DNA from: an uncultured delta proteobacterium
GTDB taxonomy: Bacteria; Desulfobacterota; Desulfobacteria; Desulfobacterales; B30-G6
DNA: 64,000 bases
Assembly (NCBI GenBank): GCA_963823335.1
Contig: CAWGLD010000007.1
Location: 32,001 to 96,000, forward strand
Direction of reading: 5' to 3'
Under the pieces are notes generated by a model. The model saw only the letters and a list, made by a program, of their open reading frames with translations. It did no database searches and was not told where the DNA came from. Position numbers and translations under genes: made by a program. Shown piece by piece: positions 1 to 64,000 of this stretch; the first letter of the stretch is position 1; the number at the start of each line of letters is the position of its first letter.

Positions 1-448
1 CACCCATATATTTGTAGATCGCTGGGAATTCTTCCTGGATATCGACCCCGTCTGAGGATTTAAGGCTTTCAATGCGTTCGCGAACGAAGCTGATACGATT
101 TTTTATCCTGTCGAGAAACCCGGCGATTCCCCCTATGTCATTATTGCTTTTTAAGGCGAGCTGTTCCCTTGCAGCCTGGGCCTTCAGTTCATCGATGAGC
201 AGGCGTCTGACCTGCTCGTCACCCATGACGGCCACCACGCTGTCGATATTTTGAGTGCTCAGACCACCCGTTGCTTCTGCAGGTGGAGGGGTGGGTCCTG
301 GCTTCATCGCCTTCTGAAGAAGAAGGGCCTGTGTTTGCGCCACAGCAGATGAAAGCGGAAGACCCATACATGTCAACATGGCAACCAGGGCCAGCACTGT
401 AATAAACATGTGTTTGGCGGCTATCGTGAAAAGGGGTCGCTCACACAT
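1..448 (-). CDS. 5' part of a secreted/membrane protein running off the left edge, possibly the N-terminus of an MscS-family channel
   Basis: Not in the ORF track. ATG at 448 with AGAGG upstream opens MCERPLFTIAAKHMFITVLALVAMLTCMGLPLSSAVAQTQ...MGDEQVRRLLIDELKAQ..., with no stop before base 1. Signal-peptide-like start; the family call is tentative. Confidence 0.55.
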   Translation of the reverse strand, partial: MCERPLFTIAAKHMFITVLALVAMLTCMGLPLSSAVAQTQALLLQKAMKPGPTPPPAEATGGLSTQNIDSVVAVMGDEQVRRLLIDELKAQAAREQLALKSNNDIGGIAGFLDRIKNRISFVRERIESLKSSDGVDIQEEFPAIYKYMG

Positions 449-584
449 TTTCCATATCCTCTCTTAAAATTGAAATGACGGGGCAATGATCATCTTTCTG
501 CAACATGTTACTGAAAGCTGTCACCTGACCGTATATCCCTTGCCCTCCAGACAGGCACTGTAAGCACGATCGTACTTGCTGGTT

Positions 585-1202
585 TCAGATGATATTTTTA
601 ATCTCATCCAGAATCATGCGGCTTAATTTTTCCAGGGCCTCGCTTTGTGCTGCAACCAGGGCGTCAAAGTCAGGGCCGGATACGGGTTGAACAATGGTCG
701 CTCTTCTTAAATGCGTATTGTCTGTCTGGTCAGGCGTTCTCAGAATCCAGCTGACATTCAGCACCACGGAGTCCCCCAGTTTGCCGTCAAATTGATGAAC
801 ATCGAATTCAATTCGATAGGATGGATTCAAGTTGCCCGGCCAGGGATAGACGACCACTTGATCCGTCCCCAGAAGCGTCATCATGTTTTCGGCCATGACA
901 GACAGGAAATCATCCTTTAAAAAGCCCCCCCATCGTTTGAATTCCGCCAGGTCGAGTCTGCCAGGGGCCGGGCGGGTGACGATCTGGGGCCGGTCGAGTA
1001 TCTTGGGAAATTTCAAGGGCCCGATACCGATCAGAACATCTTTTAAGTTGGTCTGACCACTGCCCGCATCCTGCATCACAGCCATGGGAGTAAGCGTGTA
1101 AAAAGTTACCGGCGGCTTGCTGCCCCCCCAACACCCCAGGACCGCAAACACCATCAAAAGTAGTGACGCGTATCGCGCTGACATATTCACTGTATGCCTC
1201 AT
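585..1202 (-). CDS. pqiC: PqiC-family membrane integrity-associated lipoprotein
   Basis: Lipobox VLGC, FYTL and LDRPQIV motifs; directly downstream of pqiB. Confidence 0.85.
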   Translation of the reverse strand: MRHTVNMSARYASLLLMVFAVLGCWGGSKPPVTFYTLTPMAVMQDAGSGQTNLKDVLIGIGPLKFPKILDRPQIVTRPAPGRLDLAEFKRWGGFLKDDFLSVMAENMMTLLGTDQVVVYPWPGNLNPSYRIEFDVHQFDGKLGDSVVLNVSWILRTPDQTDNTHLRRATIVQPVSGPDFDALVAAQSEALEKLSRMILDEIKNII

Positions 1203-2938
1203 TCGTTTTCTCCTTTACCGTATATTAACGCATTGGGCTGCCGTTCCAGAAAATCCACCAGCATGCGAATGGCGCTGGCGGCATCGGCGATTTCCCTCAT
1301 TGCACGGGTTGTCTCCTGATTGAAACTGGAGTCGGAACTCAATATCTGCTCTATGGAAACCAGGGTCTTTTGGGCCTGCGTCAAGGTGGCCACGACTTCA
1401 CCCTCTCCCCCTGTATTCAAACTTTCTATCAATACCCCGATGTCTTGGATGGTCTTGTTCAAATTTTTAACCAGAGCGTCCACGTTACTCGCGTTTAGCT
1501 GGCCGGTAAAGCTGTTCACATTATGAATGATCGATGCCACTTCAGAGCTGCTGATTTGCCGGGTTGTCTTTTCCAGGTTCGCAACAATCGCCTGCAGATC
1601 GCTGCCGATTTTTTTAACTGGAAAGGCTTTCAGTTCCTCCAGCAGTTGCTCCACGGCACTCAGAAATTCTTCCGAGCTTTTAGGTATCGTCGGAAATACA
1701 GGATATTTTCCTTCCCAATCCATCTTTGCAGGAGGCTGATTGGGATGAAAGTCAAGATCCACAAAAAGTTGCCCCGTCAATAGATTGCCGGTTTTGAGCT
1801 GGGCCCTGAGTCCATTGGTCACAAGGCGATCGATAAATTTTCGCCGCTCCATTTCATCCGGGAAACCCGTTTGCCCTGCCAGACGCTCGGGTTCTGTCTC
1901 CACCAGAACCGAAATGGCCATATCGGATAGATTTTCCCCGAACAGCAGATTGACATCCAGAACTTTGCCCAACACCAGTCCTCTTAATTCCACCGGAGCC
2001 CCGGGATTTAGTCCGCGGATAGATGTTCCTTTGAAAATCAAATTCCAATACGTTTTGACATTGTATGACACCTGCTGGGCATCTGCAAAGCTATCGTACA
2101 ATGTGAAAACCTGGCCCTCTTCAGCGGGGGGGTCTTCCAGTTCAAGATCCAAAAAATTATCAAAGGCCAGTCCACCGCTCATGATGCTGAGCATGGATTC
2201 CGTGTTGACCTTTAAGCCCTCCGCACCCAGGGTCACATCGAAACCGCTTGCATCCCAGAATCGCGTGTTTTTGCGAACAAACTGATGGTAGGGATCGTGA
2301 ATGAACACCTGAATGTCAACGTCTTGTCCGTTCTCGGCCAGGCTGAAATTTTCGACCTTGCCTACCTGAATCTGCCGGTAATATATCACCGTACCTTGAT
2401 TCAATGATCCGAGTTTCTCGGCTCTTAGTTTGAATTGGCGGCCCGGTTCATCGGTCGATATGACGGGTGGATTTTCAAGACCGGTGAAGGCTTTGGAAGT
2501 TTTTCCGTCGTTCCTGGGATCCATGGCAATGTAGGCGCCGCCAAAAAGAGTCCCGAGCCCTGATACCGCTCCCGATGAAACCCTGGCCCTTACGACCCAG
2601 AATCGGGCCTTATCCGTCACATAGGGTTGGACGCCTTTGTTAAGCTCCGCTGAAACAAGGACATGGGACAGGTCCTTGCCGAAAGAGATGCCAGTGACCT
2701 GACCGATTTCCACATCCTTGTATTTGATTTTTGTCTTTCCCGCCTCCAGACCTTCGGCGGATTTAAAGGATATGGTGATCTCCGGTCCTTTTTCCGTCAC
2801 GGCTTTGTAAACCAGCCACCCGCCGATAAGTATGGCCACCAGGGGCACAAACCATACAATGGAAAAGGATTTCTTTTGTTTCACCACCGCTTGAGGTATT
2901 GCTGCGGGTGTTTCATGATGACTACTTTCTTGCGTCAT
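1199..2938 (-). CDS. pqiB: PqiB MCE/MlaD-domain intermembrane transport protein
   Basis: N-terminal TM helix (SIVWFVPLVA), three MCE domains (AEGLEAGKTKIKYKDVEIG; GSLNQGTVIYYRQIQVG; RGLNPGAPVELRG), C-terminal LERQPNALIYG. Confidence 0.93.
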   Translation of the reverse strand: MTQESSHHETPAAIPQAVVKQKKSFSIVWFVPLVAILIGGWLVYKAVTEKGPEITISFKSAEGLEAGKTKIKYKDVEIGQVTGISFGKDLSHVLVSAELNKGVQPYVTDKARFWVVRARVSSGAVSGLGTLFGGAYIAMDPRNDGKTSKAFTGLENPPVISTDEPGRQFKLRAEKLGSLNQGTVIYYRQIQVGKVENFSLAENGQDVDIQVFIHDPYHQFVRKNTRFWDASGFDVTLGAEGLKVNTESMLSIMSGGLAFDNFLDLELEDPPAEEGQVFTLYDSFADAQQVSYNVKTYWNLIFKGTSIRGLNPGAPVELRGLVLGKVLDVNLLFGENLSDMAISVLVETEPERLAGQTGFPDEMERRKFIDRLVTNGLRAQLKTGNLLTGQLFVDLDFHPNQPPAKMDWEGKYPVFPTIPKSSEEFLSAVEQLLEELKAFPVKKIGSDLQAIVANLEKTTRQISSSEVASIIHNVNSFTGQLNASNVDALVKNLNKTIQDIGVLIESLNTGGEGEVVATLTQAQKTLVSIEQILSSDSSFNQETTRAMREIADAASAIRMLVDFLERQPNALIYGKGENE

Positions 2939-3572
2939 GGTTTTCCTCCATACAATCCCATATCAGTCTCGGGTCAAAACTCATGGCAGCGAACATGGTA
3001 ATCACAACCATGGTGCCAAAAAATACAGCCGCCGGCCCGGCGTCAAACGATGCCAGGCCCCCCAGTTTTATCAGGGCCATCATGATGGTAATCACGTAGA
3101 TATCCACCATGGACCATTTGCCGATGACCTCGATGATGCGGTAAAGACGGGTGCTGTCAAGGGGACGCCAGGTTGATTTCCGTTGCACGGATATTAATAA
3201 ATATATTAAAATCATTATCTTGAGTATCGGAACCAGGATGCTGGCCACAAAAATAACCAGGGCGATATGCCACGACCCCGAGTGGATAAAATAGATCACC
3301 CCGCTCATGATGGTGTCACCCTGGGCGCCGGCGAAGGTGGTGGTAACAGAAATGGGCAGGACCATGGCCGGGATGTAAAAAGCGATCGCCGCGATGACCA
3401 GGGCCCACGTGCGGTTGATGCTGTCCGGTTTTCGCTGGTGCAGGGCCGCCCCGCACCGGGGGCAGGCCATCTGGGGAAGATTGCCACCGGACGGCATCTG
3501 GCTCAGCAGGTGACAGCGATGGCAGGCCACCATGGCGGCATTCCGGGCCGTCAGCGTTGGGGCCATTGTCAT
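2922..3572 (-). CDS. pqiA: Paraquat-inducible protein A, C-terminal-type half
   Basis: CHRC...CPRCG Zn ribbon, SINRTWAL, GKWSMVDIYV, FDPRLIWD. Start placed at the ATG overlapping the upstream stop. Confidence 0.88.
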   Translation of the reverse strand: MTMAPTLTARNAAMVACHRCHLLSQMPSGGNLPQMACPRCGAALHQRKPDSINRTWALVIAAIAFYIPAMVLPISVTTTFAGAQGDTIMSGVIYFIHSGSWHIALVIFVASILVPILKIMILIYLLISVQRKSTWRPLDSTRLYRIIEVIGKWSMVDIYVITIMMALIKLGGLASFDAGPAAVFFGTMVVITMFAAMSFDPRLIWDCMEENHDARK

Positions 3573-4174
3573 TCTCCTTCCAATTTTTCCCAAGCCGGAT
3601 GCGGGTCAAAAGATGCCGCAATCCCTGCCAGGACAAAAATGAGCAACACAAATGCAAACAGGGAAATACCGGGAATCACTTTCATCATCTTGACCAGTTT
3701 TACCACCGAAACCAGAACGCCGAGCATGAACACGTCCATCATCCCCCAGGGGTTGATGGACTGCATGAATGACAGGATGGATGCCAGCTTCCAGGGCTTC
3801 CTGTTCATCTTCAGGGGAATCAGGATGGTCAGTCTGGATACCAGATCTAAAAACGGGAACAAGATCGCGGTGAGAAAAACCAGCAAACCGATCTGCCACA
3901 TTCCGGCGGCATGGAGAACTTCCACACTCCCCATCAACGTGGTGGCCTTATAAAGCGAGCCGCTCTTGATTGCAAGAAGCGGGTAGGCATTGGCCATCAC
4001 AAAAAGAATCAGACCGGTTAGGGTCAGGGCCAGGCTGCGGTCAAGACTGTTGCGCTTGTGGCTGACCAGAACCGCCCCGCAGCGGCTGCATATACTGGTT
4101 GCGCCTTCGGGTAAGCCGACGATCCGGTTAAGAAGATCGCACTCGTGGCAGGCCATGAGAAAATCGCTTTGCAT
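3569..4174 (-). CDS. pqiA: Paraquat-inducible protein A, N-terminal-type half
   Basis: ACHECDLL...CSRCG, MANAYP, PWGMMDVFMLGVLVSVVKL. Confidence 0.88.
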   Translation of the reverse strand: MQSDFLMACHECDLLNRIVGLPEGATSICSRCGAVLVSHKRNSLDRSLALTLTGLILFVMANAYPLLAIKSGSLYKATTLMGSVEVLHAAGMWQIGLLVFLTAILFPFLDLVSRLTILIPLKMNRKPWKLASILSFMQSINPWGMMDVFMLGVLVSVVKLVKMMKVIPGISLFAFVLLIFVLAGIAASFDPHPAWEKLEGE

Positions 4175-4418
4175 GCTTACGTCTCTTTATGTCTTTTTTG
4201 TTTATCTTTACAAAGCATTAACAAGACCTCTCATTTATACAAAATTTTTATTACTGTGTACATATAAATTTTTAAAGCACCTCGCAGCAAGCCATAAGGC
4301 GGGGAGCTTCGATTGAGATGGGGAGCCATTACCTGAAAACACAAAATAAAATCGTAGGCACGATTATATAGAACGCGACGGTGTCGCTACTTCGCGAAAG
4401 ACTAAAATATGTTATACA

Positions 4419-5567
4419 TCAATCCGGCATTGCAATATTGCAAGGTGTCTTTTCAGTCGTTTCTATTTTCCCTGGCTCAGCTTCGGTATCTTTTTCGGCG
4501 TTGTCGACCCATTCCATGAAAACCTGGTAGCCCACGGCCAGCAGTGCGGCACCCACAAACATACCGATAATGCCGCCGGACACCATGCCGCCCAGGGCGC
4601 CCAGCAGGATGACCGGCATGGGCACCGCCACACCGCGACCGAGCAGGAGCGGTTTGAGCACATTGTCGGCAAGACCGGCCACAAACAGGTAAATGGTGAA
4701 GACGATATTGCTCGTGGTGGAGGCATCACCGGCCCACCACAGATAGGCAATGACGGGAAGTGTAATGATGGCGGCAGGCAGCTGCAAAATACCGAGAAAC
4801 ATGACAATAAGCGCCAATACACCGGACATGGGAATATCGGCCATGACAAAACCGACACCCAGCAACAACGCCTGGATGAAGGCCACGCCGATAACACCCG
4901 TGCCTACCGAGCGGATGGTTGCGGTGGACAGGGTCTGCAGTCGCGGGCCTGTCACCGGATCCGTCATGCGGGAGAAAATGCGCTGTATGGCCTGGCTGCC
5001 GGACTCCCCGTAGGCCATCATGATTCCGGCCACAATCAGCGCACCCAGGAAAAGCAACAACGAGCCTGCCGTATTCGCTGCGGCTGCAAAAACGCGTTTG
5101 GCAATATTCTGGAGCTGTGCCTGGTTTTCCTTCAGAAAGGCAGGCAGGTTATCGGCTGCCGAACTCCAGGTGCCATAGACGCGTTTGCCCACAATAGGCC
5201 AGTCAGCCACTGCCGGCTTTGGTTGCTTTATGGTAAGGGTGTTGTTGTCGAAAGCGGTATATGCATTGTGCGCCTGCCTGGCAAAGTATCCGCCAAGCAT
5301 CACCGTTGGCCCCCCGATGAGCAGCAGGAATGCAAGCACCAGAAGTGTTGCGGCAATACCCTGCCGTCCCCCTATCTTTTTAGCCAGAAACTGGTGCAAG
5401 GGATAGAGAGCAATGGCCAGAATCAATGCCCACAACACCAGATTTACAAAGGGGGCAAATACACGCACGCACATGATTACCAGAAAAGCGATCAGGCCGA
5501 TGCGGATCACGGCGTTCGTGAAATCTTGAGACAGCATCTTTCGAATTGTCGAATCATCTAGTTGCAT
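4419..5567 (-). CDS. AI-2E family transporter (YdiK-like)
   Basis: Multi-TM protein with WALILAIALYP, DNVLKPLLLGRG and GIIGMFVG motifs. Confidence 0.85.
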   Translation of the reverse strand: MQLDDSTIRKMLSQDFTNAVIRIGLIAFLVIMCVRVFAPFVNLVLWALILAIALYPLHQFLAKKIGGRQGIAATLLVLAFLLLIGGPTVMLGGYFARQAHNAYTAFDNNTLTIKQPKPAVADWPIVGKRVYGTWSSAADNLPAFLKENQAQLQNIAKRVFAAAANTAGSLLLFLGALIVAGIMMAYGESGSQAIQRIFSRMTDPVTGPRLQTLSTATIRSVGTGVIGVAFIQALLLGVGFVMADIPMSGVLALIVMFLGILQLPAAIITLPVIAYLWWAGDASTTSNIVFTIYLFVAGLADNVLKPLLLGRGVAVPMPVILLGALGGMVSGGIIGMFVGAALLAVGYQVFMEWVDNAEKDTEAEPGKIETTEKTPCNIAMPD

Positions 5568-5624
5568 TGGGTAATACCTCCTTTACGCTAAGCCATTCCC
5601 CGACGTTCAGGCCCTTCCTCATTC

Positions 5625-8081
5625 TCATGACACATCTCCTTTTCCATTACCGGGTATAGGTGTTGTGGTTAATTCGGCACCGCCATCGTTACCGTGAAGA
5701 TGTATATCCCGTTGTGGAAAAGGAATCACGATATTTAGTTCCCTGAATTTCCGTTCAATCTCATGATACAGCGCGCTATTCACCCGCAACCTTCCGTCAA
5801 TATCATTTATCCAGACACGCAGTTCAAAATTGAGCGAACTGTCCCCAAAGTTCATAAACAACACCTCAGGAGCAGGTGATTTCACCACATCTTTCTGTTC
5901 TTTTGCACACGCCAGGATGGTCTCCACCACCAGGGAAACGTCGGAACCGTAAGCCACACCAACGGGAACCCGCAGTCGTACTTTACGATCTGTCAGGGTC
6001 CAGTTGGTGACCTGGTTGTTGATGAGATCCGCATTGGGGATGATCAGGTCCGCCTCGTCAAATGTCCGGACGATGGTGGATCGCAGGCCGATTTTTCTGA
6101 TATACGCCCAGGTTCCACCGATCTCGATGGTGTCACCTTCGGTCAGCGGGCGTTCAAACAGCAGAACAAGACCACTGATAAAATTATTGACAATACCTTG
6201 CAGACCAAAACCGATACCGACGCCGAGGGCGCTCAGAATGATGGTGGCTTTTGTAAAATCAAAACCAAGGATGATAAATGTCAGTAAAAAGCCGAAAAAT
6301 ATGATAAAATAGCGGATCAATTGACCGATTGAGCGTTGAACCCCCCTTGACAGCTTGCGTCCACTGACTGTTTCATCCAAAAGCACTTTCGGAAGAATCC
6401 GGGAGGTGAGAAATACGCCGTAGAAAGTGCCTGCCAGGGTAACGATCATCCCCGTACTGATCCGCAGGACTCCCAGGGACAACCCCAGGGAATATATGCC
6501 CGTAGTGGCCCCCGGTACATCGTCGTACAAACCCCACGCCACGAGGATTGCAGGCAACAAGGCAAATCCGACAAGGGCCGATGCAAACAAAAAACCGACT
6601 CTCTGCACATGGAAATCCGCATCGCTGCGCAACAGTTTTATTCGCCAGAGCGGGGACGCGTGGAACAGCCAGTTCAGACCGCCGTAAATCATGTATATGA
6701 AGAAGAGGTAGGGAAATGCAATCGCCATGGATTTAAGCATCGACCGGAAAAGATAGACAGCGATTCCGGCATTCCCCCATAACTCGGCAATGATGATGAC
6801 GACAAAAAATGCCCCGGTCACCCGAAACAACCAGATATAGAAACCGGTCTTGTTCAGAACGGAGCATTTTTTAATCCAGCGCACCAAGAAGTAAAGTGCC
6901 ATGAGGGACACCATAAATATATAGAGCCTGGAAAGAGGAAGCGGCAAGCCGATGGCCACCCATAGATCCGAAACGATTTGAACACCCATCACCCCATAGA
7001 CAGCCTGTTTTTTCCATGACTCATCTACCACCAGCACCAGAAGTCTGACACAGGCAATACCCCCAACGACGGTATAGACCAGCTTCAAATCGTCCGCATA
7101 TGGCGAATAGACTAGAAACAACCCCAGTGTCGCCAAACTTATGAAGAGTGCACTTGCAACAGGTCTATCAGCGAGAAATTTCCAGTGTTCCGACGCCTTC
7201 AATGCGATCCTGTTCCTATGGATAACACCAATTAGCACCAGAATAAAGCAGAGCTGAAAAAGAAATTTCCATCCATGCTGGGTAAAAAAGCGGACACCCG
7301 GCCATGACATAAGTCGCAGGTCATCCAGGGACAGGGACCAGATTTTACTACTGAACTGGGAAAGGTATTCAAGGGAGAACAACGGTGGTGCTTTGCTGAA
7401 CAGGTATTCCTGGCGAGCATCTGAGAATACAACACGCAAGTCAGCGTCAAGCACGTCAATTTTCCCCGCGACATCGCCGCCTTTGGCTTGCAGTACCAGC
7501 ATATTCTCGAGACGATGCATGACAAGTTCAAGGCCGCCGTCAATTGTCTTAAATGCCTTGCCAAAGACCCGTTTAAGTTGTTCAGGCGGCTGATTTTTGA
7601 GCAGAGATGATTGCCAGGCTTCCCAGCGTTCCTTTTCCGACAGCCATTCCGTTTTCCAACCGTCAACCCGTCTGATTTCATTTTTCAAAGGTTTGCTGAT
7701 GTTCTCAAGCATGGTTTTCTTGACCGCAATGGCTTGTCTGAGCACGTAGATTTTTGAATAATTAAAAGTGCCCGTTTCCTTCAGTTGCTCGAGTTTCCTT
7801 GTAAACGCGTCCAGGTCAGCCGCAATGGCGGCGTACTCTTTTTCAACAGCAGAAAAGTCATCCCCCTGCTCGAGGCCGTTTTTAAGGCGTGTAAAAAGGC
7901 CGGACAGGGTTGCCGACAAAGGGATAATCTCCGTCAGATCCGGGACGGCAATTTTCGTTTTCAGTTTCGCATCTGGCGTTTGAGCCTCTTTTTGTTGCTG
8001 GTCCGCCGCCACATGGCCCGGCACAAGAAAGACCACCCCTATCAACACAATCCCCAAAATTATATTTGCCGTTTTTCTCAT
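5625..8081 (-). CDS. Large MscS-family mechanosensitive channel
   Basis: ALGVGIGFGLQGIVNNFISGL, IGLRST, IPNADL...VTNWT, GVAYGSD, IPFPQRDIH. Start trimmed to MRKTANII (ATG 8081) to avoid overlap with the upstream gene. Confidence 0.9.
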   Translation of the reverse strand: MRKTANIILGIVLIGVVFLVPGHVAADQQQKEAQTPDAKLKTKIAVPDLTEIIPLSATLSGLFTRLKNGLEQGDDFSAVEKEYAAIAADLDAFTRKLEQLKETGTFNYSKIYVLRQAIAVKKTMLENISKPLKNEIRRVDGWKTEWLSEKERWEAWQSSLLKNQPPEQLKRVFGKAFKTIDGGLELVMHRLENMLVLQAKGGDVAGKIDVLDADLRVVFSDARQEYLFSKAPPLFSLEYLSQFSSKIWSLSLDDLRLMSWPGVRFFTQHGWKFLFQLCFILVLIGVIHRNRIALKASEHWKFLADRPVASALFISLATLGLFLVYSPYADDLKLVYTVVGGIACVRLLVLVVDESWKKQAVYGVMGVQIVSDLWVAIGLPLPLSRLYIFMVSLMALYFLVRWIKKCSVLNKTGFYIWLFRVTGAFFVVIIIAELWGNAGIAVYLFRSMLKSMAIAFPYLFFIYMIYGGLNWLFHASPLWRIKLLRSDADFHVQRVGFLFASALVGFALLPAILVAWGLYDDVPGATTGIYSLGLSLGVLRISTGMIVTLAGTFYGVFLTSRILPKVLLDETVSGRKLSRGVQRSIGQLIRYFIIFFGFLLTFIILGFDFTKATIILSALGVGIGFGLQGIVNNFISGLVLLFERPLTEGDTIEIGGTWAYIRKIGLRSTIVRTFDEADLIIPNADLINNQVTNWTLTDRKVRLRVPVGVAYGSDVSLVVETILACAKEQKDVVKSPAPEVLFMNFGDSSLNFELRVWINDIDGRLRVNSALYHEIERKFRELNIVIPFPQRDIHLHGNDGGAELTTTPIPGNGKGDVS

Positions 8082-8100
8082 TATCTTCGACCTTCCATCT

Positions 8101-9492
8101 TCACGAAGATGAAACCGCCTCCACGTCTTCAATGCTTTTGGGGATCGGTCTGCCCAGTACGCGGCAACCAGACTCGGTGACAAGCACATCGTCTTCGATG
8201 CGAACACCGCCGAATCCCATGTACGCTTCAACCTTTTTAAAATCGATGAAGGCGTCAAACTTGCCGGATGCTTTCCACTGCGCCATCAACTGCGATATGA
8301 AATAGATACCCGGCTCTACGGTCAGCACAAACCCGGGTTCAAGTTTGCGTGCCAGCCGGAGTTTGTGCCTCCCGAACTGGGTGCTGCGTTTGACAGTATC
8401 CGTATACCCCACATAATCTTCACCCAGGTCTTCCATGTCGTGAACATCCAGGCCCATCATATGCCCCAGACCGGCAGGCATAAAAAGAGCGTGTGCCCCT
8501 GCGGCCAGCGATTCTTCCACATCACCAGTCATCAGCCCAATCTGCTTCAGACCCGTCGTCAGTACGCGACACGCCAGGGTATGGATGTCCCGAAACTCGA
8601 CACCGGGCCGTATGGCCTGAATACCGGCTGTCTGAGAATCCATAACGACCTGGTATATTTCTTTCTGCCGGGTATCGAACCTTCCACCCACAGGAAAGGT
8701 GCGGGTGATGTCGCTGGCATAGCGCAGGGGGGATTCCGCTCCGGAGTCATTGATAACCAGATCACCCGCCTGCATGGTGTTTTGGTGATACGGGTTATGG
8801 AGGATATCCCCACGAATGGAAAAAATGGTAGGAAACGCCATACGGCTGCCGGTTTCGGCGTAGACAAGGCTTTCCATTGCACCAACCACTTCCTGTTCAA
8901 GCAAGCCCGGAGATACCATTTTCATGGCCAGGATCTGCATGCGGTACGACATCTCCAGGGCCTTTTCAATCTCTTCGATTTCTGCAGCGCTTTTTATGGA
9001 CCGCTGGGTCACAACAGCCCGGATCATCTTCGGCGAAACTTCTTCCCCCACAGCTCCGGGACTGATATCCAACAGGTAGGACAATTTGAGAATATTGTCT
9101 GCTCTGAATTGCGGCAAAAAATGGACCGGCCGCCCGGAATTCAGTGCTTTTGTTAATATTCCTTCTAGTTGGTCTGCCGGCTCAACTGCCTGAATACCTG
9201 CTTTTTCGCCCAATGAAACCAGGGAAGGCTGGGGCCCGGCCCACACGCTTTCCTCAAGCGTCATATCGTTCCCGAAAATCATCTCGCTGGACGCATCCAC
9301 ATCGATGACCGCTGTTAAGCCCGGATTTTCAAGTCCCCAGAAGTATAAGAATGAGCTGTCCTGCCGAAAAGGATATACATTGTCGCGAAAATTGATAGGG
9401 CTCTGGCTGTTTCCCAGAAAAAGAATCACACCGGTTCCGATATCCGCGGAAAGTCGCTTTCGCCGCCGGCCATAAATTTCTGCTGCAACCAT
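8101..9492 (-). CDS. pepP: Xaa-Pro aminopeptidase (M24B)
   Basis: FRQDSSFLYFWG, YASDITRTFP, GHMMGLDVHD, TVEPGIYF, GVRIEDDVLV. ATG 9492 follows an AAGGAG RBS. Confidence 0.9.
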   Translation of the reverse strand: MVAAEIYGRRRKRLSADIGTGVILFLGNSQSPINFRDNVYPFRQDSSFLYFWGLENPGLTAVIDVDASSEMIFGNDMTLEESVWAGPQPSLVSLGEKAGIQAVEPADQLEGILTKALNSGRPVHFLPQFRADNILKLSYLLDISPGAVGEEVSPKMIRAVVTQRSIKSAAEIEEIEKALEMSYRMQILAMKMVSPGLLEQEVVGAMESLVYAETGSRMAFPTIFSIRGDILHNPYHQNTMQAGDLVINDSGAESPLRYASDITRTFPVGGRFDTRQKEIYQVVMDSQTAGIQAIRPGVEFRDIHTLACRVLTTGLKQIGLMTGDVEESLAAGAHALFMPAGLGHMMGLDVHDMEDLGEDYVGYTDTVKRSTQFGRHKLRLARKLEPGFVLTVEPGIYFISQLMAQWKASGKFDAFIDFKKVEAYMGFGGVRIEDDVLVTESGCRVLGRPIPKSIEDVEAVSSS

Positions 9493-9530
9493 CTGTTCAT
9501 ACTCCTTCTCGACCAAAATATTCCAGTTTA

Positions 9531-9702
9531 TAGAAGCCATCTCAAAAAAAGGGTTTTGGCTCAAGTTCAAGGCAGGCCCGAACTTCAACCCGCAGGTGCC
9601 CGCAGGAAATGCCCTTGGGGTGCATACTCAAGTATTCCGAGGAGTTGAAGCAAGGGACCAACACAGAAATTGGGCTAAAAAACTTTTTTGAGATAGCTTC
9701 TA
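9531..9702. mobile_element. MITE-like element, family A, complete copy (172 bp)
   Basis: Terminal inverted repeats TAGAAGCCATCTCAAAAAA / TTTTTTGAGATAGCTTCTA with TA at both ends; non-coding; related copies at 33305 and 34878. Confidence 0.75.
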
Positions 9703-10020
9703 ATCTGATTTTATGGCGCCATCCGCCACCCGGTCGATGGTGGAGGTAGGCCAGATGGGCTGATCTTTTTCCAAGTCCGTGTCTGGAAACATACCAAATT
9801 TGCTGCTGCCCACATGACATCCAGGCCAGCACCTGGCCCGGTAGTATCGCATGGGCTTTTCGGGGATGTCACCATCTCCCGGGTACCATACGCCGGCTGC
9901 AATGGGGTATTCCCATGTCTCACTCCTGGTAGCAGAAGCTTTTTCGGATGCACTGGTCACGATGACGGCAAAGGATGTCACCGCCGAAAAAGCCAGAAAA
10001 AATATCAGGATGTATTTCAT
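9700..10020 (-). CDS. Small secreted hypothetical protein with a CxxxCH motif
   Basis: AGGAG RBS, signal peptide MKYILIFFLAFSAVTSFA, RCWPGCH motif; in operon order after the ABC ATPases. Confidence 0.6.
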   Translation of the reverse strand: MKYILIFFLAFSAVTSFAVIVTSASEKASATRSETWEYPIAAGVWYPGDGDIPEKPMRYYRARCWPGCHVGSSKFGMFPDTDLEKDQPIWPTSTIDRVADGAIKSD

Positions 10021-10038
10021 TTCCCTTTCTCCTTTCCC

Positions 10039-10130
10039 AACCCGTAAGCCGGGGGAATACGCTCGCTGTTGCGGTTCAATATTACTTGTTCAAAATTGAA
10101 GAGCCTCGCAGCAAGCTACGAGAAATCTTC
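10039..10130. repeat. Dispersed REP-like repeat family B (two partial copies)
   Basis: GGGGAATACGCTCGCTGTTGCGGTTCAA and GAAGAGCCTCGCAGCAAGCTACGAG; matches 27731-27897, 49061-49128 and 54736-54780. Confidence 0.7.
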
Positions 10131-11192
10131 ATCGGATCGGTACAACCTTTCCGGGTTCGCCACCAGCGGCAGAGATTTTCGATCAGCATAATTCCGCGCA
10201 GATTCTACCCCCCCGGCCATGACGGGACAGGCCACCCAGTGGTCCGGATCGACTTCCATCAATTCCGGAACGGCCTTTGAACACTGGGCCACGGCAAAAT
10301 TGCATCGCGGGTGGAAGCGGCACCCGGATGGAGGATCGATGGCACTGGGAATTTCGCCCTGGGGAATTGCGTGCTTCCTTTTGAATTTCGGATCCGGAAC
10401 AGGAACGGCGGCCAACAGCGAAACCGTGTAGGGGTGAACCGGGTGCTTGAACACGGATTCCAGGGGACCGATTTCCATAATCTTTCCCAGATACATGATG
10501 GCAATCCTGTCACAGATGTACTTGCAGGTAGCCAGGTCATGGGTGATAAAAAGATAGGTCAGATCAAACTCATCTTTCAATTTTACCATCAACTCGAGAA
10601 TCATGGCACTCACGGAAACATCGGCCATGGCGATGGGCTCGTCCGCGACCACAAAATCCGGATTGGTAATCAGAGCCCGGGCGATAACCACACGCTGACG
10701 CTGCCCACCTGAGAGCTGGTGCGGGTATTTGTCATACAGAAACGACGCCGGCGACATGCCTACCTTCTCCATTATTTCCAGGGTGTGCCCACGAACTTCC
10801 GAGGTTCGCTGGTTTGAATGGATGGCCAGCGGGTGCCCAATGGAGTCACCGATGCGCATCCGCGGGTTCAATGAAGCAAAGGGGTCCTGAAAGATGATCT
10901 GCATGTTTTCCCGCATCTTGCGCATTTCTTCGGGTGAGGACTCGAAAAGGGGTTGCCCCCGGTAGAGAATCTGACCCGCGGTTGGATCCAGCAGCCGCAA
11001 TGCGAGGCGCCCCGTCGTGGTCTTACCACAACCGCTTTCACCGGCCAGGCCCAGTACCTCGCCTTGGCGGATGAAAAAGGAAACATCATCCACGGCCCGT
11101 ACCACCCGCTTCTCCTTTGTAAACAGATAGGAGAACAGTCCTGTATCCAGAGGGAAGTACTTTTTTAAATTTTTAACATCCAGTAGTTTCAT
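10116..11192 (-). CDS. Oligopeptide/dipeptide ABC transporter ATP-binding subunit (OppF/DppF type)
   Basis: [17 protein letters not shown]-terminal [11 protein letters not shown]. Confidence 0.93.
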
Positions 11193-11235
11193 GTTTTTTT
11201 TAGCCTATTGGCGATTTAGGCTGAAGACTATATCC

Positions 11236-11363
11236 TGTTTATTGTGTTCATTGTGTTCGTTGTGTTTATTGCGTTGCTCTCGGCAAAGGGTACACAGCTC
11301 TCAAACATGCCCCAGTTTCACCAACTCAATGAACCCAAGAAGCTCAACAAACTCAATGAACTT
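11236..11363. repeat. Inverted pair of degenerate 9-bp tandem arrays
   Basis: TGTTTATTG-TGTTCATTG-TGTTCGTTG-TGTTTATTG, then complementary CAACTCAAT-GAACCCAAG-AAGCTCAAC-AAACTCAAT-GAAC. Confidence 0.7.
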
Positions 11364-11379
11364 CTTTTCCTTTGGACCC

Positions 11380-12339
11380 TCAGGTATATAACCAGCAGGC
11401 AGCCCGATGCCCGGTCGTCTGTCCCAGTTCAGGGTTTTTGTTTTTACAGATCTCCATCACCTGGGGACACCGGGGATTGAACACACACCCTCGCGGCGGG
11501 TCCACAAGGTCCGGGGGGGAGCCGGGCATGGTTTTCAATTTCGGTTGTTCCAGTTGAATGTTGGGAATGGATGCCAGCAGCCCCTGGGTGTAGGGATGCA
11601 TGGGATTTGCAAAAACATCTTCGGATACCCCGGTTTCCGCAATCCGCCCCCCGTACATGACGGTGATGCGGTCCGCCATCTGCGCTACGATGCCCAGGTT
11701 GTGCGAAATCAGGAGAATAGTCAGGTTGAAATCCGCCCTCAGTTCATTCAAAAGATCGAGAAACTGGGCCTCCACGATAACATCCAGAGCCGTGGTGGGT
11801 TCATCGGCAATCAATAGATCAGGGTTCAGAATCAATCCCATACCGATCATGATGCGCTGACGCATGCCCCCCGACATCTGATGGGGATATTCAAAGAGAC
11901 GTTCCCGGGCAATGCCCAGTCTTTCCAGCATGGCCCCTGCTTTCTCCAAAGCCTGTTTTCTGGACACCCCGGTTTTATGGGTTTGTATGGTTTCCACAAA
12001 TTGATCCCCGATCCTGAACAGTGGATTCAGCGATGTCAACGGGTCCTGGAAAATCATGGCGATCCGCTTTCCGCGAAGCGATAGGACATCCTTTGCACTC
12101 ATTTTGAGGATATCCTGATTGTGATAGGTGATCCTGCCCGCTGTAATTCTTCCAGGGGGTCTGAGCATTCTGATAATGGAAAATCCCAGGGTTGATTTTC
12201 CACAACCGGATTCCCCGACCAGCCCCATCACTTCACCCTTTTTCAGATTGAGGCTTACATTCTCCACCGCACGTACCGTACCGATATGAATGGGAAACTG
12301 TACGTCCAGATTTTCGATTTCCAATATATGATCTTGCAA
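11380..12339 (-). CDS. Oligopeptide/dipeptide ABC transporter ATP-binding subunit (OppD/DppD type)
   Basis: GESGCGKS, MSGGMRQR, ADEPTTALDV, HPYTQGL. Confidence 0.93.
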   Translation of the reverse strand: MQDHILEIENLDVQFPIHIGTVRAVENVSLNLKKGEVMGLVGESGCGKSTLGFSIIRMLRPPGRITAGRITYHNQDILKMSAKDVLSLRGKRIAMIFQDPLTSLNPLFRIGDQFVETIQTHKTGVSRKQALEKAGAMLERLGIARERLFEYPHQMSGGMRQRIMIGMGLILNPDLLIADEPTTALDVIVEAQFLDLLNELRADFNLTILLISHNLGIVAQMADRITVMYGGRIAETGVSEDVFANPMHPYTQGLLASIPNIQLEQPKLKTMPGSPPDLVDPPRGCVFNPRCPQVMEICKNKNPELGQTTGHRAACWLYT

Positions 12340-12340
12340 A

Positions 12341-13225
12341 CTAACGCTCCAATAACCGGGGGTTTAAAATCTCCGCCAGCCCTTCTCCCAGCATGGTAAA
12401 TCCAAGGGCCAGGATTGAAATCATGGCCCCAGGAAAAGTTATCAGCCACCACTGACCCGAAGGCAGATATTTCTTACCCATGGCCAGATCCATTCCCCAG
12501 TCCACGATACTGGGTGGAAGACCCAGACCCAGATATGTCAGCGCCGCCTCGATCATGATCGCGTCACCTATATTCATGGTAAACACCACCACGGTTGTGG
12601 CAATCACGTTGGGAAAGATATACTTCCACAATATGGTCATTCCCGGCGCCCCGATAGCGCGTGCGGCCTCCACATACAACTCTTCCTTGATGCTGAGTGT
12701 CTGACCCCGCACCAGACGAAAATAGGTTGGAATATAAATAACCGACACGGCCAGAGTGATGCTGATAATTCCCGGTTCCAGCATGGCGGCAAACGCAATG
12801 GCCAGAATGAGCCCTGGAAAGGAATAGACTGAATCCATGACCAGGGATAGACTCTTGTCAAAAATACCGCCGGAATACCCGGAGATCAACCCCAGGCTGA
12901 TGCCAATGAGCGAGGAAATAATGGCCGCCAGAATGGCCACCCCCAGAATGGTTCGCGATCCAAACACAATACGCGAAAACACATCCCGCTGCAGATTGTC
13001 CGTACCGAACAAATGATCGATTCCGGGTGGTGCCAGTTGCGGTCCGGCTTCCTGATCGTGGGGATCGAAGGGCGCGATGCTTGAGGCAAACATGGCCATA
13101 AAAAGAACCGATGCAACGATAATGGCCCCTGCCACCAGAATCCACCACTCCGCACCATACTGCCTGCCCATACCGACAAAACGGGCCAAAAGCTTTCCCA
13201 CGCCTGCTGAGGGAGAGTATTTCAA
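12341..13225 (-). CDS. Peptide ABC transporter permease (DppC type)
   Basis: HLFGTDNLQRDVFSR, EAA loop YVEAARAIGA. Confidence 0.92.
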   Translation of the reverse strand: MKYSPSAGVGKLLARFVGMGRQYGAEWWILVAGAIIVASVLFMAMFASSIAPFDPHDQEAGPQLAPPGIDHLFGTDNLQRDVFSRIVFGSRTILGVAILAAIISSLIGISLGLISGYSGGIFDKSLSLVMDSVYSFPGLILAIAFAAMLEPGIISITLAVSVIYIPTYFRLVRGQTLSIKEELYVEAARAIGAPGMTILWKYIFPNVIATTVVVFTMNIGDAIMIEAALTYLGLGLPPSIVDWGMDLAMGKKYLPSGQWWLITFPGAMISILALGFTMLGEGLAEILNPRLLER

Positions 13226-13237
13226 TCAATTTCCTCC

Positions 13238-13266
13238 AAAATAAATTGGCGACGCCAATTTATTTT
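13238..13266. promoter_or_regulatory. Perfect palindrome between the two permease genes
   Basis: AAAATAAATTGGCG-A-CGCCAATTTATTTT (14-bp arms), immediately upstream of the GGAGG RBS of the dppC-type gene. Confidence 0.5.
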
Positions 13267-13394
13267 CTCGTAATAGCCTTTTAGCGGTTTAGGCTAAGGA
13301 CTGTAGGCTGTTAGCCGCTTACAGCTTATTGCTTTCAGCTGTCAGCTACCCTCCAACCCTAGTATCACCCTTGTACCACCCTCGAACCCTTTGT

Positions 13395-14411
13395 CTAGTA
13401 CCTCACCCGCGGATCTATCAGGGCATACACGATGTCCACCACCAGAGAAACCAGGGCTACAATCACCGCAAAAACAACGATCACCCCTTGAATGGTGGGG
13501 TAGTCCCGGAGATATATGCGCTCCAGCAGCAATCGTCCCATTCCGGGCCAGGAAAATGTTGTTTCCGTTAACACGGCACCTGCCATGAGAAGGGCTACCT
13601 GGAGACCCATCATGGTCAATATGGGAACAAAGGCGTTCAGCATGGCATGCTTGTATACAACCCGGCGATGCCGGATGCCCCTGGCCTCGGCCGCCAGTAT
13701 GTAATCCGATTTCAGCACATCGAGCATGTTGGCCCTGGTGAGCCGGATAAATATGCCTGACAGGGTCAAGCCCAGGGTAAAAGACGGCAGTATCAGATGG
13801 ATGAGAACATCTTTCAACGCCTCGAAATCTCTCACCAGAATAGTGTCCAGTATGTAGAAACCGGTTTTTTCGAACATGGACACGAACACCCGTGCACCGG
13901 TTCGGCCGGCCACCGGAAGCACATCCATCCAGACGCCGAAAATCATCTGTAGCATCAACCCCAGCCAATATACCGGGATACAGTATATGACGATGCCATA
14001 AAGTCGAATCGCATAATCCTGGGGAGATCTGCGTTTGTCGGCGGCATAGGCACCCAGTGTCACGCCCACCAGAAGTGTGATGAGCATGCCAAAAAAGGTG
14101 AGCTCCATGGTGGCCGGGATTTTCATCTTGATGGCATCCACGACACGCTCATTGAAAATCATAGAGTTGCCGAGATCAAAACGACAAATTTGCAACAGGT
14201 AGTCACCATATTGCACGATCAGTGGCCGGTTGAGCCCCAGCTCCTCTTTTTTCTGTTCGATGACGCTTTCAGGCGCATGGCCACCGAGCATGGAAGAGAC
14301 CGGGTCGCCGGGCATCACGCGAATCACCACAAAAACAATGCTCAAGAGGATAAAAAGCATGGGCAATGTCAGGAATGTCCGTGTAATGATGTATCGAATG
14401 AGATTTTTCAT
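13395..14411 (-). CDS. Peptide ABC transporter permease (DppB type)
   Basis: VMPGDP, LGLNRPLIVQY, DYILAAEARGI, TETTFSWPGMG, RDYPTIQG. Confidence 0.93.
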   Translation of the reverse strand: MKNLIRYIITRTFLTLPMLFILLSIVFVVIRVMPGDPVSSMLGGHAPESVIEQKKEELGLNRPLIVQYGDYLLQICRFDLGNSMIFNERVVDAIKMKIPATMELTFFGMLITLLVGVTLGAYAADKRRSPQDYAIRLYGIVIYCIPVYWLGLMLQMIFGVWMDVLPVAGRTGARVFVSMFEKTGFYILDTILVRDFEALKDVLIHLILPSFTLGLTLSGIFIRLTRANMLDVLKSDYILAAEARGIRHRRVVYKHAMLNAFVPILTMMGLQVALLMAGAVLTETTFSWPGMGRLLLERIYLRDYPTIQGVIVVFAVIVALVSLVVDIVYALIDPRVRY

Positions 14412-14430
14412 CTATTGCGGGTCTGTGACG

Positions 14431-14471
14431 AAAAAAGCATGATATCCGCACACCTGGTACGGATATCATGC
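14431..14471 (-). terminator. Rho-independent terminator/attenuator after the binding-protein gene
   Basis: 12-bp stem GCATGATATCCG/CGGATATCATGC followed by T6 on the minus strand. Confidence 0.7.
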
Positions 14472-14481
14472 CTAAAGACAC

Positions 14482-16038
14482 TTATTTTGTGCGTTTGATG
14501 GGTGAATACATAAACTGCAATGTGGGAGAAATCATAATGCCTTCGATGTTTTTCTGGGAGAACAGATAAAGTGTTCCCTGAAAAATCGGGGCTGTGGGGA
14601 CTTCGTCGGTCCACATCTGCTGAACTGTCTTGTAGATGGCGGCTCTTTTGTTCTCATCCGCGTTTTTCTGTCCTTCCACAAACAAATTGTCCCAGACCTC
14701 GCTGGAAAAATAGATGCCGTTGCCTTTGGACCCGGCTGTTCCGGCAAAAGCGGCGGTGTAGTTGTCCGGGTCGATATAGTCCGGGTACCAGCCCAGAAGA
14801 TAAACCGGCATCAACTGCTCTCTCCAGTTATTTTTGTAGGTAGCCCACTCGGCGGATTTTACCGTTACATCGATTACACCGGTGGCCTCCAGTTGCGTCT
14901 TGATGACGGCTGCCATGTCCACTTCCGTATCACCATAATGGCTGGGTGTGTACCAGAATTCAAAGGTCAGCTTGTTGCTGCTGTTGAATCCTCTTGAACC
15001 CAGCAGCTCCTTGGCTTTGGCGATGTTGCCGTCGCCCCAGGTCGTTTTGAAATTATCCATGTGAGTCCACATGCCCATGGGGACCATGGAGTAGAGGGGT
15101 TCATTCTGTCCCAGAAAAACTTTTTTGATGATTTCAGGACGATTGAGTGCCGCGGCAACCCCCTGTCTTACGATTTTATCGTCAAACGGCGGGGTGTTGT
15201 TCTGAAAACAGAGATACCGGATATAGGGCCCCTGGCCTACGATGGTGTTAATTTTTGGTGATTTTTGCAGATCATTGATATCCGATGGATTGAAGGATTT
15301 GAATGCAAAATCAAGTTCACCCTTTTCCAGGGCAAGACGCATGGTGGTTGCATCCGCAAAATAACGTATGACCACCCGGTCATTCTTGGGTTTATCCCCC
15401 GAGAAATAGGGGTTGACATCCAGGATGATCTCTTCGTCCCGCTTGAAGGCAACCGCCTGATACTCTCCGAGGCCCACCAGTTTACCCCCTTTGAGATCGC
15501 TGGGGTTTTTCACAACCTTGTCGGCCGGGTAGACATTGGGATTGACCGGATAATAAGGTACCGTTGCCACGAGAGAAGGAAAATAGGCCACAGGGTTTTT
15601 CAGAATAAATTTCACGTTGTACTTATCGACAATGTCTACTCTCTCGACAAAATCCGTGACCAGCCAGGAAGGATCCCCGGCAATCCGGATAACCCTGTCG
15701 ATAGACCACTTGACCGCGTGAGAGTCGAAAGGTGTTCCATCCGAAAACTTGACACCCTCTTTCAACTTGAATGTATACTCTTTCCCGTCACTGCTGATGG
15801 TGTAGGATTCCGCCAGCCCGGGAACCAGATTGGTCTTCCCGGCAGGATAGCTCATCAGTCCCTGGTAGATATTGTAAAAAATTTCCCAGGTGTGAAAATC
15901 ATATGCATTACAAGGATCCATGTCCGTAACCTTTTCGGTGGTACCGTAAACCAGCGCCTGGCCCTTGGCAAAGCAATTACCGGACAGCAAAAAAACGGCC
16001 ATTACCAACACACTGAAAACAACTAACGTTTTTTTCAT
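14482..16038 (-). CDS. ABC transporter substrate-binding protein, family 5
   Basis: Signal peptide MKKTLVVFS, PGLAESYTISSDGKEYTFKL, GWYPDYIDPDNY. Confidence 0.92.
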   Translation of the reverse strand: MKKTLVVFSVLVMAVFLLSGNCFAKGQALVYGTTEKVTDMDPCNAYDFHTWEIFYNIYQGLMSYPAGKTNLVPGLAESYTISSDGKEYTFKLKEGVKFSDGTPFDSHAVKWSIDRVIRIAGDPSWLVTDFVERVDIVDKYNVKFILKNPVAYFPSLVATVPYYPVNPNVYPADKVVKNPSDLKGGKLVGLGEYQAVAFKRDEEIILDVNPYFSGDKPKNDRVVIRYFADATTMRLALEKGELDFAFKSFNPSDINDLQKSPKINTIVGQGPYIRYLCFQNNTPPFDDKIVRQGVAAALNRPEIIKKVFLGQNEPLYSMVPMGMWTHMDNFKTTWGDGNIAKAKELLGSRGFNSSNKLTFEFWYTPSHYGDTEVDMAAVIKTQLEATGVIDVTVKSAEWATYKNNWREQLMPVYLLGWYPDYIDPDNYTAAFAGTAGSKGNGIYFSSEVWDNLFVEGQKNADENKRAAIYKTVQQMWTDEVPTAPIFQGTLYLFSQKNIEGIMISPTLQFMYSPIKRTK

Positions 16039-16265
16039 CCCTACCCCCTTCACATTAATCTGTTATGATGAAATACCCCGGTGCAGAAATCTTGCAGCCG
16101 CACCAAAACATTATAGTTGTAAATATAGAGTAGAAACAGGACGGGGTCAACAAAGAAGGTGTTGATTCGCAAGTTGAACCCATTATAACAAAAGCCTTAC
16201 ACGATTTTATTATCGTGCTTGTTTGATCTTATTTGCCGAAACAGTTTTGGAATGCTATCTTGACG

Positions 16266-16326
16266 CTCTGAGCCGCTACCCACGGAGCGGTTGGACCTTT
16301 CCGGGTCCTCCACCAGAGGTGTGGGT
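16266..16326. other. Candidate structured RNA (three-way junction plus pseudoknot)
   Basis: CTCTG/CAGAG encloses the CCGCT/AGCGG and GGACC/GGTCC hairpins; loop ACCCAC is complementary to GTGGGT at 16321-16326. Confidence 0.45.
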
Positions 16327-16362
16327 TTTAGATCAGAACAATAAAAATATTAGGACCGTATC

Positions 16363-17952
16363 ATGCCAAATAAATTGCCCAGTATCTTTAACGATGTCAT
16401 CGGGCCGGTCATGCGGGGCCCCTCCAGCTCCCATTGCGCTGCAGCCACAAGGATCGGGCTTCTCGCACGCTCCCTGATGAACAATACCATCGGATCGGTC
16501 CTGGTAGAATTTGACAGGGCCGGTTCGTTAGCAACCACCCACGCATCCCAGGGATCTGACATGGGTCTGTGCGGCGGTCTTCTGGGCCTTGAGCCTTCTG
16601 ATGAGCGGCTTGTTCACTATCGGGAAGAGATCCGCAAGGCCGGTATTCAGGTTCGGTTCAAAACCGGTTCATACGGGGACGTACATCCAAATACGTACAG
16701 ATTGCGTCTGAAAAACGCGACGGAGACCCATGATCTGGTGGCCTTGTCCACCGGTGGCGGCATGATCGAGGTCGTTGAAGTCGATGGTCATGCCGTGTCC
16801 ATGCTGGGCGATCTTTATGAAACCTTGGTATATTTTGAGAAAAAAGAAAATGTCATCGCCCAGAATATCGAGAAAATCCTGCATGACAAAGGTAACATCC
16901 AGGTTCTGAAAGAAAAGAACAAACCACAAAACTTCATTCGCATAAAAACCAGAGTCCCCCTGGAGGATCGTCAATTAGACGCCATTTCAGCAGAACAAGG
17001 GGCCATCAGTGTTAAATGTCTGCCACCGGTCCTGCCCGTTTTGACACCCCGGGAAATAAATGTGCCCTTTGAATCCTGTGAACAGATGCTGGCCTTCAAC
17101 CGGAACCGGCACCTGAACCTTGCAGAACTGGCCATTCTGTATGAAAGCGCCCGGGGAGGGATCGGCCGGGAAGAGATCTTCCACAAAATGATCGAAATTG
17201 TCAGGACCATGAAATCTTCCCTGGAAGTGGGACTGGCAGGAACCCGCCATAAAGACAGAATCCTGGGGTGCCAATCGGCTTTTTATCGTGAAAAACAACG
17301 ATCCGGACAACTGCTGGATCTAGGTATCTTGAACCGTATTATTCTTTATGTCACGGCCCTGATGGAAACCAAGAGCGCCATGGGTGTGATTGTTGCCGCA
17401 CCGACAGCAGGGTCCTGCGGTGGGTTGCCGGGTACGGTTCTGGGAACTGTGGACGCCATGGGACGCTCTGAAAACGAAACGGCCGAGGCTATGCTGGCCG
17501 CCGGTATGATCGGCATATTTATTTCGACTTTATCGACCTTTGCTGCGGAAGTGGCGGGCTGTCAGGCGGAGTGTGGTGCCGGATCCGGCATGGCTGCGGC
17601 CGCTATCGTGACCCTCGTGGGCGGAACCACGGAAAATGCCGTGGCAGCGGCTTCCATGGCATTGCAGAACAGTCTGGGTATGATCTGTGATCCCGTGGCC
17701 AGCAGGGTCGAAGTGCCCTGCCTGGGGAAAAATGTATTGGCGGCAAGCAATGCCGTATCCTGTGCAAACATGGCCCTCGCAGGTTACGACCCGGTTATTC
17801 CCCTGGATGAGGTTATTCACACCATGGATGCCGTGGGAAAACGTATCCCCTGCGAATTCCGGTGTACCGCCCTGGGCGGTCTTTCAGTGACCGAGACATC
17901 CAAACAAATTGAAAAAAAGCTGCTTAGAAACGATAGACCAAAAGACCGCTGA
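16363..17952 (+). CDS. sdaA: Fe-S L-serine dehydratase with beta and alpha chains fused
   Basis: IGPVMRGPSSSH and STGGG (beta chain); IVAAPTAGSCG, GCQAECG, LGMICDPV, VEVPC (alpha chain). Confidence 0.88.
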   Translation: MPNKLPSIFNDVIGPVMRGPSSSHCAAATRIGLLARSLMNNTIGSVLVEFDRAGSLATTHASQGSDMGLCGGLLGLEPSDERLVHYREEIRKAGIQVRFKTGSYGDVHPNTYRLRLKNATETHDLVALSTGGGMIEVVEVDGHAVSMLGDLYETLVYFEKKENVIAQNIEKILHDKGNIQVLKEKNKPQNFIRIKTRVPLEDRQLDAISAEQGAISVKCLPPVLPVLTPREINVPFESCEQMLAFNRNRHLNLAELAILYESARGGIGREEIFHKMIEIVRTMKSSLEVGLAGTRHKDRILGCQSAFYREKQRSGQLLDLGILNRIILYVTALMETKSAMGVIVAAPTAGSCGGLPGTVLGTVDAMGRSENETAEAMLAAGMIGIFISTLSTFAAEVAGCQAECGAGSGMAAAAIVTLVGGTTENAVAAASMALQNSLGMICDPVASRVEVPCLGKNVLAASNAVSCANMALAGYDPVIPLDEVIHTMDAVGKRIPCEFRCTALGGLSVTETSKQIEKKLLRNDRPKDR

Positions 17953-18415
17953 AAACCCCGCCACTGGGTGTCGGGAAATAAAGCACTTCTATAGATGTAT
18001 TCTTATATCCGAATTCTACCGTAGGCGCCACTGCCGGGGTAATCCCGGCAAGGTTGGGGAAACGATCACCGTAACCGTACACAAGACCGGCATACAGATT
18101 GCCCTGAAAAAAAAAATTGCTGTTGCGGGAATCGTGTATTTTTTTTGTCTGAAACCGTCTCCCCCCGAATAAAGATTGATCGTGATAGCTGTTGCTGAAC
18201 CCCAGTATGACCCAGTCGGAATAGGATAAGCCCAGCATTCCCGTATGTTCATTGGTATCACCGGACGGGTTGACGTGACGGGTGAACAGTCCCAATGTTA
18301 TGGCCCACTGCTGCGCCTGGTTTTCTTTTTCCTCTGTTTCCTCCGCCATTCCTGTCAACGGCATCAACAGAATAAGAATAGACAGCAGCAAACTACAAAA
18401 TACTTTTACAAACAT
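17924..18415 (-). CDS. Hypothetical secreted protein, likely a small outer-membrane beta-barrel
   Basis: Signal peptide, alternating aromatic/Gly strands (FSNSY, AGLVYGY), C-terminal LVYRF. Confidence 0.6.
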   Translation of the reverse strand: MFVKVFCSLLLSILILLMPLTGMAEETEEKENQAQQWAITLGLFTRHVNPSGDTNEHTGMLGLSYSDWVILGFSNSYHDQSLFGGRRFQTKKIHDSRNSNFFFQGNLYAGLVYGYGDRFPNLAGITPAVAPTVEFGYKNTSIEVLYFPTPSGGVFSGLLVYRF

Positions 18416-18712
18416 TCGAGTCCTTCTAAAATTGTTCTAAATGACAACGGTTTTTCGCTCCATCAAAGCACAAGCCGAAAATTGAGCTTTTAACCCATGA
18501 ATATGCATTGAGCAAGCCAAAAGATAAAACACGCTTTGGATTTGCAAACCAGATCTATCTTTTACATGTTGAGAAGACACCCGACATTGTGTTAAACAAA
18601 TATCGTTCCAATACTAACTGTTACTCTATAATTCCCTAGGAAAGACGCATCATATTCTCTCATAGGATGATGGATGGTATTTCGCACCTTATAACGAAAG
18701 TTGCATGGTCGC

Positions 18713-20560
18713 ATGAATTCTAATTGGCTAGATAAACTGGTATCACCGGAAGAGGTCCTGAGGCATATCAAACCTGGTATGACCATTTTTCTCGGAAGTG
18801 GTTTTGCTGAGCCTCGAACCCTTATGAAAAGTCTTATTGAGTCTGGACTCCCTGATACAAATGATTTGGAATTTATCCAACTGACAAGCTACAGTGACTT
18901 TTTATCACTGAACAATATGGACTATGGGAAATACCGGTTGAAAACATTTTTCTCCAGCTGGGTATCCAGCGAGGCCGTTATCAGCAACAGTGTCGATCTC
19001 ATTCCAGCCAGAATTTCCCAACTCCCTAAAATCATCAAGTCCAACCGGATTCCCATAGATGTCGCTTTTATCCAGATTACACCGCCGGATGAAGCAGGCT
19101 ATTGCAGCTTAGGGGTCGCCGTGGATATTGCCAGAGAGGCCATGGAAAAGGCCAAACTGGTAGTAGCAGAGGTCAATACCAAACTTCCCTTTACCTTCGG
19201 AGATACCATTGTATCCCTCGCCGATTTTGATCTTGTTGTAAAGTCAACTGAGCTGCCTACTTATTACAAACCCAAACCGGTCAGGCCTGTCATCGATCAA
19301 GTGGCAGCCAATATGGCCCAGCTGATAAAAGATGGGGACTGTATCAGCTTCCTGGTAGGGCCGCTCTTCGAAGCTCTCGGCCGTCACCTGGATAAAAAAC
19401 GACACTTGGGGATACACACCCCTTATTTTTCAGACGCATTGATGGCCCTGGTGAAAAACGGCATCGCAACCAACTACCGTAAACCCCAGTACCGGGGAAA
19501 ATCCGTTGCCTCCTATGCACTGGGAACACCGGCCTTGATGCAGTGGTTGGACCGCAATCCGCTTGTAGAATTCCAGAGTGTCGAGCAGGTGTTCGATCCC
19601 ATCCAGATCGGCCGCATCCCCAATTTTGTGGTTGTCAACGAAGCGAATAAAGTAGACCTGCTTGGACGAATCGCCTTTACCGTGGGCAAAAACGATATCA
19701 CTGCCGGACCCGGCAAAAGTGCTGACCTTTTTGCCGGAACCGAAATGTCCCCGGGTGGACGAAACATCATCGGTCTGCCCAGCAGGAATGCCATGGGGAA
19801 GCCCAATGTCGTGGTCATGCTCAAAAGTCTTCGTAATCAGTTTCACATGCGTGAATCCATCGACGCCGTTGTAACCGAATACGGCATTGCCAACCTGAAA
19901 TGGCGCACCATCAGAGAAAGAGCCCAGGCCTTGATCGACATCGCCCACCCGGATGACAGAAAAAAACTGATGGAAGATGCCAAGGCAAAAAGGATAATTT
20001 TCCTGGATCAGATTTTTCTCTCGGACAGCGCCCGACTGTATCCCAGCGAAGCTGTTAACGAACATGTGATGAAGAACGGGCTGCCGGTTCGGTTCCGACC
20101 TATCAAGCCGTCTGACGAAGAAGCCATGCGGCGCTTTTTCTACCGTTTTTCTAAGCAATCCATTTTCCGTCGATTCTTCTTTCCGGTTTCAACCATGCCC
20201 CATAATAAAATGCAGACCTACGTCAATGTCGACTACCGCAGCGAAATGTCCATAGTGGCCTTGATCCATGAGCCCGGGCAGGAAATCATTATCGCTGAAG
20301 CAAGATATGCCAAAGATGAGGAGAATGGTTTTGGTGATCTGGCCTTCTTTGTGGACGAAAAATATCAAGGACTGGGCATCGCGCCGTATCTCTATGACTT
20401 GCTGACTCGCCTAGCCAAGGATCGAGGACTGAGAGGGTTTACAGCTGAAGTGATGCAGGAGAACAAAGGTATGCTAACGGTCTTTGAAAAAAGTGGACTG
20501 CCAATGGAAGCTTTGTTAAAAAACGGTATTTACAAGCTGAGAATGCCTTTTGATGAATAA
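18713..20560 (+). CDS. Acetyl-CoA hydrolase/transferase-like domain fused to a C-terminal GNAT acetyltransferase
   Basis: IDVAFIQITPPDEAGYCSLGV, VVTEYGIA, RERAQALIDIAHPD; then FRPIKPSDE, VDEKYQGLGIA, ENKGML. Confidence 0.85.
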   Translation: MNSNWLDKLVSPEEVLRHIKPGMTIFLGSGFAEPRTLMKSLIESGLPDTNDLEFIQLTSYSDFLSLNNMDYGKYRLKTFFSSWVSSEAVISNSVDLIPARISQLPKIIKSNRIPIDVAFIQITPPDEAGYCSLGVAVDIAREAMEKAKLVVAEVNTKLPFTFGDTIVSLADFDLVVKSTELPTYYKPKPVRPVIDQVAANMAQLIKDGDCISFLVGPLFEALGRHLDKKRHLGIHTPYFSDALMALVKNGIATNYRKPQYRGKSVASYALGTPALMQWLDRNPLVEFQSVEQVFDPIQIGRIPNFVVVNEANKVDLLGRIAFTVGKNDITAGPGKSADLFAGTEMSPGGRNIIGLPSRNAMGKPNVVVMLKSLRNQFHMRESIDAVVTEYGIANLKWRTIRERAQALIDIAHPDDRKKLMEDAKAKRIIFLDQIFLSDSARLYPSEAVNEHVMKNGLPVRFRPIKPSDEEAMRRFFYRFSKQSIFRRFFFPVSTMPHNKMQTYVNVDYRSEMSIVALIHEPGQEIIIAEARYAKDEENGFGDLAFFVDEKYQGLGIAPYLYDLLTRLAKDRGLRGFTAEVMQENKGMLTVFEKSGLPMEALLKNGIYKLRMPFDE

Positions 20561-20569
20561 TCGGTGGAA

Positions 20570-21673
20570 TTATGTCATATAAACACCATATTTGTGAACA
20601 GCCTCAACGGCCGCTCGAACATTCTCCAAGGGGGTAGTTGGGCCGATGTTGCATAGATACAGGCAAAAGTGCCCGTTTTTCCCACCGATTTCGATGTACT
20701 GTTTCACCCGCTCGGCTACTTCCACGGGTTTACTCAAGGCCAGAAAACCGGCACCAATGCCAAGCACCAGAGCAACCCTGTTTTTTTCAGCATAGGCCTT
20801 GTAAACTGCAGGGCCGATTTTGGCCACATCTGGATCCTGACCTTCCACAAAATCCGGGCAAACCCGAAGCTTTAAATCGAGAAGTTCTTCAGGTCTTCGC
20901 AGATAACTTTCACCGACCCAGTTAGGCACATAAACCTGTGGACCGCAAATCTCCCGCAATCTGAGAATATAGGGGATAATCCAGTCCTGCAGAATAGAGG
21001 TGTTGACAATGGGCAACGAGGCCATTGCATCACTTCCGCATATACTCCGGGCTGTTGGAAACTTCTCTTTAAGGTAAAGGATCCAGGGGATGATCACATC
21101 TTCGGTAAACCGATCAAAAAGTTCCTTGGCAAAGGTGGGGTCCGTCATGATATCCATGATCAACCGTTCAACGCCTCGTGCATTCGCTGCCATGGTAAAG
21201 GGTGCACAAAAGTTCAGCGTCGGATCCTTATCGACCCACTCACGGTATAGGGTGTTCATTTCAACAACCATGGGGAAGCGCCCGTCTGTCGTGAAATCGG
21301 GCGTTTGGATCTTTTTCAGGTCATTCCAGTTTTTAATCAACGGGTCAGTGCGGTCAACATCAGGCGAATTATGCTTGCTGTAAATTATTTTCTGTCCAAT
21401 CGCCTCAACTTCAATATTGTAAATATCATAATCCAATAAAGGAACGTCCAGATCATATTTATGCGCCGTTGATAAAATTGCTGAAACCAGACATTGCGGA
21501 TCTGAAAAGAATTCCGGGGCATCGAGACCGGATTCTTTCATTGCCAGTTCATGAATTTGAGCAAAGACCGGAACCCGGTCCGGTATGCCTGTCAAGGCAT
21601 TTTCCAGACGGGTAATCCCTTCCTTAAAAAACGCATAATCGGGCGACCCGGCGCTGTTCAAGGAAGGTTTCAA
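20570..21673 (-). CDS. Uroporphyrinogen decarboxylase / MtaA-CmuA family (methylcobamide methyltransferase-like) protein
   Basis: PDRVPV, DIYNIEVEAIG, APFTMAANARG, TPLENVRAAVEAVHKYG; last gene of the mttB operon. Confidence 0.75.
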   Translation of the reverse strand: MKPSLNSAGSPDYAFFKEGITRLENALTGIPDRVPVFAQIHELAMKESGLDAPEFFSDPQCLVSAILSTAHKYDLDVPLLDYDIYNIEVEAIGQKIIYSKHNSPDVDRTDPLIKNWNDLKKIQTPDFTTDGRFPMVVEMNTLYREWVDKDPTLNFCAPFTMAANARGVERLIMDIMTDPTFAKELFDRFTEDVIIPWILYLKEKFPTARSICGSDAMASLPIVNTSILQDWIIPYILRLREICGPQVYVPNWVGESYLRRPEELLDLKLRVCPDFVEGQDPDVAKIGPAVYKAYAEKNRVALVLGIGAGFLALSKPVEVAERVKQYIEIGGKNGHFCLYLCNIGPTTPLENVRAAVEAVHKYGVYMT

Positions 21674-24136
21674 TTACATCCGTACCTTTTGACTCATGGG
21701 ATCATACATCGGTTCGAGGTGGATCTCGATGGGAAACAGCTTCCCGGCAACGTTGATTTCATAATCCCCCGCCATGATCCAGTCATCATCGATGCCATCG
21801 GAATGTTTCAGATAACACATTCCGATGGAGCACCCATACAGATGAGAATAGGCGCCATGGGTATTTTCACTCATCAGTTCCCCATTGCGATAGATGGGTT
21901 CATCATGGTAAACTAGCGGTTCGGGGTTTTTTAGTGAGAACATGACCAGCTTGCGTTTCAGACCGGTTTTCTTTTGCCGGGCCAGTGCCTCCTTACCCAG
22001 AAATGATGCTTTCTCCATTTTGACACAGAACCCCAACCCGGATTCGAAAGGTGTCTGATCCGGTGTAATGTCGGCCCCCCAGTGTTTGTAGCCCTTTTCC
22101 AATCGCAGGGAGTCCAGGGCATGCAGACCGACCAGCTGGAGGTTGTATTTTTCTCCTTCCGCCATCAGCGCATCAAAGACGTTATTTGAAAATTCTGTCG
22201 GTATGTACAGTTCCCACCCCAGTTCCCCGACAAACGACATGCGGATGGCCAGCGGTCTTGCATAGGCGACATTGATCTCTTGTGCGGTGGCAAACGGAAA
22301 CGCCGCGTTTGAAAGATCGGCATCGGTCAGATTTTGCAGAAATTCCCGTGCGTTCGGACCCATGACGGCGAGCATTGTGTAGCCGGAGGTCACCTCGGTC
22401 AGGGTCACGAAATCATTTTTCTTGATGTGACGATTTATGGTGTCGAAGTCCCGGACACCACAGGCACCCGGACTGACAATAAAGAATTTGTCTTCAGCCA
22501 GACGTGTAACCGTGATATCCGCTTCGATACCCCCCCGTTCGTTGAGCATCTGTGTGTAGACCACCTTACCAACCGGCACATCCACGTCATTGCAACAAGC
22601 ATATTGCAAGGTCTTCATGGCATCACGCCCCTGAACGAGAAATTTAGCCATGGAGGAGAGATCATAGACACCCAGATTTTCACGTACCGCCATATGCTCT
22701 GCAGCCGAGTATTCGAACCAGTTCTGGCGCCCCCAGCTGTATGCATATACCGGTGTTACACCCTCGGGAGCAAACCAGTTGGCACGCTCCCAGCCGGCCA
22801 CCACACCAAAGCAGGCACCGCGTTGTGCCAGTCTGTCGTGAAATGGCGTCTGACGGACATTTCTGGCGGTCTCCGGTTGTTTAAACGGCCAGTGATCCGC
22901 GTACAGATTGCCAACGGCTTCGATGACACGGTCGTGGACATAGCGCGTATTCTGCTGCCAACCGTAAAAACGCCGTACATCCACGGCCCACAGGTCTTCT
23001 TCGGGATAGCCCTGATCCATCCACTGGGCCAGTGCCCGGCCGGCGCCCCCCGCACTGGTGATGCCCACCGAATTCATACCGGTGGCTACAAAAAGGTTTT
23101 TGACACCGGGAACCTCACCCAGCATGTAAGCGGTATCGGGTGTAAAACTCTCCGGCACCGTTGTGAGGCTGTTAATTTCCGCTGTTTCAAAAGCCGGTAC
23201 TCTTTTTATCGCGTTTTTCATGAATATTTCGAATTGATCCCAGTCTTCCTGGAGCTGGGTATATTGAAAATTTTCCGGAATACCCTGCATACCCCAGGGC
23301 TTGGCCACCGGTTCAAAACCGCCCATAAGAAGACCGCCCATCTCCTCCTTGATATAGATATAGCCATCCATATCCCGCACATACGGCATCCCCTTGTAGG
23401 TTCCCTCCATGGGATTGGTGGTCATGTGCATGTGTTCGGCAGCATACAGCGGAAAGCTGGCACCCATCATCTTACCCAATTCACGCGACCACATACCAGT
23501 GCAATTGACCAGAAATTCACATGCAATGTCCCCCTGGTCGGTGGTAAGCCCGCTGACGGTGTCCAGCCCTGAGACGATGCCGGGTTTAAAATGGACGCCG
23601 GTTACCTTGACGTTCTCGATGAATCTGGCACCACCTTTTCTGGCGCCCTTGGCCAATGCCTGGGTTGTATCTTCGGGGTTGGTGTGTCCGTCGTTCGGCT
23701 GGAACCATGCTGCTTCAAGATCGTCGGTATGCAGCAGGGGAAACAATCTTCGGGCTTCTGTCAGGCTGATTTCTTCCATTTCAATGCCGAATGCACGCGC
23801 CATCTGCATGGATCGATCATATTCTTCTTTGCGTGCCTTGGTCTGTGCGACCCGGATGGAACCAGGACGCTGATAACCCGTAGGCTGCCCGGTCTCCTCT
23901 TCCAGACGGGAATAAAGATCCGCGCCGTAAACAGCGAGTTTGGTCAAGGCGGCATTCGACCAGAGCTGGCCCAGCAAGCCTGCTGCAGCCCAGGTCGTTC
24001 CGGATGCAATCGTTTTACGCTCCACAACCACGACATCCTTCCAGCCTAATTTACACAAGTGGTAAGCGACACTGCAACCGACAATACCACCCCCGACAAT
24101 GACAACCTGCGCGTGTGTGGGTAACTGTTCTGCCAT
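21674..24136 (-). CDS. Sarcosine/dimethylglycine dehydrogenase-like FAD oxidoreductase with GcvT THF-binding domain
   Basis: VIVGGGIVGCSVAYHL, ESFTPD, GWERANWF, SFVGELGWELY, SLRLEKGY. ATG 24136 follows AGGAGG. Confidence 0.88.
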   Translation of the reverse strand: MAEQLPTHAQVVIVGGGIVGCSVAYHLCKLGWKDVVVVERKTIASGTTWAAAGLLGQLWSNAALTKLAVYGADLYSRLEEETGQPTGYQRPGSIRVAQTKARKEEYDRSMQMARAFGIEMEEISLTEARRLFPLLHTDDLEAAWFQPNDGHTNPEDTTQALAKGARKGGARFIENVKVTGVHFKPGIVSGLDTVSGLTTDQGDIACEFLVNCTGMWSRELGKMMGASFPLYAAEHMHMTTNPMEGTYKGMPYVRDMDGYIYIKEEMGGLLMGGFEPVAKPWGMQGIPENFQYTQLQEDWDQFEIFMKNAIKRVPAFETAEINSLTTVPESFTPDTAYMLGEVPGVKNLFVATGMNSVGITSAGGAGRALAQWMDQGYPEEDLWAVDVRRFYGWQQNTRYVHDRVIEAVGNLYADHWPFKQPETARNVRQTPFHDRLAQRGACFGVVAGWERANWFAPEGVTPVYAYSWGRQNWFEYSAAEHMAVRENLGVYDLSSMAKFLVQGRDAMKTLQYACCNDVDVPVGKVVYTQMLNERGGIEADITVTRLAEDKFFIVSPGACGVRDFDTINRHIKKNDFVTLTEVTSGYTMLAVMGPNAREFLQNLTDADLSNAAFPFATAQEINVAYARPLAIRMSFVGELGWELYIPTEFSNNVFDALMAEGEKYNLQLVGLHALDSLRLEKGYKHWGADITPDQTPFESGLGFCVKMEKASFLGKEALARQKKTGLKRKLVMFSLKNPEPLVYHDEPIYRNGELMSENTHGAYSHLYGCSIGMCYLKHSDGIDDDWIMAGDYEINVAGKLFPIEIHLEPMYDPMSQKVRM

Positions 24137-24204
24137 GGGAACCTCCTGCATGGAATCTGAACGATTGGGTAACACTTTAAAAAGAATCATTACAATGGTT
24201 AATG

Positions 24205-24451
24205 CTTCAACTTTCGGTTTTCACCATCGATAGAGCGAAATGGGTGATCCAATGGCGATTTGCGCTGTTTGAGGCGCTTAGGGATTCTCACATCAGCGCA
24301 TGAAAATAAACATCCAACATGAAAACCTGTCCATTTGGAAACCATGCCTGTTTAACCATATGACCAGCGCTGATGTTAGAAGTCCTTTCGGCGAGTTCGC
24401 AAAGCGCCAGGGGATTATTCATTTCGTGTTCGCTGAACCCATGAAGTTGAG
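24205..24451. repeat. Long imperfect inverted repeat filling the intergenic region
   Basis: 24235-24299 is complementary to 24367-24427 (ACATCAGCGC/GCGCTGATGT; TGGCGATTTGCG/CGCAAAGCGCCA; CGAAATG/CATTTCG), with outer TCAACTT/AAGTTGA. Confidence 0.7.
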
Positions 24452-25921
24452 TTAACCCACGCCCTGCTCTTTCTCGGCTTCGTCAACGATCTCCCGAATG
24501 TCCTGGAGCACGCTGTCTGAGAGCTGCGGCGGTTCGTACGTCTCCAGGATATCGATCATCTTGTCGTGTGCACGCTGGTAGAGGTCTGTGCTGCCGTCCG
24601 CCTCCCAGTCTTCGCGCATGCGCCGGTCCATCAGTTCGGCTCGGGATTGCGATGCCCTATGTTGATACGTTGATTCATGGGCCAGGTAGTCTTTTCCGAT
24701 GCCCATCTCCCTGATAATGTCCACCGCCAAGGTCTCTTCGTTGACGGGTATACCTTTTACGGTATATTTAATCATTTCTGCAATTTCATTGTCGATGACC
24801 AGCTGTGCTAAATCAAAGGTGATTCCCATTTCGAGCATTCCCAGGCCGTATATGACGTTGGCTCCTGCCAGCGCCGGTAAAATGCCTGTAATGGTCTTTT
24901 CATGTCCCGACTGGGCATCGACCACCTTGCTGTCGCCCTAACCACCGGCGACGAAACACGGCAGACTGTAATAACGCGCCAGCCTTGCGACCGCGGCACT
25001 GATCATACCGGTTTCCGGCGATCCAACGGTTGCGGTAGCCCGGCGCAGGTCCAGCGGGCAGGTGGAGCTGCCATACATAAAGGGAGAGCCCTTGCGGCTC
25101 AGCTGGCTCAGCACCAGGCTGGAAAGCACTTCACAGTTCTGCACAACCAGGGTTCCCGCAAGGTGGATCGGAGCGGAACCCCCGGACATGGCCATGCCGA
25201 TAACGTTCACCCCCAGACCGTGCCTGGCCGCGCCCATGATGATCTCGCAATGGTGATCCGTAAGCTTCAACGGGCTGATGGGGCAGGTGGTAAACGAGAG
25301 CAGCGGCCGTTCTCTCAGCTTCTCCTTGCTTCCTGAAATGGCCACGCATATGTCTACAATTTTCTCCAACTGAAACCCGTTGACCGGGCCCAGCCAGTGA
25401 TGCTTGGTGGTGTTGGTCAGAGAAGCTTCCGCATTGTGGATCGCCTGGACCTCCGGCGGTTTGTCGTGCGAACACATAGCGCGCTCGTAAGTCTCCACGT
25501 TCTCCAGATAATCGATGAGGCGTGACGCTTTTTCGATGTCCGCCTTGGTGGTGTCGCGGTGTTCACCTGTATCGGGATCGACAAAGACAATCCCTTCACC
25601 AAAATTGGTAAACGTCACCCGGTTGTCCTCCAGCACCACGTCACTCTCAGGAATTCTTCCATAGGCAATAAACGTGGCCGGTGCGGTATGAATGGCATCC
25701 TCTACGACAAAATGGGGAATTTTTACGGTGCTACTTTTTGCATCAACCGTACAGCCCGCCCCGTGGTATATTTCAAGGGCTTTTTCATTTTCGACGAATA
25801 CACCGGTATTACTCAAAACTTCCAGTGTCGCCAGATGAATTTCATGAAGCTCGTCATCGGTCATGAGATTGAGACTGAATCCGCTGTTGCGTTTGATACC
25901 GGCTTTTGGTCTACGTTTCAT
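24452..25921 (-). CDS. mttB: Trimethylamine:corrinoid methyltransferase MttB, pyrrolysine-containing (489 aa, amber codon 328)
   Basis: ORFs 24938-25921 and 24452-24925 are in one frame, joined by TAG at 24940-24938: YSLPCFVAGG-[TAG]-GDSKVVDAQSGHEKT, matching the Pyl context of MttB. Confidence 0.93.
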
Positions 25922-25951
25922 AGTGCCTCCTTGCTCGCCCTATATTTGATT

Positions 25952-27433
25952 TTATTTCTTTTTTTTCACTTCCATCTCGTATGCGTCGACAATCTCTTTC
26001 ATGGCCTCGGAGACTTTGTCAGGCAGGGCATAGGGCTTATGATTTTCAAGGATGTCGATGGCTTTTGCATAAGCGCGATCCCTGATACTTTTGCCTTGCG
26101 TTACATCCATCCAGTCACCCCGCGAGCGTCTGTCGAACAGTTCGACCCGGGATTGGCTCCTCATGTAACGGAGATTCTGTTCGTGGGTGATGTAAGCGCC
26201 GCCGGGGCCGACCTCGTGTATGACATCCATGGCCAGGGTCTCGTCATTGACGACGACACCCCCGAGCGCGATTTGAATCATACGGATCATCTCCGCATCC
26301 ATGATCAGCTTGGCGTAGTCCATGGTGAGTCCCTGTTCCAGAACGCCGGAACCGAAGATGATGTTCCCGCCTGAAAGCGCACTCAGCGTAGCGCTCAGGG
26401 TAAATTCATAACCGGATTGGATATCCGGCTCTTTGCTGTCCGATGCACCGCCGCCCACCCAGCCGGGCAGTCGGTAGTACTGGGCCATTTTGGCAAGCGA
26501 TGCGTTGATCATACCATACTCGGGAGAACCGATGGCGGAGGTGCCGAATCTCAAATCCAGAATCGTGCTGGTGCTGCCATAGGTGCAGGGCAAACCTTTT
26601 TTCACCAACTGGGCCAGGGCGATGGTTGCCAGGACTTCGGCATTGTGGGTTACCAAGGTACCTGCCAGGGAAGCGCTGGCTGTTCCACCGGAGAGAGCCA
26701 TGGGTATGATGAGAATCCCCAATCCGAGCCGGGCGCTCTCTATGATGACGTCGCAGGTATTTTCTCCAAGGGTAAGCGGACTGATGGGGCAGACGTTGAC
26801 CGTAAAAATGGGTCGTTTCTGAAATATTTCCTTGCCACCCACGCACGCCGATGCGAGTTCGACCATTACCTGCAGGGACCTTGCCGAATCTGCACCGAGA
26901 AAGATATGCTTACCGGTGTTGGCCAACATGGCTTCGAGATTGTGCAGAGACTGTGTGCCATCCATGACATCTGTCGAGTTGACCATGCGCTCGGCTACAC
27001 TGATCTCGTCCAGATAGTCGCCTACCCGGACCAGTTCACCACAGTCCTTTTTGGTCGCCCGCCGAACTTTTTTGGTATAGGGATCGATAACGTTGATGCA
27101 GCCGCCGAATGTGGTAAATCCAACACGGTTGGGCTCCATAATAAAGTCGTCGGCTGGGTTCCTGGCATCGTACACAAATGTGTGCGGGGACCTGAAAGCG
27201 GACTCCTCCACCAGAAACGATGGAATTCTCACGATCCCGAAACCCTCATACCTCTCCACCATGGCACCGCCGCCGTGAAATATTTCGAGTGCCTCCTCGC
27301 TCATCACCTTTATCCCGGTGTCCTGGAGGATTTGCAGGGTTGCATAGTGGATCGAATCAAGCTCGTCCCGTGATAATGAGCTCAGCCCCAAGCCCGAAGA
27401 TGCACTGATTCCACTTCTGAAACGTCTTTTCAT
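25952..27433 (-). CDS. Non-pyrrolysine MttB-superfamily methyltransferase (Ala at the Pyl position)
   Basis: Collinear with the adjacent mttB; LPGWVGGG-A-SDSKEPDIQSGYEFT. Start trimmed to MKRRFRSG (ATG 27433). Confidence 0.9.
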   Translation of the reverse strand: MKRRFRSGISASSGLGLSSLSRDELDSIHYATLQILQDTGIKVMSEEALEIFHGGGAMVERYEGFGIVRIPSFLVEESAFRSPHTFVYDARNPADDFIMEPNRVGFTTFGGCINVIDPYTKKVRRATKKDCGELVRVGDYLDEISVAERMVNSTDVMDGTQSLHNLEAMLANTGKHIFLGADSARSLQVMVELASACVGGKEIFQKRPIFTVNVCPISPLTLGENTCDVIIESARLGLGILIIPMALSGGTASASLAGTLVTHNAEVLATIALAQLVKKGLPCTYGSTSTILDLRFGTSAIGSPEYGMINASLAKMAQYYRLPGWVGGGASDSKEPDIQSGYEFTLSATLSALSGGNIIFGSGVLEQGLTMDYAKLIMDAEMIRMIQIALGGVVVNDETLAMDVIHEVGPGGAYITHEQNLRYMRSQSRVELFDRRSRGDWMDVTQGKSIRDRAYAKAIDILENHKPYALPDKVSEAMKEIVDAYEMEVKKKK

Positions 27434-27730
27434 GACACCCCCTGTCACCAAATATGGTGCTTTGTAGCCGTGTCTGATCTGCTGTATGTCTTCAAAAGTC
27501 TTTGGTAAAATCAGGAATTGAGATAGCAAGAAAGATTTTCAGGATCCAATACCTTTTATTGGTTTTTTAAGCAACTATTTATGATAAAAAAATTCTTGAT
27601 TCCACTTTTTTTTGGTTCAATTAATTTAGTTCAATTAAAAGGTGAATTTCTCAGATCTCTTGACTTTGGTCGCGATACAAATTAGAGTCATTTTTAACTG
27701 CGGCAAGACAATGTGCTATTTATCGTGCAT

Positions 27731-27897
27731 CGAAGAACCTCACAGCATGCGAAGCACTGCCGAACGGCAGAACCTACGAAAAATGTTGTGATGTGCGGCA
27801 GTGCTTTGCAGCGACCATAAGAGATTCTGCCTAATTTAGATTCGCTCGCTAACCCCGCAGTAAGCTGCGGGGTTAGCGCAGGCTATTGCGGTTCAAA
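27731..27897. repeat. Dispersed repeat family B, longest copy
   Basis: Contains the CTGCCGAACGGCAG hairpin and the perfect 14-bp hairpin CGCTAACCCCGCAG-TAAG-CTGCGGGGTTAGCG, ending GCGGTTCAA. Confidence 0.75.
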
Positions 27898-27924
27898 TTT
27901 CAACTTACATAACGTGGTAGAAAA

Positions 27925-28881
27925 ATGAATACAATTCTCAGTTTGGTACTCAAACGACTGGCATTTGGTCTGGTGACCATTATCGTTATCTCAGTTTTAA
28001 TTTTTATCGGGGTGGAGGCGTTGCCCGGAGATCTGACCGAGGCAATTTTGGGACAAAGCGCTTTGCCTGAGACAATAGCGGCCTTTCGCAGGGAACTGAA
28101 ACTGGATCTTCCCCCGCATATCCGCTATTTCGCCTGGCTGGGTGATATAATGCACGGAAACCTCGGCAATTCCCTGGCGAACGGGAGGCCCATTGCTGAT
28201 CTGGTTGGCTGGCGATTTGCCAATACGCTCTTTCTGGCGTCCTCAGCAGCCGTGGTTGCCGTGCCCTTCGCTATTATGCTGGGTATCCTCGCTGCGCTAT
28301 ATCGCAACAGCTTGTTTGACCGGGCCATTTCCATCGCTACACTCAGTACTATTTCCTTTCCCGAGTTCTTTGTGGCCTATATTTTGGTGGCGTTGCTCTC
28401 GGTCAAATTGGTTGTGTTTCCCAGTATTTCAAATATCAACGACGGTATGGCATTTTGGGAAAAGATTCGAGCAATTGTCCTGCCCTGTTTGACCCTGACA
28501 CTGGTGGTTGTCGCTCACATGATGAGACAGACACGTGCGGCCATCATCAACATCCTGGCCAGTCCCTTCATTGAAATGGCTCATCTGAAAGGCATAAAAC
28601 GGTTACGGGTTATCGTGGTGCACGCTTTTCCGAACGCTCTCTCGCCCGTGATCAATGTGGTTGCGTTGAATCTGGCCTATCTGGTTGTGGGTGTGGTGAT
28701 TGTGGAGGTCGTTTTTGTCTATCCGGGTCTGGGGCAGTTGCTGGTGGATTCAGTCTCCAAACGAGATCTTCCGGTCGTACAGGCAAGTTGTCTCATTTTT
28801 GCCGTGATCTACATTAGTCTAAACTTGCTCGCTGACGTACTGTCTATTATCAGTAATCCTCGCATGCGAAATCCTCGATAA
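27925..28881 (+). CDS. Peptide-type ABC transporter permease (DppB type)
   Basis: EALPGD, FIEMAHLKG, VEVVFVYPGLG, RDLPVVQA. Confidence 0.92.
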   Translation: MNTILSLVLKRLAFGLVTIIVISVLIFIGVEALPGDLTEAILGQSALPETIAAFRRELKLDLPPHIRYFAWLGDIMHGNLGNSLANGRPIADLVGWRFANTLFLASSAAVVAVPFAIMLGILAALYRNSLFDRAISIATLSTISFPEFFVAYILVALLSVKLVVFPSISNINDGMAFWEKIRAIVLPCLTLTLVVVAHMMRQTRAAIINILASPFIEMAHLKGIKRLRVIVVHAFPNALSPVINVVALNLAYLVVGVVIVEVVFVYPGLGQLLVDSVSKRDLPVVQASCLIFAVIYISLNLLADVLSIISNPRMRNPR

Positions 28882-28893
28882 GGAGAGCATTCA

Positions 28894-29718
28894 ATGGCGG
28901 TTTTCAAATTATTGAGACAATCACCCTGGAGCGCACGATGCGGCATAGCTATCGTGCTGCTCAATATTGGCGCCGCAATACTCGCACCGGTGGTGGCACC
29001 TTATGGTGAGACTGAAATAACAGGCGATGTCTGGATGTCCATGAGCGGCGACCATCTACTGGGTACCGATCACCTGGGGAGAGACCTGTTCACACGCCTG
29101 CTTTATGGCGCCCGCAACACCATTGCAATCGCTTTTATTACCACCATGCTTTCGTTTGTGGTCGGAACTGTGTGCGGTTTTTTTGCAGCGACGCTGAAAG
29201 GATGGGTCGATCAACTTCTCAGTCGCCTGGTTGACATTCTCATGGCGTTTCCGACCCTCATTTTTGCTTTAATGGCCTTGTCCGTGGTCGGGACATCCAT
29301 TGGTGCCTTGATCCTGGTGATCGCACTGTTGGACTCGACCCGGGTTTACCGCTTGTCACGCGCTGTGGCAATGGACATCGCCGTCATGGAATATGTTGAG
29401 GCTGCACGGCTGCGTGGTGAAAAAACCTGGTGGCTCATGCGCCAAGAAATCCTGCCCAACGCCATGCCGCCACTCGTGGCCGAATTTGGCCTGCGGTTCT
29501 GTTTCGTATTTTTGTTCATCGCCGCATTGTCCTTTCTGGGTCTTGGCATCCAACCGCCTATGGCGGACTGGGGCGGCATGGTCCGGGAAAATTCCGGTGC
29601 GATCACGTTTGGCATTTTCATTCCCTTGTGGCCGGCCGGGGCAATCGCTTTTCTGACAGTGGGTGTCAATTTAATCGTCGACTGGTTTCTACATGTCGCC
29701 AGCGGTTTGAAAGATTAG
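28894..29718 (+). CDS. Peptide-type ABC transporter permease (DppC type)
   Basis: HLLGTDHLGRDLFTR, EYVEAARLRGE, LSFLGLGIQPP. Confidence 0.92.
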   Translation: MAVFKLLRQSPWSARCGIAIVLLNIGAAILAPVVAPYGETEITGDVWMSMSGDHLLGTDHLGRDLFTRLLYGARNTIAIAFITTMLSFVVGTVCGFFAATLKGWVDQLLSRLVDILMAFPTLIFALMALSVVGTSIGALILVIALLDSTRVYRLSRAVAMDIAVMEYVEAARLRGEKTWWLMRQEILPNAMPPLVAEFGLRFCFVFLFIAALSFLGLGIQPPMADWGGMVRENSGAITFGIFIPLWPAGAIAFLTVGVNLIVDWFLHVASGLKD

Positions 29719-29745
29719 CCATCAAGCTTATGATACGGTGAATAG

Positions 29746-31401
29746 ATGACGCAATTATTAGAGATGAAAGATATCTGGATTGAGGGATTCAGCGACGAAA
29801 AATGGCGGCCCATCATCAACGGCCTGAACCTTACCTTGGACAAAGGGGAAGTGCTGGGTTTAATCGGGGAATCCGGGGCCGGAAAATCAACCTTCGGCCT
29901 GGCTTCCATGGCTTATACCCGTCAGGGCTGCCGTATATCTTCCGGGTCCATCCTGTTCGATGGCATCGAACTGTTTGGAGCGTCGGAGAAGACCTTGAGA
30001 AAAATCAAAGGTGTTCGGATCGCCTATGTAGCCCAAAGTGCCGCGGCCTCTTTTAACCCGGCGCACCGGCTCATTAAGCAGTATGCAGAGGCTCCCGTTC
30101 AGCACCATATCATGTCCTTTGCAGAGGCTGAAAAGGAGGCCTTCGATATTTATAAACGGCTGCTGCTGCCGGATCCGGAACGCATCGGATACCGGTATCC
30201 GCACCAGGTGTCCGGTGGACAACTGCAACGTGCCATGGTTGCCATGGCAATGGCGTGCAAGCCGGACCTTATCATTTTTGACGAACCGACCACCGCACTG
30301 GATGTGACAACCCAGATTGAAGTTTTGGCCGCAATAAAACGCATCACCCGGCAATTCAATACAGCGGCCATTTACATCACCCATGACCTGGCTGTGGTGG
30401 CCCAGTTGGCAGACCGGATCATGGTGTTGCGCTATGGCAATTTGGTGGAAGAAAACAATGCCCGCCAATTGATTGCCCATCCGAAAGAGGAATACACCCG
30501 TGCCCTTCTTTCCGTCCGAACACTTCGAGAAGACAAGGACCTTTCAAAGACAGAACATGATACCATTCTGGAGGTCGAAAACGTCTCTGCAAGTTACACG
30601 GGCAAGGAGCTGGTCTTACAGGACATAGACCTGATAATCCGGCGTGGCCGGACCGTGGCGCTGGTGGGAGAATCGGGCAGCGGGAAAAGCACCCTGGCCC
30701 GGGTGATCACCGGGTTGCTTCCACCCCTCAAAGGTCGTGTCATTTATGACGGCCAGGATCTGCCACCGGCTTTAAGAAAGCGCAAAAAGGAAAGTCTCAG
30801 GGTGATGCAGATGATTTACCAGATGCCGGACACGGCCCTGAATCCCAGGCAACGGGTCAGCAGGATCATTGGACGCCCCCTTCAGTTTTACTATGGCATT
30901 CATGGCAAGGAGGCCGAGAAACGCGTTCTTGAGTTATTGGATAAGATCGAATTGACGCCAAAATACAAAGATCGATTTCCAGGAGAGCTCTCTGGTGGAG
31001 AAAAGCAACGGATTTGCATTGCGCGTGCTCTGGCAGCCGAACCCGATCTTATTATTTGTGATGAGGTCACCTCCGCCTTAGATCAGCTTGTGGCTGAAGA
31101 TATTTTGAAGCTGCTGCGCAAGCTCCAAAATGACCTGCAGGTGTCATATCTTTTTATTACCCATGATCTGGCCACAGTTAAAGCCATAGCGGATGAAATT
31201 GTGGTCATGCTGCAGGGCAAGATCGTGGAACAGGGCCGTAAAACGGATATTCTGACACCACCTCACCATGAATATACCGACCTGCTGCTGGAATCGGTCC
31301 CGGAGATGGACCCGGATTGGCTCGACGGCGTGCTGGCCGAAAGGGAACGCAAATCCGCCATGGGCATTGCCGTGAAGACAACCTTTATCGAAGAATCTTG
31401 A
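29746..31401 (+). CDS. ABC transporter ATP-binding protein with two fused ATPase domains
   Basis: Two Walker A motifs (GESGAGKS, GESGSGKS) and two signatures (SGGQLQR, SGGEKQR). Confidence 0.93.
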   Translation: MTQLLEMKDIWIEGFSDEKWRPIINGLNLTLDKGEVLGLIGESGAGKSTFGLASMAYTRQGCRISSGSILFDGIELFGASEKTLRKIKGVRIAYVAQSAAASFNPAHRLIKQYAEAPVQHHIMSFAEAEKEAFDIYKRLLLPDPERIGYRYPHQVSGGQLQRAMVAMAMACKPDLIIFDEPTTALDVTTQIEVLAAIKRITRQFNTAAIYITHDLAVVAQLADRIMVLRYGNLVEENNARQLIAHPKEEYTRALLSVRTLREDKDLSKTEHDTILEVENVSASYTGKELVLQDIDLIIRRGRTVALVGESGSGKSTLARVITGLLPPLKGRVIYDGQDLPPALRKRKKESLRVMQMIYQMPDTALNPRQRVSRIIGRPLQFYYGIHGKEAEKRVLELLDKIELTPKYKDRFPGELSGGEKQRICIARALAAEPDLIICDEVTSALDQLVAEDILKLLRKLQNDLQVSYLFITHDLATVKAIADEIVVMLQGKIVEQGRKTDILTPPHHEYTDLLLESVPEMDPDWLDGVLAERERKSAMGIAVKTTFIEES

Positions 31402-31435
31402 AGGCCGTTATCGACGCATTTGAAGGGAGAACCAC

Positions 31436-31834
31436 ATGAAGTTTTTAGTCTGTTATGAAGAGGCGGATCCATCGGCGGAGATTTTAAAAAAAGCCCTAGC
31501 GCATGCCAAAGTCTGGAACGCCACATTAGAGGTCGTGAAAACACTTACGCGAGAGATTCCCATCAAACACGCCAGGATCCTGGAAATGGAAAAGGAAATG
31601 GAAACCACCGTGAGCATGAAAATTGGAGACAGCGGTGTAGCATATAATGTACAGTTGATGGTTACTTCCCTGGAGCCGGGAGAAAAACTGGTCAAATTTG
31701 CCGAAGAAGAGGAGATCGACCTTATTTTTATAGGTATTATAAAAAAATCTAAAGTCAACAAATTGTTATTTGGATCAACAGCCCAATATGTAATTTTACA
31801 TGCGCCTTGTCCCGTGGTGACCATAAAAGTATAG
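31436..31834 (+). CDS. Universal stress protein
   Basis: DLIFIG...LLFGSTAQYVILHAPCPVVTIK. Confidence 0.9.
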   Translation: MKFLVCYEEADPSAEILKKALAHAKVWNATLEVVKTLTREIPIKHARILEMEKEMETTVSMKIGDSGVAYNVQLMVTSLEPGEKLVKFAEEEEIDLIFIGIIKKSKVNKLLFGSTAQYVILHAPCPVVTIKV

Positions 31835-31900
31835 GCCCCCGATTCCGCACACCTGCAAAACCACCGAATTAAAAAATTACATTCAAATAGGAGAGTAAAA

Positions 31901-33307
31901 ATGAATGTTATCTGGATAACGTCGGACTCCTTTAGACGCGACCACATGGGGGCTTATGGCAACAAACAGATTCAAACCCCTTCTCTGGATATGCTGGCAG
32001 CCAGATCCGTAAGGTTTCAGCGGCATTATGCGGCGGGGTTTCCAACCATGCCTACGCGAGCGGATCATTTTACAGGACGCTGGACCATGTCCTTTATGGG
32101 TTGGTCTCCACTGCCATCAAACGTAACCACCCTGGCTGAAATGCTTTCTGCAAAAGGGCTGCATACCGCAGCGGTTGTCGATACCCCTTTCTATCTCAGG
32201 GACGGCATGAATTACGATCGCGGCTTCAAAAGCTTTTTTACAACTATCGGCCAGGAAGGTTCCGGAGCAAAAAAACTGAAAGACGGGCGGCACGAGTCAC
32301 AGGATAGGCGTGCGGCATGGCGTTATGAATCAGATCACAATGCACCGCAGACCTTTACAACGGCGATGCGATGGCTTGAACGACACTATAAAGAAGACTT
32401 TTTTCTTTATGTCGACACATGGGACCCCCATGAACCATGGGATGCCCCCCCCTACTATACCGAACGTTACTGGCCGGGTTATGACGGTGAAATTATCGAA
32501 CCGATCTACGGATGTTGGAAAGACGTGCCGGGGTTCACACAAGAAAGGCTTGAAAAGGCCCATGCATGCTATTGCGGTGAGATCAGCATGGTGGACACCT
32601 GGTTGGGATATCTCTTGCGAAGAATTGAAAACATGGGTCTCATGGAGAATACGGCCATCATTTTTACCTCGGACCACGGATTCTACTTTGGAGAACACGG
32701 TGGGCTTTTCGGGAAAATGGTTTATGAAATGGGACAGGATGGGGAATATCCGAAGCTGGATGACTGGGATAAACAGGTCCAAGGCGGCATATGGGCCTAT
32801 TCACCTCTTTACGAAGAGATCGTCAATATTCCGTTATTGATTTCCATTCCCGGCATCTCGGCGGGTGTCTATGGGCAGGTAACTTCAGCGGTGGACGTGA
32901 TGCCCACGGTCCTGGAGCTCTTGTCGTGTGACATACCTGACTTTGTGGAGGGCAACTCCCTTCTGCCGAAAATAAACGATCCAGCTGCCAGCGGCCGCGA
33001 GTTTACGGTCAGCAGTATCCCATTTGCCAACCCGGGTGATCCGGTAAGATCGGTCGACAATTTTCTTCGCATGCTGAAAGTCCCGACAGTTACGACCATT
33101 ACCAGTGAGAATTATGCCCTCCTTTACAGCCCTGAAGCCGGCATGTCAAAGCTCTATGATCTCAACCTGGATCCCGGTCAGCAAAAAAATATTATCTCGG
33201 ATCAACCGCATGTCGGCAAAGGACTTCATCAATACCTGGTTAAGTTTATGCGGGATACCCACCTTGCGGACTATCTCTTACAGCCAAGACTTGAGTTAAT
33301 AATATGA
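31901..33307 (+). CDS. Sulfatase-like hydrolase (alkaline phosphatase superfamily) with Thr at the nucleophile position
   Basis: NVIWITSDSFRRD, PTMPTRAD, WDPHEPW, IIFTSDHGFYFGEHG. Confidence 0.85.
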   Translation: MNVIWITSDSFRRDHMGAYGNKQIQTPSLDMLAARSVRFQRHYAAGFPTMPTRADHFTGRWTMSFMGWSPLPSNVTTLAEMLSAKGLHTAAVVDTPFYLRDGMNYDRGFKSFFTTIGQEGSGAKKLKDGRHESQDRRAAWRYESDHNAPQTFTTAMRWLERHYKEDFFLYVDTWDPHEPWDAPPYYTERYWPGYDGEIIEPIYGCWKDVPGFTQERLEKAHACYCGEISMVDTWLGYLLRRIENMGLMENTAIIFTSDHGFYFGEHGGLFGKMVYEMGQDGEYPKLDDWDKQVQGGIWAYSPLYEEIVNIPLLISIPGISAGVYGQVTSAVDVMPTVLELLSCDIPDFVEGNSLLPKINDPAASGREFTVSSIPFANPGDPVRSVDNFLRMLKVPTVTTITSENYALLYSPEAGMSKLYDLNLDPGQQKNIISDQPHVGKGLHQYLVKFMRDTHLADYLLQPRLELII

Positions 33308-33420
33308 ACCTATCTCAAAAATGTCTTTTGCCCCAATCTCTGTGTTGCTCTCTCGTTTCAACTCCTCAAAATACAGAAGTATTCCTCCGGGTTGAAACTT
33401 GAGATCGCCTTGATTTGACG
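33305..33420. mobile_element. Degenerate copy of MITE family A, inverted relative to 9531-9702
   Basis: TATCTCAAAAA...CCCAATCTCTGTGTTG...TTCAACTCCTC..AATAC...CGGGTTGAA...GCCTTGA aligns with the reverse complement of 9531-9702. Confidence 0.7.
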
Positions 33421-33470
33421 AAGATCCCGCGCTTTTTGCGGGGGAAAAAATCCTATTAAGGAGAGGATAA

Positions 33471-34880
33471 ATGGAAAACGTAATGACCCGAATGGGGGAT
33501 GGAAGCCGGATTGAAATGACTGCGGATGACGTCCGGAGGGATTTGGAAGCCGGTAGCCAGGAAGCTGCCGGACGCGCAAACGTACCTGCCCTGATCGATG
33601 ACGAGATAAATTACCTGATGGATCTCTTTCAATCCAAAGATCGTGTGGTGGGAGTTGAAATGGGCAAGGAAGTCTGTTTGAGCTATGACAACATGACGTC
33701 TAAAATCAAACGGGCTCACATCCCCATCAGTAAGATACAACAACTGCTGTTGTTCGAAAGAGGGCTGGGTGCCGACACGCTGGAACTGACCCATATTGAC
33801 TACAGTTTCAAGCAGTGTAAACACGTGGTGCAGTATGAAAAACCGAACATGGAACAGGCGGTACTGCAGACCATTGCCCCGATTTTCTATGGCGCCATGC
33901 CGAACCTCGGTCTGTACAGCGTACCCGACGGACCGGTGGTCAACCCTGGCGACCTGCTACCCGAAGGAAAGATTACCGAGGCCCAGCAAGCCTATGAAGA
34001 AATGGCGGAATACGCCATCAAAGACATGGTCTACGTGGGTAGTGAACTTTACGAGAAAGCCGGTGCGGACGGTATAAATTTCGACACTACCGCAGCTTCC
34101 GGAGATGCCGAATTTTATGCGACCTTGAAGGCTGTTGAAATCCTTCACAAAAAATATCCCGACATGGGTATAGAAATGGGAATGTCCGGTGAGTTTATAT
34201 TGGGCATGCACGGAGATATAGAATATAACGGTGTACGCTTGGCCGGGCTTTTCCCCCAGGATCAGGTTAAACTGGCCCAAAAAGCAGGGGTAACGATTTT
34301 CGGCCCGGCCATCAATATTCTCACCAATGACTCACTTCCGTATAACCTGGCTCGTTCACTGGTTTTTACCAAAGCCTGCTCTGAGGCCTCGGATATTCCG
34401 ATCCATGCCAACCTGGGCATGGGTGTCGGCGGTGTCCCCCTGACCCTCACGCCCCCTCTGGATGCCCTGTCGCGGGCATCCAAAGCACATGTCGAAATTT
34501 GCCGTTTGGACGGGTTGTAGGTGGGGGTCGGCGACCCGCTGGGAATGCATGCTGCACATGCAGTTGTCTCGGGAATGGGCGGATTACGAACTGCCGGAGA
34601 TCTGGTAGCGCGTATGCAACTGAACCGGGGTATGCGAATCGATGCAGCCAAAGCGTATGTGGCGGGAAAACTGGGTGTCACGGTCGCCGATCTGGCGGAC
34701 ACGGTTGTCATGAACGAGGTCCGGGAAGATCTGGATATCGGACGTGTCAACGAAACACCCGCTGTCGCCAAGGGGATCGATGCCAAATTCAGAATAGCGG
34801 AACGCCTTGACTTGGAAATCAACTGCGTCAATATGTTTATGAAAAGAGTGGGCATTGATTCTTACCACGCATTTAAGTAG
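33471..34880 (+). CDS. mtbB: Dimethylamine:corrinoid methyltransferase MtbB, pyrrolysine-containing (469 aa, amber codon 350)
   Basis: TRMGDG start, YGAMPNLGLY, GMGVGGVP; TAG at 34518-34520 in CRLDGL-[TAG]-VGVGDPLGM...RTAGDLVARMQ, the MtbB Pyl context. Confidence 0.93.
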
Positions 34881-34907
34881 AAGCCATCTCAAAAAAGTTT
34901 TTTGGCC
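34878..34907. mobile_element. Isolated terminal fragment of MITE family A
   Basis: TAGAAGCCATCTCAAAAAAGTTTTTTGGCC versus TAGAAGCTATCTCAAAAAAGTTTTTTAGCC (reverse complement of 9673-9702): 2 mismatches in 30. Confidence 0.7.
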
Positions 34908-35105
34908 ATGAAAACAATCCATGAAACAGTCGCTGTCGTTGTCGCCGGAGGCGGCACTGCCGGGCATGTGGCCGCAATTCAAGCTGCCAGAGCCGGTGTA
35001 AAGACCGCCGTGATCGAAGCGGGAAGCATGCTGGGGGGCACCATGACGGCCGGCGGTGTGTCGATGCCCAATCATTTTTTTTTCTTGGTTTTGGATCAGG
35101 TTTAA
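34908..35105 (+). pseudogene. N-terminal remnant of an FAD-dependent oxidoreductase
   Basis: VVVAGGGTAGHVAAIQAARAGVKTAVIE...LGGTMTAGGV Rossmann motif, then a stop after about 65 codons with no visible continuation. Confidence 0.7.
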
Positions 35106-35177
35106 TATACAGGGGCACAAAGAATGTTCTTGAAATAGGTTATCCTTTGAAACACATGATAGTGAAAGGGATGGGAA

Positions 35178-36650
35178 ATGCCGATCGAAAGAACCGGTGT
35201 ATCTGTCTTTAACGGCCTGGGATTGAATTTTCTGACCCGTGACGAACTGGATACCATTCATTCGGGTGCCTGCCATATTCTTAAGCATACCGGCGTGCTG
35301 GTGGAGTTTGAAGACGCCGCCGATCGGTTGCACAGTGCCGGGGCTTTTGTGTCACGGTCGGGGAAAAACTGGCTCGTTAAAATCCCCGAGTGGCTCGTGA
35401 CCGAAAGCCTCGCAAGCACACCCAAAAGCGTCACGTATTTTGCCCGGGATCCGGAAAAGGATTTCCTGCTGGAAAACAACCGGGTCGGCTTCGGAACATT
35501 TGGAGAGCAGGTCAATATCATCGATCCCATTACCCGTAAATATCGCCCTTCCACAAAGCAAGACTGCTGCAACGTCTACCGCCTGATCGACGCACTCGAT
35601 GAACTTGCTTTCTGCCAGCGAACCCTCTGCCCGGGCGATCAGCTGCCTGCCGCCCAGGCGGTCCACAATTTTCAGGCCCTTATTACCCACAACAGCAAGC
35701 ACATCACCATCGGCATGGTTAACAGATCCTGCGTGGAAGTTATTGTACAAATGGCGGCAGCCGCCGTGGGCGGCATGGGCAAACTGCACCAAAGACCCAT
35801 CTGTACCTGCTCCTGCTGTGTCACCAGTCCCCTGACCCTAACCACCCAGTTCTGTGAGGCCCTTATAGCTGCTGTGGAAGCAGGTATCAATGTGGATGTC
35901 ATGACCATGGCCCTGGCAGGCGGCTCCGGTCCCGTCACCCTGGCAGGAACCATTGTTTTGACCATGGCCGAGCTTTTAAGCGGTCTGGTCCTGGCCCAGA
36001 TCACCTGCAAAGGGGTGAACGTCACCTTTGGTTCCTGCAGCACCATTATGGATTTGAAAACCGGCCTGGCATCAACGGGCGCACCGGAATGGGGTCTGGT
36101 GGGCGCCGCCATCGCGCAGATGGCGAACTATTATCACATCCCCTGCCGGGTGGGGTCAGGGGTCAGCGATTCCAAGCTGCCCGATGCGCAAGCCGCCTAC
36201 CAGTTCACCCTGAACGCTTTACCGCTGTCGCTCGCCGGCGCCAATATGATATTCGGGGCCGGCGGCATCGACAGCGGGCTTGCTTTTGACTACGCCAAGC
36301 TGATCATGGATCATGAATGCATTTGCCATATCCGGAAATTACTGGAAGGCGTGCGCGTGGACAACGAAACCATGGCGCTGGATCTTATCCATGACATCGG
36401 CCCCGGAGGTACGTTTCTGATTCACCGCCACACCCTCGAACGGACCAGATCCCAATCGGCCGTCCACTTGTTTGACCGAGGCACGCGGGAAGCCTGGATG
36501 GAAACCGCCGGTGGAAAGGATCTCACGGAAAGGGCCTACGGAAAGGCGCTGGAAATACTGGAGAGTCATCAGACCAAGGCGCTGCCGGACGGCGCCGCAG
36601 AAACGATCAATGGTCTGCTGGATGAATTTGAAGCCCAAATAAAATCCTAG
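35178..36650 (+). CDS. Non-pyrrolysine MttB-superfamily methyltransferase (Val at the Pyl position)
   Basis: TSPL, GPVTLAGT, GAPEWGL, IPCRVGSG-V-SDSKLPDAQAAYQFT, IGPGGTFL. Confidence 0.9.
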   Translation: MPIERTGVSVFNGLGLNFLTRDELDTIHSGACHILKHTGVLVEFEDAADRLHSAGAFVSRSGKNWLVKIPEWLVTESLASTPKSVTYFARDPEKDFLLENNRVGFGTFGEQVNIIDPITRKYRPSTKQDCCNVYRLIDALDELAFCQRTLCPGDQLPAAQAVHNFQALITHNSKHITIGMVNRSCVEVIVQMAAAAVGGMGKLHQRPICTCSCCVTSPLTLTTQFCEALIAAVEAGINVDVMTMALAGGSGPVTLAGTIVLTMAELLSGLVLAQITCKGVNVTFGSCSTIMDLKTGLASTGAPEWGLVGAAIAQMANYYHIPCRVGSGVSDSKLPDAQAAYQFTLNALPLSLAGANMIFGAGGIDSGLAFDYAKLIMDHECICHIRKLLEGVRVDNETMALDLIHDIGPGGTFLIHRHTLERTRSQSAVHLFDRGTREAWMETAGGKDLTERAYGKALEILESHQTKALPDGAAETINGLLDEFEAQIKS

Positions 36651-36769
36651 AGCGATTTTATCGGACGTGACATTGTCGCTCCCTTAAATTTAAAAAAAGA
36701 GATGCGACAACACCCATGAGAACCTTAATATGACCATCACGACAGCTGTCATCAGACGCAGGGAATCAT

Positions 36770-38113
36770 ATGAAAGAAATTAGGGAAGCTGCCAGGAAAA
36801 TACCGGTTCTGGCAGAAACGGATGTGCTTGTCGTGGGTAGTGGACCCGGAGGCCTTGCGGCGGCACTTGCTGCCGAACGAGAAGGCGTCCGTACCATCCT
36901 GTTGGAGCGATACGGATGCTTCGGGGGCAATATCACCCAGGCAGGTGTTGAATCTCTCGCCTGGTACCGTCACGAGGGCACCATAGATGCTCAGGGCATC
37001 GGTACCGAATTGGAGCAACGCGCCCAACAAATGGGCGCAACCGATCCCGAGCCCCAGTCCCGGAGTGAAGCTTTCAACACGGAACTATTCAAGATCGTGG
37101 CCGACACCCTCGTTCAGGAGACTGACATTATCCCGATCCTTCACTGTATGGCAGTGGAAACGGTGATGGACGGTGATGTCATAAAAGGGATCATCACGGA
37201 GAGCAAATCGGGTCGACAGGCCATCCTCGCAAAACGGGTAATCGACGCCACCGGCGATGCTGACATCGCTCATCTGGCGGGGGCACCCTGGCGCAAGGCT
37301 CCCAAAAATGAATTGTTGGGCGTAACCGTGACGTTCGCCGTGACAGGTGTCGATCGAAAGCGTTTCCTGGCACACGTAAAAAAACATCCTTCCACCTATA
37401 AAGACTGGGGGGTTGAAACGTCAGGCAAAGAAGATAACATGTTCAGCCCGTATCTGCGTGTTCCGTTTCAATTGGCCAGAAACGCCGGTGAAATTCCAGA
37501 AAATGTGCAGATCGCGGGAACCTGGGGCCGGATCAGCGAACAGGGAGACGCCACGTATCTGAACGTTGTTTATATGCCGGGCTTTGACAGTACGGATGTT
37601 CGTGATCTTACCCGCGGAGAAATAGATGGACGCCGCCAAGCCATGTGGGCGGTCAATGCACTGAAGAAATATACGCCGGGTTTTGAGAACGCAGCGCTCA
37701 GGGCGTTCGGTTCATCCCTGGGAATACGGGAGTCGAGAAAAATCATCGGGAGATACAATCTGACCGGAAACGACGTTCGCAATCAGGGACGTTTCGACGA
37801 CGCTATGGGTATCTTTCCGGAATTTTTAGATGGGCATGGGATCCTGAGCCTACCCACGACCGGGCGTTACTTCCAGGTACCCTATGGCATCGTGATTCCC
37901 CAAAAGGTGGACAACCTGCTTGTGGCGGGCCGCTGCGTGGCAGGCGACCGTATTTCTCATTCAGCCACTCGCCAGATGATGTGCTGCACAGTTACCGGAC
38001 AGGGAGCCGGCGTAGCGGCGGCACGCTCTATCAAAGAGAAAGTGAAGTGCCGTCAAGTGGATATTGCCGCCCTGCAAAAAGCCCTGTCAAAGCAGGGGGT
38101 GCGAATAAATTGA
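36770..38113 (+). CDS. FAD-dependent oxidoreductase (FAD_oxidored type), substrate unknown
   Basis: DVLVVGSGPGG, IDATGDAD, GIRESRKI, NLLVAGRC. Confidence 0.85.
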   Translation: MKEIREAARKIPVLAETDVLVVGSGPGGLAAALAAEREGVRTILLERYGCFGGNITQAGVESLAWYRHEGTIDAQGIGTELEQRAQQMGATDPEPQSRSEAFNTELFKIVADTLVQETDIIPILHCMAVETVMDGDVIKGIITESKSGRQAILAKRVIDATGDADIAHLAGAPWRKAPKNELLGVTVTFAVTGVDRKRFLAHVKKHPSTYKDWGVETSGKEDNMFSPYLRVPFQLARNAGEIPENVQIAGTWGRISEQGDATYLNVVYMPGFDSTDVRDLTRGEIDGRRQAMWAVNALKKYTPGFENAALRAFGSSLGIRESRKIIGRYNLTGNDVRNQGRFDDAMGIFPEFLDGHGILSLPTTGRYFQVPYGIVIPQKVDNLLVAGRCVAGDRISHSATRQMMCCTVTGQGAGVAAARSIKEKVKCRQVDIAALQKALSKQGVRIN

Positions 38114-38138
38114 CAGGCAAGACCAAGAAAGGAGCGCG

Positions 38139-38915
38139 ATGAGTATTCAGGATTTCACAATGGACTTTTTCTCGTTGAAAGGGAAAAATGCCATCGTCAC
38201 CGGCGGCAATACCGGACTTGGACAGGCATTCGCGTTGGCGCTGGCCAAGGCAGGTGCGAACCTGTTTGTACCCAGTATTCTGGATGATGACGGTGGTACC
38301 AAGGCGCTTGTTGAAGCGCAAGGTGTTGCGTATGAATTCATGCAGATCGACATTACCGATGACGGTGCGCCCAGGAAAATAATCGAAACCTGTGTCGCAA
38401 CATTCGGATCTGTCGATATCCTGGTAAACAGTGCCGGCATCTGCATTTCGGCAGAAGTCGAAAGCTTTGGCAGGGAACCGTGGGACAAGATGGTGCACAT
38501 CAATTTGACCGCCGCATTTGAACTCAGTTTTGAAGCGTCAAGGTTCATGATTTCTCAGAAAAGCGGTAAAATTATCAACATCTGTTCACTTTTCTCGTTT
38601 CTAGGGGGAAAATTGTCTTCGGCCTATGCCGCCACAAAGCATGGCCTGGCAGGTTTTACGAAAGCCTATTGTGATGAACTGGCTCAGCACAACATTCAGG
38701 TCAACGGGATTGCACCGGGGTATTATAAAACGGCTATTACGGAAAGGACAAGAAGCAACCCGGAAACGTGTCAACGGGTTTTGGATCACATCCCCGCCAA
38801 TCGCTGGGGTGAGACAATGGACCTGATGGGTACGACCATATTCCTGGCCAGCAAAGCTTCAGACTATGTAAACGGCCATATACTCGTGGTTGACGGAGGC
38901 TACCTGGTTCGTTAA
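38139..38915 (+). CDS. ygcW: SDR oxidoreductase, YgcW/KduD-like
   Basis: MDFFSLKGKNAIVTGGNTGLG, YAATK, KAYCDELAQHNIQVNGIAPGYY, DGGYLVR; closely resembles E. coli YgcW. Confidence 0.8.
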   Translation: MSIQDFTMDFFSLKGKNAIVTGGNTGLGQAFALALAKAGANLFVPSILDDDGGTKALVEAQGVAYEFMQIDITDDGAPRKIIETCVATFGSVDILVNSAGICISAEVESFGREPWDKMVHINLTAAFELSFEASRFMISQKSGKIINICSLFSFLGGKLSSAYAATKHGLAGFTKAYCDELAQHNIQVNGIAPGYYKTAITERTRSNPETCQRVLDHIPANRWGETMDLMGTTIFLASKASDYVNGHILVVDGGYLVR

Positions 38916-40351
38916 TGAAAAAACAATATGTCATAGGTCTTGATGGGGGAACGCAGAGTACGAAAGTGGTCATTTTCGATCTGGAGGGCAATCTTGTATG
39001 CCAGGGGAAAAGAGAACTTCAACCCATGCACATGCCCAGGCCCGGGGTAGCGGAGCACCCGGATGACGACTTGTGGGATACCATCGTGGCGGCAAGCCTA
39101 CAGGCAATGGCGTGCTTTTCGGGCGACATCAAATCCATATTGGGTATCGGCCTCTGCACCATTCGTTGCTGCAGGGCCTGTCTGAAAGAAGACGGCAGAC
39201 TGGCTTCACCGGTCTTGAGCTGGATGGATCTGCGCCTGGCCCGCCCCTATGAGCACGAGAATCCACTGGTCAGGTATGTGACGACAACTTCCGGATATAT
39301 CACCCACCGTTTTACAGGTCAGTTTAAGGATACGGCTGCCAATTACGAGGGGATGTGGCCCATCGATAAGGACACCTGGCAGTGGAGCAAAGATCCAGAC
39401 GTCTTAAAAACCTTTAATGTACCAAGAAACAAGCTCTTTAAACTCGAAATGCCCGGAACAATCCTCGGGTATGTAAGCAATGAAGCCTCGGAACAAACCG
39501 GAATCCCGGCTGGAATTCCGGTGGTTGCAACCGCAAATGACAAGGCGGTGGAAGCCCTGGGTGCCGGTCTAACGCCGGGCAAAACCGCTCTCGTTTCCTT
39601 GGGAACCTACATCGGCGCTATGGTATACGGCGAAAAGAATGTAACGGATCCAAACAGCTTTTTCACCAACCTGGCATCCATACCCAACGACTATCTCTAC
39701 GAAAGTGGCGGCATACGTCATGGAATGGGAACCGTCAGCTGGTTGAGAAATCTTTTCGGTGAAGACGTCCGCAGCATAGCGCAATCCCTCGGCATTTCCC
39801 CCGAAGAACTCCTGAACAGTGAAGCTCAAAAAGTTGCCCCGGGATGTGATGGGCTGATGACGGTTCCGGAATGGCTGGCACCGCCGGACAAACCTTTTAA
39901 AAAGGGCATCATGATCGGGTTTCACGGGCGCCATACCAGGGCGCATCTATACCGCTCCATGTTGGAAGCCATTGCATTGACCATGAAAAACCATGTCGAA
40001 GCCATGTGCCGGGAACTCGACATGGGACTGGACCAAATCATCGTATCCGGCGGGGGGGCACGAAGCGATGTGTTCATGCAGATTTTTGCAGACGTGTTCG
40101 GCGTCCCGGCCATCAGAAATGATATCACGGATGCCGCCGGTCTGGGTTCAGCCATTTGCGCCGCCGTGGCCGCGAAGGCTTATGACACTTTTGAGGCGGC
40201 CATTGAACAAATGGTCGGGATACGTGACAGGTTTTATTCCATTGCGAAGCATACCTCCCTATACGAGAAGCTGAACACGGATGTGTACAGACATATTACA
40301 GAATTTACGGATCCTGTTCTGGAGAAATCATATCCCATCTTCAAACAATAA
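38915..40351 (+). CDS. ygcE: FGGY-family sugar kinase, YgcE-like
   Basis: IGLDGGTQSTKV, AEHPDDDLW, IRCCRA, VSLGTYI, FMQIFADVF. Confidence 0.8.
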   Translation: MKKQYVIGLDGGTQSTKVVIFDLEGNLVCQGKRELQPMHMPRPGVAEHPDDDLWDTIVAASLQAMACFSGDIKSILGIGLCTIRCCRACLKEDGRLASPVLSWMDLRLARPYEHENPLVRYVTTTSGYITHRFTGQFKDTAANYEGMWPIDKDTWQWSKDPDVLKTFNVPRNKLFKLEMPGTILGYVSNEASEQTGIPAGIPVVATANDKAVEALGAGLTPGKTALVSLGTYIGAMVYGEKNVTDPNSFFTNLASIPNDYLYESGGIRHGMGTVSWLRNLFGEDVRSIAQSLGISPEELLNSEAQKVAPGCDGLMTVPEWLAPPDKPFKKGIMIGFHGRHTRAHLYRSMLEAIALTMKNHVEAMCRELDMGLDQIIVSGGGARSDVFMQIFADVFGVPAIRNDITDAAGLGSAICAAVAAKAYDTFEAAIEQMVGIRDRFYSIAKHTSLYEKLNTDVYRHITEFTDPVLEKSYPIFKQ

Positions 40352-40382
40352 AAAAAATGAGTTTCCCAAAGGAGAAAGAAAC

Positions 40383-41828
40383 ATGTCCTTGAAAAGGGAT
40401 CAGATTGCAGAAGCGCTTGAAAATATCGTGGGAAAAGAACACGTCGTAACAGACGAACAGGTTTTAAAGGAGAGCAGTGTCGACCGTTTCAGAAGATTCG
40501 AAGCCTACCACGGCGTGTATCAACTGCCCTTGCCTGCCGCGGTCGTATATGTGAACAGCACCCAAGAGGTAGCCGCCGTAATTGAATTCGCCAACGAAAA
40601 CAAGATCAATGTCGTTCCACGAACCGGTCACTCGGCCACGGAAGGCGGTCTTGAAACCGCTTTGGAAAACTCCATTGTCGTTGATGGATCCGGTATGAAT
40701 CAGATCCTTGACATCGACACTTATAATATGCAGGCAACCGTGCAATGTGGCGCCTCTCTTCAAGAACTTGACGACCGTTTGAGAGAACAAGGTTACACAA
40801 CCGGCCACTCACCCCAATCAAAACCGCTGGCGCAGCTGGGGGGGCTGGTTGCCACCAGAAGTATCGGCCAATTTTCGACCCTATACGGCGGTATTGAAGA
40901 CATGGTGGTGGGGTTGGAAGCGGTTTTTCCGGGTAGCGGCATTACCCGTATAAAAAACGTACCTCGCAGGGCCGCCGGGCCTGATATCCGTCATGTCATC
41001 ATTGGCAATGAAGGCACGCTTTGCTTTATCACGGAAGTTACCGTTAAAATTTTTAGATATTTTCCTGAAAACAACAAATTCCTGGGGTATACCCTGGATA
41101 ATATGAAAACAGGTTTCGAAATTCTCCGGGAAGTCATGGTAAATGGTTACAGACCATCCGTCGCACGTCTGTATGATCCTGAAGACGGTTCCTACCACTT
41201 TTCTCATTTTGCTGAAGACAGGTGCGTATTGATTTTTGTGGCTGAAGGTGTAAAGCCTCTTGCGGACGCAACGGCCACGTCCATCGAGGATATCGTGGCC
41301 CGCTACGACGAATGTGTGAAAGTCGATCCAAAGCTGATCGAAAAATGGTTTGCCCACCTCAACTGGGACCCGGCCAATTTAGCGGCCGAAAAAGCCGAAA
41401 TTATGGAAACCAAGAACGTCTGCAATACCACTGAAATATCCGCAAATTGGGGGCTCATAAATAACATCTACGACGTGTGCATGCAACGGGTAAGAAACGA
41501 GATTCCCGACCTGACACTGTTGGGGGCCCATTCTTCTCACAGTTATCTCAACGGAACCAACCTCTACTTTGTATACTTTTATAATGTGGTTGACTGCAAA
41601 CCCGAAGAAGAACTCACAAAGTACCACCTGGCCATTAAAAAAATCATCGTTGAAGAGACGATCAAAGCCGGCGGCTCCATGTGCCATCACCACGGAGTCG
41701 GCAAGCATAGAACCCATTGGATCGAACAGGAATATGGATCCTCGTATTCCATCCTCAAGAAATTGAAAAGCGCTTTCGACCCCAACAACATCATGAATAT
41801 GGGGACCATCATACCGTTGGAAAAGTAA
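40383..41828 (+). CDS. ygcU: FAD-binding oxidoreductase, YgcU / alkyl-DHAP synthase-like
   Basis: GHSPQSKPLAQ, ATRSIGQFSTLYG, PRRAAGPDIRH, HHHGVGK. ATG 40383 follows AGGAG. Confidence 0.85.
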   Translation: MSLKRDQIAEALENIVGKEHVVTDEQVLKESSVDRFRRFEAYHGVYQLPLPAAVVYVNSTQEVAAVIEFANENKINVVPRTGHSATEGGLETALENSIVVDGSGMNQILDIDTYNMQATVQCGASLQELDDRLREQGYTTGHSPQSKPLAQLGGLVATRSIGQFSTLYGGIEDMVVGLEAVFPGSGITRIKNVPRRAAGPDIRHVIIGNEGTLCFITEVTVKIFRYFPENNKFLGYTLDNMKTGFEILREVMVNGYRPSVARLYDPEDGSYHFSHFAEDRCVLIFVAEGVKPLADATATSIEDIVARYDECVKVDPKLIEKWFAHLNWDPANLAAEKAEIMETKNVCNTTEISANWGLINNIYDVCMQRVRNEIPDLTLLGAHSSHSYLNGTNLYFVYFYNVVDCKPEEELTKYHLAIKKIIVEETIKAGGSMCHHHGVGKHRTHWIEQEYGSSYSILKKLKSAFDPNNIMNMGTIIPLEK

Positions 41829-42632
41829 ATGAATGTTCTGGTGTGTTTCATAACTGTTCCCGAGTTGGAGCTCCTTGACGGCCAGGATTGGGTCATCGAC
41901 AAAAACCTTCAAATCGATACCAGCTTCCTGAAACCCTCCCTGGATATCTATGACGAGAGCGCACTGGAAATCGCCTTGACTCTTTTAGATGCATCCGAAA
42001 AGACCAAGGTGCCCATGGAACTCACTGCCTTGACCATCGCCGGTCACGGAGCAACTCCCGTTCTGAAAACCCTGAATGCGCTGCGGTTTAAACGGGTCGT
42101 GCGCATCGACAACCAGGATGATCTCCGGTTCAGACCGAGGGCCATCGCTTCTGTCTTGACCCAATACGTTAGAAAACAGGGCCCCCAGGATGTGCTGCTG
42201 CTGGGTAGACAAACCAGTGTCGGTGAAAACGCGAAGACACATCTACTGACGGCGGAAATGCTGGGGTGGCCGTGCATCACCCAGGTTACCGGTATCGAAC
42301 TGGTCGACAGGAACCACTTGACGGTGACCAGCCAGGTAGATGAAGGCCAGCTCCGGCAGCAAATCCAGACGCCGTGTGTGCTTTCTGTGGGAGATGCGCC
42401 AAATACCTATATGCGGGTTCCCACACTAAAGGACCGGATGCATCTCGGCAATCGGCCCGTCGAGATCCTGTCCATCAGGGATTTTCACCTGCCGGAGGAG
42501 ACCGAGAAGCTAATAGACATGGAAATCATAAGCCATGCAAGACCCGGAATTCTCATCCAGGGGGAGACCCCCGAAAAAAAGGCCAGAGAGCTGTATGAAG
42601 TGTATTTGAAAGAAAGGCTGCAACTACTTTGA
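41829..42632 (+). CDS. ygcR: Electron transfer flavoprotein beta subunit, YgcR-like
   Basis: YDESALEIAL, LLGRQTSVG, AEMLGWPCITQV, MRVPTLKDRM. Confidence 0.75.
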   Translation: MNVLVCFITVPELELLDGQDWVIDKNLQIDTSFLKPSLDIYDESALEIALTLLDASEKTKVPMELTALTIAGHGATPVLKTLNALRFKRVVRIDNQDDLRFRPRAIASVLTQYVRKQGPQDVLLLGRQTSVGENAKTHLLTAEMLGWPCITQVTGIELVDRNHLTVTSQVDEGQLRQQIQTPCVLSVGDAPNTYMRVPTLKDRMHLGNRPVEILSIRDFHLPEETEKLIDMEIISHARPGILIQGETPEKKARELYEVYLKERLQLL

Positions 42633-43627
42633 TATTCAAGGGAATACTCAATGGCTGCTCGATGAACATCGCTTCTCAGGCCGAGGAGTTGAATGGTTTT
42701 ATTGGCAAGCACTTGCGTTCAGTGGACACCATCGGCAGCACCATTCTTTTTTATTCCAGGGAAGAGCAGAAGGATGCGCTGCTTGGGTTGGTTCCCACCG
42801 CGTCCGCACAACTCATCCGTATCAGCCGCTATCAACCGGAAAATGTCCTCGAAGCGCTCGAAACCATTGAAAAGGGAGAGAGAACCCACCTGTACGTATT
42901 TCCCAGCGGGTTTGAAGGTTCGGAAATTGCCGTCCGATTAGCTTTCCGGCTGAAGGGCTCGTCTCTTGTGCAAGTGGAACAGATCGATTGTTCAAGCCAA
43001 AAGTTGATCGCAAAGAAAGCCGTCTATGCAAACCACGTTCTGGCTACTTTCAAGTTAACGAAAAAGCCCTATTGCATCTCCCTTGCCAAAGGAACCACCA
43101 ACCGTCAGCCCATAGCCAAACGCGACACTATGACAGTTACCGAGGTTGACATGACCCACCTGCATCAAGACCGGTTCATCAAGGCGTCACAATCGACCCC
43201 TTTTAAACCGGCCAGGGATCTGACCAAGGCCGCGTTCCTTGTCATTGGCGGCAACGGCATGGGCAGTCATGAAAACACAAAAAAACTCCAACAGGTTGCC
43301 GAAACGATTGGAGCCGATTTTGGTGTCAGCCGTCCTGCAGCAATGCGTGTCTGGGCGCCCATGCACCGTCTGGTTGGCGTTTCCGGGGCCATGACAAAAG
43401 CGGATGTCTGCCTTGTTGCAGGGGTTTCCGGGGCCGCCGCTTTTTATGCCGGCATCGAAAAAAGTAAATTTATTGTCGCCATCAACAAAGACATTCGGGC
43501 ACCCATCGTCAGGTCTGCCGACGTTGCCATCATTGATGACTACAAAGCGGTGATGGATGAGCTTGTCAAGATTATGACAACAAATATAACCGGGTCCAAA
43601 GGGCCAGGCTCTTTTTATACTCTGTAA
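42629..43627 (+). CDS. ygcQ: Electron transfer flavoprotein alpha subunit, YgcQ-like
   Basis: GGNGMG, FGVSRP, VGVSG, GVSGAAAF, IVAINKDIRAPI. Confidence 0.75.
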   Translation: MIFKGILNGCSMNIASQAEELNGFIGKHLRSVDTIGSTILFYSREEQKDALLGLVPTASAQLIRISRYQPENVLEALETIEKGERTHLYVFPSGFEGSEIAVRLAFRLKGSSLVQVEQIDCSSQKLIAKKAVYANHVLATFKLTKKPYCISLAKGTTNRQPIAKRDTMTVTEVDMTHLHQDRFIKASQSTPFKPARDLTKAAFLVIGGNGMGSHENTKKLQQVAETIGADFGVSRPAAMRVWAPMHRLVGVSGAMTKADVCLVAGVSGAAAFYAGIEKSKFIVAINKDIRAPIVRSADVAIIDDYKAVMDELVKIMTTNITGSKGPGSFYTL

Positions 43628-43674
43628 GAGATTGTTTAGCATTTAGCATTTCGTGCTTCGAATTTTAACCATTA

Positions 43675-45132
43675 TTGAAATTGGCAAGGATACCCGTTTT
43701 GGAGAAGAAACTGATTCATCCCATGAGTGAAACCTTTCACGATTACCTGAAAGACGAATCAAATATGACGGGGTCGGCGGAAAGTATTTCTTTCCCGGAA
43801 AACGAAGCGGAAATCGCTCAAATCCTTCGGGAGATGCGAGGACACGGAACGGCCGTCACGATTCAGGGCGGCAAGACCGGTATCGTCGGCAGTGCAGTGC
43901 CCTTGCAGGGCCACATTATGAACCTCTCCCGCATGAAAAAAGTAAAATCCTTTGCCATTGCAAAAGATGGCCAAAGATCGGTGACGGTTGAACCGGGGAT
44001 CACCTTGCTTGAACTCCGAAAGGCGATTCAGCGGAACAAGACACATAGGGCGTTTTTCTGGCCACCGGATCCAACCGAACCAACAGCTAGCGTTGGCGGC
44101 ATTGCTTCCACCAATGCTGAAGGCACCTGTTTTTATCTTTATGGAAGATCTGCTTCATATATCTCGGGTATTCGCGTCATGAACGCCGACGGATCCATCC
44201 GTGACCTCAGGAAGGGACAAGACGCTATTGTCATCAATGGTGATTCCAAAGATCTTCTGGATGTTTATCTGAGTGGCGAAGGGATGTATGGCGTGATCAC
44301 GGAACTGACCCTGCGGTTGATACCCAAACCCAAAGAAATCTGGGGCATTGGTTTTTTCTTTGAAAACCCGGAAGAAGGGATGTCCTTTGCAGATCAGCTG
44401 AAAGCCGCCCCTTTTGACAGCCATGATGCAAATATTGCCGCCATGGAGTACCTGGATCAGACCATACTCAATGCCGTTGAAATGCATCCTTCCATGAAGA
44501 TCCAATTAAAAACGACACCTGACACGGCACTGCATATTACAGCCATGGTTTATGTGGAAATTCATGGGGATCATGAAGATGCCATCCAAGAACTTGCCCA
44601 TACGCTTTTAAAAATGAGTTCTACTTTTAACAGTGATATAGACAAGACATGGGCATTTTCCGGAGAGCCCGAGGTCGATAAGATGAGAAGCTTTCTGCAT
44701 GCCGCTGCTGAAACCGCCATCCTGCACGTTGAAAAAGCCCGCCGTGAAGACCATAGAATTACCAAAACAGGTATAGATATCAGCCTGGAGCGGGAGGGGC
44801 TGAAGGCCCTGGTTCACCGATTTGAAAAACAACTTCGAACGGAAAATTTAAAAGCCAGCTTTTGGGGGCACCTTGGCAGCGGCAGTCTGCACATCGATAT
44901 CCTGCCGGGAAATTACGAGGAGTTCGTTAAAGGCAAGACCTTGTTGGAAACATGGGCTGATAGCTTTCCAGCCCTTCTCGGGAAGGCCATCACATCGTAT
45001 GGCATTGGAAAACTGAAAAAATCGATTTTCCTCAAAACAGCCTCGAAGACACATGTCAACGATGTGCTAAAATTGAAAAAGCAATTGGACAAGAACAATC
45101 TGTGGAACCCGGGCAATATGATCGGGGACTGA
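43675..45132 (+). CDS. FAD-binding oxidoreductase (GlcD / D-lactate dehydrogenase family), divergent
   Basis: DYLKDES, QGGKTG, WPPDPTE, GEGMYGVITE, WNPGNM. Start uncertain. Confidence 0.8.
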   Translation: MKLARIPVLEKKLIHPMSETFHDYLKDESNMTGSAESISFPENEAEIAQILREMRGHGTAVTIQGGKTGIVGSAVPLQGHIMNLSRMKKVKSFAIAKDGQRSVTVEPGITLLELRKAIQRNKTHRAFFWPPDPTEPTASVGGIASTNAEGTCFYLYGRSASYISGIRVMNADGSIRDLRKGQDAIVINGDSKDLLDVYLSGEGMYGVITELTLRLIPKPKEIWGIGFFFENPEEGMSFADQLKAAPFDSHDANIAAMEYLDQTILNAVEMHPSMKIQLKTTPDTALHITAMVYVEIHGDHEDAIQELAHTLLKMSSTFNSDIDKTWAFSGEPEVDKMRSFLHAAAETAILHVEKARREDHRITKTGIDISLEREGLKALVHRFEKQLRTENLKASFWGHLGSGSLHIDILPGNYEEFVKGKTLLETWADSFPALLGKAITSYGIGKLKKSIFLKTASKTHVNDVLKLKKQLDKNNLWNPGNMIGD

Positions 45133-45156
45133 GATCAACATAGGAAAGGAGACCCC

Positions 45157-46575
45157 GTGAAACAGTTTGACAAACTCTATATCAACGGCAAATGGGTACA
45201 GCCGAATAATACCGATATCATCGAGGTTGTTAACCCGGCCACCGAAAGTATCTGTGCATGCGTTCCAAACGGAAACCAGGAAGATGTGAACGCTGCCGTC
45301 GCTTCTGCGCGCCAGGCATTTGACGGCTGGGCACATACACCAGCGCAAAAGCGCGCCAAGATCATGCATGCCGTTGCAGATGAAATGCAGCGTCGTGCCG
45401 ACGAATTGATTGACGCACACGTCATCACCATGGGCTGCCCCCGTCACCTCACCGCCGGGCTGCACGTCGATGCTCCCATCGCCGCCATGCATAACTACGC
45501 AGAGCGTTCCGTACAGATGGACACCGTCGAAGAAAAAGACAACGTGTTGGTATACAAAGAACCTATCGGTGTTTGCGCCTTGATCAATCCCTGGAACTAT
45601 CCCCTTCATCAACTTATCGGCAAGGTCGCCCCCGCACTTGCCGCCGGCTGTACCATCATCGCCAAACCTGCTGCGCAAACACCGCTGCAGGATTTTATCA
45701 TGGCGGAAATTTTTGAAGCCGTGAGTCTGCCGGCAGGTGTGTTTAACCTGGTCAGCGGTTCAGGCAGCGTGATCGGCCCGGTCCTGAGCAGTCATCCCCA
45801 GGTGGATATGGTCTCTTTTACCGGTTCGACGTATGCGGGCATCAAGGTAGCCGAATCGGCAGCTCCGACGGTAAAACGTGTTTGTCAGGAACTCGGCGGA
45901 AAATCCCCATACATCATTACCGAAGACGCCGATCTTGAAACTGCCGTTCGCTACGGTGTCGAAGATGTGATGCTCAACACAGGTCAGACGTGCAATGCCC
46001 TGACCCGCATGTTCGTACCCCGGGGTTGCTATGAGAAAGCCGTCGGCATCGCCAAAAAGGCAGCGGAAGAACATATTGTCGGCGACCCAAACGATAGCAG
46101 CGTTACCATGGGCCCCATGGCATCGGCTGCACAAAAACAAACCGTACTCAATTATATCAAGACGGGCATTGCTGAAGGCGCAAGATTGGTCACCGGCGGT
46201 ATTGACATGCCGCAGGGCCTGCATGTGGGCGCCTATGTAAACCCCACTGTTTTTGCTGATGTTACCAACGACATGGTCATCGCCAGGGAAGAAATTTTCG
46301 GACCTGTTCTTTGCATGATTGCCTACGATGATATCGAAGAGGCCATTGAAATGGCAAATGACACGGTATATGGCTTAGCATCCGGAGTTTATGCCAAAGA
46401 CAAAGCGGGTGCACGAAAAATCGCCAGACGAATACGGGCAGGTCAGTGTTACATCCAGGGTGGCTATTTTAATCTGGAGGCGCCTTTTGGTGGTTTCAAA
46501 CAATCCGGAAACGGGCGTGAATGGGGAGACCAGGCCATGCACGAATACGTCGAAATAAAAGCCATCATTGCTTAG
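45157..46575 (+). CDS. NAD-dependent aldehyde dehydrogenase
   Basis: PWNYP, SFTGST, ELGGKSP, GQTCNA, EEIFGPV, PFGGFKQSG. Confidence 0.93.
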   Translation: MKQFDKLYINGKWVQPNNTDIIEVVNPATESICACVPNGNQEDVNAAVASARQAFDGWAHTPAQKRAKIMHAVADEMQRRADELIDAHVITMGCPRHLTAGLHVDAPIAAMHNYAERSVQMDTVEEKDNVLVYKEPIGVCALINPWNYPLHQLIGKVAPALAAGCTIIAKPAAQTPLQDFIMAEIFEAVSLPAGVFNLVSGSGSVIGPVLSSHPQVDMVSFTGSTYAGIKVAESAAPTVKRVCQELGGKSPYIITEDADLETAVRYGVEDVMLNTGQTCNALTRMFVPRGCYEKAVGIAKKAAEEHIVGDPNDSSVTMGPMASAAQKQTVLNYIKTGIAEGARLVTGGIDMPQGLHVGAYVNPTVFADVTNDMVIAREEIFGPVLCMIAYDDIEEAIEMANDTVYGLASGVYAKDKAGARKIARRIRAGQCYIQGGYFNLEAPFGGFKQSGNGREWGDQAMHEYVEIKAIIA

Positions 46576-46607
46576 CAGACTGCAGGTGATATAACCTTTG
46601 CCAAAAT

Positions 46608-46660
46608 AACGTTCCTACTGTTCCGAAAAAAGCCGTGAGCTATATTCGGAACATATGTAT
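46608..46660. repeat. Short intergenic repeat family C, copy 1 (degenerate)
   Basis: AACGTTCC...TCCGAAAAA...TTCGGAACATATGTAT; the last 16 bp are identical to 50360-50375. Confidence 0.55.
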
Positions 46661-46683
46661 TAGAAGCTATAAAGGAGATAACA

Positions 46684-47589
46684 ATGAAAATCGGATGGAT
46701 TGGACTGGGTAATATCGGAGGCATTATGGCATCGAACCTGATGAAAGCGGGGTATCACCTGATCGTACACGATCTTGAATACAAGGCCGCCGAAAAATTG
46801 ATTGCATCGGGTGCTGAATGGGCAGACACACCCCAGGCGCTGGCCGGCAAAGCGGACACGATCATTACCTCTTTGCCCGGTCCCCCGCAGGTGAGAGCCG
46901 TGATGGAGAGCGAACAAGGGGTATTTGCAGGCATCCGCCCGGGCTGTACCTGGATCGACATGTCCACGACCGATGCCGAAGAGGTGGAACGGCTCGGGGG
47001 GATTGCCGCCGAAAAAGGCGTGTCTGTTCTGGAAGCGCCCCTTACCGGTGGTGTGACCCTCGCCAAGGCAGGCGGAATTACCATGCTCGTGGGCGGGGAA
47101 AAAGACGTTTTTGAATCACAACTGCCCATGTTGCGCAAGATCGGCGGCAAGATACTCCTCATGGGACCGCTGGGAAGTGCGAGCATCGTCAAGGTCATCA
47201 CGAACCTGCTGGCGCTCGGCCACCTGATTATGGCCGGCGAGGCTTTCATGCTCGGAAACCAGGCCGGCATCGACCCGAAAGCGTTGCTTGAGGGTATCCA
47301 GGCCAGTTCCGGCAACAGTTATACCATCGAAAAAGAAATGCCGCTGGTGTACAATGGCAGCTATGACGTGGGGTTTTCAATGGCCCTGGCCTGTAAGGAC
47401 CTGGGGCTGACAATGAAACATGCTCGGAAATATGGGGTGCCGCTGGAATTGGGGGCATTGGTGGAGCAGATTTTCGTCCGGGCGAAAAGACAATACGGTG
47501 AAGCGGCCAATTCCACCCAGGCGGTGAAGCTGCTCGAAGACACAATGAATGTCTATCTGCGTGCAACCGGGTATGAGGATTTTCGGTAA
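46684..47589 (+). CDS. 3-hydroxyisobutyrate dehydrogenase / tartronate semialdehyde reductase family
   Basis: IGWIGLGNIG, WIDMSTT, LEAPLTGG, VKVITN, KDLGL. Confidence 0.88.
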   Translation: MKIGWIGLGNIGGIMASNLMKAGYHLIVHDLEYKAAEKLIASGAEWADTPQALAGKADTIITSLPGPPQVRAVMESEQGVFAGIRPGCTWIDMSTTDAEEVERLGGIAAEKGVSVLEAPLTGGVTLAKAGGITMLVGGEKDVFESQLPMLRKIGGKILLMGPLGSASIVKVITNLLALGHLIMAGEAFMLGNQAGIDPKALLEGIQASSGNSYTIEKEMPLVYNGSYDVGFSMALACKDLGLTMKHARKYGVPLELGALVEQIFVRAKRQYGEAANSTQAVKLLEDTMNVYLRATGYEDFR

Positions 47590-47615
47590 ACATCCACACA
47601 AACGTTTTTCATAAT

Positions 47616-47640
47616 AACATTCCGGTGACTCCGAAAAGGG
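47616..47640. repeat. Short intergenic repeat family C, copy 2 (5' half)
   Basis: AACATTCCGGTGACTCCGAAAAGGG, nearly identical to 50312-50337. Confidence 0.65.
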
Positions 47641-47649
47641 GGTTTCAGA

Positions 47650-49038
47650 TTATCTGATCATGGTACGCCCTTCAAACCTGTTGACGCAATTAATTTTAAT
47701 ATCCAGGGCGCTGGCAATGTTGAATTTCGCTTCAATGCCTTTGGCGCATCCAGGCAGCGGTGTCATGATGCCCAGGTTCAAATCCTGCCGAACCTCACCC
47801 ATGATCACAGGATCGGTCAAATCGGAAATTGCCACCTTCAGTTTCTCCGCCACATAAGCCTTGGCCTGTTCAATTCGCATTCCCCGGGCCATTTGCACAC
47901 GAGCAACCAGATCTCCGGCTCCTCGCATTCCGCCCATTCCCGAGGCATGCGCGTGGGTGATCGCCATGGCAAAGGGATCACCCACGCCAACCTACAAACC
48001 GTCCAGGCGGCATATTTCTACAATTGCCTTGGATGAACGCGAAACAATATCCATGGGCGGGTGATCGTTTACCGTCACCCCTCCGACCCCCATGCCCATA
48101 TTGGGGTGAATGGGAATCTGTGCCACTTCGCCACATGCCTTGGTATAGGTAACCGTGCGGGCCAGGTTCCAGGGTGCCGATTCGTTGGTGTTTGTGTTGA
48201 TCACCGGCCCGAAAATGGTAGCCCCGGCGGCCTCGGCCATCTTTACCTGGCGATGGGGATACATCCCTGCCAGGCGTTCTCCCTTGTAGGTCAATTCGCT
48301 GTGCATCCCCAGAACGAACTCCCCGGCCATGCCTATTTGAATGCACATATCCGGATATTTGGCCCTGAGCTTCTCCGTGGCCAGTAAAGCCGCGAGAAAG
48401 TCGGCATCCCCGGCAGCCCCGGTGGTATCCAGGTTGATCCCGTCAGCACCCGATTCATACATGGCGCTTGCAGCTGAAACGATATCCGCCACCAGGTATT
48501 CCACCGAGGCTTCATAAGATTGTTGTGCCTCTTCGATCTTGCCCATAGGCATCAATTCGCCCGGGTTGGGGAAAGGTCCGTCAGGCTGGCTGTATAGCCC
48601 CAGGTTGGGCTGAGCACCGTAAAACAGCGGGATATGCGTGACAAGCAAGGCTTGTTCCAAGATGGGTTGTTCCATGGTGATGATGGGTTTGACGGGCTTA
48701 TAGGAATAATCCACATGGTTCAACTCCATGGTATCAGCCCCCATGATCTTCTCATAAATCTGCAAGGCCTGGATGCGGTCCACGTTGACGCCTACTCTGC
48801 GGATTTTCAACGTTCCGGCATCGTATGTGAGAATCACTTCATGGCCCGGTTCGACGCTCAAAAACCGAAATGGGCATTTAAATATATCCCGCAGGTGTTC
48901 GAGCTCCGACTGGGTCAGGGGATCTATTTGACCTCGTTGAGCAGCATCCTGGCTGCCACGCTGCAGGTCCTCCATTAATTCTTCTTCACTCAACGCAAGG
49001 ACGGTTCCGTCCCCGTAGCGGGTTATAATGTTACGCAT
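47650..49038 (-). CDS. mtbB: Second dimethylamine:corrinoid methyltransferase MtbB, pyrrolysine-containing (462 aa, amber codon 349)
   Basis: ORFs 47992-49038 and 47650-47985 are in frame, joined by TAG at 47994-47992: CRLDGL-[TAG]-VGVGDPFAM...RGAGDLVARVQ. AGGAGG RBS; ends TAA. Confidence 0.93.
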
Positions 49039-49060
49039 TAACTACCTCCTTTTATTGAAT

Positions 49061-49128
49061 AACCCCGCAGCCGCGAAGCACTGCCGAACGGCAGAATCTA
49101 CGGGGTTAGCGCTCGCTGTTTCGGTTCA
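49061..49128. repeat. Dispersed repeat family B
   Basis: AACCCCGCAG-[GCGAAGCACTGCCGAACGGCAGA]-CTACGGGGTTAGCGCTCGCTGTTTCGGTTCA; supplies the last codons and stop of the adjacent gene. Confidence 0.75.
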
Positions 49129-50255
49129 TCCAATGGCGGTGGAATCAAAACGAAATTGCCGAAATGCTTCTTCTCCAGAAACTCGCGCTGTGCGTCCACA
49201 ATCTGTTCCAGCGAAAACGTCTTGGCAAGAATCGGCCGCAACTCGCCGCACTCGATGTAGGAAATAAGGTTTGGAAAAACAGGTTCGTCCCACGCGGTAC
49301 AGCCGATCAGCGTCAGGTCTTTTAGATAGAAGGTGCGCATATCCAATTCAACGAGTGGGCCGGCAATCGCACCGGATGACACATACATCCCCCCTCTCTT
49401 AAGCACCTTCAGCATGCGGTCAAAGCCTGGCCCGGCAACGTTGTCAAAGACAACGTCCACAGAGTTTTCGCCGAGAATGGCAACGGTATCGTCGTTACGC
49501 TCAATGACACGATCTGGTCCTATGGACTGCACCTTCTCCATCTTCGCTTTCCCCGCAATTGCGGTCACAGAGGCACCACGCCGCTTCACCAGTTGCACGA
49601 CAGCCGAGCCAACGCCACCGGATGCTCCGGCTACCAGCACGTGCTGTCCCTCGCGCACCCTGGCGCGATGCACCATATTCTCCGCTGTCCCGTAAGCACA
49701 GGGAATCGTGCCGAGTTCGGCATCGCTCCAATCGCAGTCCACCGCGAAAACCTCCCCGGCCGGCACCTTCACGAACTGTGCGAAGGCACCGTCAAAGTCG
49801 GAGCCCATCCAGATATTTTCCATAGACTCAAAACCAAACGGGCGCATACAAGACCGTACCAGTGCACGCGCACCAATGGTGCTTTCATCCCCGCCAGGGG
49901 CAACAGCGACGACACGGCCGCAGCAATCCGTGCCCTGGATGAACGGAAAGGGGGTTGCCTCGTTCCACCCGCCATCCGTCTTTTCTGTGGCGGTCTGTTC
50001 TTCCGCACATGCCGCATCCTCGGTACCTGATGAGACCGTGGATGAGTACCAACCGACACGTGTATTAATTTCAGTATTGTTAACACCGGCGGCAAGCACC
50101 TGCAGCAGAACCTCACCTGCTTCAAGTGCTGGAATGGGGACCTCACGGTACGCGAGTTTGTCATATCCGCCGTTCCCCGTTGTAACAACGGCCTTCATCT
50201 TAATGTCACAGCCATTTGGATCAAATCGCTCTTTGCTTGGAACCCTTTCGACCAT
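49098..50255 (-). CDS. MDR-family alcohol dehydrogenase / quinone oxidoreductase
   Basis: VLAAGVNNTE, DGAFAQF, VLVAGASGGVGSA, SGAIAGP. Start uncertain. Confidence 0.85.
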   Translation of the reverse strand: MVERVPSKERFDPNGCDIKMKAVVTTGNGGYDKLAYREVPIPALEAGEVLLQVLAAGVNNTEINTRVGWYSSTVSSGTEDAACAEEQTATEKTDGGWNEATPFPFIQGTDCCGRVVAVAPGGDESTIGARALVRSCMRPFGFESMENIWMGSDFDGAFAQFVKVPAGEVFAVDCDWSDAELGTIPCAYGTAENMVHRARVREGQHVLVAGASGGVGSAVVQLVKRRGASVTAIAGKAKMEKVQSIGPDRVIERNDDTVAILGENSVDVVFDNVAGPGFDRMLKVLKRGGMYVSSGAIAGPLVELDMRTFYLKDLTLIGCTAWDEPVFPNLISYIECGELRPILAKTFSLEQIVDAQREFLEKKHFGNFVLIPPPLDEPKQRALTP

Positions 50256-50311
50256 CGCAACCACCCTTTCGGTATTATCCTTTTGATGAATGTTATCGCA
50301 TTTGTCAAAGC

Positions 50312-50375
50312 AACATTCCGGTCACTCCGAAAAAGGGACTCCCTCGGCTGAGGGACCTGTTCGGAACATATGTAT
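50312..50375. repeat. Short intergenic repeat family C, copy 3 (complete)
   Basis: AACATTCCGGTCACTCCGAAAAAGGG...TCCCTC/GAGGGA hairpin...TTCGGAACATATGTAT. Confidence 0.65.
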
Positions 50376-50599
50376 GACACCCCTTATAAACCATAGCCGG
50401 GGGCAACCGAAAACAACTGATGTCTGAGCATGTCCACGCGTAACATTTCTCCCGACGCCAATACAGATATCAATTTTATTAAAAAAAAGCAAAAAAAGCG
50501 TCATCCCTTTATAGCTTTGACCTTTGTCTCTTTTTGGTTTACAGCACTTAGGAAATTATTTTCCGGGTTCTCATTTAACAAGAACCAAGGGAGAAAGAA

Positions 50600-51376
50600 A
50601 TGGAAATATCATTAAATGATCTGGGAGTCATTATTACCGCCGGGGCCTCGGGTATTGGTCTGAGCATAGCGGAAAAATTTATTGCAAACGGCGCCAGCGT
50701 CCATGTGTGCGACGTCAACGACCGGTTTTTGACGGAATGTAAAGCAGCCCTGCCAGGCATCGGAACAAGCCTGTGTGATGTTTCTGACGTTTCACAAGTC
50801 AAACAGATGTTTAGCGAAGCCTTGGGCCACCTGGGGAAACTCCACGTCCTTGTCAATGGTGCCGGCATCACCGGCCCCACGGCAAGCATAGAAGATGTTT
50901 TACCTGAAGATTGGGACAAAACCATCGCCGTCAATTTAAACGGCCAGTTCTACTGTTCCAGGGAGGCCATTCCCCTGATCAAGGCTTCCGGGGGTGGCTC
51001 CATTGTAAACATATCCTCCTGTTCGGGACTGATGGGTTCTCCTTTCAGATCGCCCTATTGTGCAGCCAAGTGGGGGATCATCGGTATGACAAAGACGATG
51101 GCCATGGAACTGGGGGAGTTTGGCATACGGGTAAACGCCATTTGTCCTGGAATTGTGGAAGGCTCCCGTATGGACTGCGTCATTGCCACCGATGCAAGAC
51201 ATAAAGGCACCACCGAAGAAGAAATCAGAAAAACATATAAAGCGTGTGTTTCCATGAAGACCTTTGTGACACCCGAGGATGTGGCCGACATGATATTATT
51301 TTTATGTTCCAAGGCCGGCAGTAGAATTTCCGGCCAGGCCATCGGCATTGACGGGAACATCGAAATTCTTCGTTAG
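50600..51376 (+). CDS. SDR family oxidoreductase
   Basis: TAGASGIG, NGAGITGP, YCAAK, RVNAICPG. Confidence 0.9.
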   Translation: MEISLNDLGVIITAGASGIGLSIAEKFIANGASVHVCDVNDRFLTECKAALPGIGTSLCDVSDVSQVKQMFSEALGHLGKLHVLVNGAGITGPTASIEDVLPEDWDKTIAVNLNGQFYCSREAIPLIKASGGGSIVNISSCSGLMGSPFRSPYCAAKWGIIGMTKTMAMELGEFGIRVNAICPGIVEGSRMDCVIATDARHKGTTEEEIRKTYKACVSMKTFVTPEDVADMILFLCSKAGSRISGQAIGIDGNIEILR

Positions 51377-51387
51377 AATCCCTATGC

Positions 51388-51440
51388 TGAGCCTCCACCC
51401 GCGGAGCGGGTGGGCTCAAGAAGCCCCCTCGAAGGGGGCT
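51388..51440. other. Two adjacent GC-rich hairpins (REP-like or mRNA-stabilising)
   Basis: TGAGCC..CACCCGC/GCGGGTG..GGCTCA and AGCCCCCT-CGA-AGGGGGCT; no U tract. Confidence 0.45.
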
Positions 51441-51490
51441 AGAATATCCAATATCGAATATCGATTACATGAATTTCGAAAGGAATAAGC

Positions 51491-52936
51491 ATGCGTAAGG
51501 TACAACCCCGAATACAAATTCTATCCGAAGAGCAAAAGAAACTGTTTTATGAAAAAGCCCTGTGGATATTGGAAACGGTGGGCGTTAAAGTCGAGTGCCC
51601 GGAGGTGGTCCGGGAATTTGCCGACCAGCCCGGTGCAAGGTGTGAAAATGACGTGGTGAAACTTTCCGGAAAACTGGTTGAACGGGCATTGGAGAAAGCT
51701 CCCCGTCAAGTGGATATATACAATCGGCACGGTGAGCCGGCCTTCAGCCTCGGACCTGATTTTAATCACCATACCCGATTTTCCATCGGTTCACCAACGT
51801 TGAACTACCAACACCCGCAAACACGCGAAATTGAAGAATGGAAGCGATGCCATACCGGATTGATCGCGGGACTGGCCAATAGCCTGGATACCTTTGACGC
51901 CATTGCAACGCCCGGCACGATTCATGATTATGGCCCCGGGCAGGCAGACTATTTTTCAACCCTTGAATTGCTGGCCAACACCCATAAACCTGTAATTCTA
52001 TTGGTATCAAAAGACACGGCCTTTCCCGGTATTTTGAGCTTCATCGAGCACTTGTTTCATGGCATGCGCGAAAAACCGTTTGTAATCCCTTATGTCAATA
52101 ACATTACCCCCCTGGTCCTGAACAAAGGCACCACCGACAAAATGAGAACCGCTTATTCTATGGGGCTGCCGGTAATTTTCAATAATTTTGTCATGGCCGG
52201 GGCCAGCACCCCCATCACACCTGCCGGGTGCATGACCCTCGCCATTGCGGAACTGCTCATGGGCATTACCTGCAGCCAGATGATACAACCAGGGTCAAAA
52301 ATTATCGCCGGCAGCCTTGCCAATTCATTTAACATGTCCACCATGAATGCGTTTTACAGCCCCTCGAGCCTGCTTGTCAGCCACGGAGTTGCGGAAATGA
52401 TGGATTCTTTTGGCATCCCTCACAGCGGAACCTCAGGGAACAGCCTCGGATGGGAAGGGGACCTGATCGAAGCCGGGATCAAATGGCTGAATTATCTGCC
52501 GAGCATCATGGGCAAAGTCGGTCTGTGCCCTTTTGCCGGTCCGGTATTCCAGGCTACCACCCTCTCTGCAACAAGTATCGTACTGGCTTCCGAGGTAATC
52601 AGGGAAGCCCGCAAATATGCCCGGGGGTTTGAATTGGAAGACCATTTCCTGTTGGATGAGATTCAGGAAGTGGGTCACGGCGGTTCCTTTTTAGGCACCC
52701 AGTCAACATTCGAGCAGTTCAGAGACTACCAGCCACAAAGCGACATCTGGCCAAGTCTGACTCTCGAAAGCTGGAAGACTTCCGGCATGCCGACAAGCAC
52801 TCGCATTCTGAGAGAAAAAACACTGCATCTGCTGAACCATCCAACGTTGCCTGCAGATCGTCAAGATGTTCTTGAAAAAGGCCAGGATTATATCACCCGA
52901 CTGGACTTGTCGGGAAAATCAGGCAAGGGAAAATAA
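51491..52936 (+). CDS. Divergent non-pyrrolysine MttB-superfamily methyltransferase
   Basis: LSEEQ...ILETVGVKV, ITPL, AGASTPITPAG, IPHSGTSG-N-S, VGHGGSFLG. Confidence 0.8.
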   Translation: MRKVQPRIQILSEEQKKLFYEKALWILETVGVKVECPEVVREFADQPGARCENDVVKLSGKLVERALEKAPRQVDIYNRHGEPAFSLGPDFNHHTRFSIGSPTLNYQHPQTREIEEWKRCHTGLIAGLANSLDTFDAIATPGTIHDYGPGQADYFSTLELLANTHKPVILLVSKDTAFPGILSFIEHLFHGMREKPFVIPYVNNITPLVLNKGTTDKMRTAYSMGLPVIFNNFVMAGASTPITPAGCMTLAIAELLMGITCSQMIQPGSKIIAGSLANSFNMSTMNAFYSPSSLLVSHGVAEMMDSFGIPHSGTSGNSLGWEGDLIEAGIKWLNYLPSIMGKVGLCPFAGPVFQATTLSATSIVLASEVIREARKYARGFELEDHFLLDEIQEVGHGGSFLGTQSTFEQFRDYQPQSDIWPSLTLESWKTSGMPTSTRILREKTLHLLNHPTLPADRQDVLEKGQDYITRLDLSGKSGKGK

Positions 52937-52944
52937 CATATGGG

Positions 52945-52984
52945 AAAAAAAAGGCCGCACACAAACGTGTCCGGCCTTTTTTTT
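52945..52984. terminator. Bidirectional rho-independent terminator between convergent genes
   Basis: A8-GGCCG...CGGCC-T8. Confidence 0.85.
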
Positions 52985-53000
52985 CAAGATTTAGAAAATG

Positions 53001-54590
53001 TTATACAAACCACCATCGTTCACCGTTTCGCATGCCATCCAGTGCCATGTGACCTGAGATAGGTCCATGTGTCACCTTGCTTGAACTGGCTTCAACCATC
53101 TGATTGAACATGGGAACAACCGTTCCGCTGTCATTTCTACATATTTCCTGCATATCCTCGTACATCTGTCTACGTTTGCCTTCATCCAGTTCTGCTCTTG
53201 CGGCTACCAGCAGTTTGTTAAATCGCTCATTGCTCCAGTGGGTATCATTCCAGGGAGCCCCATCAGCATAGGCAACCGAGAACATCATATCTTCAACGGG
53301 ACGTCCGCCCCAGTAACACATACACCACTCTTTTTTGATCCAGACATTGCTCCAGTACCCGTCATCAGGCTCTCGAACGACATTGATGTTGATGCCCGCT
53401 TTTTTCGCCTGTTCCTTCATGAGCACGGCAGCATCGACGGCACCGGCAAAAGCGGCATCGGCAGCATGCAGATTAAAAACGTGATCCAGCATGCCTGCTT
53501 TTGTCATATAGAATTTTGCCTTGTCCGGGTCATATTTTCGTTGTTCCAGATTTTTTGCGTGGTATTTATTGACGGGTGCAATGGGATGATCGTTGCCGAC
53601 TTCGCCATAGCCGCGCAAAACTTGCTTCAATAATGCTTCACGGTCAACAGCCAGCTTCAATGCCATGCGAACATTATTGTCATTGTATGGTTGTTGATCG
53701 ACAAGCATGGGGATGGTGTAGTGGGCTGTTGCCGTTATACCGGTAACATTTATTCCCGGCATTTTTTTCATGAGATGGACGGTTTTCAGCTCAACACGAT
53801 CCATGTAGTGTATCTGGCCGGTCTTCAAGGCATTTGTCCTGGCATTCGTATCAACGATAGACAAGGTTTCGATCTCATCAAAATGGGCCCTCCCCTCTTT
53901 CCAGTAATTGGGGTTGCGTTTTGCAAAGGACCTGACGCCTGGTTCCCAGGCCTCCAGAATATATCCCCCGGTACCGATGCCCTTTTCGAATTCCGGGCCT
54001 GCAGTTCCGGCAGGGCACATGGTTAAGTGATAGTCACCCAGGATAAACGGAAAATCGGCACTACCCCCGGAAAGCGTAAAAACAACTTCATATTTTCCAT
54101 CGGCTTTAATGGACTCAATGCTTTTCAAGTACCCTTTGGCTGCAGACTTGGAATCTTCACCCAGATGGTGGTTTATGGAAAAGATTACATCTTCCGATGT
54201 CATGGTTTTGCCATTGTGAAATTCTACATCCTTGCGCAGCTTAAACGTCCAGACTTTTGCATCGGGCGTTGAATCCCAGGATTCAGCGAGTTCGGGAATG
54301 ACATTGAAATTGTGATCGATTTCCACAAGACTGTTTCTTATCTGCCAGTTGATGTTCTGGTTCATGTTGGAAGTCAGTGTTGCGGGATCCATGGAGTCGG
54401 TAGTTGACCCGCCGGTAATGCCAATGATGAAGCGTCCACCCTTTTTGGGGGCAGCAGCCTGGGCTGTACCTGCAAGCAGCGCCGGGGAAAGCGTCGCTGC
54501 AAGACCCAGGGCTGAAACCTGTGCCATGAACTGTCGTCTACTAATTTTGTTCTGGTTAAACATTTCAGTTAATTTTGATAGCTCTGACAT
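53001..54590 (-). CDS. Family 5 ABC substrate-binding protein with twin-arginine signal
   Basis: SRRQFM Tat motif and AQA cleavage site, PELAESW, FHNGK, YWGGRP, WNDTHW. Confidence 0.9.
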   Translation of the reverse strand: MSELSKLTEMFNQNKISRRQFMAQVSALGLAATLSPALLAGTAQAAAPKKGGRFIIGITGGSTTDSMDPATLTSNMNQNINWQIRNSLVEIDHNFNVIPELAESWDSTPDAKVWTFKLRKDVEFHNGKTMTSEDVIFSINHHLGEDSKSAAKGYLKSIESIKADGKYEVVFTLSGGSADFPFILGDYHLTMCPAGTAGPEFEKGIGTGGYILEAWEPGVRSFAKRNPNYWKEGRAHFDEIETLSIVDTNARTNALKTGQIHYMDRVELKTVHLMKKMPGINVTGITATAHYTIPMLVDQQPYNDNNVRMALKLAVDREALLKQVLRGYGEVGNDHPIAPVNKYHAKNLEQRKYDPDKAKFYMTKAGMLDHVFNLHAADAAFAGAVDAAVLMKEQAKKAGININVVREPDDGYWSNVWIKKEWCMCYWGGRPVEDMMFSVAYADGAPWNDTHWSNERFNKLLVAARAELDEGKRRQMYEDMQEICRNDSGTVVPMFNQMVEASSSKVTHGPISGHMALDGMRNGERWWFV

Positions 54591-54735
54591 GTTGACCTCC
54601 TTTTCAATTGTTGATTAATAAAAAGATATGAAATGTTCATATGATTCTGCAGGTCCTGCAGACGTGTGATAATAGCTTTCAGCTGCGAGTCTATCCAAAA
54701 CAGACATCACCAGACAGGAACTTGCTTTTTCTAAA

Positions 54736-54780
54736 TTGAACCGAAAAAGCGAACGTATTCCCCGCTGCTTGCAGCGGGAA
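54736..54780. repeat. Dispersed repeat family B (reverse orientation)
   Basis: Reverse complement reads TTCCCGCTGCAAGCAGCGGGGAATACGTTCGCTTTTTCGGTTCAA. Confidence 0.7.
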
Positions 54781-54943
54781 CTTTCAATATGTCAAAATGA
54801 TACCTACGCGTCAATACTTTATTTAATACAGTAAGTTGTGATCATAGCATTCCTCCCCGGGCATTCGATTTTAGTTTTTGCGCGCACAATTGCCGTTTCT
54901 ATCATCGATCGCCGACAACCCAATTCGCACCAGCCAGTGGCGA

Positions 54944-56056
54944 TCAGAAAAGTATCGCTTTCAGGGCAGTCAAAAGGCGGGAGACATTCTCCTGCCGCGC
55001 CGTGTGGCCCATGAGCCCGATACGCCAGATTTGTCCAGCCAAAGGCCCCAGACCGGCTCCGATTTCAATCTTGTACTGTGTAAGCAGCACGCTGCGCACG
55101 GCAGCTTCATCAACACCATCCGGGACTCTCACGGAGTTGAGCATGGGGAGACGATCCGCAGGTGCCACCAGCATGGAAAGCCCCATAGCCTCAAGCCCGT
55201 CCACCAGTTCTTCGTGATATGTCAGGTGCCGCTGATAAACGCTGTCAATCCCCTCCTCCATGATCAGTTGCAGTGCCTGATACAGACCATAATGCATGTT
55301 GATGGGGGCTGTGTGGTGATAGGCACGGGTGGCGCCTTTCCAATATTTCATGATCATGGAAAGATCCAGGTACCAGTTGGGCACCTTGGTTTTGCGGTTT
55401 TCTAAAGCGGCTACGGCCTTTTTCGAGAATGAAAGCGGCGCCAGGCCCGGGGGGCAGGAAAGGCATTTCTGGGTACCGCTGTATAGGGCATCGATTCCCC
55501 ATGCATCCATGGCAATCTCGATACCACCGAGACTGGTAACGGCATCCACCAGATAGATTGTTTCAGAATTCTTTAACAACGCGCCGATTTCCTGCACCGG
55601 GTTTTTCACACCCGTGGAGGTCTCTGCATGAACCACGGCAACAATCTTGTAGGACTTTTTCATAAGTGCTGACTGCACCTCGCCGGTCACCACCGGCGTG
55701 CCCCATTCAAATTCCAGGGTGTCGACACGTGCGCCTAAACGCTGGGCCACATCCTGCATGCGCATACCGAAAACACCATTGATGAGAATGAGCACGGGAT
55801 CATCTTTTTCGATCAGGTTCACAAAACAGGCTTCCATCCCGCAAGATCCGGTTCCCGACATGGGGATTGTCAGTGTGTTGTCCGTATTGAGCAAGGTTCG
55901 AAGGTTCTCTTTGATGGCATCCATGATGCGGATGAAGTAGGGGTCCAGGTGACCGAGGGACTTTTTGGATAGTGCCTCGTAAACCGCATCATGAACACAG
56001 GAAGGACCTGGGCCCATCAACAGAATTTCTTCAATGCCGTCAAGTAAATTGTCCAT
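54944..56056 (-). CDS. Alanine-glyoxylate / serine-pyruvate aminotransferase (class V, PLP)
   Basis: LLMGPGPS, HAETSTG, VDAVTSLGG, SGTQKCL, YHHTAP, WRIGLMG. Confidence 0.92.
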   Translation of the reverse strand: MDNLLDGIEEILLMGPGPSCVHDAVYEALSKKSLGHLDPYFIRIMDAIKENLRTLLNTDNTLTIPMSGTGSCGMEACFVNLIEKDDPVLILINGVFGMRMQDVAQRLGARVDTLEFEWGTPVVTGEVQSALMKKSYKIVAVVHAETSTGVKNPVQEIGALLKNSETIYLVDAVTSLGGIEIAMDAWGIDALYSGTQKCLSCPPGLAPLSFSKKAVAALENRKTKVPNWYLDLSMIMKYWKGATRAYHHTAPINMHYGLYQALQLIMEEGIDSVYQRHLTYHEELVDGLEAMGLSMLVAPADRLPMLNSVRVPDGVDEAAVRSVLLTQYKIEIGAGLGPLAGQIWRIGLMGHTARQENVSRLLTALKAILF

Positions 56057-56186
56057 TCTCAGTTTGATCCTTTCAATTTTCGTGTTTGCCAGTCATAGAT
56101 TTATTTGAAGATGGCTATCCCGTTTATTGAAGCGCGCCCCTCAGCACGATAGGGGGAATGTGCTCATCATTTCCGCTCACCAAAGA

Positions 56187-56930
56187 TTAGCGGGAAGTTC
56201 CCTGGGCGACTGGGCACGCAAACTCGCAATACCGGCAGGGCTTTGAGACCCTGCTGGCCTCTTCGATCCCCATGATCGATCCATCGATCATTTCCGCATC
56301 AGCATCTCGTTGGTCGTTCTCCTTTTTGCAGAACGATCTCGCGAAGGCCCCGCTTCGAAACGCGTCCCTCGGGCATGCTTTGTGGCAAGGCCTGTCACAG
56401 TCATTGCAGGGATGGAAGTCGATGGGACCGGTTGGCGTCAGCTCAGCCTCCATGAAAATGGCCCTCAGGCGAACACGTGTTCCAAACTCCGGTGTGACCA
56501 GGAGGTTGTTTTTCCCGATCACTCCCAGACCGGCCAGATGGGCGGAATCCTTGAGGAAGGCACCACCGTACTCGATCTGATACGGCAGGGAAAGGGCCTT
56601 GATGCCAAGTTCTTCGCCCAGCCATATCCGCAGCTTTCTCGATTGCATCCGCATGATACCATTGCCGGGGGTAAAACCCGGAACTTTCATGCTCCACCAA
56701 TCAAGTACCGGTTTGGATGCGGGGTGAACCAGCGCCCATACCAGCACTGATTTGTGGTTTTGGTTCCATTTCACCTCCTTGTATTCCTGGTAAAATGGTT
56801 TTTTGTCGTATATCGCATAGGAGCTGGACGCCTTCAGGGATTCGATGGTCGCGATTCCCGCCAATGATGCGCCCAGCGCTTTCGCCTTCTCGACGATGGT
56901 TTTCTCTATCCCATTGCCTTCATACTTCAT
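56187..56930 (-). CDS. Epoxyqueuosine reductase / reductive dehalogenase-superfamily 2x[4Fe-4S] protein
   Basis: AHLAGLGVIGKNNLLVTPEFGTRVRL, CNDCDRPCHKACP, CRYCEFACP. Confidence 0.75.
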   Translation of the reverse strand: MKYEGNGIEKTIVEKAKALGASLAGIATIESLKASSSYAIYDKKPFYQEYKEVKWNQNHKSVLVWALVHPASKPVLDWWSMKVPGFTPGNGIMRMQSRKLRIWLGEELGIKALSLPYQIEYGGAFLKDSAHLAGLGVIGKNNLLVTPEFGTRVRLRAIFMEAELTPTGPIDFHPCNDCDRPCHKACPRDAFRSGAFARSFCKKENDQRDADAEMIDGSIMGIEEASRVSKPCRYCEFACPVAQGTSR

Positions 56931-58998
56931 GTGCTTGATTCCTTTTCCCCATGGATTTCGTGTTCAGGCTAATCAGGGCATCGGCCGCAACCACCCCCTG
57001 CCCTTCTGCCTTAAGCAGCAGCGGGTTGATGTCGAGTTCGATGATGGAAGACGGGTCTTTCTCCAGCATGCCGGCAACCGACAGGATAACATCGGTGGCA
57101 GCGTTCAGATCGGCAGGGGGCGCGCCCCGGAAACCGTTTAAAAGCGGCGCACACTTCAACCGGCCCAGGGCATGCAACACCTGCTCCCTGGTGGTCGGCA
57201 TCAAAAGTGAAATACTGTCTTTCATCATCTCCACCAGAATGCCCCCCGCCCCCACCAAAAGATACGGACCGAATTGTTCATCGCGCGCCACGCCGACAAT
57301 CAGCTCCGCCACGACATTGTCCACCATTTTCTCGATCAGAAAAGACTCGCTAAGATCCGATATCTCCTTCACCGCCGTGGACACATCGTCTGCACTGCCG
57401 AGATCGAGCCTGACACCTCCCATGTCGGTTTTGTGTGCAACACCTAGCGCTTTGACGACAACAGGATAGCCCAGCGATTCGGCTGCCGCAACCGCTTCCC
57501 CGGCACTGCGAACGACCCTCCCCTGTGGAATCCGGACACCATGCCGGGCAAGAAGGTTTTTGGATTCGACCTCGTCCAACGTCCTGACACAATTCTCCTG
57601 GTATTGGCTGAAACCCGTGAGCAAGGGTGGGCTGGGAGATCGACGCCAGGCTGATCCCACATTTACGGCCGCCTGGATGCCCGCGATTCCAGCATCGATC
57701 CCGGCTAGCATGGCAACACCCTCTTTCATCAGACGCGCCGCCACCGTTTCCGAGATGGTATCGGAAAAGGTCGCCATCACCGCGGCTTTGGTATTGGTTT
57801 GCTTTGCCGCCCGGACAAAACCCCTCTCGGCCCCGCCCCAGGTCGACTGGTCGCAAAGATCTTCCCTGGGGTAATCGAGCAGACAGAGCGCCAGGTCGAA
57901 ATTTTCCGCCAAAAAGGCGCTGAAATTATCGGCCATGTGCTCCTCGTTATCCCAGTCGAACATCTGGAAATCGAAGGGATTGGCGGCTACCATCAGCTCG
58001 TGTATGATCCCGCGAAGACCCTGGGCTGTCTTTTCAGACAGGGGGGGCATGGTCAATCCCGGGCCCATGGCGTCGGCCAGAAGCGTGAGATCCCCCCCCG
58101 AGGTGCTCATGGCCCCTATTCGGCCACCGCTTAACGGGCCGAGAACGTGCAACACTTTCAGCGCTTCCATGAGTGCTTCCAGAGAATCCACACGCGCCAC
58201 GCCAAGACGTTCGAACAGAGCGCTCACCAGGGAATCGGAACCAGCAAGCGACGCCGTATGCGATACGACTATTTTTTTGGCAGCCTCGGACCGACCGGTC
58301 TTGATAGCTACGATGGGTTTCCCCACTTCTCTGGCAGATTCGACTGCCTCCTGGAAAGCCTTCGGGTCAGACATGGACTCCACGTATATCCCAAGCGCTG
58401 TGACCCGATCCTGCCGGGCAAAGGTGTGGATTGCATCGTGGAGATCGAATTTCAGTTTATTTCCCAGGGATATCATATAAGCGATGGGGAGACCGCGCCT
58501 CTGCATGGTGAGGTTGAAGCCCACGTTGGACGACATGGTGATAATGGCCACGCCCCGGTCAACCCGTCGGCCACCCTGCTGGTCGGGCCAGAGCATGGCC
58601 CCGTCGAGATAGTTGAGGATCCCATAGCAATTCGGCCCCACCAGGGGCATGTCACCCGAAGCCTGCAAAAGTTTGTCCTGGAGTTCGGAACCCTCCTCAC
58701 CCGCCTCGATAAAGCCGGTGGCATAACAGACGGCACCGCCCGCACCCCTTGCAGCAAGATCCCTGACGATGCCGATGGTGAGGTGACGGTTGACCCCCAC
58801 ATAGGCAGCATCCGGGCTTCCGGGCAGGTCCGCCACCGAGCGGTAGACCCTGCGCCCCAGGATCTCTGTTTTCTTGGGGTGGACCGGCCAGATCTCTCCT
58901 TGATACCCCATGCGGTCACTCTGGCGAATCACTTCCTGGGCCTGGGCACCGCCGAAAACGGCAATGGAACGTGGTTTCAAAAGACGCTCAAACGACAT
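56920..58998 (-). CDS. NDP-forming acyl-CoA synthetase (acetate-CoA ligase family)
   Basis: LLKPRSIAV, GPNCYG, phospho-His SHTASLAG, HKTDMGGV, ELDINPL. ATG 58998 follows GGAGG. Confidence 0.88.
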   Translation of the reverse strand: MSFERLLKPRSIAVFGGAQAQEVIRQSDRMGYQGEIWPVHPKKTEILGRRVYRSVADLPGSPDAAYVGVNRHLTIGIVRDLAARGAGGAVCYATGFIEAGEEGSELQDKLLQASGDMPLVGPNCYGILNYLDGAMLWPDQQGGRRVDRGVAIITMSSNVGFNLTMQRRGLPIAYMISLGNKLKFDLHDAIHTFARQDRVTALGIYVESMSDPKAFQEAVESAREVGKPIVAIKTGRSEAAKKIVVSHTASLAGSDSLVSALFERLGVARVDSLEALMEALKVLHVLGPLSGGRIGAMSTSGGDLTLLADAMGPGLTMPPLSEKTAQGLRGIIHELMVAANPFDFQMFDWDNEEHMADNFSAFLAENFDLALCLLDYPREDLCDQSTWGGAERGFVRAAKQTNTKAAVMATFSDTISETVAARLMKEGVAMLAGIDAGIAGIQAAVNVGSAWRRSPSPPLLTGFSQYQENCVRTLDEVESKNLLARHGVRIPQGRVVRSAGEAVAAAESLGYPVVVKALGVAHKTDMGGVRLDLGSADDVSTAVKEISDLSESFLIEKMVDNVVAELIVGVARDEQFGPYLLVGAGGILVEMMKDSISLLMPTTREQVLHALGRLKCAPLLNGFRGAPPADLNAATDVILSVAGMLEKDPSSIIELDINPLLLKAEGQGVVAADALISLNTKSMGKRNQAHEV

Positions 58999-59035
58999 GT
59001 GGTGACCTCCAGGCATACGTTTCACCGTTTTTGAT

Positions 59036-59989
59036 TTACGGGGAATCGATGATAGAACGAATTTCGGCGATATGTACCGGCCGGGTACCACAGCACCCTC
59101 CCACGACCGTGGCACCGCTTTCAATCCACTCAGTTACGTGTAGACCATAACGCTGCGGGTCAAGATCCGGCCGAAAGGCCAGGGTCCCATCGGTTTCTTT
59201 TTCTCCATCGAGTTCCCAGTCCTGTGGGATTGGAGCAAAGGTATTTGCATAACCCCCGATCCATTCGGTACCGGTTGCAGCCAGTAAAGGCATGGCACGG
59301 GTAATGCTTTCCGGCGCACAGCAGTTCACCAGGAACCCATGCACAGGTAAATCCCGCAGCACATTGACGGCATCTGTAATGGATTCACCGCTTCTCAGAT
59401 TGCCGGATCGATCTTCGTGCAGTGTCCAGGCCACCCAGACCGGTTTACCGGTTTCACAGGCTGCTTTGGCTGCAGCGTGCCCTTCCGCAGTGCTGGACAT
59501 GGTTTCACACAACAACAGGTCCACGTGCGGGGCCAGCAGTTCCGCCTGCTCCCTATAGAGGGCCTCTATTTTATCGCCGGGCCCTACCAGATCCGGACGA
59601 AAGCTCCCTCCCAGAGGGGGCAGCGAACCGGCAATCAGGACCTCACGTGACGAGTTGTCACGCGCTTCAATCGCCAGGATACAGGCAAGTGTGTTGAGTT
59701 CGGCAAACCGGTCTTCGATTCCCTCTTTTGCAAGGTCATTTCGGATGACACCATACGTGTTGGTGGTAATGATATCGGCCCCGGCTGCAATGTAATCCAT
59801 ATGGACCTGACGTACCACCGCAGGATCGCTCATCAATGCCCCGGCAGACCAGATGGTCTTCGGCACAGCCACCCCCCTGAAGCGCAATTCGCGCCCTAAA
59901 CCGCCGTCAAGCAGAACCGGCTTGTCTGGAAATTGTAATAATCCCAAGGTTCGTTTCCTGATAAATGAGTTGTATTGCTTCAATCCCAA
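59036..59989 (-). CDS. Homocysteine S-methyltransferase family protein
   Basis: LLDGGLGREL, AGADIITTNTY, Zn ligands VNCC and VGGCCG. Start uncertain. Confidence 0.88.
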   Translation of the reverse strand: MGLKQYNSFIRKRTLGLLQFPDKPVLLDGGLGRELRFRGVAVPKTIWSAGALMSDPAVVRQVHMDYIAAGADIITTNTYGVIRNDLAKEGIEDRFAELNTLACILAIEARDNSSREVLIAGSLPPLGGSFRPDLVGPGDKIEALYREQAELLAPHVDLLLCETMSSTAEGHAAAKAACETGKPVWVAWTLHEDRSGNLRSGESITDAVNVLRDLPVHGFLVNCCAPESITRAMPLLAATGTEWIGGYANTFAPIPQDWELDGEKETDGTLAFRPDLDPQRYGLHVTEWIESGATVVGGCCGTRPVHIAEIRSIIDSP

Positions 59990-60000
59990 AAGTTGAGTTA

Positions 60001-61470
60001 TTACTTCTTCGGTATGGATGGTTCATGAACATCATCAGGGATATCCATTATCTTTTTGGCATATTCGACATATTCTTCCATGGGCGTCGTAAACCTCACC
60101 ACCAGCTTGGCCCCGTCCGGTGATCCGCCGCCATGCATACAGCCCGGGACCCCCGCGCCGATACTCAACCACTCGGACAGACGGGCCGCTTTGAAACGGG
60201 ACTCTGCCGAGCAATCCCCGGCTTTCAGGCATTTTTTCAGAAACGGGCCGTATTCCGGGTGAGAGACATCTTCATACGAGGGCATGCAGCCGGTTTCAAC
60301 GATACCACCGCCGATTTCCTGGGTCAGACGTTTGACCTCGTAAGGCAGCGTTGCCACCATCACCTTGTTGGTGTGAGCCGTATGGGGATCTGCAAAAAAT
60401 GATCCTGAATCATGCTGGAAACCCAGGGCACAGGCACCGGCACCCAGTCCGAAGGTTATGGTGTTGTTGACACTCATGTCCACCAGCTTGTTCATGAATG
60501 TTTTGGCCTTCAAACCGTTGGCACGCGCCATCAGAATCGAAGCCCCGATCATGACATCCCCTTGACCGGTGACACAACCGCCGATGCAAGCCCGGTAGTT
60601 GGCGGTAAAATATTGAATCACTTTGCCCGAATATTTGGCTTCCCGGCACATGAATACACGCTCGTTGGGTACAAAGACATCATCAAAAAGCAGCCAGCCC
60701 TGGGTAATACCCGTATCCGGTACTTCCACGTCGGACGTTCTTTCAAATTCACGTTTATCGCTGGGATGCCGGGCTTCCACGATGGTCAACCCCTGGATGT
60801 CCCGCGGTACCACGCAAGCCAGCGCATAATCTTTGTCCGGATCTTTGTAGCCACTGCCCGGCAGCAGGAATATCTCCTGAGACGCCGCGGTGCCGCAGAT
60901 CATCAACTTGGCCCCGCGAATGACGATGCCGTCTTCGCGAACCTCTTTTACGTGCAGGTTGGTGTCCGTTTCGGCCTGCTGGGAAGGGGTCTTGCTCCGA
61001 TCCCCCTTGGCGTCGGTCAACGCGCCCGCAACCGTCAAACCCTCTTTTTCTGCATGCAGGATCCAGTTTTTCAAACGCGTTTTGTAATCCGTGCCGTATT
61101 CCGTATCCATCTCCTGGGTAACGGCCCACATGACGTTCATGGCATTCCAGCCCACACAGACCGCGCCTGTGCAGGTACCGGTGCGGCGGTAGTTCTGACG
61201 TTTGAACTTCATGTTGCTGATCAAAGCGCCTTCATCCTGCATCATGGAATTCCAGCGCAGTATCTTTTCACCCGTAAAAATCGATTTAGCCGTGTACATC
61301 TTTTCCAGTTCAGGGTCCCCAGCCGCATCGAAACACCGGGCGTGGCTTTCAACGGTCCGCTTGGTGGCCGGATGGGTCGTGACGTCCTGGATCAACTCCC
61401 CAAATTTATATATGTTCGGTCTCATTTTTCTAAGTGCTGCAAGATAGTCGTCGCGTGTTTTAATTGCCAT
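60001..61470 (-). CDS. 4-hydroxybutyryl-CoA dehydratase (AbfD) / HpaB-family protein with non-canonical active site
   Basis: ALTDAKGDRS, REDGIVIRGAK, FDDVFVPNERVF, GGC, MHGGGSP; collinear with AbfD. Confidence 0.8.
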   Translation of the reverse strand: MAIKTRDDYLAALRKMRPNIYKFGELIQDVTTHPATKRTVESHARCFDAAGDPELEKMYTAKSIFTGEKILRWNSMMQDEGALISNMKFKRQNYRRTGTCTGAVCVGWNAMNVMWAVTQEMDTEYGTDYKTRLKNWILHAEKEGLTVAGALTDAKGDRSKTPSQQAETDTNLHVKEVREDGIVIRGAKLMICGTAASQEIFLLPGSGYKDPDKDYALACVVPRDIQGLTIVEARHPSDKREFERTSDVEVPDTGITQGWLLFDDVFVPNERVFMCREAKYSGKVIQYFTANYRACIGGCVTGQGDVMIGASILMARANGLKAKTFMNKLVDMSVNNTITFGLGAGACALGFQHDSGSFFADPHTAHTNKVMVATLPYEVKRLTQEIGGGIVETGCMPSYEDVSHPEYGPFLKKCLKAGDCSAESRFKAARLSEWLSIGAGVPGCMHGGGSPDGAKLVVRFTTPMEEYVEYAKKIMDIPDDVHEPSIPKK

Positions 61471-61489
61471 GGTTCCTTCCTCTTTCCTT

Positions 61490-62506
61490 TTATTGGCAGC
61501 TGACCTGCTGCTGCTTATACTCCCTGATTTTTTCCAATATCAGCGGCACAAACTCCCGGCAGTCATCCACAATTCCATAATCCACCTGATCGAATACCGG
61601 CGATTTTTTATCGCTGTTGATGGCGATCATGACTTTTGCACCGGTTACACCGACCATGTGCTGCTGTTCACCGGACAATCCGATACCGATATAGGTTTCC
61701 GGACTGACCATCTTACCGCTCTGACCGATCATGGTGTCCAGTTCCGCCCAGCCTTCATCCACAGCAGGGCGGGTGCATCCCAGCCCCGCATTCAATGCCG
61801 TTGCCAATTCGGCAATCCGGTTCCAGCCGTGGATGTCTCCGGCCCCGGCCCCACCCGCAAGAACACATGACGCCGTATCCAATGGAATGCCGTCCGGTTC
61901 CTCTACCACAACCTCCAGGGTTTGGATCCTGCCGGTGAAATGAAACGGGCCCTGGATCGACACGATTTCATGCTTTCGTCCCCCTTCCGGTAATGGATCT
62001 GGAAATACGCCCTGAGCCACGGTGGCCATCTGGGGCCTTTTCTCCGGACAGACAATGGTGATCTCACCACCATAGGCCGGAATTTTCTGTTCGAGGATGC
62101 CTTCCTGGTTGATGCAAAGATCGATGCAGTGGGCTGTCAGACCGGTTTCGAGTCGGGCCGCCACCAAGGGTGCAAGCTCCCGACCCGCAGAGGTGGATCC
62201 CATGAGCATGATCTGGGGCTGGTGTTCCCGGACCAGTTTGACAATGGCGTCCGTGTAAGTTTCCGGGTGATAGACATCCAGATCCGGGTGGTCGCCCACA
62301 TAAATGCGGTCCGCACCGGCGGCAAATATTTTTTCTACAAAAGTGTCGACCCCATGGCCCAACAGCACGACTTCCAGGGATGTTGCCAGCCCGTCGGCAA
62401 GTAGACGCGCCCGACCCACAAGCTGCGGCGTTACCGGCAAAAGATTACAGTTTTCCTGGTCGGCAATGACCCATATTGGGTCGTTATCATGATTCATTAT
62501 GTTCAC
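61490..62506 (-). CDS. etfA: Electron transfer flavoprotein alpha subunit
   Basis: GRELAPLVAARLETGLTAHC, CTRPAVDEGW, IGQSG, GLSGEQQH. Confidence 0.9.
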   Translation of the reverse strand: MNIMNHDNDPIWVIADQENCNLLPVTPQLVGRARLLADGLATSLEVVLLGHGVDTFVEKIFAAGADRIYVGDHPDLDVYHPETYTDAIVKLVREHQPQIMLMGSTSAGRELAPLVAARLETGLTAHCIDLCINQEGILEQKIPAYGGEITIVCPEKRPQMATVAQGVFPDPLPEGGRKHEIVSIQGPFHFTGRIQTLEVVVEEPDGIPLDTASCVLAGGAGAGDIHGWNRIAELATALNAGLGCTRPAVDEGWAELDTMIGQSGKMVSPETYIGIGLSGEQQHMVGVTGAKVMIAINSDKKSPVFDQVDYGIVDDCREFVPLILEKIREYKQQQVSCQ

Positions 62507-62613
62507 TCATTTACATTGGTCTTTTTCTTTAATACCCGGGTTCAAAGAGCCCGGCACTGGGTCGCCCCTATTACGGAATAAAACGCTTCATCACGTTTTG
62601 TTAAATATTCGGA

Positions 62614-63411
62614 TTAGAGCACGCCCCCTTCTATCAGTTTCTGTAAAAGCAGTTCTGCCTTCTCTTCCCGGGTTCCTTCCAGAAACGTGACCCTGCGTGT
62701 ATTTTCAACGGTGCGCATTTTCGTCACGATGGTGGGAGAGCCCTTGATGCCGACCGTTTCGGCCGGCACACCCAGATCCTCCAGACCCCAGTGGGTGATG
62801 ACCTTTTTCCTGGCCTTGATGATCCCCGAAAAGCTTAGCGCTCTGGGAACGTTTAGATCTCGGGTTACCGTCAGCAATGCCGGCAGTCTGACCCGTATCC
62901 GTCGGTACCCATTTTCCTGGGCCGATTTCACTTCCCATGCTTCACCATTGCACATGCTTATTTCCTTGACCCTGGTCACCACCGGCATATCCAGCATAAC
63001 CGCCATTTCCGGCCCCACCCATTCGGTAGCCCCGTCACTGCTGGCCATCCCGCAAAGCACGAGATCCACATTACCGATCTTCTGAATCCCCTTGACCAGT
63101 GTAAACGCCGTGGCATAGGCATCGGCGCCACCAAAACACGGATCGCAAAGCAGGAGACCCTTGTCGGCGCCCAGTGCCATGCACTCTTTAACGATACTGC
63201 CTGCTTCAGGAGGACCCATGCTCAGTACACAGATGTGGGCCTCCGTCTCCGTCTTGATCCGGAGCGCGGCCTCCAGGGCATGCTTGTCCAGCGGGTTCAG
63301 CACCATGGGCACATCGCATCGCAGCAATGTTTTGGCAACCGGATCGATTTTCAGGTTACAGGCCTGTTTGGGATCCGGCACCGCCTTGACACAGACGACG
63401 ATATTTAGCAT
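62614..63411 (-). CDS. etfB: Electron transfer flavoprotein beta subunit
   Basis: VCVKAVPD, NPLDKHALEAAL, SMGPP, GGADAYAT, GIKGSPT. Confidence 0.92.
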   Translation of the reverse strand: MLNIVVCVKAVPDPKQACNLKIDPVAKTLLRCDVPMVLNPLDKHALEAALRIKTETEAHICVLSMGPPEAGSIVKECMALGADKGLLLCDPCFGGADAYATAFTLVKGIQKIGNVDLVLCGMASSDGATEWVGPEMAVMLDMPVVTRVKEISMCNGEAWEVKSAQENGYRRIRVRLPALLTVTRDLNVPRALSFSGIIKARKKVITHWGLEDLGVPAETVGIKGSPTIVTKMRTVENTRRVTFLEGTREEKAELLLQKLIEGGVL

Positions 63412-63531
63412 TTACTAATTCCTGAATAATTCTAAGAATTTGCTTTATTTGATTTATTTCTAGATTAAATACACTGCATAATGGAAACGAACAGAATCTT
63501 TATCTGCGACTAACCCGGGCTGCCACTGAAT

Positions 63532-64000
63532 TTAGGACATGGCCCAACGGGCAATGATCACTTTCATGATGTCCGATGTACCGGCCGAGGGTCCCAGCAC
63601 GGCAGAATCCCGCCAGAAACGGGATACTGGATACTCTTCCATGCAACCATAGCCCCCGTGTATATCCACGGCCATTTTGGCCGCTTTTTGGGCCGCTTCC
63701 GTCGTGTAATATTTGGCTACGGCGAACTCGTTGCTGGAGCGGCCACCGGCATCCTGGAGGGCCGCCGCCCTGTACCCCAGCAGCCTTCCGGCTTCCAGAT
63801 CGATTTTCATCTGCGCTATTTTATTCTGTATGGTCTGCAGGGCACTGATGGGCTTGCCATAAAGAATGCGCTGGTTGGCGAACTTGATCGACTCCTCCAG
63901 GCAGGCGGCCTGAAGACCCAGAGCAGTACCGACCATGCCCCCCCGTCCCACATCACCGATGGCGGCCATGGTTACTCTCAGCCCTTTACCCTCTTCGCCC
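63532..64000 (-). CDS. Acyl-CoA dehydrogenase, C-terminal part (start lies beyond the window)
   Basis: Frame open to the edge: GEEGKGLRVTM..., RILYGKPI, DIHGGYG, RFWRD. Confidence 0.88.
   Translation of the reverse strand, partial: GEEGKGLRVTMAAIGDVGRGGMVGTALGLQAACLEESIKFANQRILYGKPISALQTIQNKIAQMKIDLEAGRLLGYRAAALQDAGGRSSNEFAVAKYYTTEAAQKAAKMAVDIHGGYGCMEEYPVSRFWRDSAVLGPSAGTSDIMKVIIARWAMS

Follow-up and report, generated by a model that had tools for sequence, protein, structure and literature searches.

A covarying hairpin downstream of the in-frame amber codon of mttB in an uncultured Desulfobacterales bacterium

A short hairpin that follows the in-frame amber codon of an mttB-family methyltransferase gene is conserved and covaries among the amber-containing homologues of that gene, and it is very likely an RNA structure under selection. 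The gene lies in what we call the window, i.e., the whole stretch of 64,000 nucleotides analyzed here (Table 1), and we are highly confident that it is a working pyrrolysine (Pyl) enzyme gene of an uncultured Desulfobacterales sulfate reducer, the in-frame TAG of which almost certainly encodes Pyl. Because Pyl-MttB has already been published for Desulfobacterales (PMC8318568, PMC1976440), the gene itself is ordinary; it is one more member of a published trait, as amber mttB and mtbB genes accompanied by a pyl set are known in Deltaproteobacteria, and the covarying, amber-linked hairpin outweighs it in importance. The mechanism of targeted Pyl insertion and UAG discrimination has been called unknown (PMC12626013), and the hairpin makes the question of how one UAG comes to mean Pyl and another stop testable by a few synonymous changes, since the element is just 16 nt long, contains a covarying pair, has been lost naturally from Pyl-less paralogues and can be compared with the stop codon of dsrA as a control. 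Amber-suppression work, too, could profit from an element that raises read-through at a UAG of choice.

Table 1. Positions of the features discussed in the text, numbered from the first nucleotide of the window.
Feature	Position	Strand	Basis
mttB-family methyltransferase gene, 489 codons with the amber codon read through	24452..25921	(-)	profile score, alignment, fold
In-frame TAG, codon 328, equivalent to Pyl334 of M. barkeri MttB	24938..24940	(-)	sequence, alignment, homologues
Shine-Dalgarno-like GGAGG, 4 nt 5' of the ATG	25926..25930	(-)	sequence
Tyr358 codon (catalytic Tyr364 of M. barkeri MttB), 3' of the amber codon	24848..24850	(-)	alignment
Candidate cis element, 6-bp stem and AGGN loop, +66 to +81 after the UAG	24857..24872	(-)	conservation, covariation
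25 codons 3' of the amber codon, synonymous substitution halved	24863..24937	(-)	tree-based counts
Pyl-less MttB-family paralogue, likely ATG at 27433, ORF open from 27529	25952..27433	(-)	profile, alignment
Dimethylglycine-dehydrogenase-like flavoprotein (DAO and GcvT domains), next gene downstream	21674..24190	(-)	domains
URO-D/MtaA-CmuA-like protein, below NCBIfam cut-offs	20570..21673	(-)	profile
mtbB, in-frame TAG 34518-34520, CCGG-AGAU-CUGG hairpin 34594-34605	33471..34880	(+)	profile, Rfam, motif
Second mtbB, in-frame TAG 47992-47994, CCGG-AGAU-CUGG hairpin 47907-47918	47650..49038	(-)	profile, Rfam, motif

The mttB frame opens with ATG, closes with TAA and holds a single internal stop, the TAG, which stands in the context VAGG-[TAG]-GDSKVVDAQSGHEKT; the sequence thus agrees with the initial annotation, which had described a 489-residue read-through product with the amber codon at the pyrrolysine site of MttB. 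That product scored 717.6 bits on TIGR02369 (cut-off 525), a weak test of Pyl dependence given that the Pyl-less neighbor also exceeds the cut-off (591.8 bits). The alignment to Methanosarcina barkeri MttB covers residues 4-485 and places the TAG opposite the X of PDB 7XCL, and Gly110, Met249, Tyr364, and Gly372 of that enzyme are all retained, the first and third as Gly108 and Tyr358; Gly110 and Tyr364 are reported to be fully conserved in Pyl enzymes (PMC9842639). The AlphaFold model (mean pLDDT 72) shares the fold of the M. barkeri structures (7XCL/7XCM/7XCN; Li et al. 2023, PMC9842639) with a TM score of 0.84 to 7XCL at 44% identity, although Thr111 is replaced by Glu and several strand-end motifs are also unlike those of M. 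barkeri. The last barrel strand and Tyr358 are encoded 3' of the TAG, and the Tyr364 equivalent is found in 83 of 83 amber homologues but in only 1 of 47 others. The genome contains 21 MttB-family matches, 7 of which carry TAG in the Pyl column (six full-length copies, 37-75% identical to the window copy, and one piece of 60 codons) and none of which has a stop elsewhere. Since the TAG is also kept in 10 of 10 orthologues and exactly once in all 34 of the closest homologues among 301 genomes of the order, the amber codon is not due to chance. The stop in the homologues is always TAG, never TAA or TGA. A contig of DNA run X2, which may be the source sample, spans 24411-25166 with zero mismatches, and the nearest named records (87-98% identity) are from uncultured delta proteobacteria and Desulfobacterales.

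The hairpin has the core R-YUGGC-AGGN-GCCAA-Y and lies inside the codons for LAGAN. Counted over 206 homologues (265 before near-copies were removed), its six pairs are complete in 88 of 108 LAGAN-coding amber genes and in none of 13 Pyl-less paralogues, and the underlying codons differ accordingly, with TTG used in 91/108 and GCA in 100/108 amber genes versus 0/13 and 1/13 Pyl-less genes. The loop opens with an A at a synonymous site, which is kept in 100 of the 108 genes against a background of 21%. Of 4950 pairs, the outer one, whose two sites are both synonymous, shows the strongest covariation, being G-C in 59 and A-U in 55 of 135 genes. On the tree, its two sides underwent 13 and 16 changes with 16 joint changes, giving a ratio of 0.55, whereas the 171 comparable pairs averaged 0.89 and the next-lowest value was 0.78. 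In a subset of 66 genes (the window and alternate loci), pairing is seen in 91% of cells in the proper register and in 26-52% in slid registers, and the covariation score was reached by 0 of 500 shuffles. A strict version of the motif occurs five times in the 4.37-Mb genome, each time 66 nt after the TAG of an amber mttB, and a looser rule picks out 9 of 11 Pyl TAGs versus 4 of 727 terminal TAGs; both rules were drawn after the fact from these genes. The hairpin motif had no match in viral contigs. A comparable hairpin, CCGG-AGAU-CUGG, with its loop at +78, is found in mtbB, where the codons GGA, GAT, and CTG are kept in 50, 49, and 49 of 53 genes, respectively. The Leu codon directly 5' of the mtbB TAG is TTG in 49 of 53 genes, although CTG is the commonest Leu codon.

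The hairpin persists across homologues of 37% to 100% protein identity, including records from Bacillota and Actinomycetota. Eight bacterial genes of the PMC3639795 supplement, compared by eye, show six pairs in two, one of them Thermincola with a compensatory A-U, and five pairs in one, while mttB of Acetohalobium and Desulfitobacterium forms a partial stem with four of six pairs. The window copy itself has one C.A mismatch, as do 16 CTG genes, and fewer than five pairs are formed in 23 of 135 amber mttB genes. Six pairs were seen in none of 29 Methanosarcina-type amber mttB genes and five in one; these are the distinct sequences among 37 loci fetched by a Methanosarcina-type motif, 18 of them coding for LAGAN, and are archaeal in type by likeness only (one was checked, with 738 bits to 7XCM). 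The 10 archaeal genes of the PMC3639795 supplement, by eye, likewise include none with six pairs. RNAalifold kept three stem pairs, with a weak consensus energy of -1.14 kcal/mol. Like an element of the insertion-sequence type, the hairpin is a conserved structure that follows the recoded codon and is absent behind ordinary stops (apart from the few terminal TAGs picked out by the looser rule), but unlike such an element it does not occur in all recoded genes. Because pairs are partial or missing in some amber genes, the hairpin should be regarded as common rather than obligatory or universal.

Existing models and literature touch on the same region. Rfam PYLIS_3 (RF02510) scores 75.6 bits on the window mttB (threshold 38) and covers the 100-nt region in which the hairpin lies, but it draws scattered pairs, not the stem described here. 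Two amber-free paralogues, at 26347-26446 (-) and 36164-36261 (+), are also above its threshold (45.3 and 42.2 bits), so the model mostly reads coding sequence and a match is no sign of recoding. PYLIS_2 (RF02509) already draws a stem around the AGAY loop of mtbB. An element in bacteria or in mttB has been sought twice before without success, as far as the available portions of the papers go: Theil Have et al. (2013; PMC3639795), using 10 archaeal and 8 bacterial genes, describe mttB as lacking a common structure, and PMC1976440 argues that a cis element should be needed in bacteria but reports no common structure, whereas the structure presented here is backed by covariation over 135 genes. 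Archaeal PYLIS was reported to be nonessential and of limited covariance (PMC2933860), Pyl suppression was stated to require no insertion element (PMC13663744), and PYLIS is not mentioned in PMC11363022. The hairpin was not found in our literature search, which covered mainly the main text of openly available articles.

Whether the hairpin acts on UAG decoding, helping the cell to tell Pyl codons from stops, seems to us evenly balanced. We entertain, tentatively, the broader idea that bacteria in which UAG frequently serves as a stop mark a good many Pyl codons by a short AG-loop stem placed about 70-80 nt downstream, which is read by a factor. If so, the stem would have arisen in both mttB and the unrelated mtbB, PylSn would be a candidate reader, marked UAGs would be biased to Pyl while dsrA-type UAGs terminate, and Methanosarcina-type mttB would do without the mark. 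It is also conceivable, though we would not favor it, that the hairpin is a real RNA structure and not a codon mark, shielding the ribosome-poor mRNA that follows a leaky stop from Rho or nucleases and thereby keeping the downstream genes expressed. Its distance of at least 66 nt from the UAG would suit such a role: given the size of the ribosome footprint, the hairpin stands well outside the ribosome during UAG decoding, and it is farther from its codon than a SECIS-type signal. Loss of the hairpin where the amber codon is lost is equally predicted by mRNA protection, and its absence from Methanosarcina-type genes might reflect a Rho-related need. A stem of 6 bp is, however, a small barrier, and the retention of the synonymous A at the head of the loop, together with an mtbB loop that also starts with AG, suggests recognition of the loop. 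In the reading we prefer, UAG is still an ordinary stop in most genes, and a higher yield of full-length protein is the most likely effect of the hairpin.

Pyl synthesis and tRNA charging are established pathway steps, and the genes for them are intact in this genome: PylB (contig C1), PylC, and PylD would make Pyl from lysine, and PylSc and PylSn would charge tRNA-Pyl(CUA) (contig C2). At UAG 328, tRNA-Pyl would compete with the release factor, and part of the ribosomes would complete the 489-residue enzyme, a read-through that the position, invariance and selection of the codon argue for. By analogy with M. barkeri MttB, the Vmax of which falls from 48 to 1.7 per minute when Tyr364 is lost (PMC9842639), Tyr358 and water would activate the Pyl imine, and the methylated amine would then add to it. 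The methyl group would be passed to a corrinoid protein encoded elsewhere and on to tetrahydrofolate, and its oxidation would be coupled to sulfate reduction; this sink seems likely by analogy with the methyl-tetrahydrofolate and sulfate-coupled oxidation proposed in PMC8318568, and dsrA and pterin-binding methyltransferase candidates are present in the genome. Of its four corrinoid protein genes two exceed the cut-off and none is in the window, so the corrinoid partner must act in trans. RamA-like matches fell below their cut-off.

Trimethylamine is probably the substrate, the doubt arising from the presence of six amber copies that have diverged, from a pocket signature peculiar to the clade and from the dimethylglycine-dehydrogenase-like neighbor. 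In the alternative, which we consider somewhat unlikely, Pyl is inserted but the paralogue demethylates another tertiary amine, e.g., dimethylglycine. The coexistence of six full-length amber copies with as little as 37% identity would accord with divided substrates, as would the strand-end signature FTNFGEG in 44 of 44 members of the clade (with TYER-MC and HHWL-P throughout), the occurrence of a dimethylglycine-dehydrogenase-like gene in 16 of 45 clade loci, and the fact that the window copy is not the one beside pylT and a corrinoid gene. Against this alternative, the residues that bind the carboxylate in the glycine betaine methyltransferase MtgB are replaced, the equivalog cut-off of TIGR02369 is passed, and the literature on Pyl enzymes, in the parts available, names methylamines only as substrates. 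MtgB (2QNE/9YCE; PMC13080624) belongs to the same superfamily and has the same fold (TM 0.81) at 29-30% identity, but it lacks Pyl and uses Arg312 and His348, whereas the window gene has the TAG, Phe323, and Tyr358. Another amber mttB of this genome (G000:C1:1189225-1190709, 37% identical to the window copy) has Arg at the MtgB Arg312 site and might encode a Pyl enzyme for a carboxylated tertiary amine. The 60-codon amber piece (G000:C5:313324-313503) retains the hairpin motif and adjoins a dimethylglycine-dehydrogenase-like gene.

By counts of third-position changes made on the tree and confined to codon boxes, the 25 codons that follow the TAG changed at 0.50 of the gene average in the window mttB clade (38 genes, near-copies removed), compared with 1.06 (s.d. 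0.11, minimum 0.80) in distant windows; the value was 0.71 in 29 other amber mttB genes and 0.76 in 53 mtbB genes, whereas the matching codons of 26 Pyl-less paralogues gave 1.05. With a cruder first measure the control, too, had been mildly elevated (rank 20 of 458), an effect that disappeared when Ser and Leu codons were split into their separate boxes. Folded as a whole, the 102 nt that start at the UAG were weakly more stable than synonymous recodings (mean z -0.87; 9 of 41 below -1.64). A possible stem enclosing the UAG was proposed in clade A only. That the conserved stretch is not RNA at all but results from gene conversion, codon preference or a palindromic DNA site is improbable: there are many paralogues per genome, a DNA palindrome would covary too, and the sequences are related and supplied the hairpin rule themselves, but no slowing is seen in the 25 codons that precede the TAG (1.06), the retained Leu codon TTG is not the preferred one, the paired sites co-change on the tree, which conversion would not select, and the element spans the full range of identities and phyla given above.

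It is very improbable that the gene is a pseudogene, a sequencing error or two genes with assembling products, even though translation table 11 lists ORFs of 327 and 157 residues, the second with a GTG start at 24925, because every homologue has the TAG, the stop precedes the codons for the last barrel strand and Tyr358, the pyl genes show no disruption, and selection is as strong after the TAG as before it, with dN/dS in 10 orthologue pairs (Nei-Gojobori, pairwise, the larger dS values near saturation) of 0.024-0.078 upstream and 0.040-0.096 downstream, i.e., below 0.1 throughout.

The complete bacterial Pyl system is present in the genome, comprising pylT with a CUA anticodon, pylSc, pylSn, pylC, pylD, and a separate pylB. 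Contig C2 carries a row of a corrinoid protein gene, tRNA-Pyl(CTA), pylSc, pylC, pylD, and pylSn, with another amber mttB and an mtbB divergent from it, and all profile scores exceed their cut-offs (PylSc 326.5 bits, PylC 389.6, PylD 251.3, and PylSn 132.2). The single-copy pylB (PylB profile score 455.1) is on contig C1 (G000:C1:1461420-1462460), apart from the other pyl genes; it follows a gene for an aldehyde:ferredoxin oxidoreductase, has a gene for a pterin-binding methyltransferase ~3 kb away and ends in TAG with a 4-codon tail. Feedback control through that TAG, which is found in 18 of 31 loci, was rejected, as the TAG overlaps the pylC start in 15 of 17 relatives. PylSc occurs in 22 of 27 genomes with a close mttB homologue versus 21 of 274 other genomes, a count in which kin are not independent and the five PylSc-less genomes are 61-95% complete. 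All five mtbB genes of the genome, two of them within the window, hold one TAG, and standard annotation, whose truncation of amber genes has been noted before (PMC7593587), cuts short at least 11 methyltransferases here.

The expanded genetic code proposed in the initial annotation therefore stands as far as the Pyl decoding machinery is concerned, and two of the checks suggested there, a search for pyl genes and a comparison of dN/dS across the TAG, came out in favor of Pyl, but TAG is not reassigned, as it ends 738 of 3426 called genes (21.5%; purpose-written gene caller). The in-frame tails after TAG have a median of 16 codons, similar to those after TAA and TGA (14), and with a length-only caller TAG ends 480 of 2237 genes here versus 22 of 134 (16.4%) in PylSc-negative relatives, the latter amounting to about 296 kb from five relatives of higher GC. 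The stop codon of dsrA is TAG in 13 of 15 Pyl-positive genomes and in 9 of 15 that are Pyl-negative. Because TAG ends many ordinary genes including dsrA, UAG decoding must be ambiguous or conditional in a cell that handles both meanings, and a genome-wide reassignment of TAG to Pyl, for which the at least 11 full-length amber methyltransferase genes might be cited, is hardly credible in view of the terminal TAGs, their ordinary tails and the dsrA counts. In this genome dsrA (G000:C1:1015316-1016569) is in frame with dsrB, 12 nt apart, such that an amber leak would yield a DsrA-DsrB fusion. The two genes are in frame in 9 of the 13 Pyl-positive genomes with a dsrA TAG; the arrangement was ruled out as a Pyl feature since it is also found in Pyl-negative genomes, and it serves as a control. 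When 261 TAG-ending genes with tails of at least 25 codons were compared with within-genome paralogues, only mttB and mtbB stood out as Pyl proteins, the top-scoring other candidates in this crude comparison resembling in-frame neighbors; a CutC match was below cut-off.

Similar systems have been described. The marine Deltaproteobacteria of Kivenson et al. (2021; PMC8318568) are likewise Desulfobacterales that possess pyl genes, an amber mttB whose Pyl is residue 327 of 485, as many as five mttB copies, amber mtbB, Pyl-less homologues and tRNA-Sec, while the present genome has six full-length amber mttB and five mtbB genes with pylB on another contig; an RNA element is not mentioned in the portion of that paper covered. 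The Olavius algarvensis delta-1 symbiont has six MtbB and two MttB amber genes with a full pyl set (Zhang and Gladyshev 2007, PMC1976440). M. barkeri, which shares the Pyl position and the four conserved residues, differs in that here no corrinoid gene is adjacent, PylSn and PylSc are split, TAG is not depleted, and the hairpin is present that Methanosarcina-type genes lack in its full form. As to other genes of the genome, a tRNA-Sec (G000:C6:16589-16686) and a glycine/betaine-reductase-type selenoprotein B match with one TGA (L221) make for a dual code expansion, and an MtmB homologue (G000:C7:374563-375909) has no internal stop and adjoins a corrinoid protein gene; a non-Pyl MtmB homologue is the subject of a 2026 paper (PMC13044021).

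The uninterrupted paralogue directly upstream of mttB is collinear with it, as initially noted, though merely 45% identical, and has Ala at the Pyl site and Phe at the Tyr364 site. Its clade, which carries Ala or Thr at the former, Phe at the latter and no MtgB Arg312, nests among Pyl enzymes (FastTree; 114 of 130 rows, near-copies dropped), which suggests a joint loss of Pyl and Tyr. The clade occurs in 19 of 301 genomes, 16 of them with PylSc. The paralogue immediately precedes the amber gene in 18 of the 45 mttB-clade loci, but an obligate partnership was rejected, as amber mttB directly follows in just 8 of 19 partner-side loci; in others a corrinoid gene is next, or mtbB precedes. Further Pyl-less MttB-family genes lie at 35178-36650 (+) and 51491-52936 (+), the first with Arg at the MtgB Arg312 site, which suggests an acidic quaternary amine as its substrate. 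Promoter and terminator scans gave 11 and 8 sites versus 7.8 and 9.0 by chance, and expression from RNA runs X9, X17, and X19, whose contigs overlie parts of the gene, was set aside, the depth (one figure per contig) being low and intergenic DNA being covered too. Intergenic repeats are present at 27720-27900 (palindromic, REP-like) and 24191-24451, the two gaps together having 204 blastn matches in the genome, mostly to 27720-27900, and a REP-associated transposase match was found in L004. Two peptide/nickel-type ABC transporter sets, a fused L-serine ammonia-lyase and a homocysteine S-methyltransferase-like gene (10116-17952, 27925-31401, and 59036-59989) surround the methyltransferases of the window.

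Follow-up and report, generated by a model that had tools for sequence, protein, structure and literature searches.

What chemistry is performed by a relative of 4-hydroxybutyryl-CoA dehydratase (AbfD, or 4HBD) that is encoded among genes for an acyl-CoA dehydrogenase (ACAD) and an electron-transferring flavoprotein (Etf) is the question raised by a 64,000-nucleotide stretch of DNA from an uncultured delta proteobacterium (hereafter the window; Table 1). As the original prediction described, the operon lies on the minus strand in the order ACAD (referred to as ACAD*), EtfB, EtfA, the AbfD-like protein (AbfDL), a homocysteine S-methyltransferase and an ADP-forming acyl-CoA synthetase, and the Pyl methyltransferases said to be its neighbors are real, comprising two mtbB genes and one mttB, each with an in-frame TAG.

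Table 1. Features of the window around the AbfDL operon, with their coordinates
Feature	Position	Strand	Matches and remarks
ACAD*, 3' part (C-terminal 155 aa)	63532..64000, continues beyond window	-	Pfam Acyl-CoA_dh_N/M/1
EtfB, small Etf subunit	62614..63411	-	PF01012
EtfA, large Etf subunit, directly upstream of AbfDL	61490..62506	-	PF01012 + PF00766
AbfDL, AbfD/4HBD-fold protein, 489 aa	60001..61470	-	AbfD homology + structure model
Homocysteine S-methyltransferase-family protein (HcyMT), MmuM/BHMT-like	59036..59989	-	PF02574
ADP-forming (NDP-forming) acyl-CoA synthetase	56920..59124	-	CoA_binding_2 + Succ_CoA_lig + ATP-grasp_5
FeS247, mini QueG/reductive-dehalogenase/CblC-fold member, 247 aa	56187..56930	-	TIGR00276, TIGR02486 partial matches
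Class-V aminotransferase, AGXT/PhnW/BhcA-like	54944..56056	-	PF00266
Family-5 solute-binding protein, ABC importer	53001..54590	-	PF00496
Non-Pyl MttB-superfamily methyltransferase, divergent to operon	51491..52936	+	PF06253
mtbB (dimethylamine methyltransferase), one in-frame TAG	47671..49026	-	PF09505; G000:C7:79671-81026
Second mtbB, one in-frame TAG	33480..34844	+	PF09505; G000:C7:65480-66844
mttB, Pyl methyltransferase gene	in-frame TAG at 24938-24940

AbfDL aligns to the AbfD of C. aminobutyricum (1u8v) at 37% identity (HMMER, E 9.4e-81), and its predicted structure (pLDDT 84.2) has the same fold, with a TM of 0.92 to 1u8v. The three cluster cysteines are kept (Cys100, Cys105, and Cys299), and each of the motif changes originally listed (CTGAVC, YRACIGGC, QGWL, and PGCMHG) was recovered in this alignment. 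CFQ-RC is replaced by CTGAVC, with one residue inserted between the first two cysteines; HRQSYGGC by YRACIGGC (H292Y, S295C, and Y296I), so that the Fe-ligand His and the Tyr are lost and a Cys is gained; GGQEAL by ITQGWL (E257G); and AbfD YRTESMHGAGSP by a four-residue deletion and CMHGGGSP, with Glu455 deleted and S456C. Thus both Glu are indeed lost. Beyond that list, AHQTG is changed to LMICG (T190C), and K300 is replaced by Val.

These replacements are identical in 40/40 sequences of the AbfDL subfamily (61-100% identity), and therefore do not represent decay, whereas 5/5 canonical AbfDs aligned alongside them still show the classical motifs. [quoted passage not shown] Residues reported to be essential for 4HBD include H292, T190, E257, Y296, and E455 (bioRxiv 10.1101/2020.02.05.935528). 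All five of these non-cysteine residues are absent from AbfDL, which therefore cannot work like AbfD, and they are likewise lost in a clade in which EtfA and AbfDL are fused, where Cys295, a candidate stand-in for the cluster ligand His292, is Ala. Over the sequences as a whole, Glu257 is replaced by Gly or Ala. Gained features include the new conserved Cys192 and Cys444 and the aromatics W108, W/Y/F259, and Y292, placed by alignment beside or at cluster and flavin positions. The pocket replacements TQ(G/A)(W/Y/F), YR.(C/A)IG.C, and PGCMHGGGSP are strictly conserved, indicating a selected binding site. A canonical AbfD with every motif present is encoded elsewhere in the window's own genome.

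The partner proteins are also unusual. The full ACAD*, read from the genome, has 378 aa (L003:1532-2668, minus strand) and carries GPSAGTS where Bcd/MCAD-type enzymes have IYEGT, confirming that the dehydrogenase lacks the usual Glu. The catalytic Glu is missing at both known positions (Bcd/MCAD-type and IVD-type) in 27/27 co-located ACAD*, and in 12/12 copies of the fused clade; ordinary ACADs from the same genomes carry YEGT, or GAGT with DVER. In sequence, EtfB and EtfA both resemble electron-bifurcating Etfs most: EtfB best matches CarD, C. difficile EtfB, A. fermentans EtfB, LctB, and 7koe (150-198 bits, vs. only 62-91 bits for non-bifurcating Etfs), and EtfA matches CarE, 7koe, 4kpu, 5ol2, and LctC (173-230 bits, vs. 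at most 118 bits). The known systems Bcd-EtfAB (5ol2) and caffeyl-CoA reductase CarCDE (6fah) are therefore the most similar to EtfB and EtfA, and they also have an ACAD gene beside etfBA (ACAD* scores 258 bits to C. difficile Bcd and 241 bits to CarC), but ACAD* lacks their catalytic Glu, and the module includes AbfDL as an additional client, which has the ACAD fold and contains Fe-S.

ACAD*-EtfB-EtfA-AbfDL is a conserved four-gene module, newly recognized here, that occurs in three clades down to ~50% identity. Among the 33 loci of the window's clade (clade A), ACAD* is found in 24, EtfB in 24, and EtfA in 25; they are present in 5/8 loci of clade B, and in 8/8 loci of the fused clade that have upstream DNA. 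EtfA::AbfDL is encoded as a single polypeptide in 11 full-length metagenomic loci of the latter clade, and as a single ORF also in P0125, P0136, P0275, P0277, and P0278. In one further fusion, the partner of AbfDL is an OAH/OAS-sulfhydrylase-like PLP enzyme, and a single AbfDL::ACAD sequence (P0274) contains an ordinary IYEGT ACAD. AbfDL can occur without ACAD*, since 6/8 AbfDL genomes lacking an adjacent ACAD* have none in the entire assembly, these being MAGs and possibly incomplete.

AbfD is a stand-alone, redox-neutral enzyme, whereas AbfDL adjoins or is fused with Etf. The fusions and the constant ACAD*-EtfBA partnership indicate obligatory electron transfer, and, together with the bifurcating-like Etf, make AbfDL most likely an Etf-coupled redox enzyme and not a redox-neutral lyase. 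Rather than a dehydratase, this widespread AbfD relative is probably a redox enzyme, so far undescribed, that belongs to anoxic sediments. As a working model, which we put forward tentatively and hold to be plausible rather than probable, AbfDL is the [4Fe-4S]/FAD catalytic partner of the ACAD*/EtfB/EtfA module in an Etf-driven elimination. AbfDL would dock on Etf in the manner of butyryl-CoA dehydrogenase and exchange electrons with it, so that acyl-CoA radical chemistry would be started or completed by electron transfer via Etf, with electrons from NADH or cycling from ACAD*. His, Tyr, or Glu would then no longer have to deprotonate C-H; if a good leaving group is eliminated reductively or with electron cycling, neither a protein base nor a Lewis-acid iron would be needed, which fits the residue losses. 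On this model an acyl-CoA or enoyl-CoA would lose either an onium nitrogen or a sulfur substituent. For the window's clade, we picture an osmolyte of the betaine or sulfonium type that would be imported and then converted to the acyl-CoA by the neighboring CoA ligase, while its methyl groups would be handled by the MmuM/BHMT-like and MttB-family methyltransferases.

The gene context of clade A, as far as gene content can tell, points to such an acyl-CoA, one that is made from an osmolyte and bears N or S. One or more BCCT, MttB, MtbB, or HcyMT genes are present in 19/33 loci (BCCT in 6, HcyMT in 13, and MttB in 8) and a CoA ligase, belonging to any of three classes, in 20/33, while this context is missing in clade B, where none of BCCT, MttB, MtbB, or HcyMT was found in 8 loci from 8 genomes. 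MttB and a corrinoid protein are encoded near three loci of the fused clade, a distant lineage. Links to sulfur are no weaker than those to nitrogen, given the MmuM-like HcyMT and the sulfhydrylase-like fusion. The HcyMT of the window carries NCC and GGCC, the Cys motifs for zinc, and is nearest to E. coli MmuM (5dml, 88 bits), then to the Hcy domain of MetH, with BHMT at 45 bits. The divergent non-Pyl MttB-superfamily protein reaches no more than 92-97 bits against solved MttB/MtgB structures. The family-5 solute-binding protein occurs in 10/33 clade-A loci and the class-V aminotransferase, whose best NCBIfam matches are all far under cut-off, in 4/33, limited to operons of the closest relatives.

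The synthetase, whose real start is probably further downstream because the gene as listed, starting at TTG, overlaps its upstream neighbor, is collinear over its full length with the DMSP lyase DddX (7cm9, 213 bits) and has the phospho-His292 equivalent, but Gln replaces Glu432 and Trp391, and Trp replaces Phe435. As Glu432 is the general base and Trp391 the cation-pi residue of DddX (PMC8163506), the operon's enzyme is, by its sequence, probably a plain ligase. E. coli CaiA/FixABCX offers a parallel, in that the Etf-type pair FixAB supplies electrons to an ACAD whose substrate is an onium-substituted enoyl-CoA; the C-terminal Glu is also missing in CaiA (VSGGSDEM). However, CaiA shares only 30% identity with ACAD* and has a helix-G Glu (DHER) where ACAD* has Gly (GDVGR), and no CaiB, CaiC, or CaiD homologs were seen in AbfDL loci.

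Instead of an onium compound, the module could act on carbon-only substrates, e.g., CoA esters of unsaturated, branched, or alicyclic acids that arise when amino acids or fatty acids are degraded, as a general Etf-linked pair of acyl-CoA dehydrogenase and enoyl- or dienoyl-CoA reductase, with the osmolyte genes being neighbors through habitat alone. The bare clade B context would agree with this, as would locus L038, where genes for a TRAP transporter, an AlaDH/OCD-like dehydrogenase, and a 2-oxoacid:ferredoxin oxidoreductase precede the module (a route from amino acid to acyl-CoA), and L039, with thiolase, SDR, and CoA-transferase genes; moreover, MttB is common throughout the order anyway (72/151 sampled genomes), and the AbfD family contains many further active-site variants. 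We nevertheless consider it unlikely, if a serious contender, because C2-C3 dehydrogenation or reduction normally needs the Glu that is absent at both ACAD* positions, the retained [4Fe-4S] cysteines and several new conserved cysteines would go unexplained, and BCCT, HcyMT, or MttB recur at 19/33 clade-A loci, MttB even at the three distant fused-clade loci.

In the version of the original prediction weighed here, AbfDL works by itself as a redox-neutral lyase, taking TMA, DMA, or ammonia off a 4-substituted butyryl-CoA to feed the Pyl methyltransferases, in which case ACAD*/Etf would merely reduce or oxidize the resulting crotonyl-CoA. Its departure from AbfD-type catalysis has held up, the gene context of clade A lends it partial support, the pocket is rewired within the AbfD fold, and the gained aromatics would suit an onium group. 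A precedent, for the preferred model as well, is BbuA, the gamma-butyrobetainyl-CoA TMA-lyase of Emergencia timonensis (gbu/bbu), which by description is likewise an ACAD-superfamily flavoprotein eliminating at C4; according to PMC8364193, it is redox-neutral, uses an oxidized flavin, and has ~10% identity to 4HBD, and the bbu cluster encodes, besides this lyase, CoA transferases, a di-[4Fe-4S] ferredoxin, and a BCCT transporter, with CoA-activating enzymes, an Fe-S protein, and BCCT also found in many AbfDL loci. An aldehyde dehydrogenase of the operon, nearest to succinate-semialdehyde dehydrogenase (SSADH), adds a C4 context. MtbB/MttB genes occur within the window and, in L012 and L014, immediately upstream of the module, and the expected co-occurrence is seen within the order (MtbB in 5/7 AbfDL-positive genomes vs. 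18/144 others; MttB in 6/7 vs. 66/144), although the 151 sampled genomes are kin and these counts overstate independence. It does not extend further: among 20 other AbfDL genomes MtbB is present in 4 and missing in 16, MttB present in 11 and missing in 9, and neither occurs in any of the 8 genomes of a clade at 61-68% identity, so the core reaction is not tied to methylamine use. What fails is the stand-alone, redox-neutral part, as the C2 and C3 deprotonation bases needed for an AbfD-type cycle are all gone, the EtfA fusion suggests that AbfDL itself exchanges electrons stoichiometrically, and ACAD* has no base for ordinary crotonyl/butyryl-CoA chemistry; such a lyase is thus rather doubtful, and an Etf-coupled enzyme is preferred.

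It is more improbable still that AbfDL and ACAD* are electron-transfer proteins without an acyl-CoA substrate, with AbfDL, for example, serving as the built-in low-potential acceptor of a bifurcating Etf and handing electrons on to FeS247 or ferredoxin. Both ACAD-fold proteins have lost acid-base residues while keeping cofactor scaffolds, the Etf looks bifurcating by similarity, and FeS247, whose fold is nearest to cobalamin-dependent reductases, occurs in 17/33 clade-A loci. It contains two [4Fe-4S] motifs with eight Cys invariant across 14 homologs, matches QueG (5d6s, E 9.6e-9), and retrieves QueG first in Foldseek (TMq ~0.6), followed by RDHs and MMACHC. However, no FeS247 was found in clade B or clade C loci, CoA ligases recur beside the module, and the conserved AbfDL pocket points to a binding site under selection.

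Finally, a 4-hydroxybutyryl-CoA dehydratase-type function is scarcely credible despite the overall likeness to AbfD, relatives annotated as "4-hydroxybutyryl-CoA dehydratase" in their sources, several annotated 4HBD paralogs of unknown specificity in C. viride (PMC13495136), and an operon with the SSADH-like dehydrogenase, the aminotransferase, and an ADP-forming ligase resembling archaeal 4-hydroxybutyrate-CoA ligase, given the five missing residues, the Etf fusion, and the complete-motif AbfD in the same genome.

The AbfD-like protein encoded in the window (P0001; hereafter AbfDL) is about 37% identical to 4-hydroxybutyryl-CoA dehydratase (AbfD or 4HBD) of C. aminobutyricum (1u8v; E 9.4e-81) and contains the HpaB_N and HpaB_C domains (Pfam, 247.6 and 123.7 bits respectively). 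Its AlphaFold model (pLDDT 84.2) superimposes on 1u8v with a TM of 0.92, which predicts an AbfD tetramer-type fold. The active-site motif changes read from the sequence in the original prediction are borne out by this alignment, which adds T190C and K300V, as listed below.

Active-site motifs of AbfD and their counterparts in AbfDL
AbfD motif	AbfDL motif	Change
C99-F-Q-R-C103	C-T-G-A-V-C	one-residue insertion
A-H-Q-T190-G	L-M-I-C-G	T190C
Q-E257-A-L	Q-G-W-L	Glu257 lost
H292-R-Q-S-Y296-G-G-C299-K	Y-R-A-C-I-G-G-C-V	H292Y, S295C, Y296I, K300V
Y-R-T-E455-S-M-H-G-A-G-S-P	four-residue deletion, then C-M-H-G-G-G-S-P	Glu455 deleted

The window protein and 39 relatives (61–98% identity) were aligned with five canonical AbfD from the same scan. 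The three [4Fe-4S] cysteine ligands of AbfD (C99, C103, and C299) are kept as the invariant Cys100, Cys105, and Cys299 of AbfDL, the first pair being spaced by one residue more than in AbfD. His292, which is both the fourth cluster ligand and a base in AbfD, is a Tyr in 40/40 AbfDL and in a clade of single-chain EtfA::AbfDL proteins (the fused clade); Thr190 is replaced by Cys (Ala in 3/40), Glu257 by Gly/Ala, and Tyr296 by Ile, while Glu455 is deleted. The new motifs are essentially invariant among the 40 sequences, with the exceptions of Cys192 (Ala in 3/40) and the two positions after TQ (Gly/Ala, then Trp/Tyr/Phe/Leu/His), and this near-invariance shows that the changes are under selection and not decay. 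The classical motifs are kept in all five canonical AbfD, and 64 columns are invariant in both groups, including the three cysteines, Arg293, TD.KG.R, and MHG.GSP. At the sequence level, AbfDL thus combines the AbfD fold and three cluster cysteines with the loss of the acid-base residues.

A preprint on 4HBD describes T194 and E260 (the paper's numbering) as a diad located at flavin N5, and of the residues that it names as essential, AbfDL keeps only the three cysteines (bioRxiv 10.1101/2020.02.05.935528). AbfDL therefore shares the AbfD scaffold but lacks the catalytic residues that identify the family, and should not be filed as 4HBD. Public databases label it as 4-hydroxybutyryl-CoA dehydratase or 4-hydroxyphenylacetate hydroxylase, and only generic “4-hydroxybutyryl-CoA dehydratase” clusters were returned for it by the Protein Atlas; such labels lead to mislabelling of carbon-fixation and fermentation potential in metagenomes.

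Among 87 full-length AbfD-family representatives at the 50% level, Tyr at position 292 is confined to the AbfDL clade. The family as a whole shows dozens of residue combinations over eight catalytic positions at 50%-identity representatives (P0130–P0272); His292 and the Cys triad are retained in most of these, and the majority are uncharacterised. Three aromatic residues gained in the clade lie at or beside pocket positions of AbfDL (Trp108, which follows the second cysteine, Trp/Tyr/Phe259, and Tyr292) and, judged from the alignment, could accommodate an onium group. A cluster held by cysteines only, in which Cys295 would stand in for His292, is not tenable as a general feature, because the fused clade and the proteins P0124 and P0126 have Ala at this position. 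The source genome (G000) also encodes a canonical AbfD on another contig (G000:C1:1968033-1969478; L002:1498-3063, minus strand), which is 36% identical to AbfDL, contains the motifs CCFQRC, AHQTG, GGHEAL, YHRQSY-AC, and LTESMHGAGSP, and is preceded by the end of a 3-hydroxyacyl-CoA dehydrogenase-like gene. A pyrrolysine in this canonical AbfD was rejected, as its in-frame TAG is the last codon and is followed by a second stop.

The gene encoding AbfDL is part of a tightly packed row on the minus strand, which we traced past the edge of the window (G000:C7:32001-96000) using the genome, and the remainder of the window is a methylated-amine gene island.

Genes of the AbfDL row and of the surrounding island (window positions)
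Feature	Position	Strand	Remark
2-hydroxyacid dehydrogenase		-	first in row
Aldehyde dehydrogenase		-	second in row; nearest succinate-semialdehyde dehydrogenase, 570 bits vs. cut-off 646
TetR		-	third in row, before the Glu-less ACAD
Glu-less ACAD	63532-64000	-	last 155 of 378 aa in window
EtfB	62614-63411	-	
EtfA	61490-62506	-	
AbfDL (P0001)	60001-61470	-	489 aa
Homocysteine S-methyltransferase family (HcyMT)	59036-59989	-	
ADP-forming acyl-CoA synthetase	56920-59124	-	
FeS247	56187-56930	-	247-aa Fe-S protein
Class-V aminotransferase	54944-56056	-	
Family-5 solute-binding protein	53001-54590	-	
mtbB	47671-49026	-	single in-frame TAG, pyrrolysine-type
Second Etf pair with flanking FAD-linked oxidase genes	40281-45132	+	Etf genes at 41829-42632 and 42629-43627
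mtbB	33480-34844	+	single in-frame TAG, pyrrolysine-type
Peptide/opine-type ABC transporter genes, then sulfatase	27925-33307		sulfatase at 31901-33307
mttB	24452-25921	-	single in-frame TAG (pyrrolysine-type) at 24938-24940
DAO-FAO_M-GcvT fusion	20570-24190	-	838 aa
Acetyl-CoA hydrolase/transferase with C-terminal GNAT domain	18701-20560	+	619 aa

The acyl-CoA dehydrogenase (ACAD)-fold protein of the row reads GPSAGT at the IYEGT site of Bcd, MCAD, and other ACADs. The catalytic Glu of the C-terminal YEGT is missing in all 27 co-located copies, including 44–57% identical ones from Bacillota and an archaeal MAG, the site being GPSAGT, IPAGGT, or ISAGGT, and the helix-G position that holds the IVD-type Glu is a Gly in the same 27 copies (G(D/E)VGR). 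Neither Glu is present in any of the 12 copies from the fused clade. In ordinary ACADs from these genomes, one Glu or the other is present (YEGT, or GAGT together with DVER), which validates this reading, and we refer to the partner protein as the Glu-less ACAD. E. coli CaiA likewise lacks the C-terminal Glu but keeps that of helix G (DHER, compared with GDVGR); orthology with CaiA was rejected on 30% identity, a score of 207.8 bits against NCBIfam NF002885 (cut-off 540), and the missing helix-G Glu. Acryloyl-CoA reductase was suggested by the best NCBIfam match (AcrC, 343 bits) and dropped as generic, since ordinary Bcd-like genes in 88 genomes of the class of genome G163 score 508–581 bits with AcrC, none above the cut-off. 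Both Etf subunits of the row are much nearer to the solved bifurcating Etfs (CarDE, C. difficile and A. fermentans EtfAB, LctBC, and 7koe; 150–230 bits) than to non-bifurcating ones (62–118 bits).

AbfD is the classic example of a radical dehydratase with flavin and [4Fe-4S]. AbfDL forms a large and highly conserved sister clade of AbfD in which every catalytic residue is replaced. A word-indexed search gave 3960 proteins at E<=1e-30 among 8000 scored candidates, and the matches listed include at least 120 AbfDL clusters at 76–94% identity, from Desulfobacterota, Anaerolineae, Bacillota, Elusimicrobia, archaea, and other groups. When 1.84 billion cluster representatives were searched exhaustively (161 proteins at E<=1e-30), a clear gap separated the AbfDL clade (54, 52, and 47% identity) from the full-length relatives that come next (<=35%). 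In species genomes, a scan found 46 loci. Of these, 33 (29 of them of at least 8 kb) are at least 70% identical to the window protein and constitute clade A, in which the Glu-less ACAD occurs in 24, EtfB in 24, EtfA in 25, and TetR in 21 loci; the loci without module genes are mostly short or at contig ends. In clade B (61–68% identity, 8 loci), all three partners are present in five loci, in the order AbfDL-ACAD-EtfB-EtfA. Eight genomes contain AbfDL without an adjoining Glu-less ACAD: two encode one elsewhere (G155, 77% identity; G166, 44%), and no copy was found anywhere in the other six, which are potentially incomplete MAGs whose best ACADs are ordinary, so the partnership is frequent and may not be obligatory.

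The exhaustive search also returned an 825-aa protein with EtfA ahead of an AbfD-like domain. A metagenome scan with this fusion gave 25 loci, 11 of which encode the full EtfA::AbfDL as one ORF (823–857 aa), and all eight loci with enough upstream DNA have the order ACAD-EtfB-[EtfA::AbfDL]. The ACAD of this fused clade is Glu-less as well (ISAGGT), and the AbfD-like part keeps CxGGRC, MICG, TQA(Y/F), YR.AIG.C, and PGCMHGGGSP. Three further Etf::AbfDL fusions, with the source names of Elusimicrobia and Candidatus Eisenbacteria MAGs, came from a search of longer proteins. AbfDL is thus co-inherited with Etf and, in these proteins, covalently fused to EtfA, and such natural single chains make the Etf-coupling question directly testable. 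Two other fusions were observed, namely AbfDL::ACAD with a normal IYEGT (P0274, 911 aa; a single sequence on a 3-kb contig), and AbfDL joined to a Cys/Met-metabolism PLP enzyme annotated as OAH/OAS sulfhydrylase (P0276, 936 aa; 3 member sequences).

In the redox-neutral cycle of AbfD, bases of the protein reportedly abstract the protons at C2 and C3, and the iron site is said to hold the leaving hydroxyl. As AbfDL has lost the bases and the iron-site function and gained an electron wire, a different scheme fits. AbfDL would be seated on Etf as Bcd is and exchange electrons with it, a docking that, for the unfused window protein, is extrapolated solely from the EtfA::AbfDL fusions. A substrate radical would be formed or quenched via electrons delivered by Etf, and the leaving group would be one needing neither base nor Lewis acid, such as an ammonium, sulfonium, or thiolate group of an acyl- or enoyl-CoA. 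The electrons could come from NADH, giving a net reduction that is possibly bifurcating, or cycle from the Glu-less ACAD to AbfDL; amine-type hydride abstraction by the Glu-less ACAD would likewise require no base.

The most defensible statement is that these genes encode an Etf-coupled enzyme module of the [4Fe-4S]/flavin type that is widespread and mis-annotated. Tied to Etf, the clade would extend AbfD chemistry to net or cycled electron transfer. A bolder reading, which we consider improbable, is that the Glu-less ACAD, EtfBA, and AbfDL constitute a new kind of radical enzyme system, driven by Etf, that breaks C-N(+) or C-S bonds in acyl-CoAs derived from osmolytes, either by reduction or by cycling electrons internally. 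Possible substrates would be betaines, crotonobetaine/gamma-butyrobetaine, dimethylglycine, DMSP, or methylthio-acids, each as its CoA ester. If so, the module would supply anoxic sediments with TMA, DMA, DMS, or methanethiol independently of selenium, glycyl radicals, and B12, and might in addition serve as the exergonic arm of a flavin-based electron bifurcation that has yet to be described. With an onium or sulfur compound as the substrate, the module would fill a gap by explaining how the carbon skeletons of betaines or DMSP derivatives are removed by sediment sulfate reducers and fermenters, and where some of the TMA, DMA, or volatile sulfur originates.

Among known systems, Bcd-EtfAB and CarCDE are the nearest analogy in architecture, from which the module differs in its base-less ACAD and in having a second, Fe-S-bearing client. 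Closest in logic, as likened here by cluster make-up, is the bbu cluster of Emergencia timonensis, in which TMA is eliminated from gamma-butyrobetainyl-CoA by a flavoprotein with the ACAD fold; the cluster also encodes a di-[4Fe-4S] ferredoxin, CoA transferases, and a BCCT transporter (PMC8364193). None of the open-access papers searched deals with this subfamily or with an Etf-linked AbfD-like enzyme, and the 20 best of 103 matching papers mention neither 4-aminobutyryl-CoA nor dimethylaminobutyryl-CoA, just “dimethylaminobutyrate” or “aminobutyryl-CoA ammonia-lyase.”

The gene neighborhoods bear on the substrate. In clade A, CoA ligases are found in 20/33 loci and fall into three classes (the ADP-forming one of the window, a PaaK-like 440-aa one directly after AbfDL, and a 550-aa AMP-forming one). 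A BCCT betaine/carnitine/choline-type transporter is present in 6/33, HcyMT in 13/33, an MttB-family gene in 8/33, and mtbB in 2/33, with at least one of the four in 19/33 loci. In the fused clade, which is distant and of high GC, MttB and a corrinoid protein are found 4–7 kb away in three loci, one of which also has RACo. The co-occurrence with mttB/mtbB implied by the original prediction was seen within the order, where AbfDL (at >=77% identity) occurs in 7/151 sampled genomes: MtbB is present in 5/7 AbfDL-positive vs. 18/144 other genomes (the two positives without it are 79 and 81% complete) and MttB in 6/7 vs. 66/144, a contrast that is only suggestive because the sampled genomes are kin. 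It did not extend to 20 further AbfDL genomes, of which only four have MtbB and 11 have MttB, the latter being 11/12 of those with AbfDL at >=71% identity and 0/8 of clade B. The eight clade B loci contain no BCCT, MttB, MtbB, or HcyMT, and in L038 the module comes after a TRAP transporter, an AlaDH/OCD-like dehydrogenase, and a 2-oxoacid:ferredoxin oxidoreductase. The clade B gene content, the context of L038, and the counts in the 20 genomes all speak against tying the module strictly to amines.

The context fits sulfur just as well. HcyMT scores highest with E. coli MmuM (88 bits; BHMT 45 bits), which uses sulfonium methyl donors, and the sulfhydrylase-like fusion and a CoA synthetase collinear with the DMSP lyase DddX point in the same direction. 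The claim that AbfDL is no dehydratase but acts on another leaving group in an osmolyte context is reasonable for the clade of the window, and the overall interpretation is partly supported. A stand-alone amine lyase feeding the Pyl methyltransferases, as originally proposed, is not the best fit, because AbfDL is wired to Etf and widely occurs without methylamine genes. That the synthetase itself is a DddX-type DMSP lyase was rejected: the phospho-carrier His292 is present, but the general base (Glu432 to Gln) and one residue of the cation-pi pair (Trp391 to Gln; the other, Phe435, is Trp) are missing, and we retain it as a ligase.

The Fe-S protein FeS247 has eight invariant Cys in two [4Fe-4S] motifs. 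It matches QueG in sequence over 123 residues (E 9.6e-9), and QueG also gives the top Foldseek matches (TMq ~0.6, on a model of pLDDT 74.8), so that its predicted fold is nearest to QueG, reductive dehalogenases, and CblC. The family is present in 17/33 clade A loci, usually directly after the ADP-forming ligase, and a paralogue of roughly 40% identity is found in other loci, with both forms together in L029. FeS247 could be an electron partner or carry out a corrinoid-dependent step.

Several individual loci have further genes in the neighborhood of AbfDL. In L018 (12050-14386, plus strand; clade B), a BcrAD/BadFG-type ATPase with DUF2229 comes after AbfDL; CoA enzyme activases of this kind inject electrons into 2-hydroxyacyl-CoA dehydratases. 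The AbfDL operon of L012 ends with a gene for a beta-keto acid cleavage enzyme (BKACE; 18990-19877, plus strand) that most resembles the lysine-fermentation Kce, and a molybdopterin oxidoreductase and a thioesterase come after AbfDL-HcyMT in L034 (12697-14943, plus strand).

In the island of the window, four further MttB-family genes are present, one with an in-frame TAG, and every full-length mtbB match in the genome sample of the order contains exactly one TAG. The second Etf pair and its flanking oxidase genes resemble lactate/glycolate dehydrogenase-Etf systems, and are followed by an aldehyde dehydrogenase and a 3-hydroxyisobutyrate-dehydrogenase-like gene. The ABC transporter and sulfatase genes just upstream of mtbB may constitute a choline-O-sulfate or similar osmolyte module. 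The DAO-FAO_M-GcvT fusion is of the dimethylglycine/sarcosine oxidase or dehydrogenase type and, within the methylamine island of an anaerobe, adjoins a URO-D family (MtbA/MtaA-like) methyltransferase; the acetyl-CoA hydrolase/transferase on the opposite strand has a GNAT acetyltransferase domain fused at its C-terminus.
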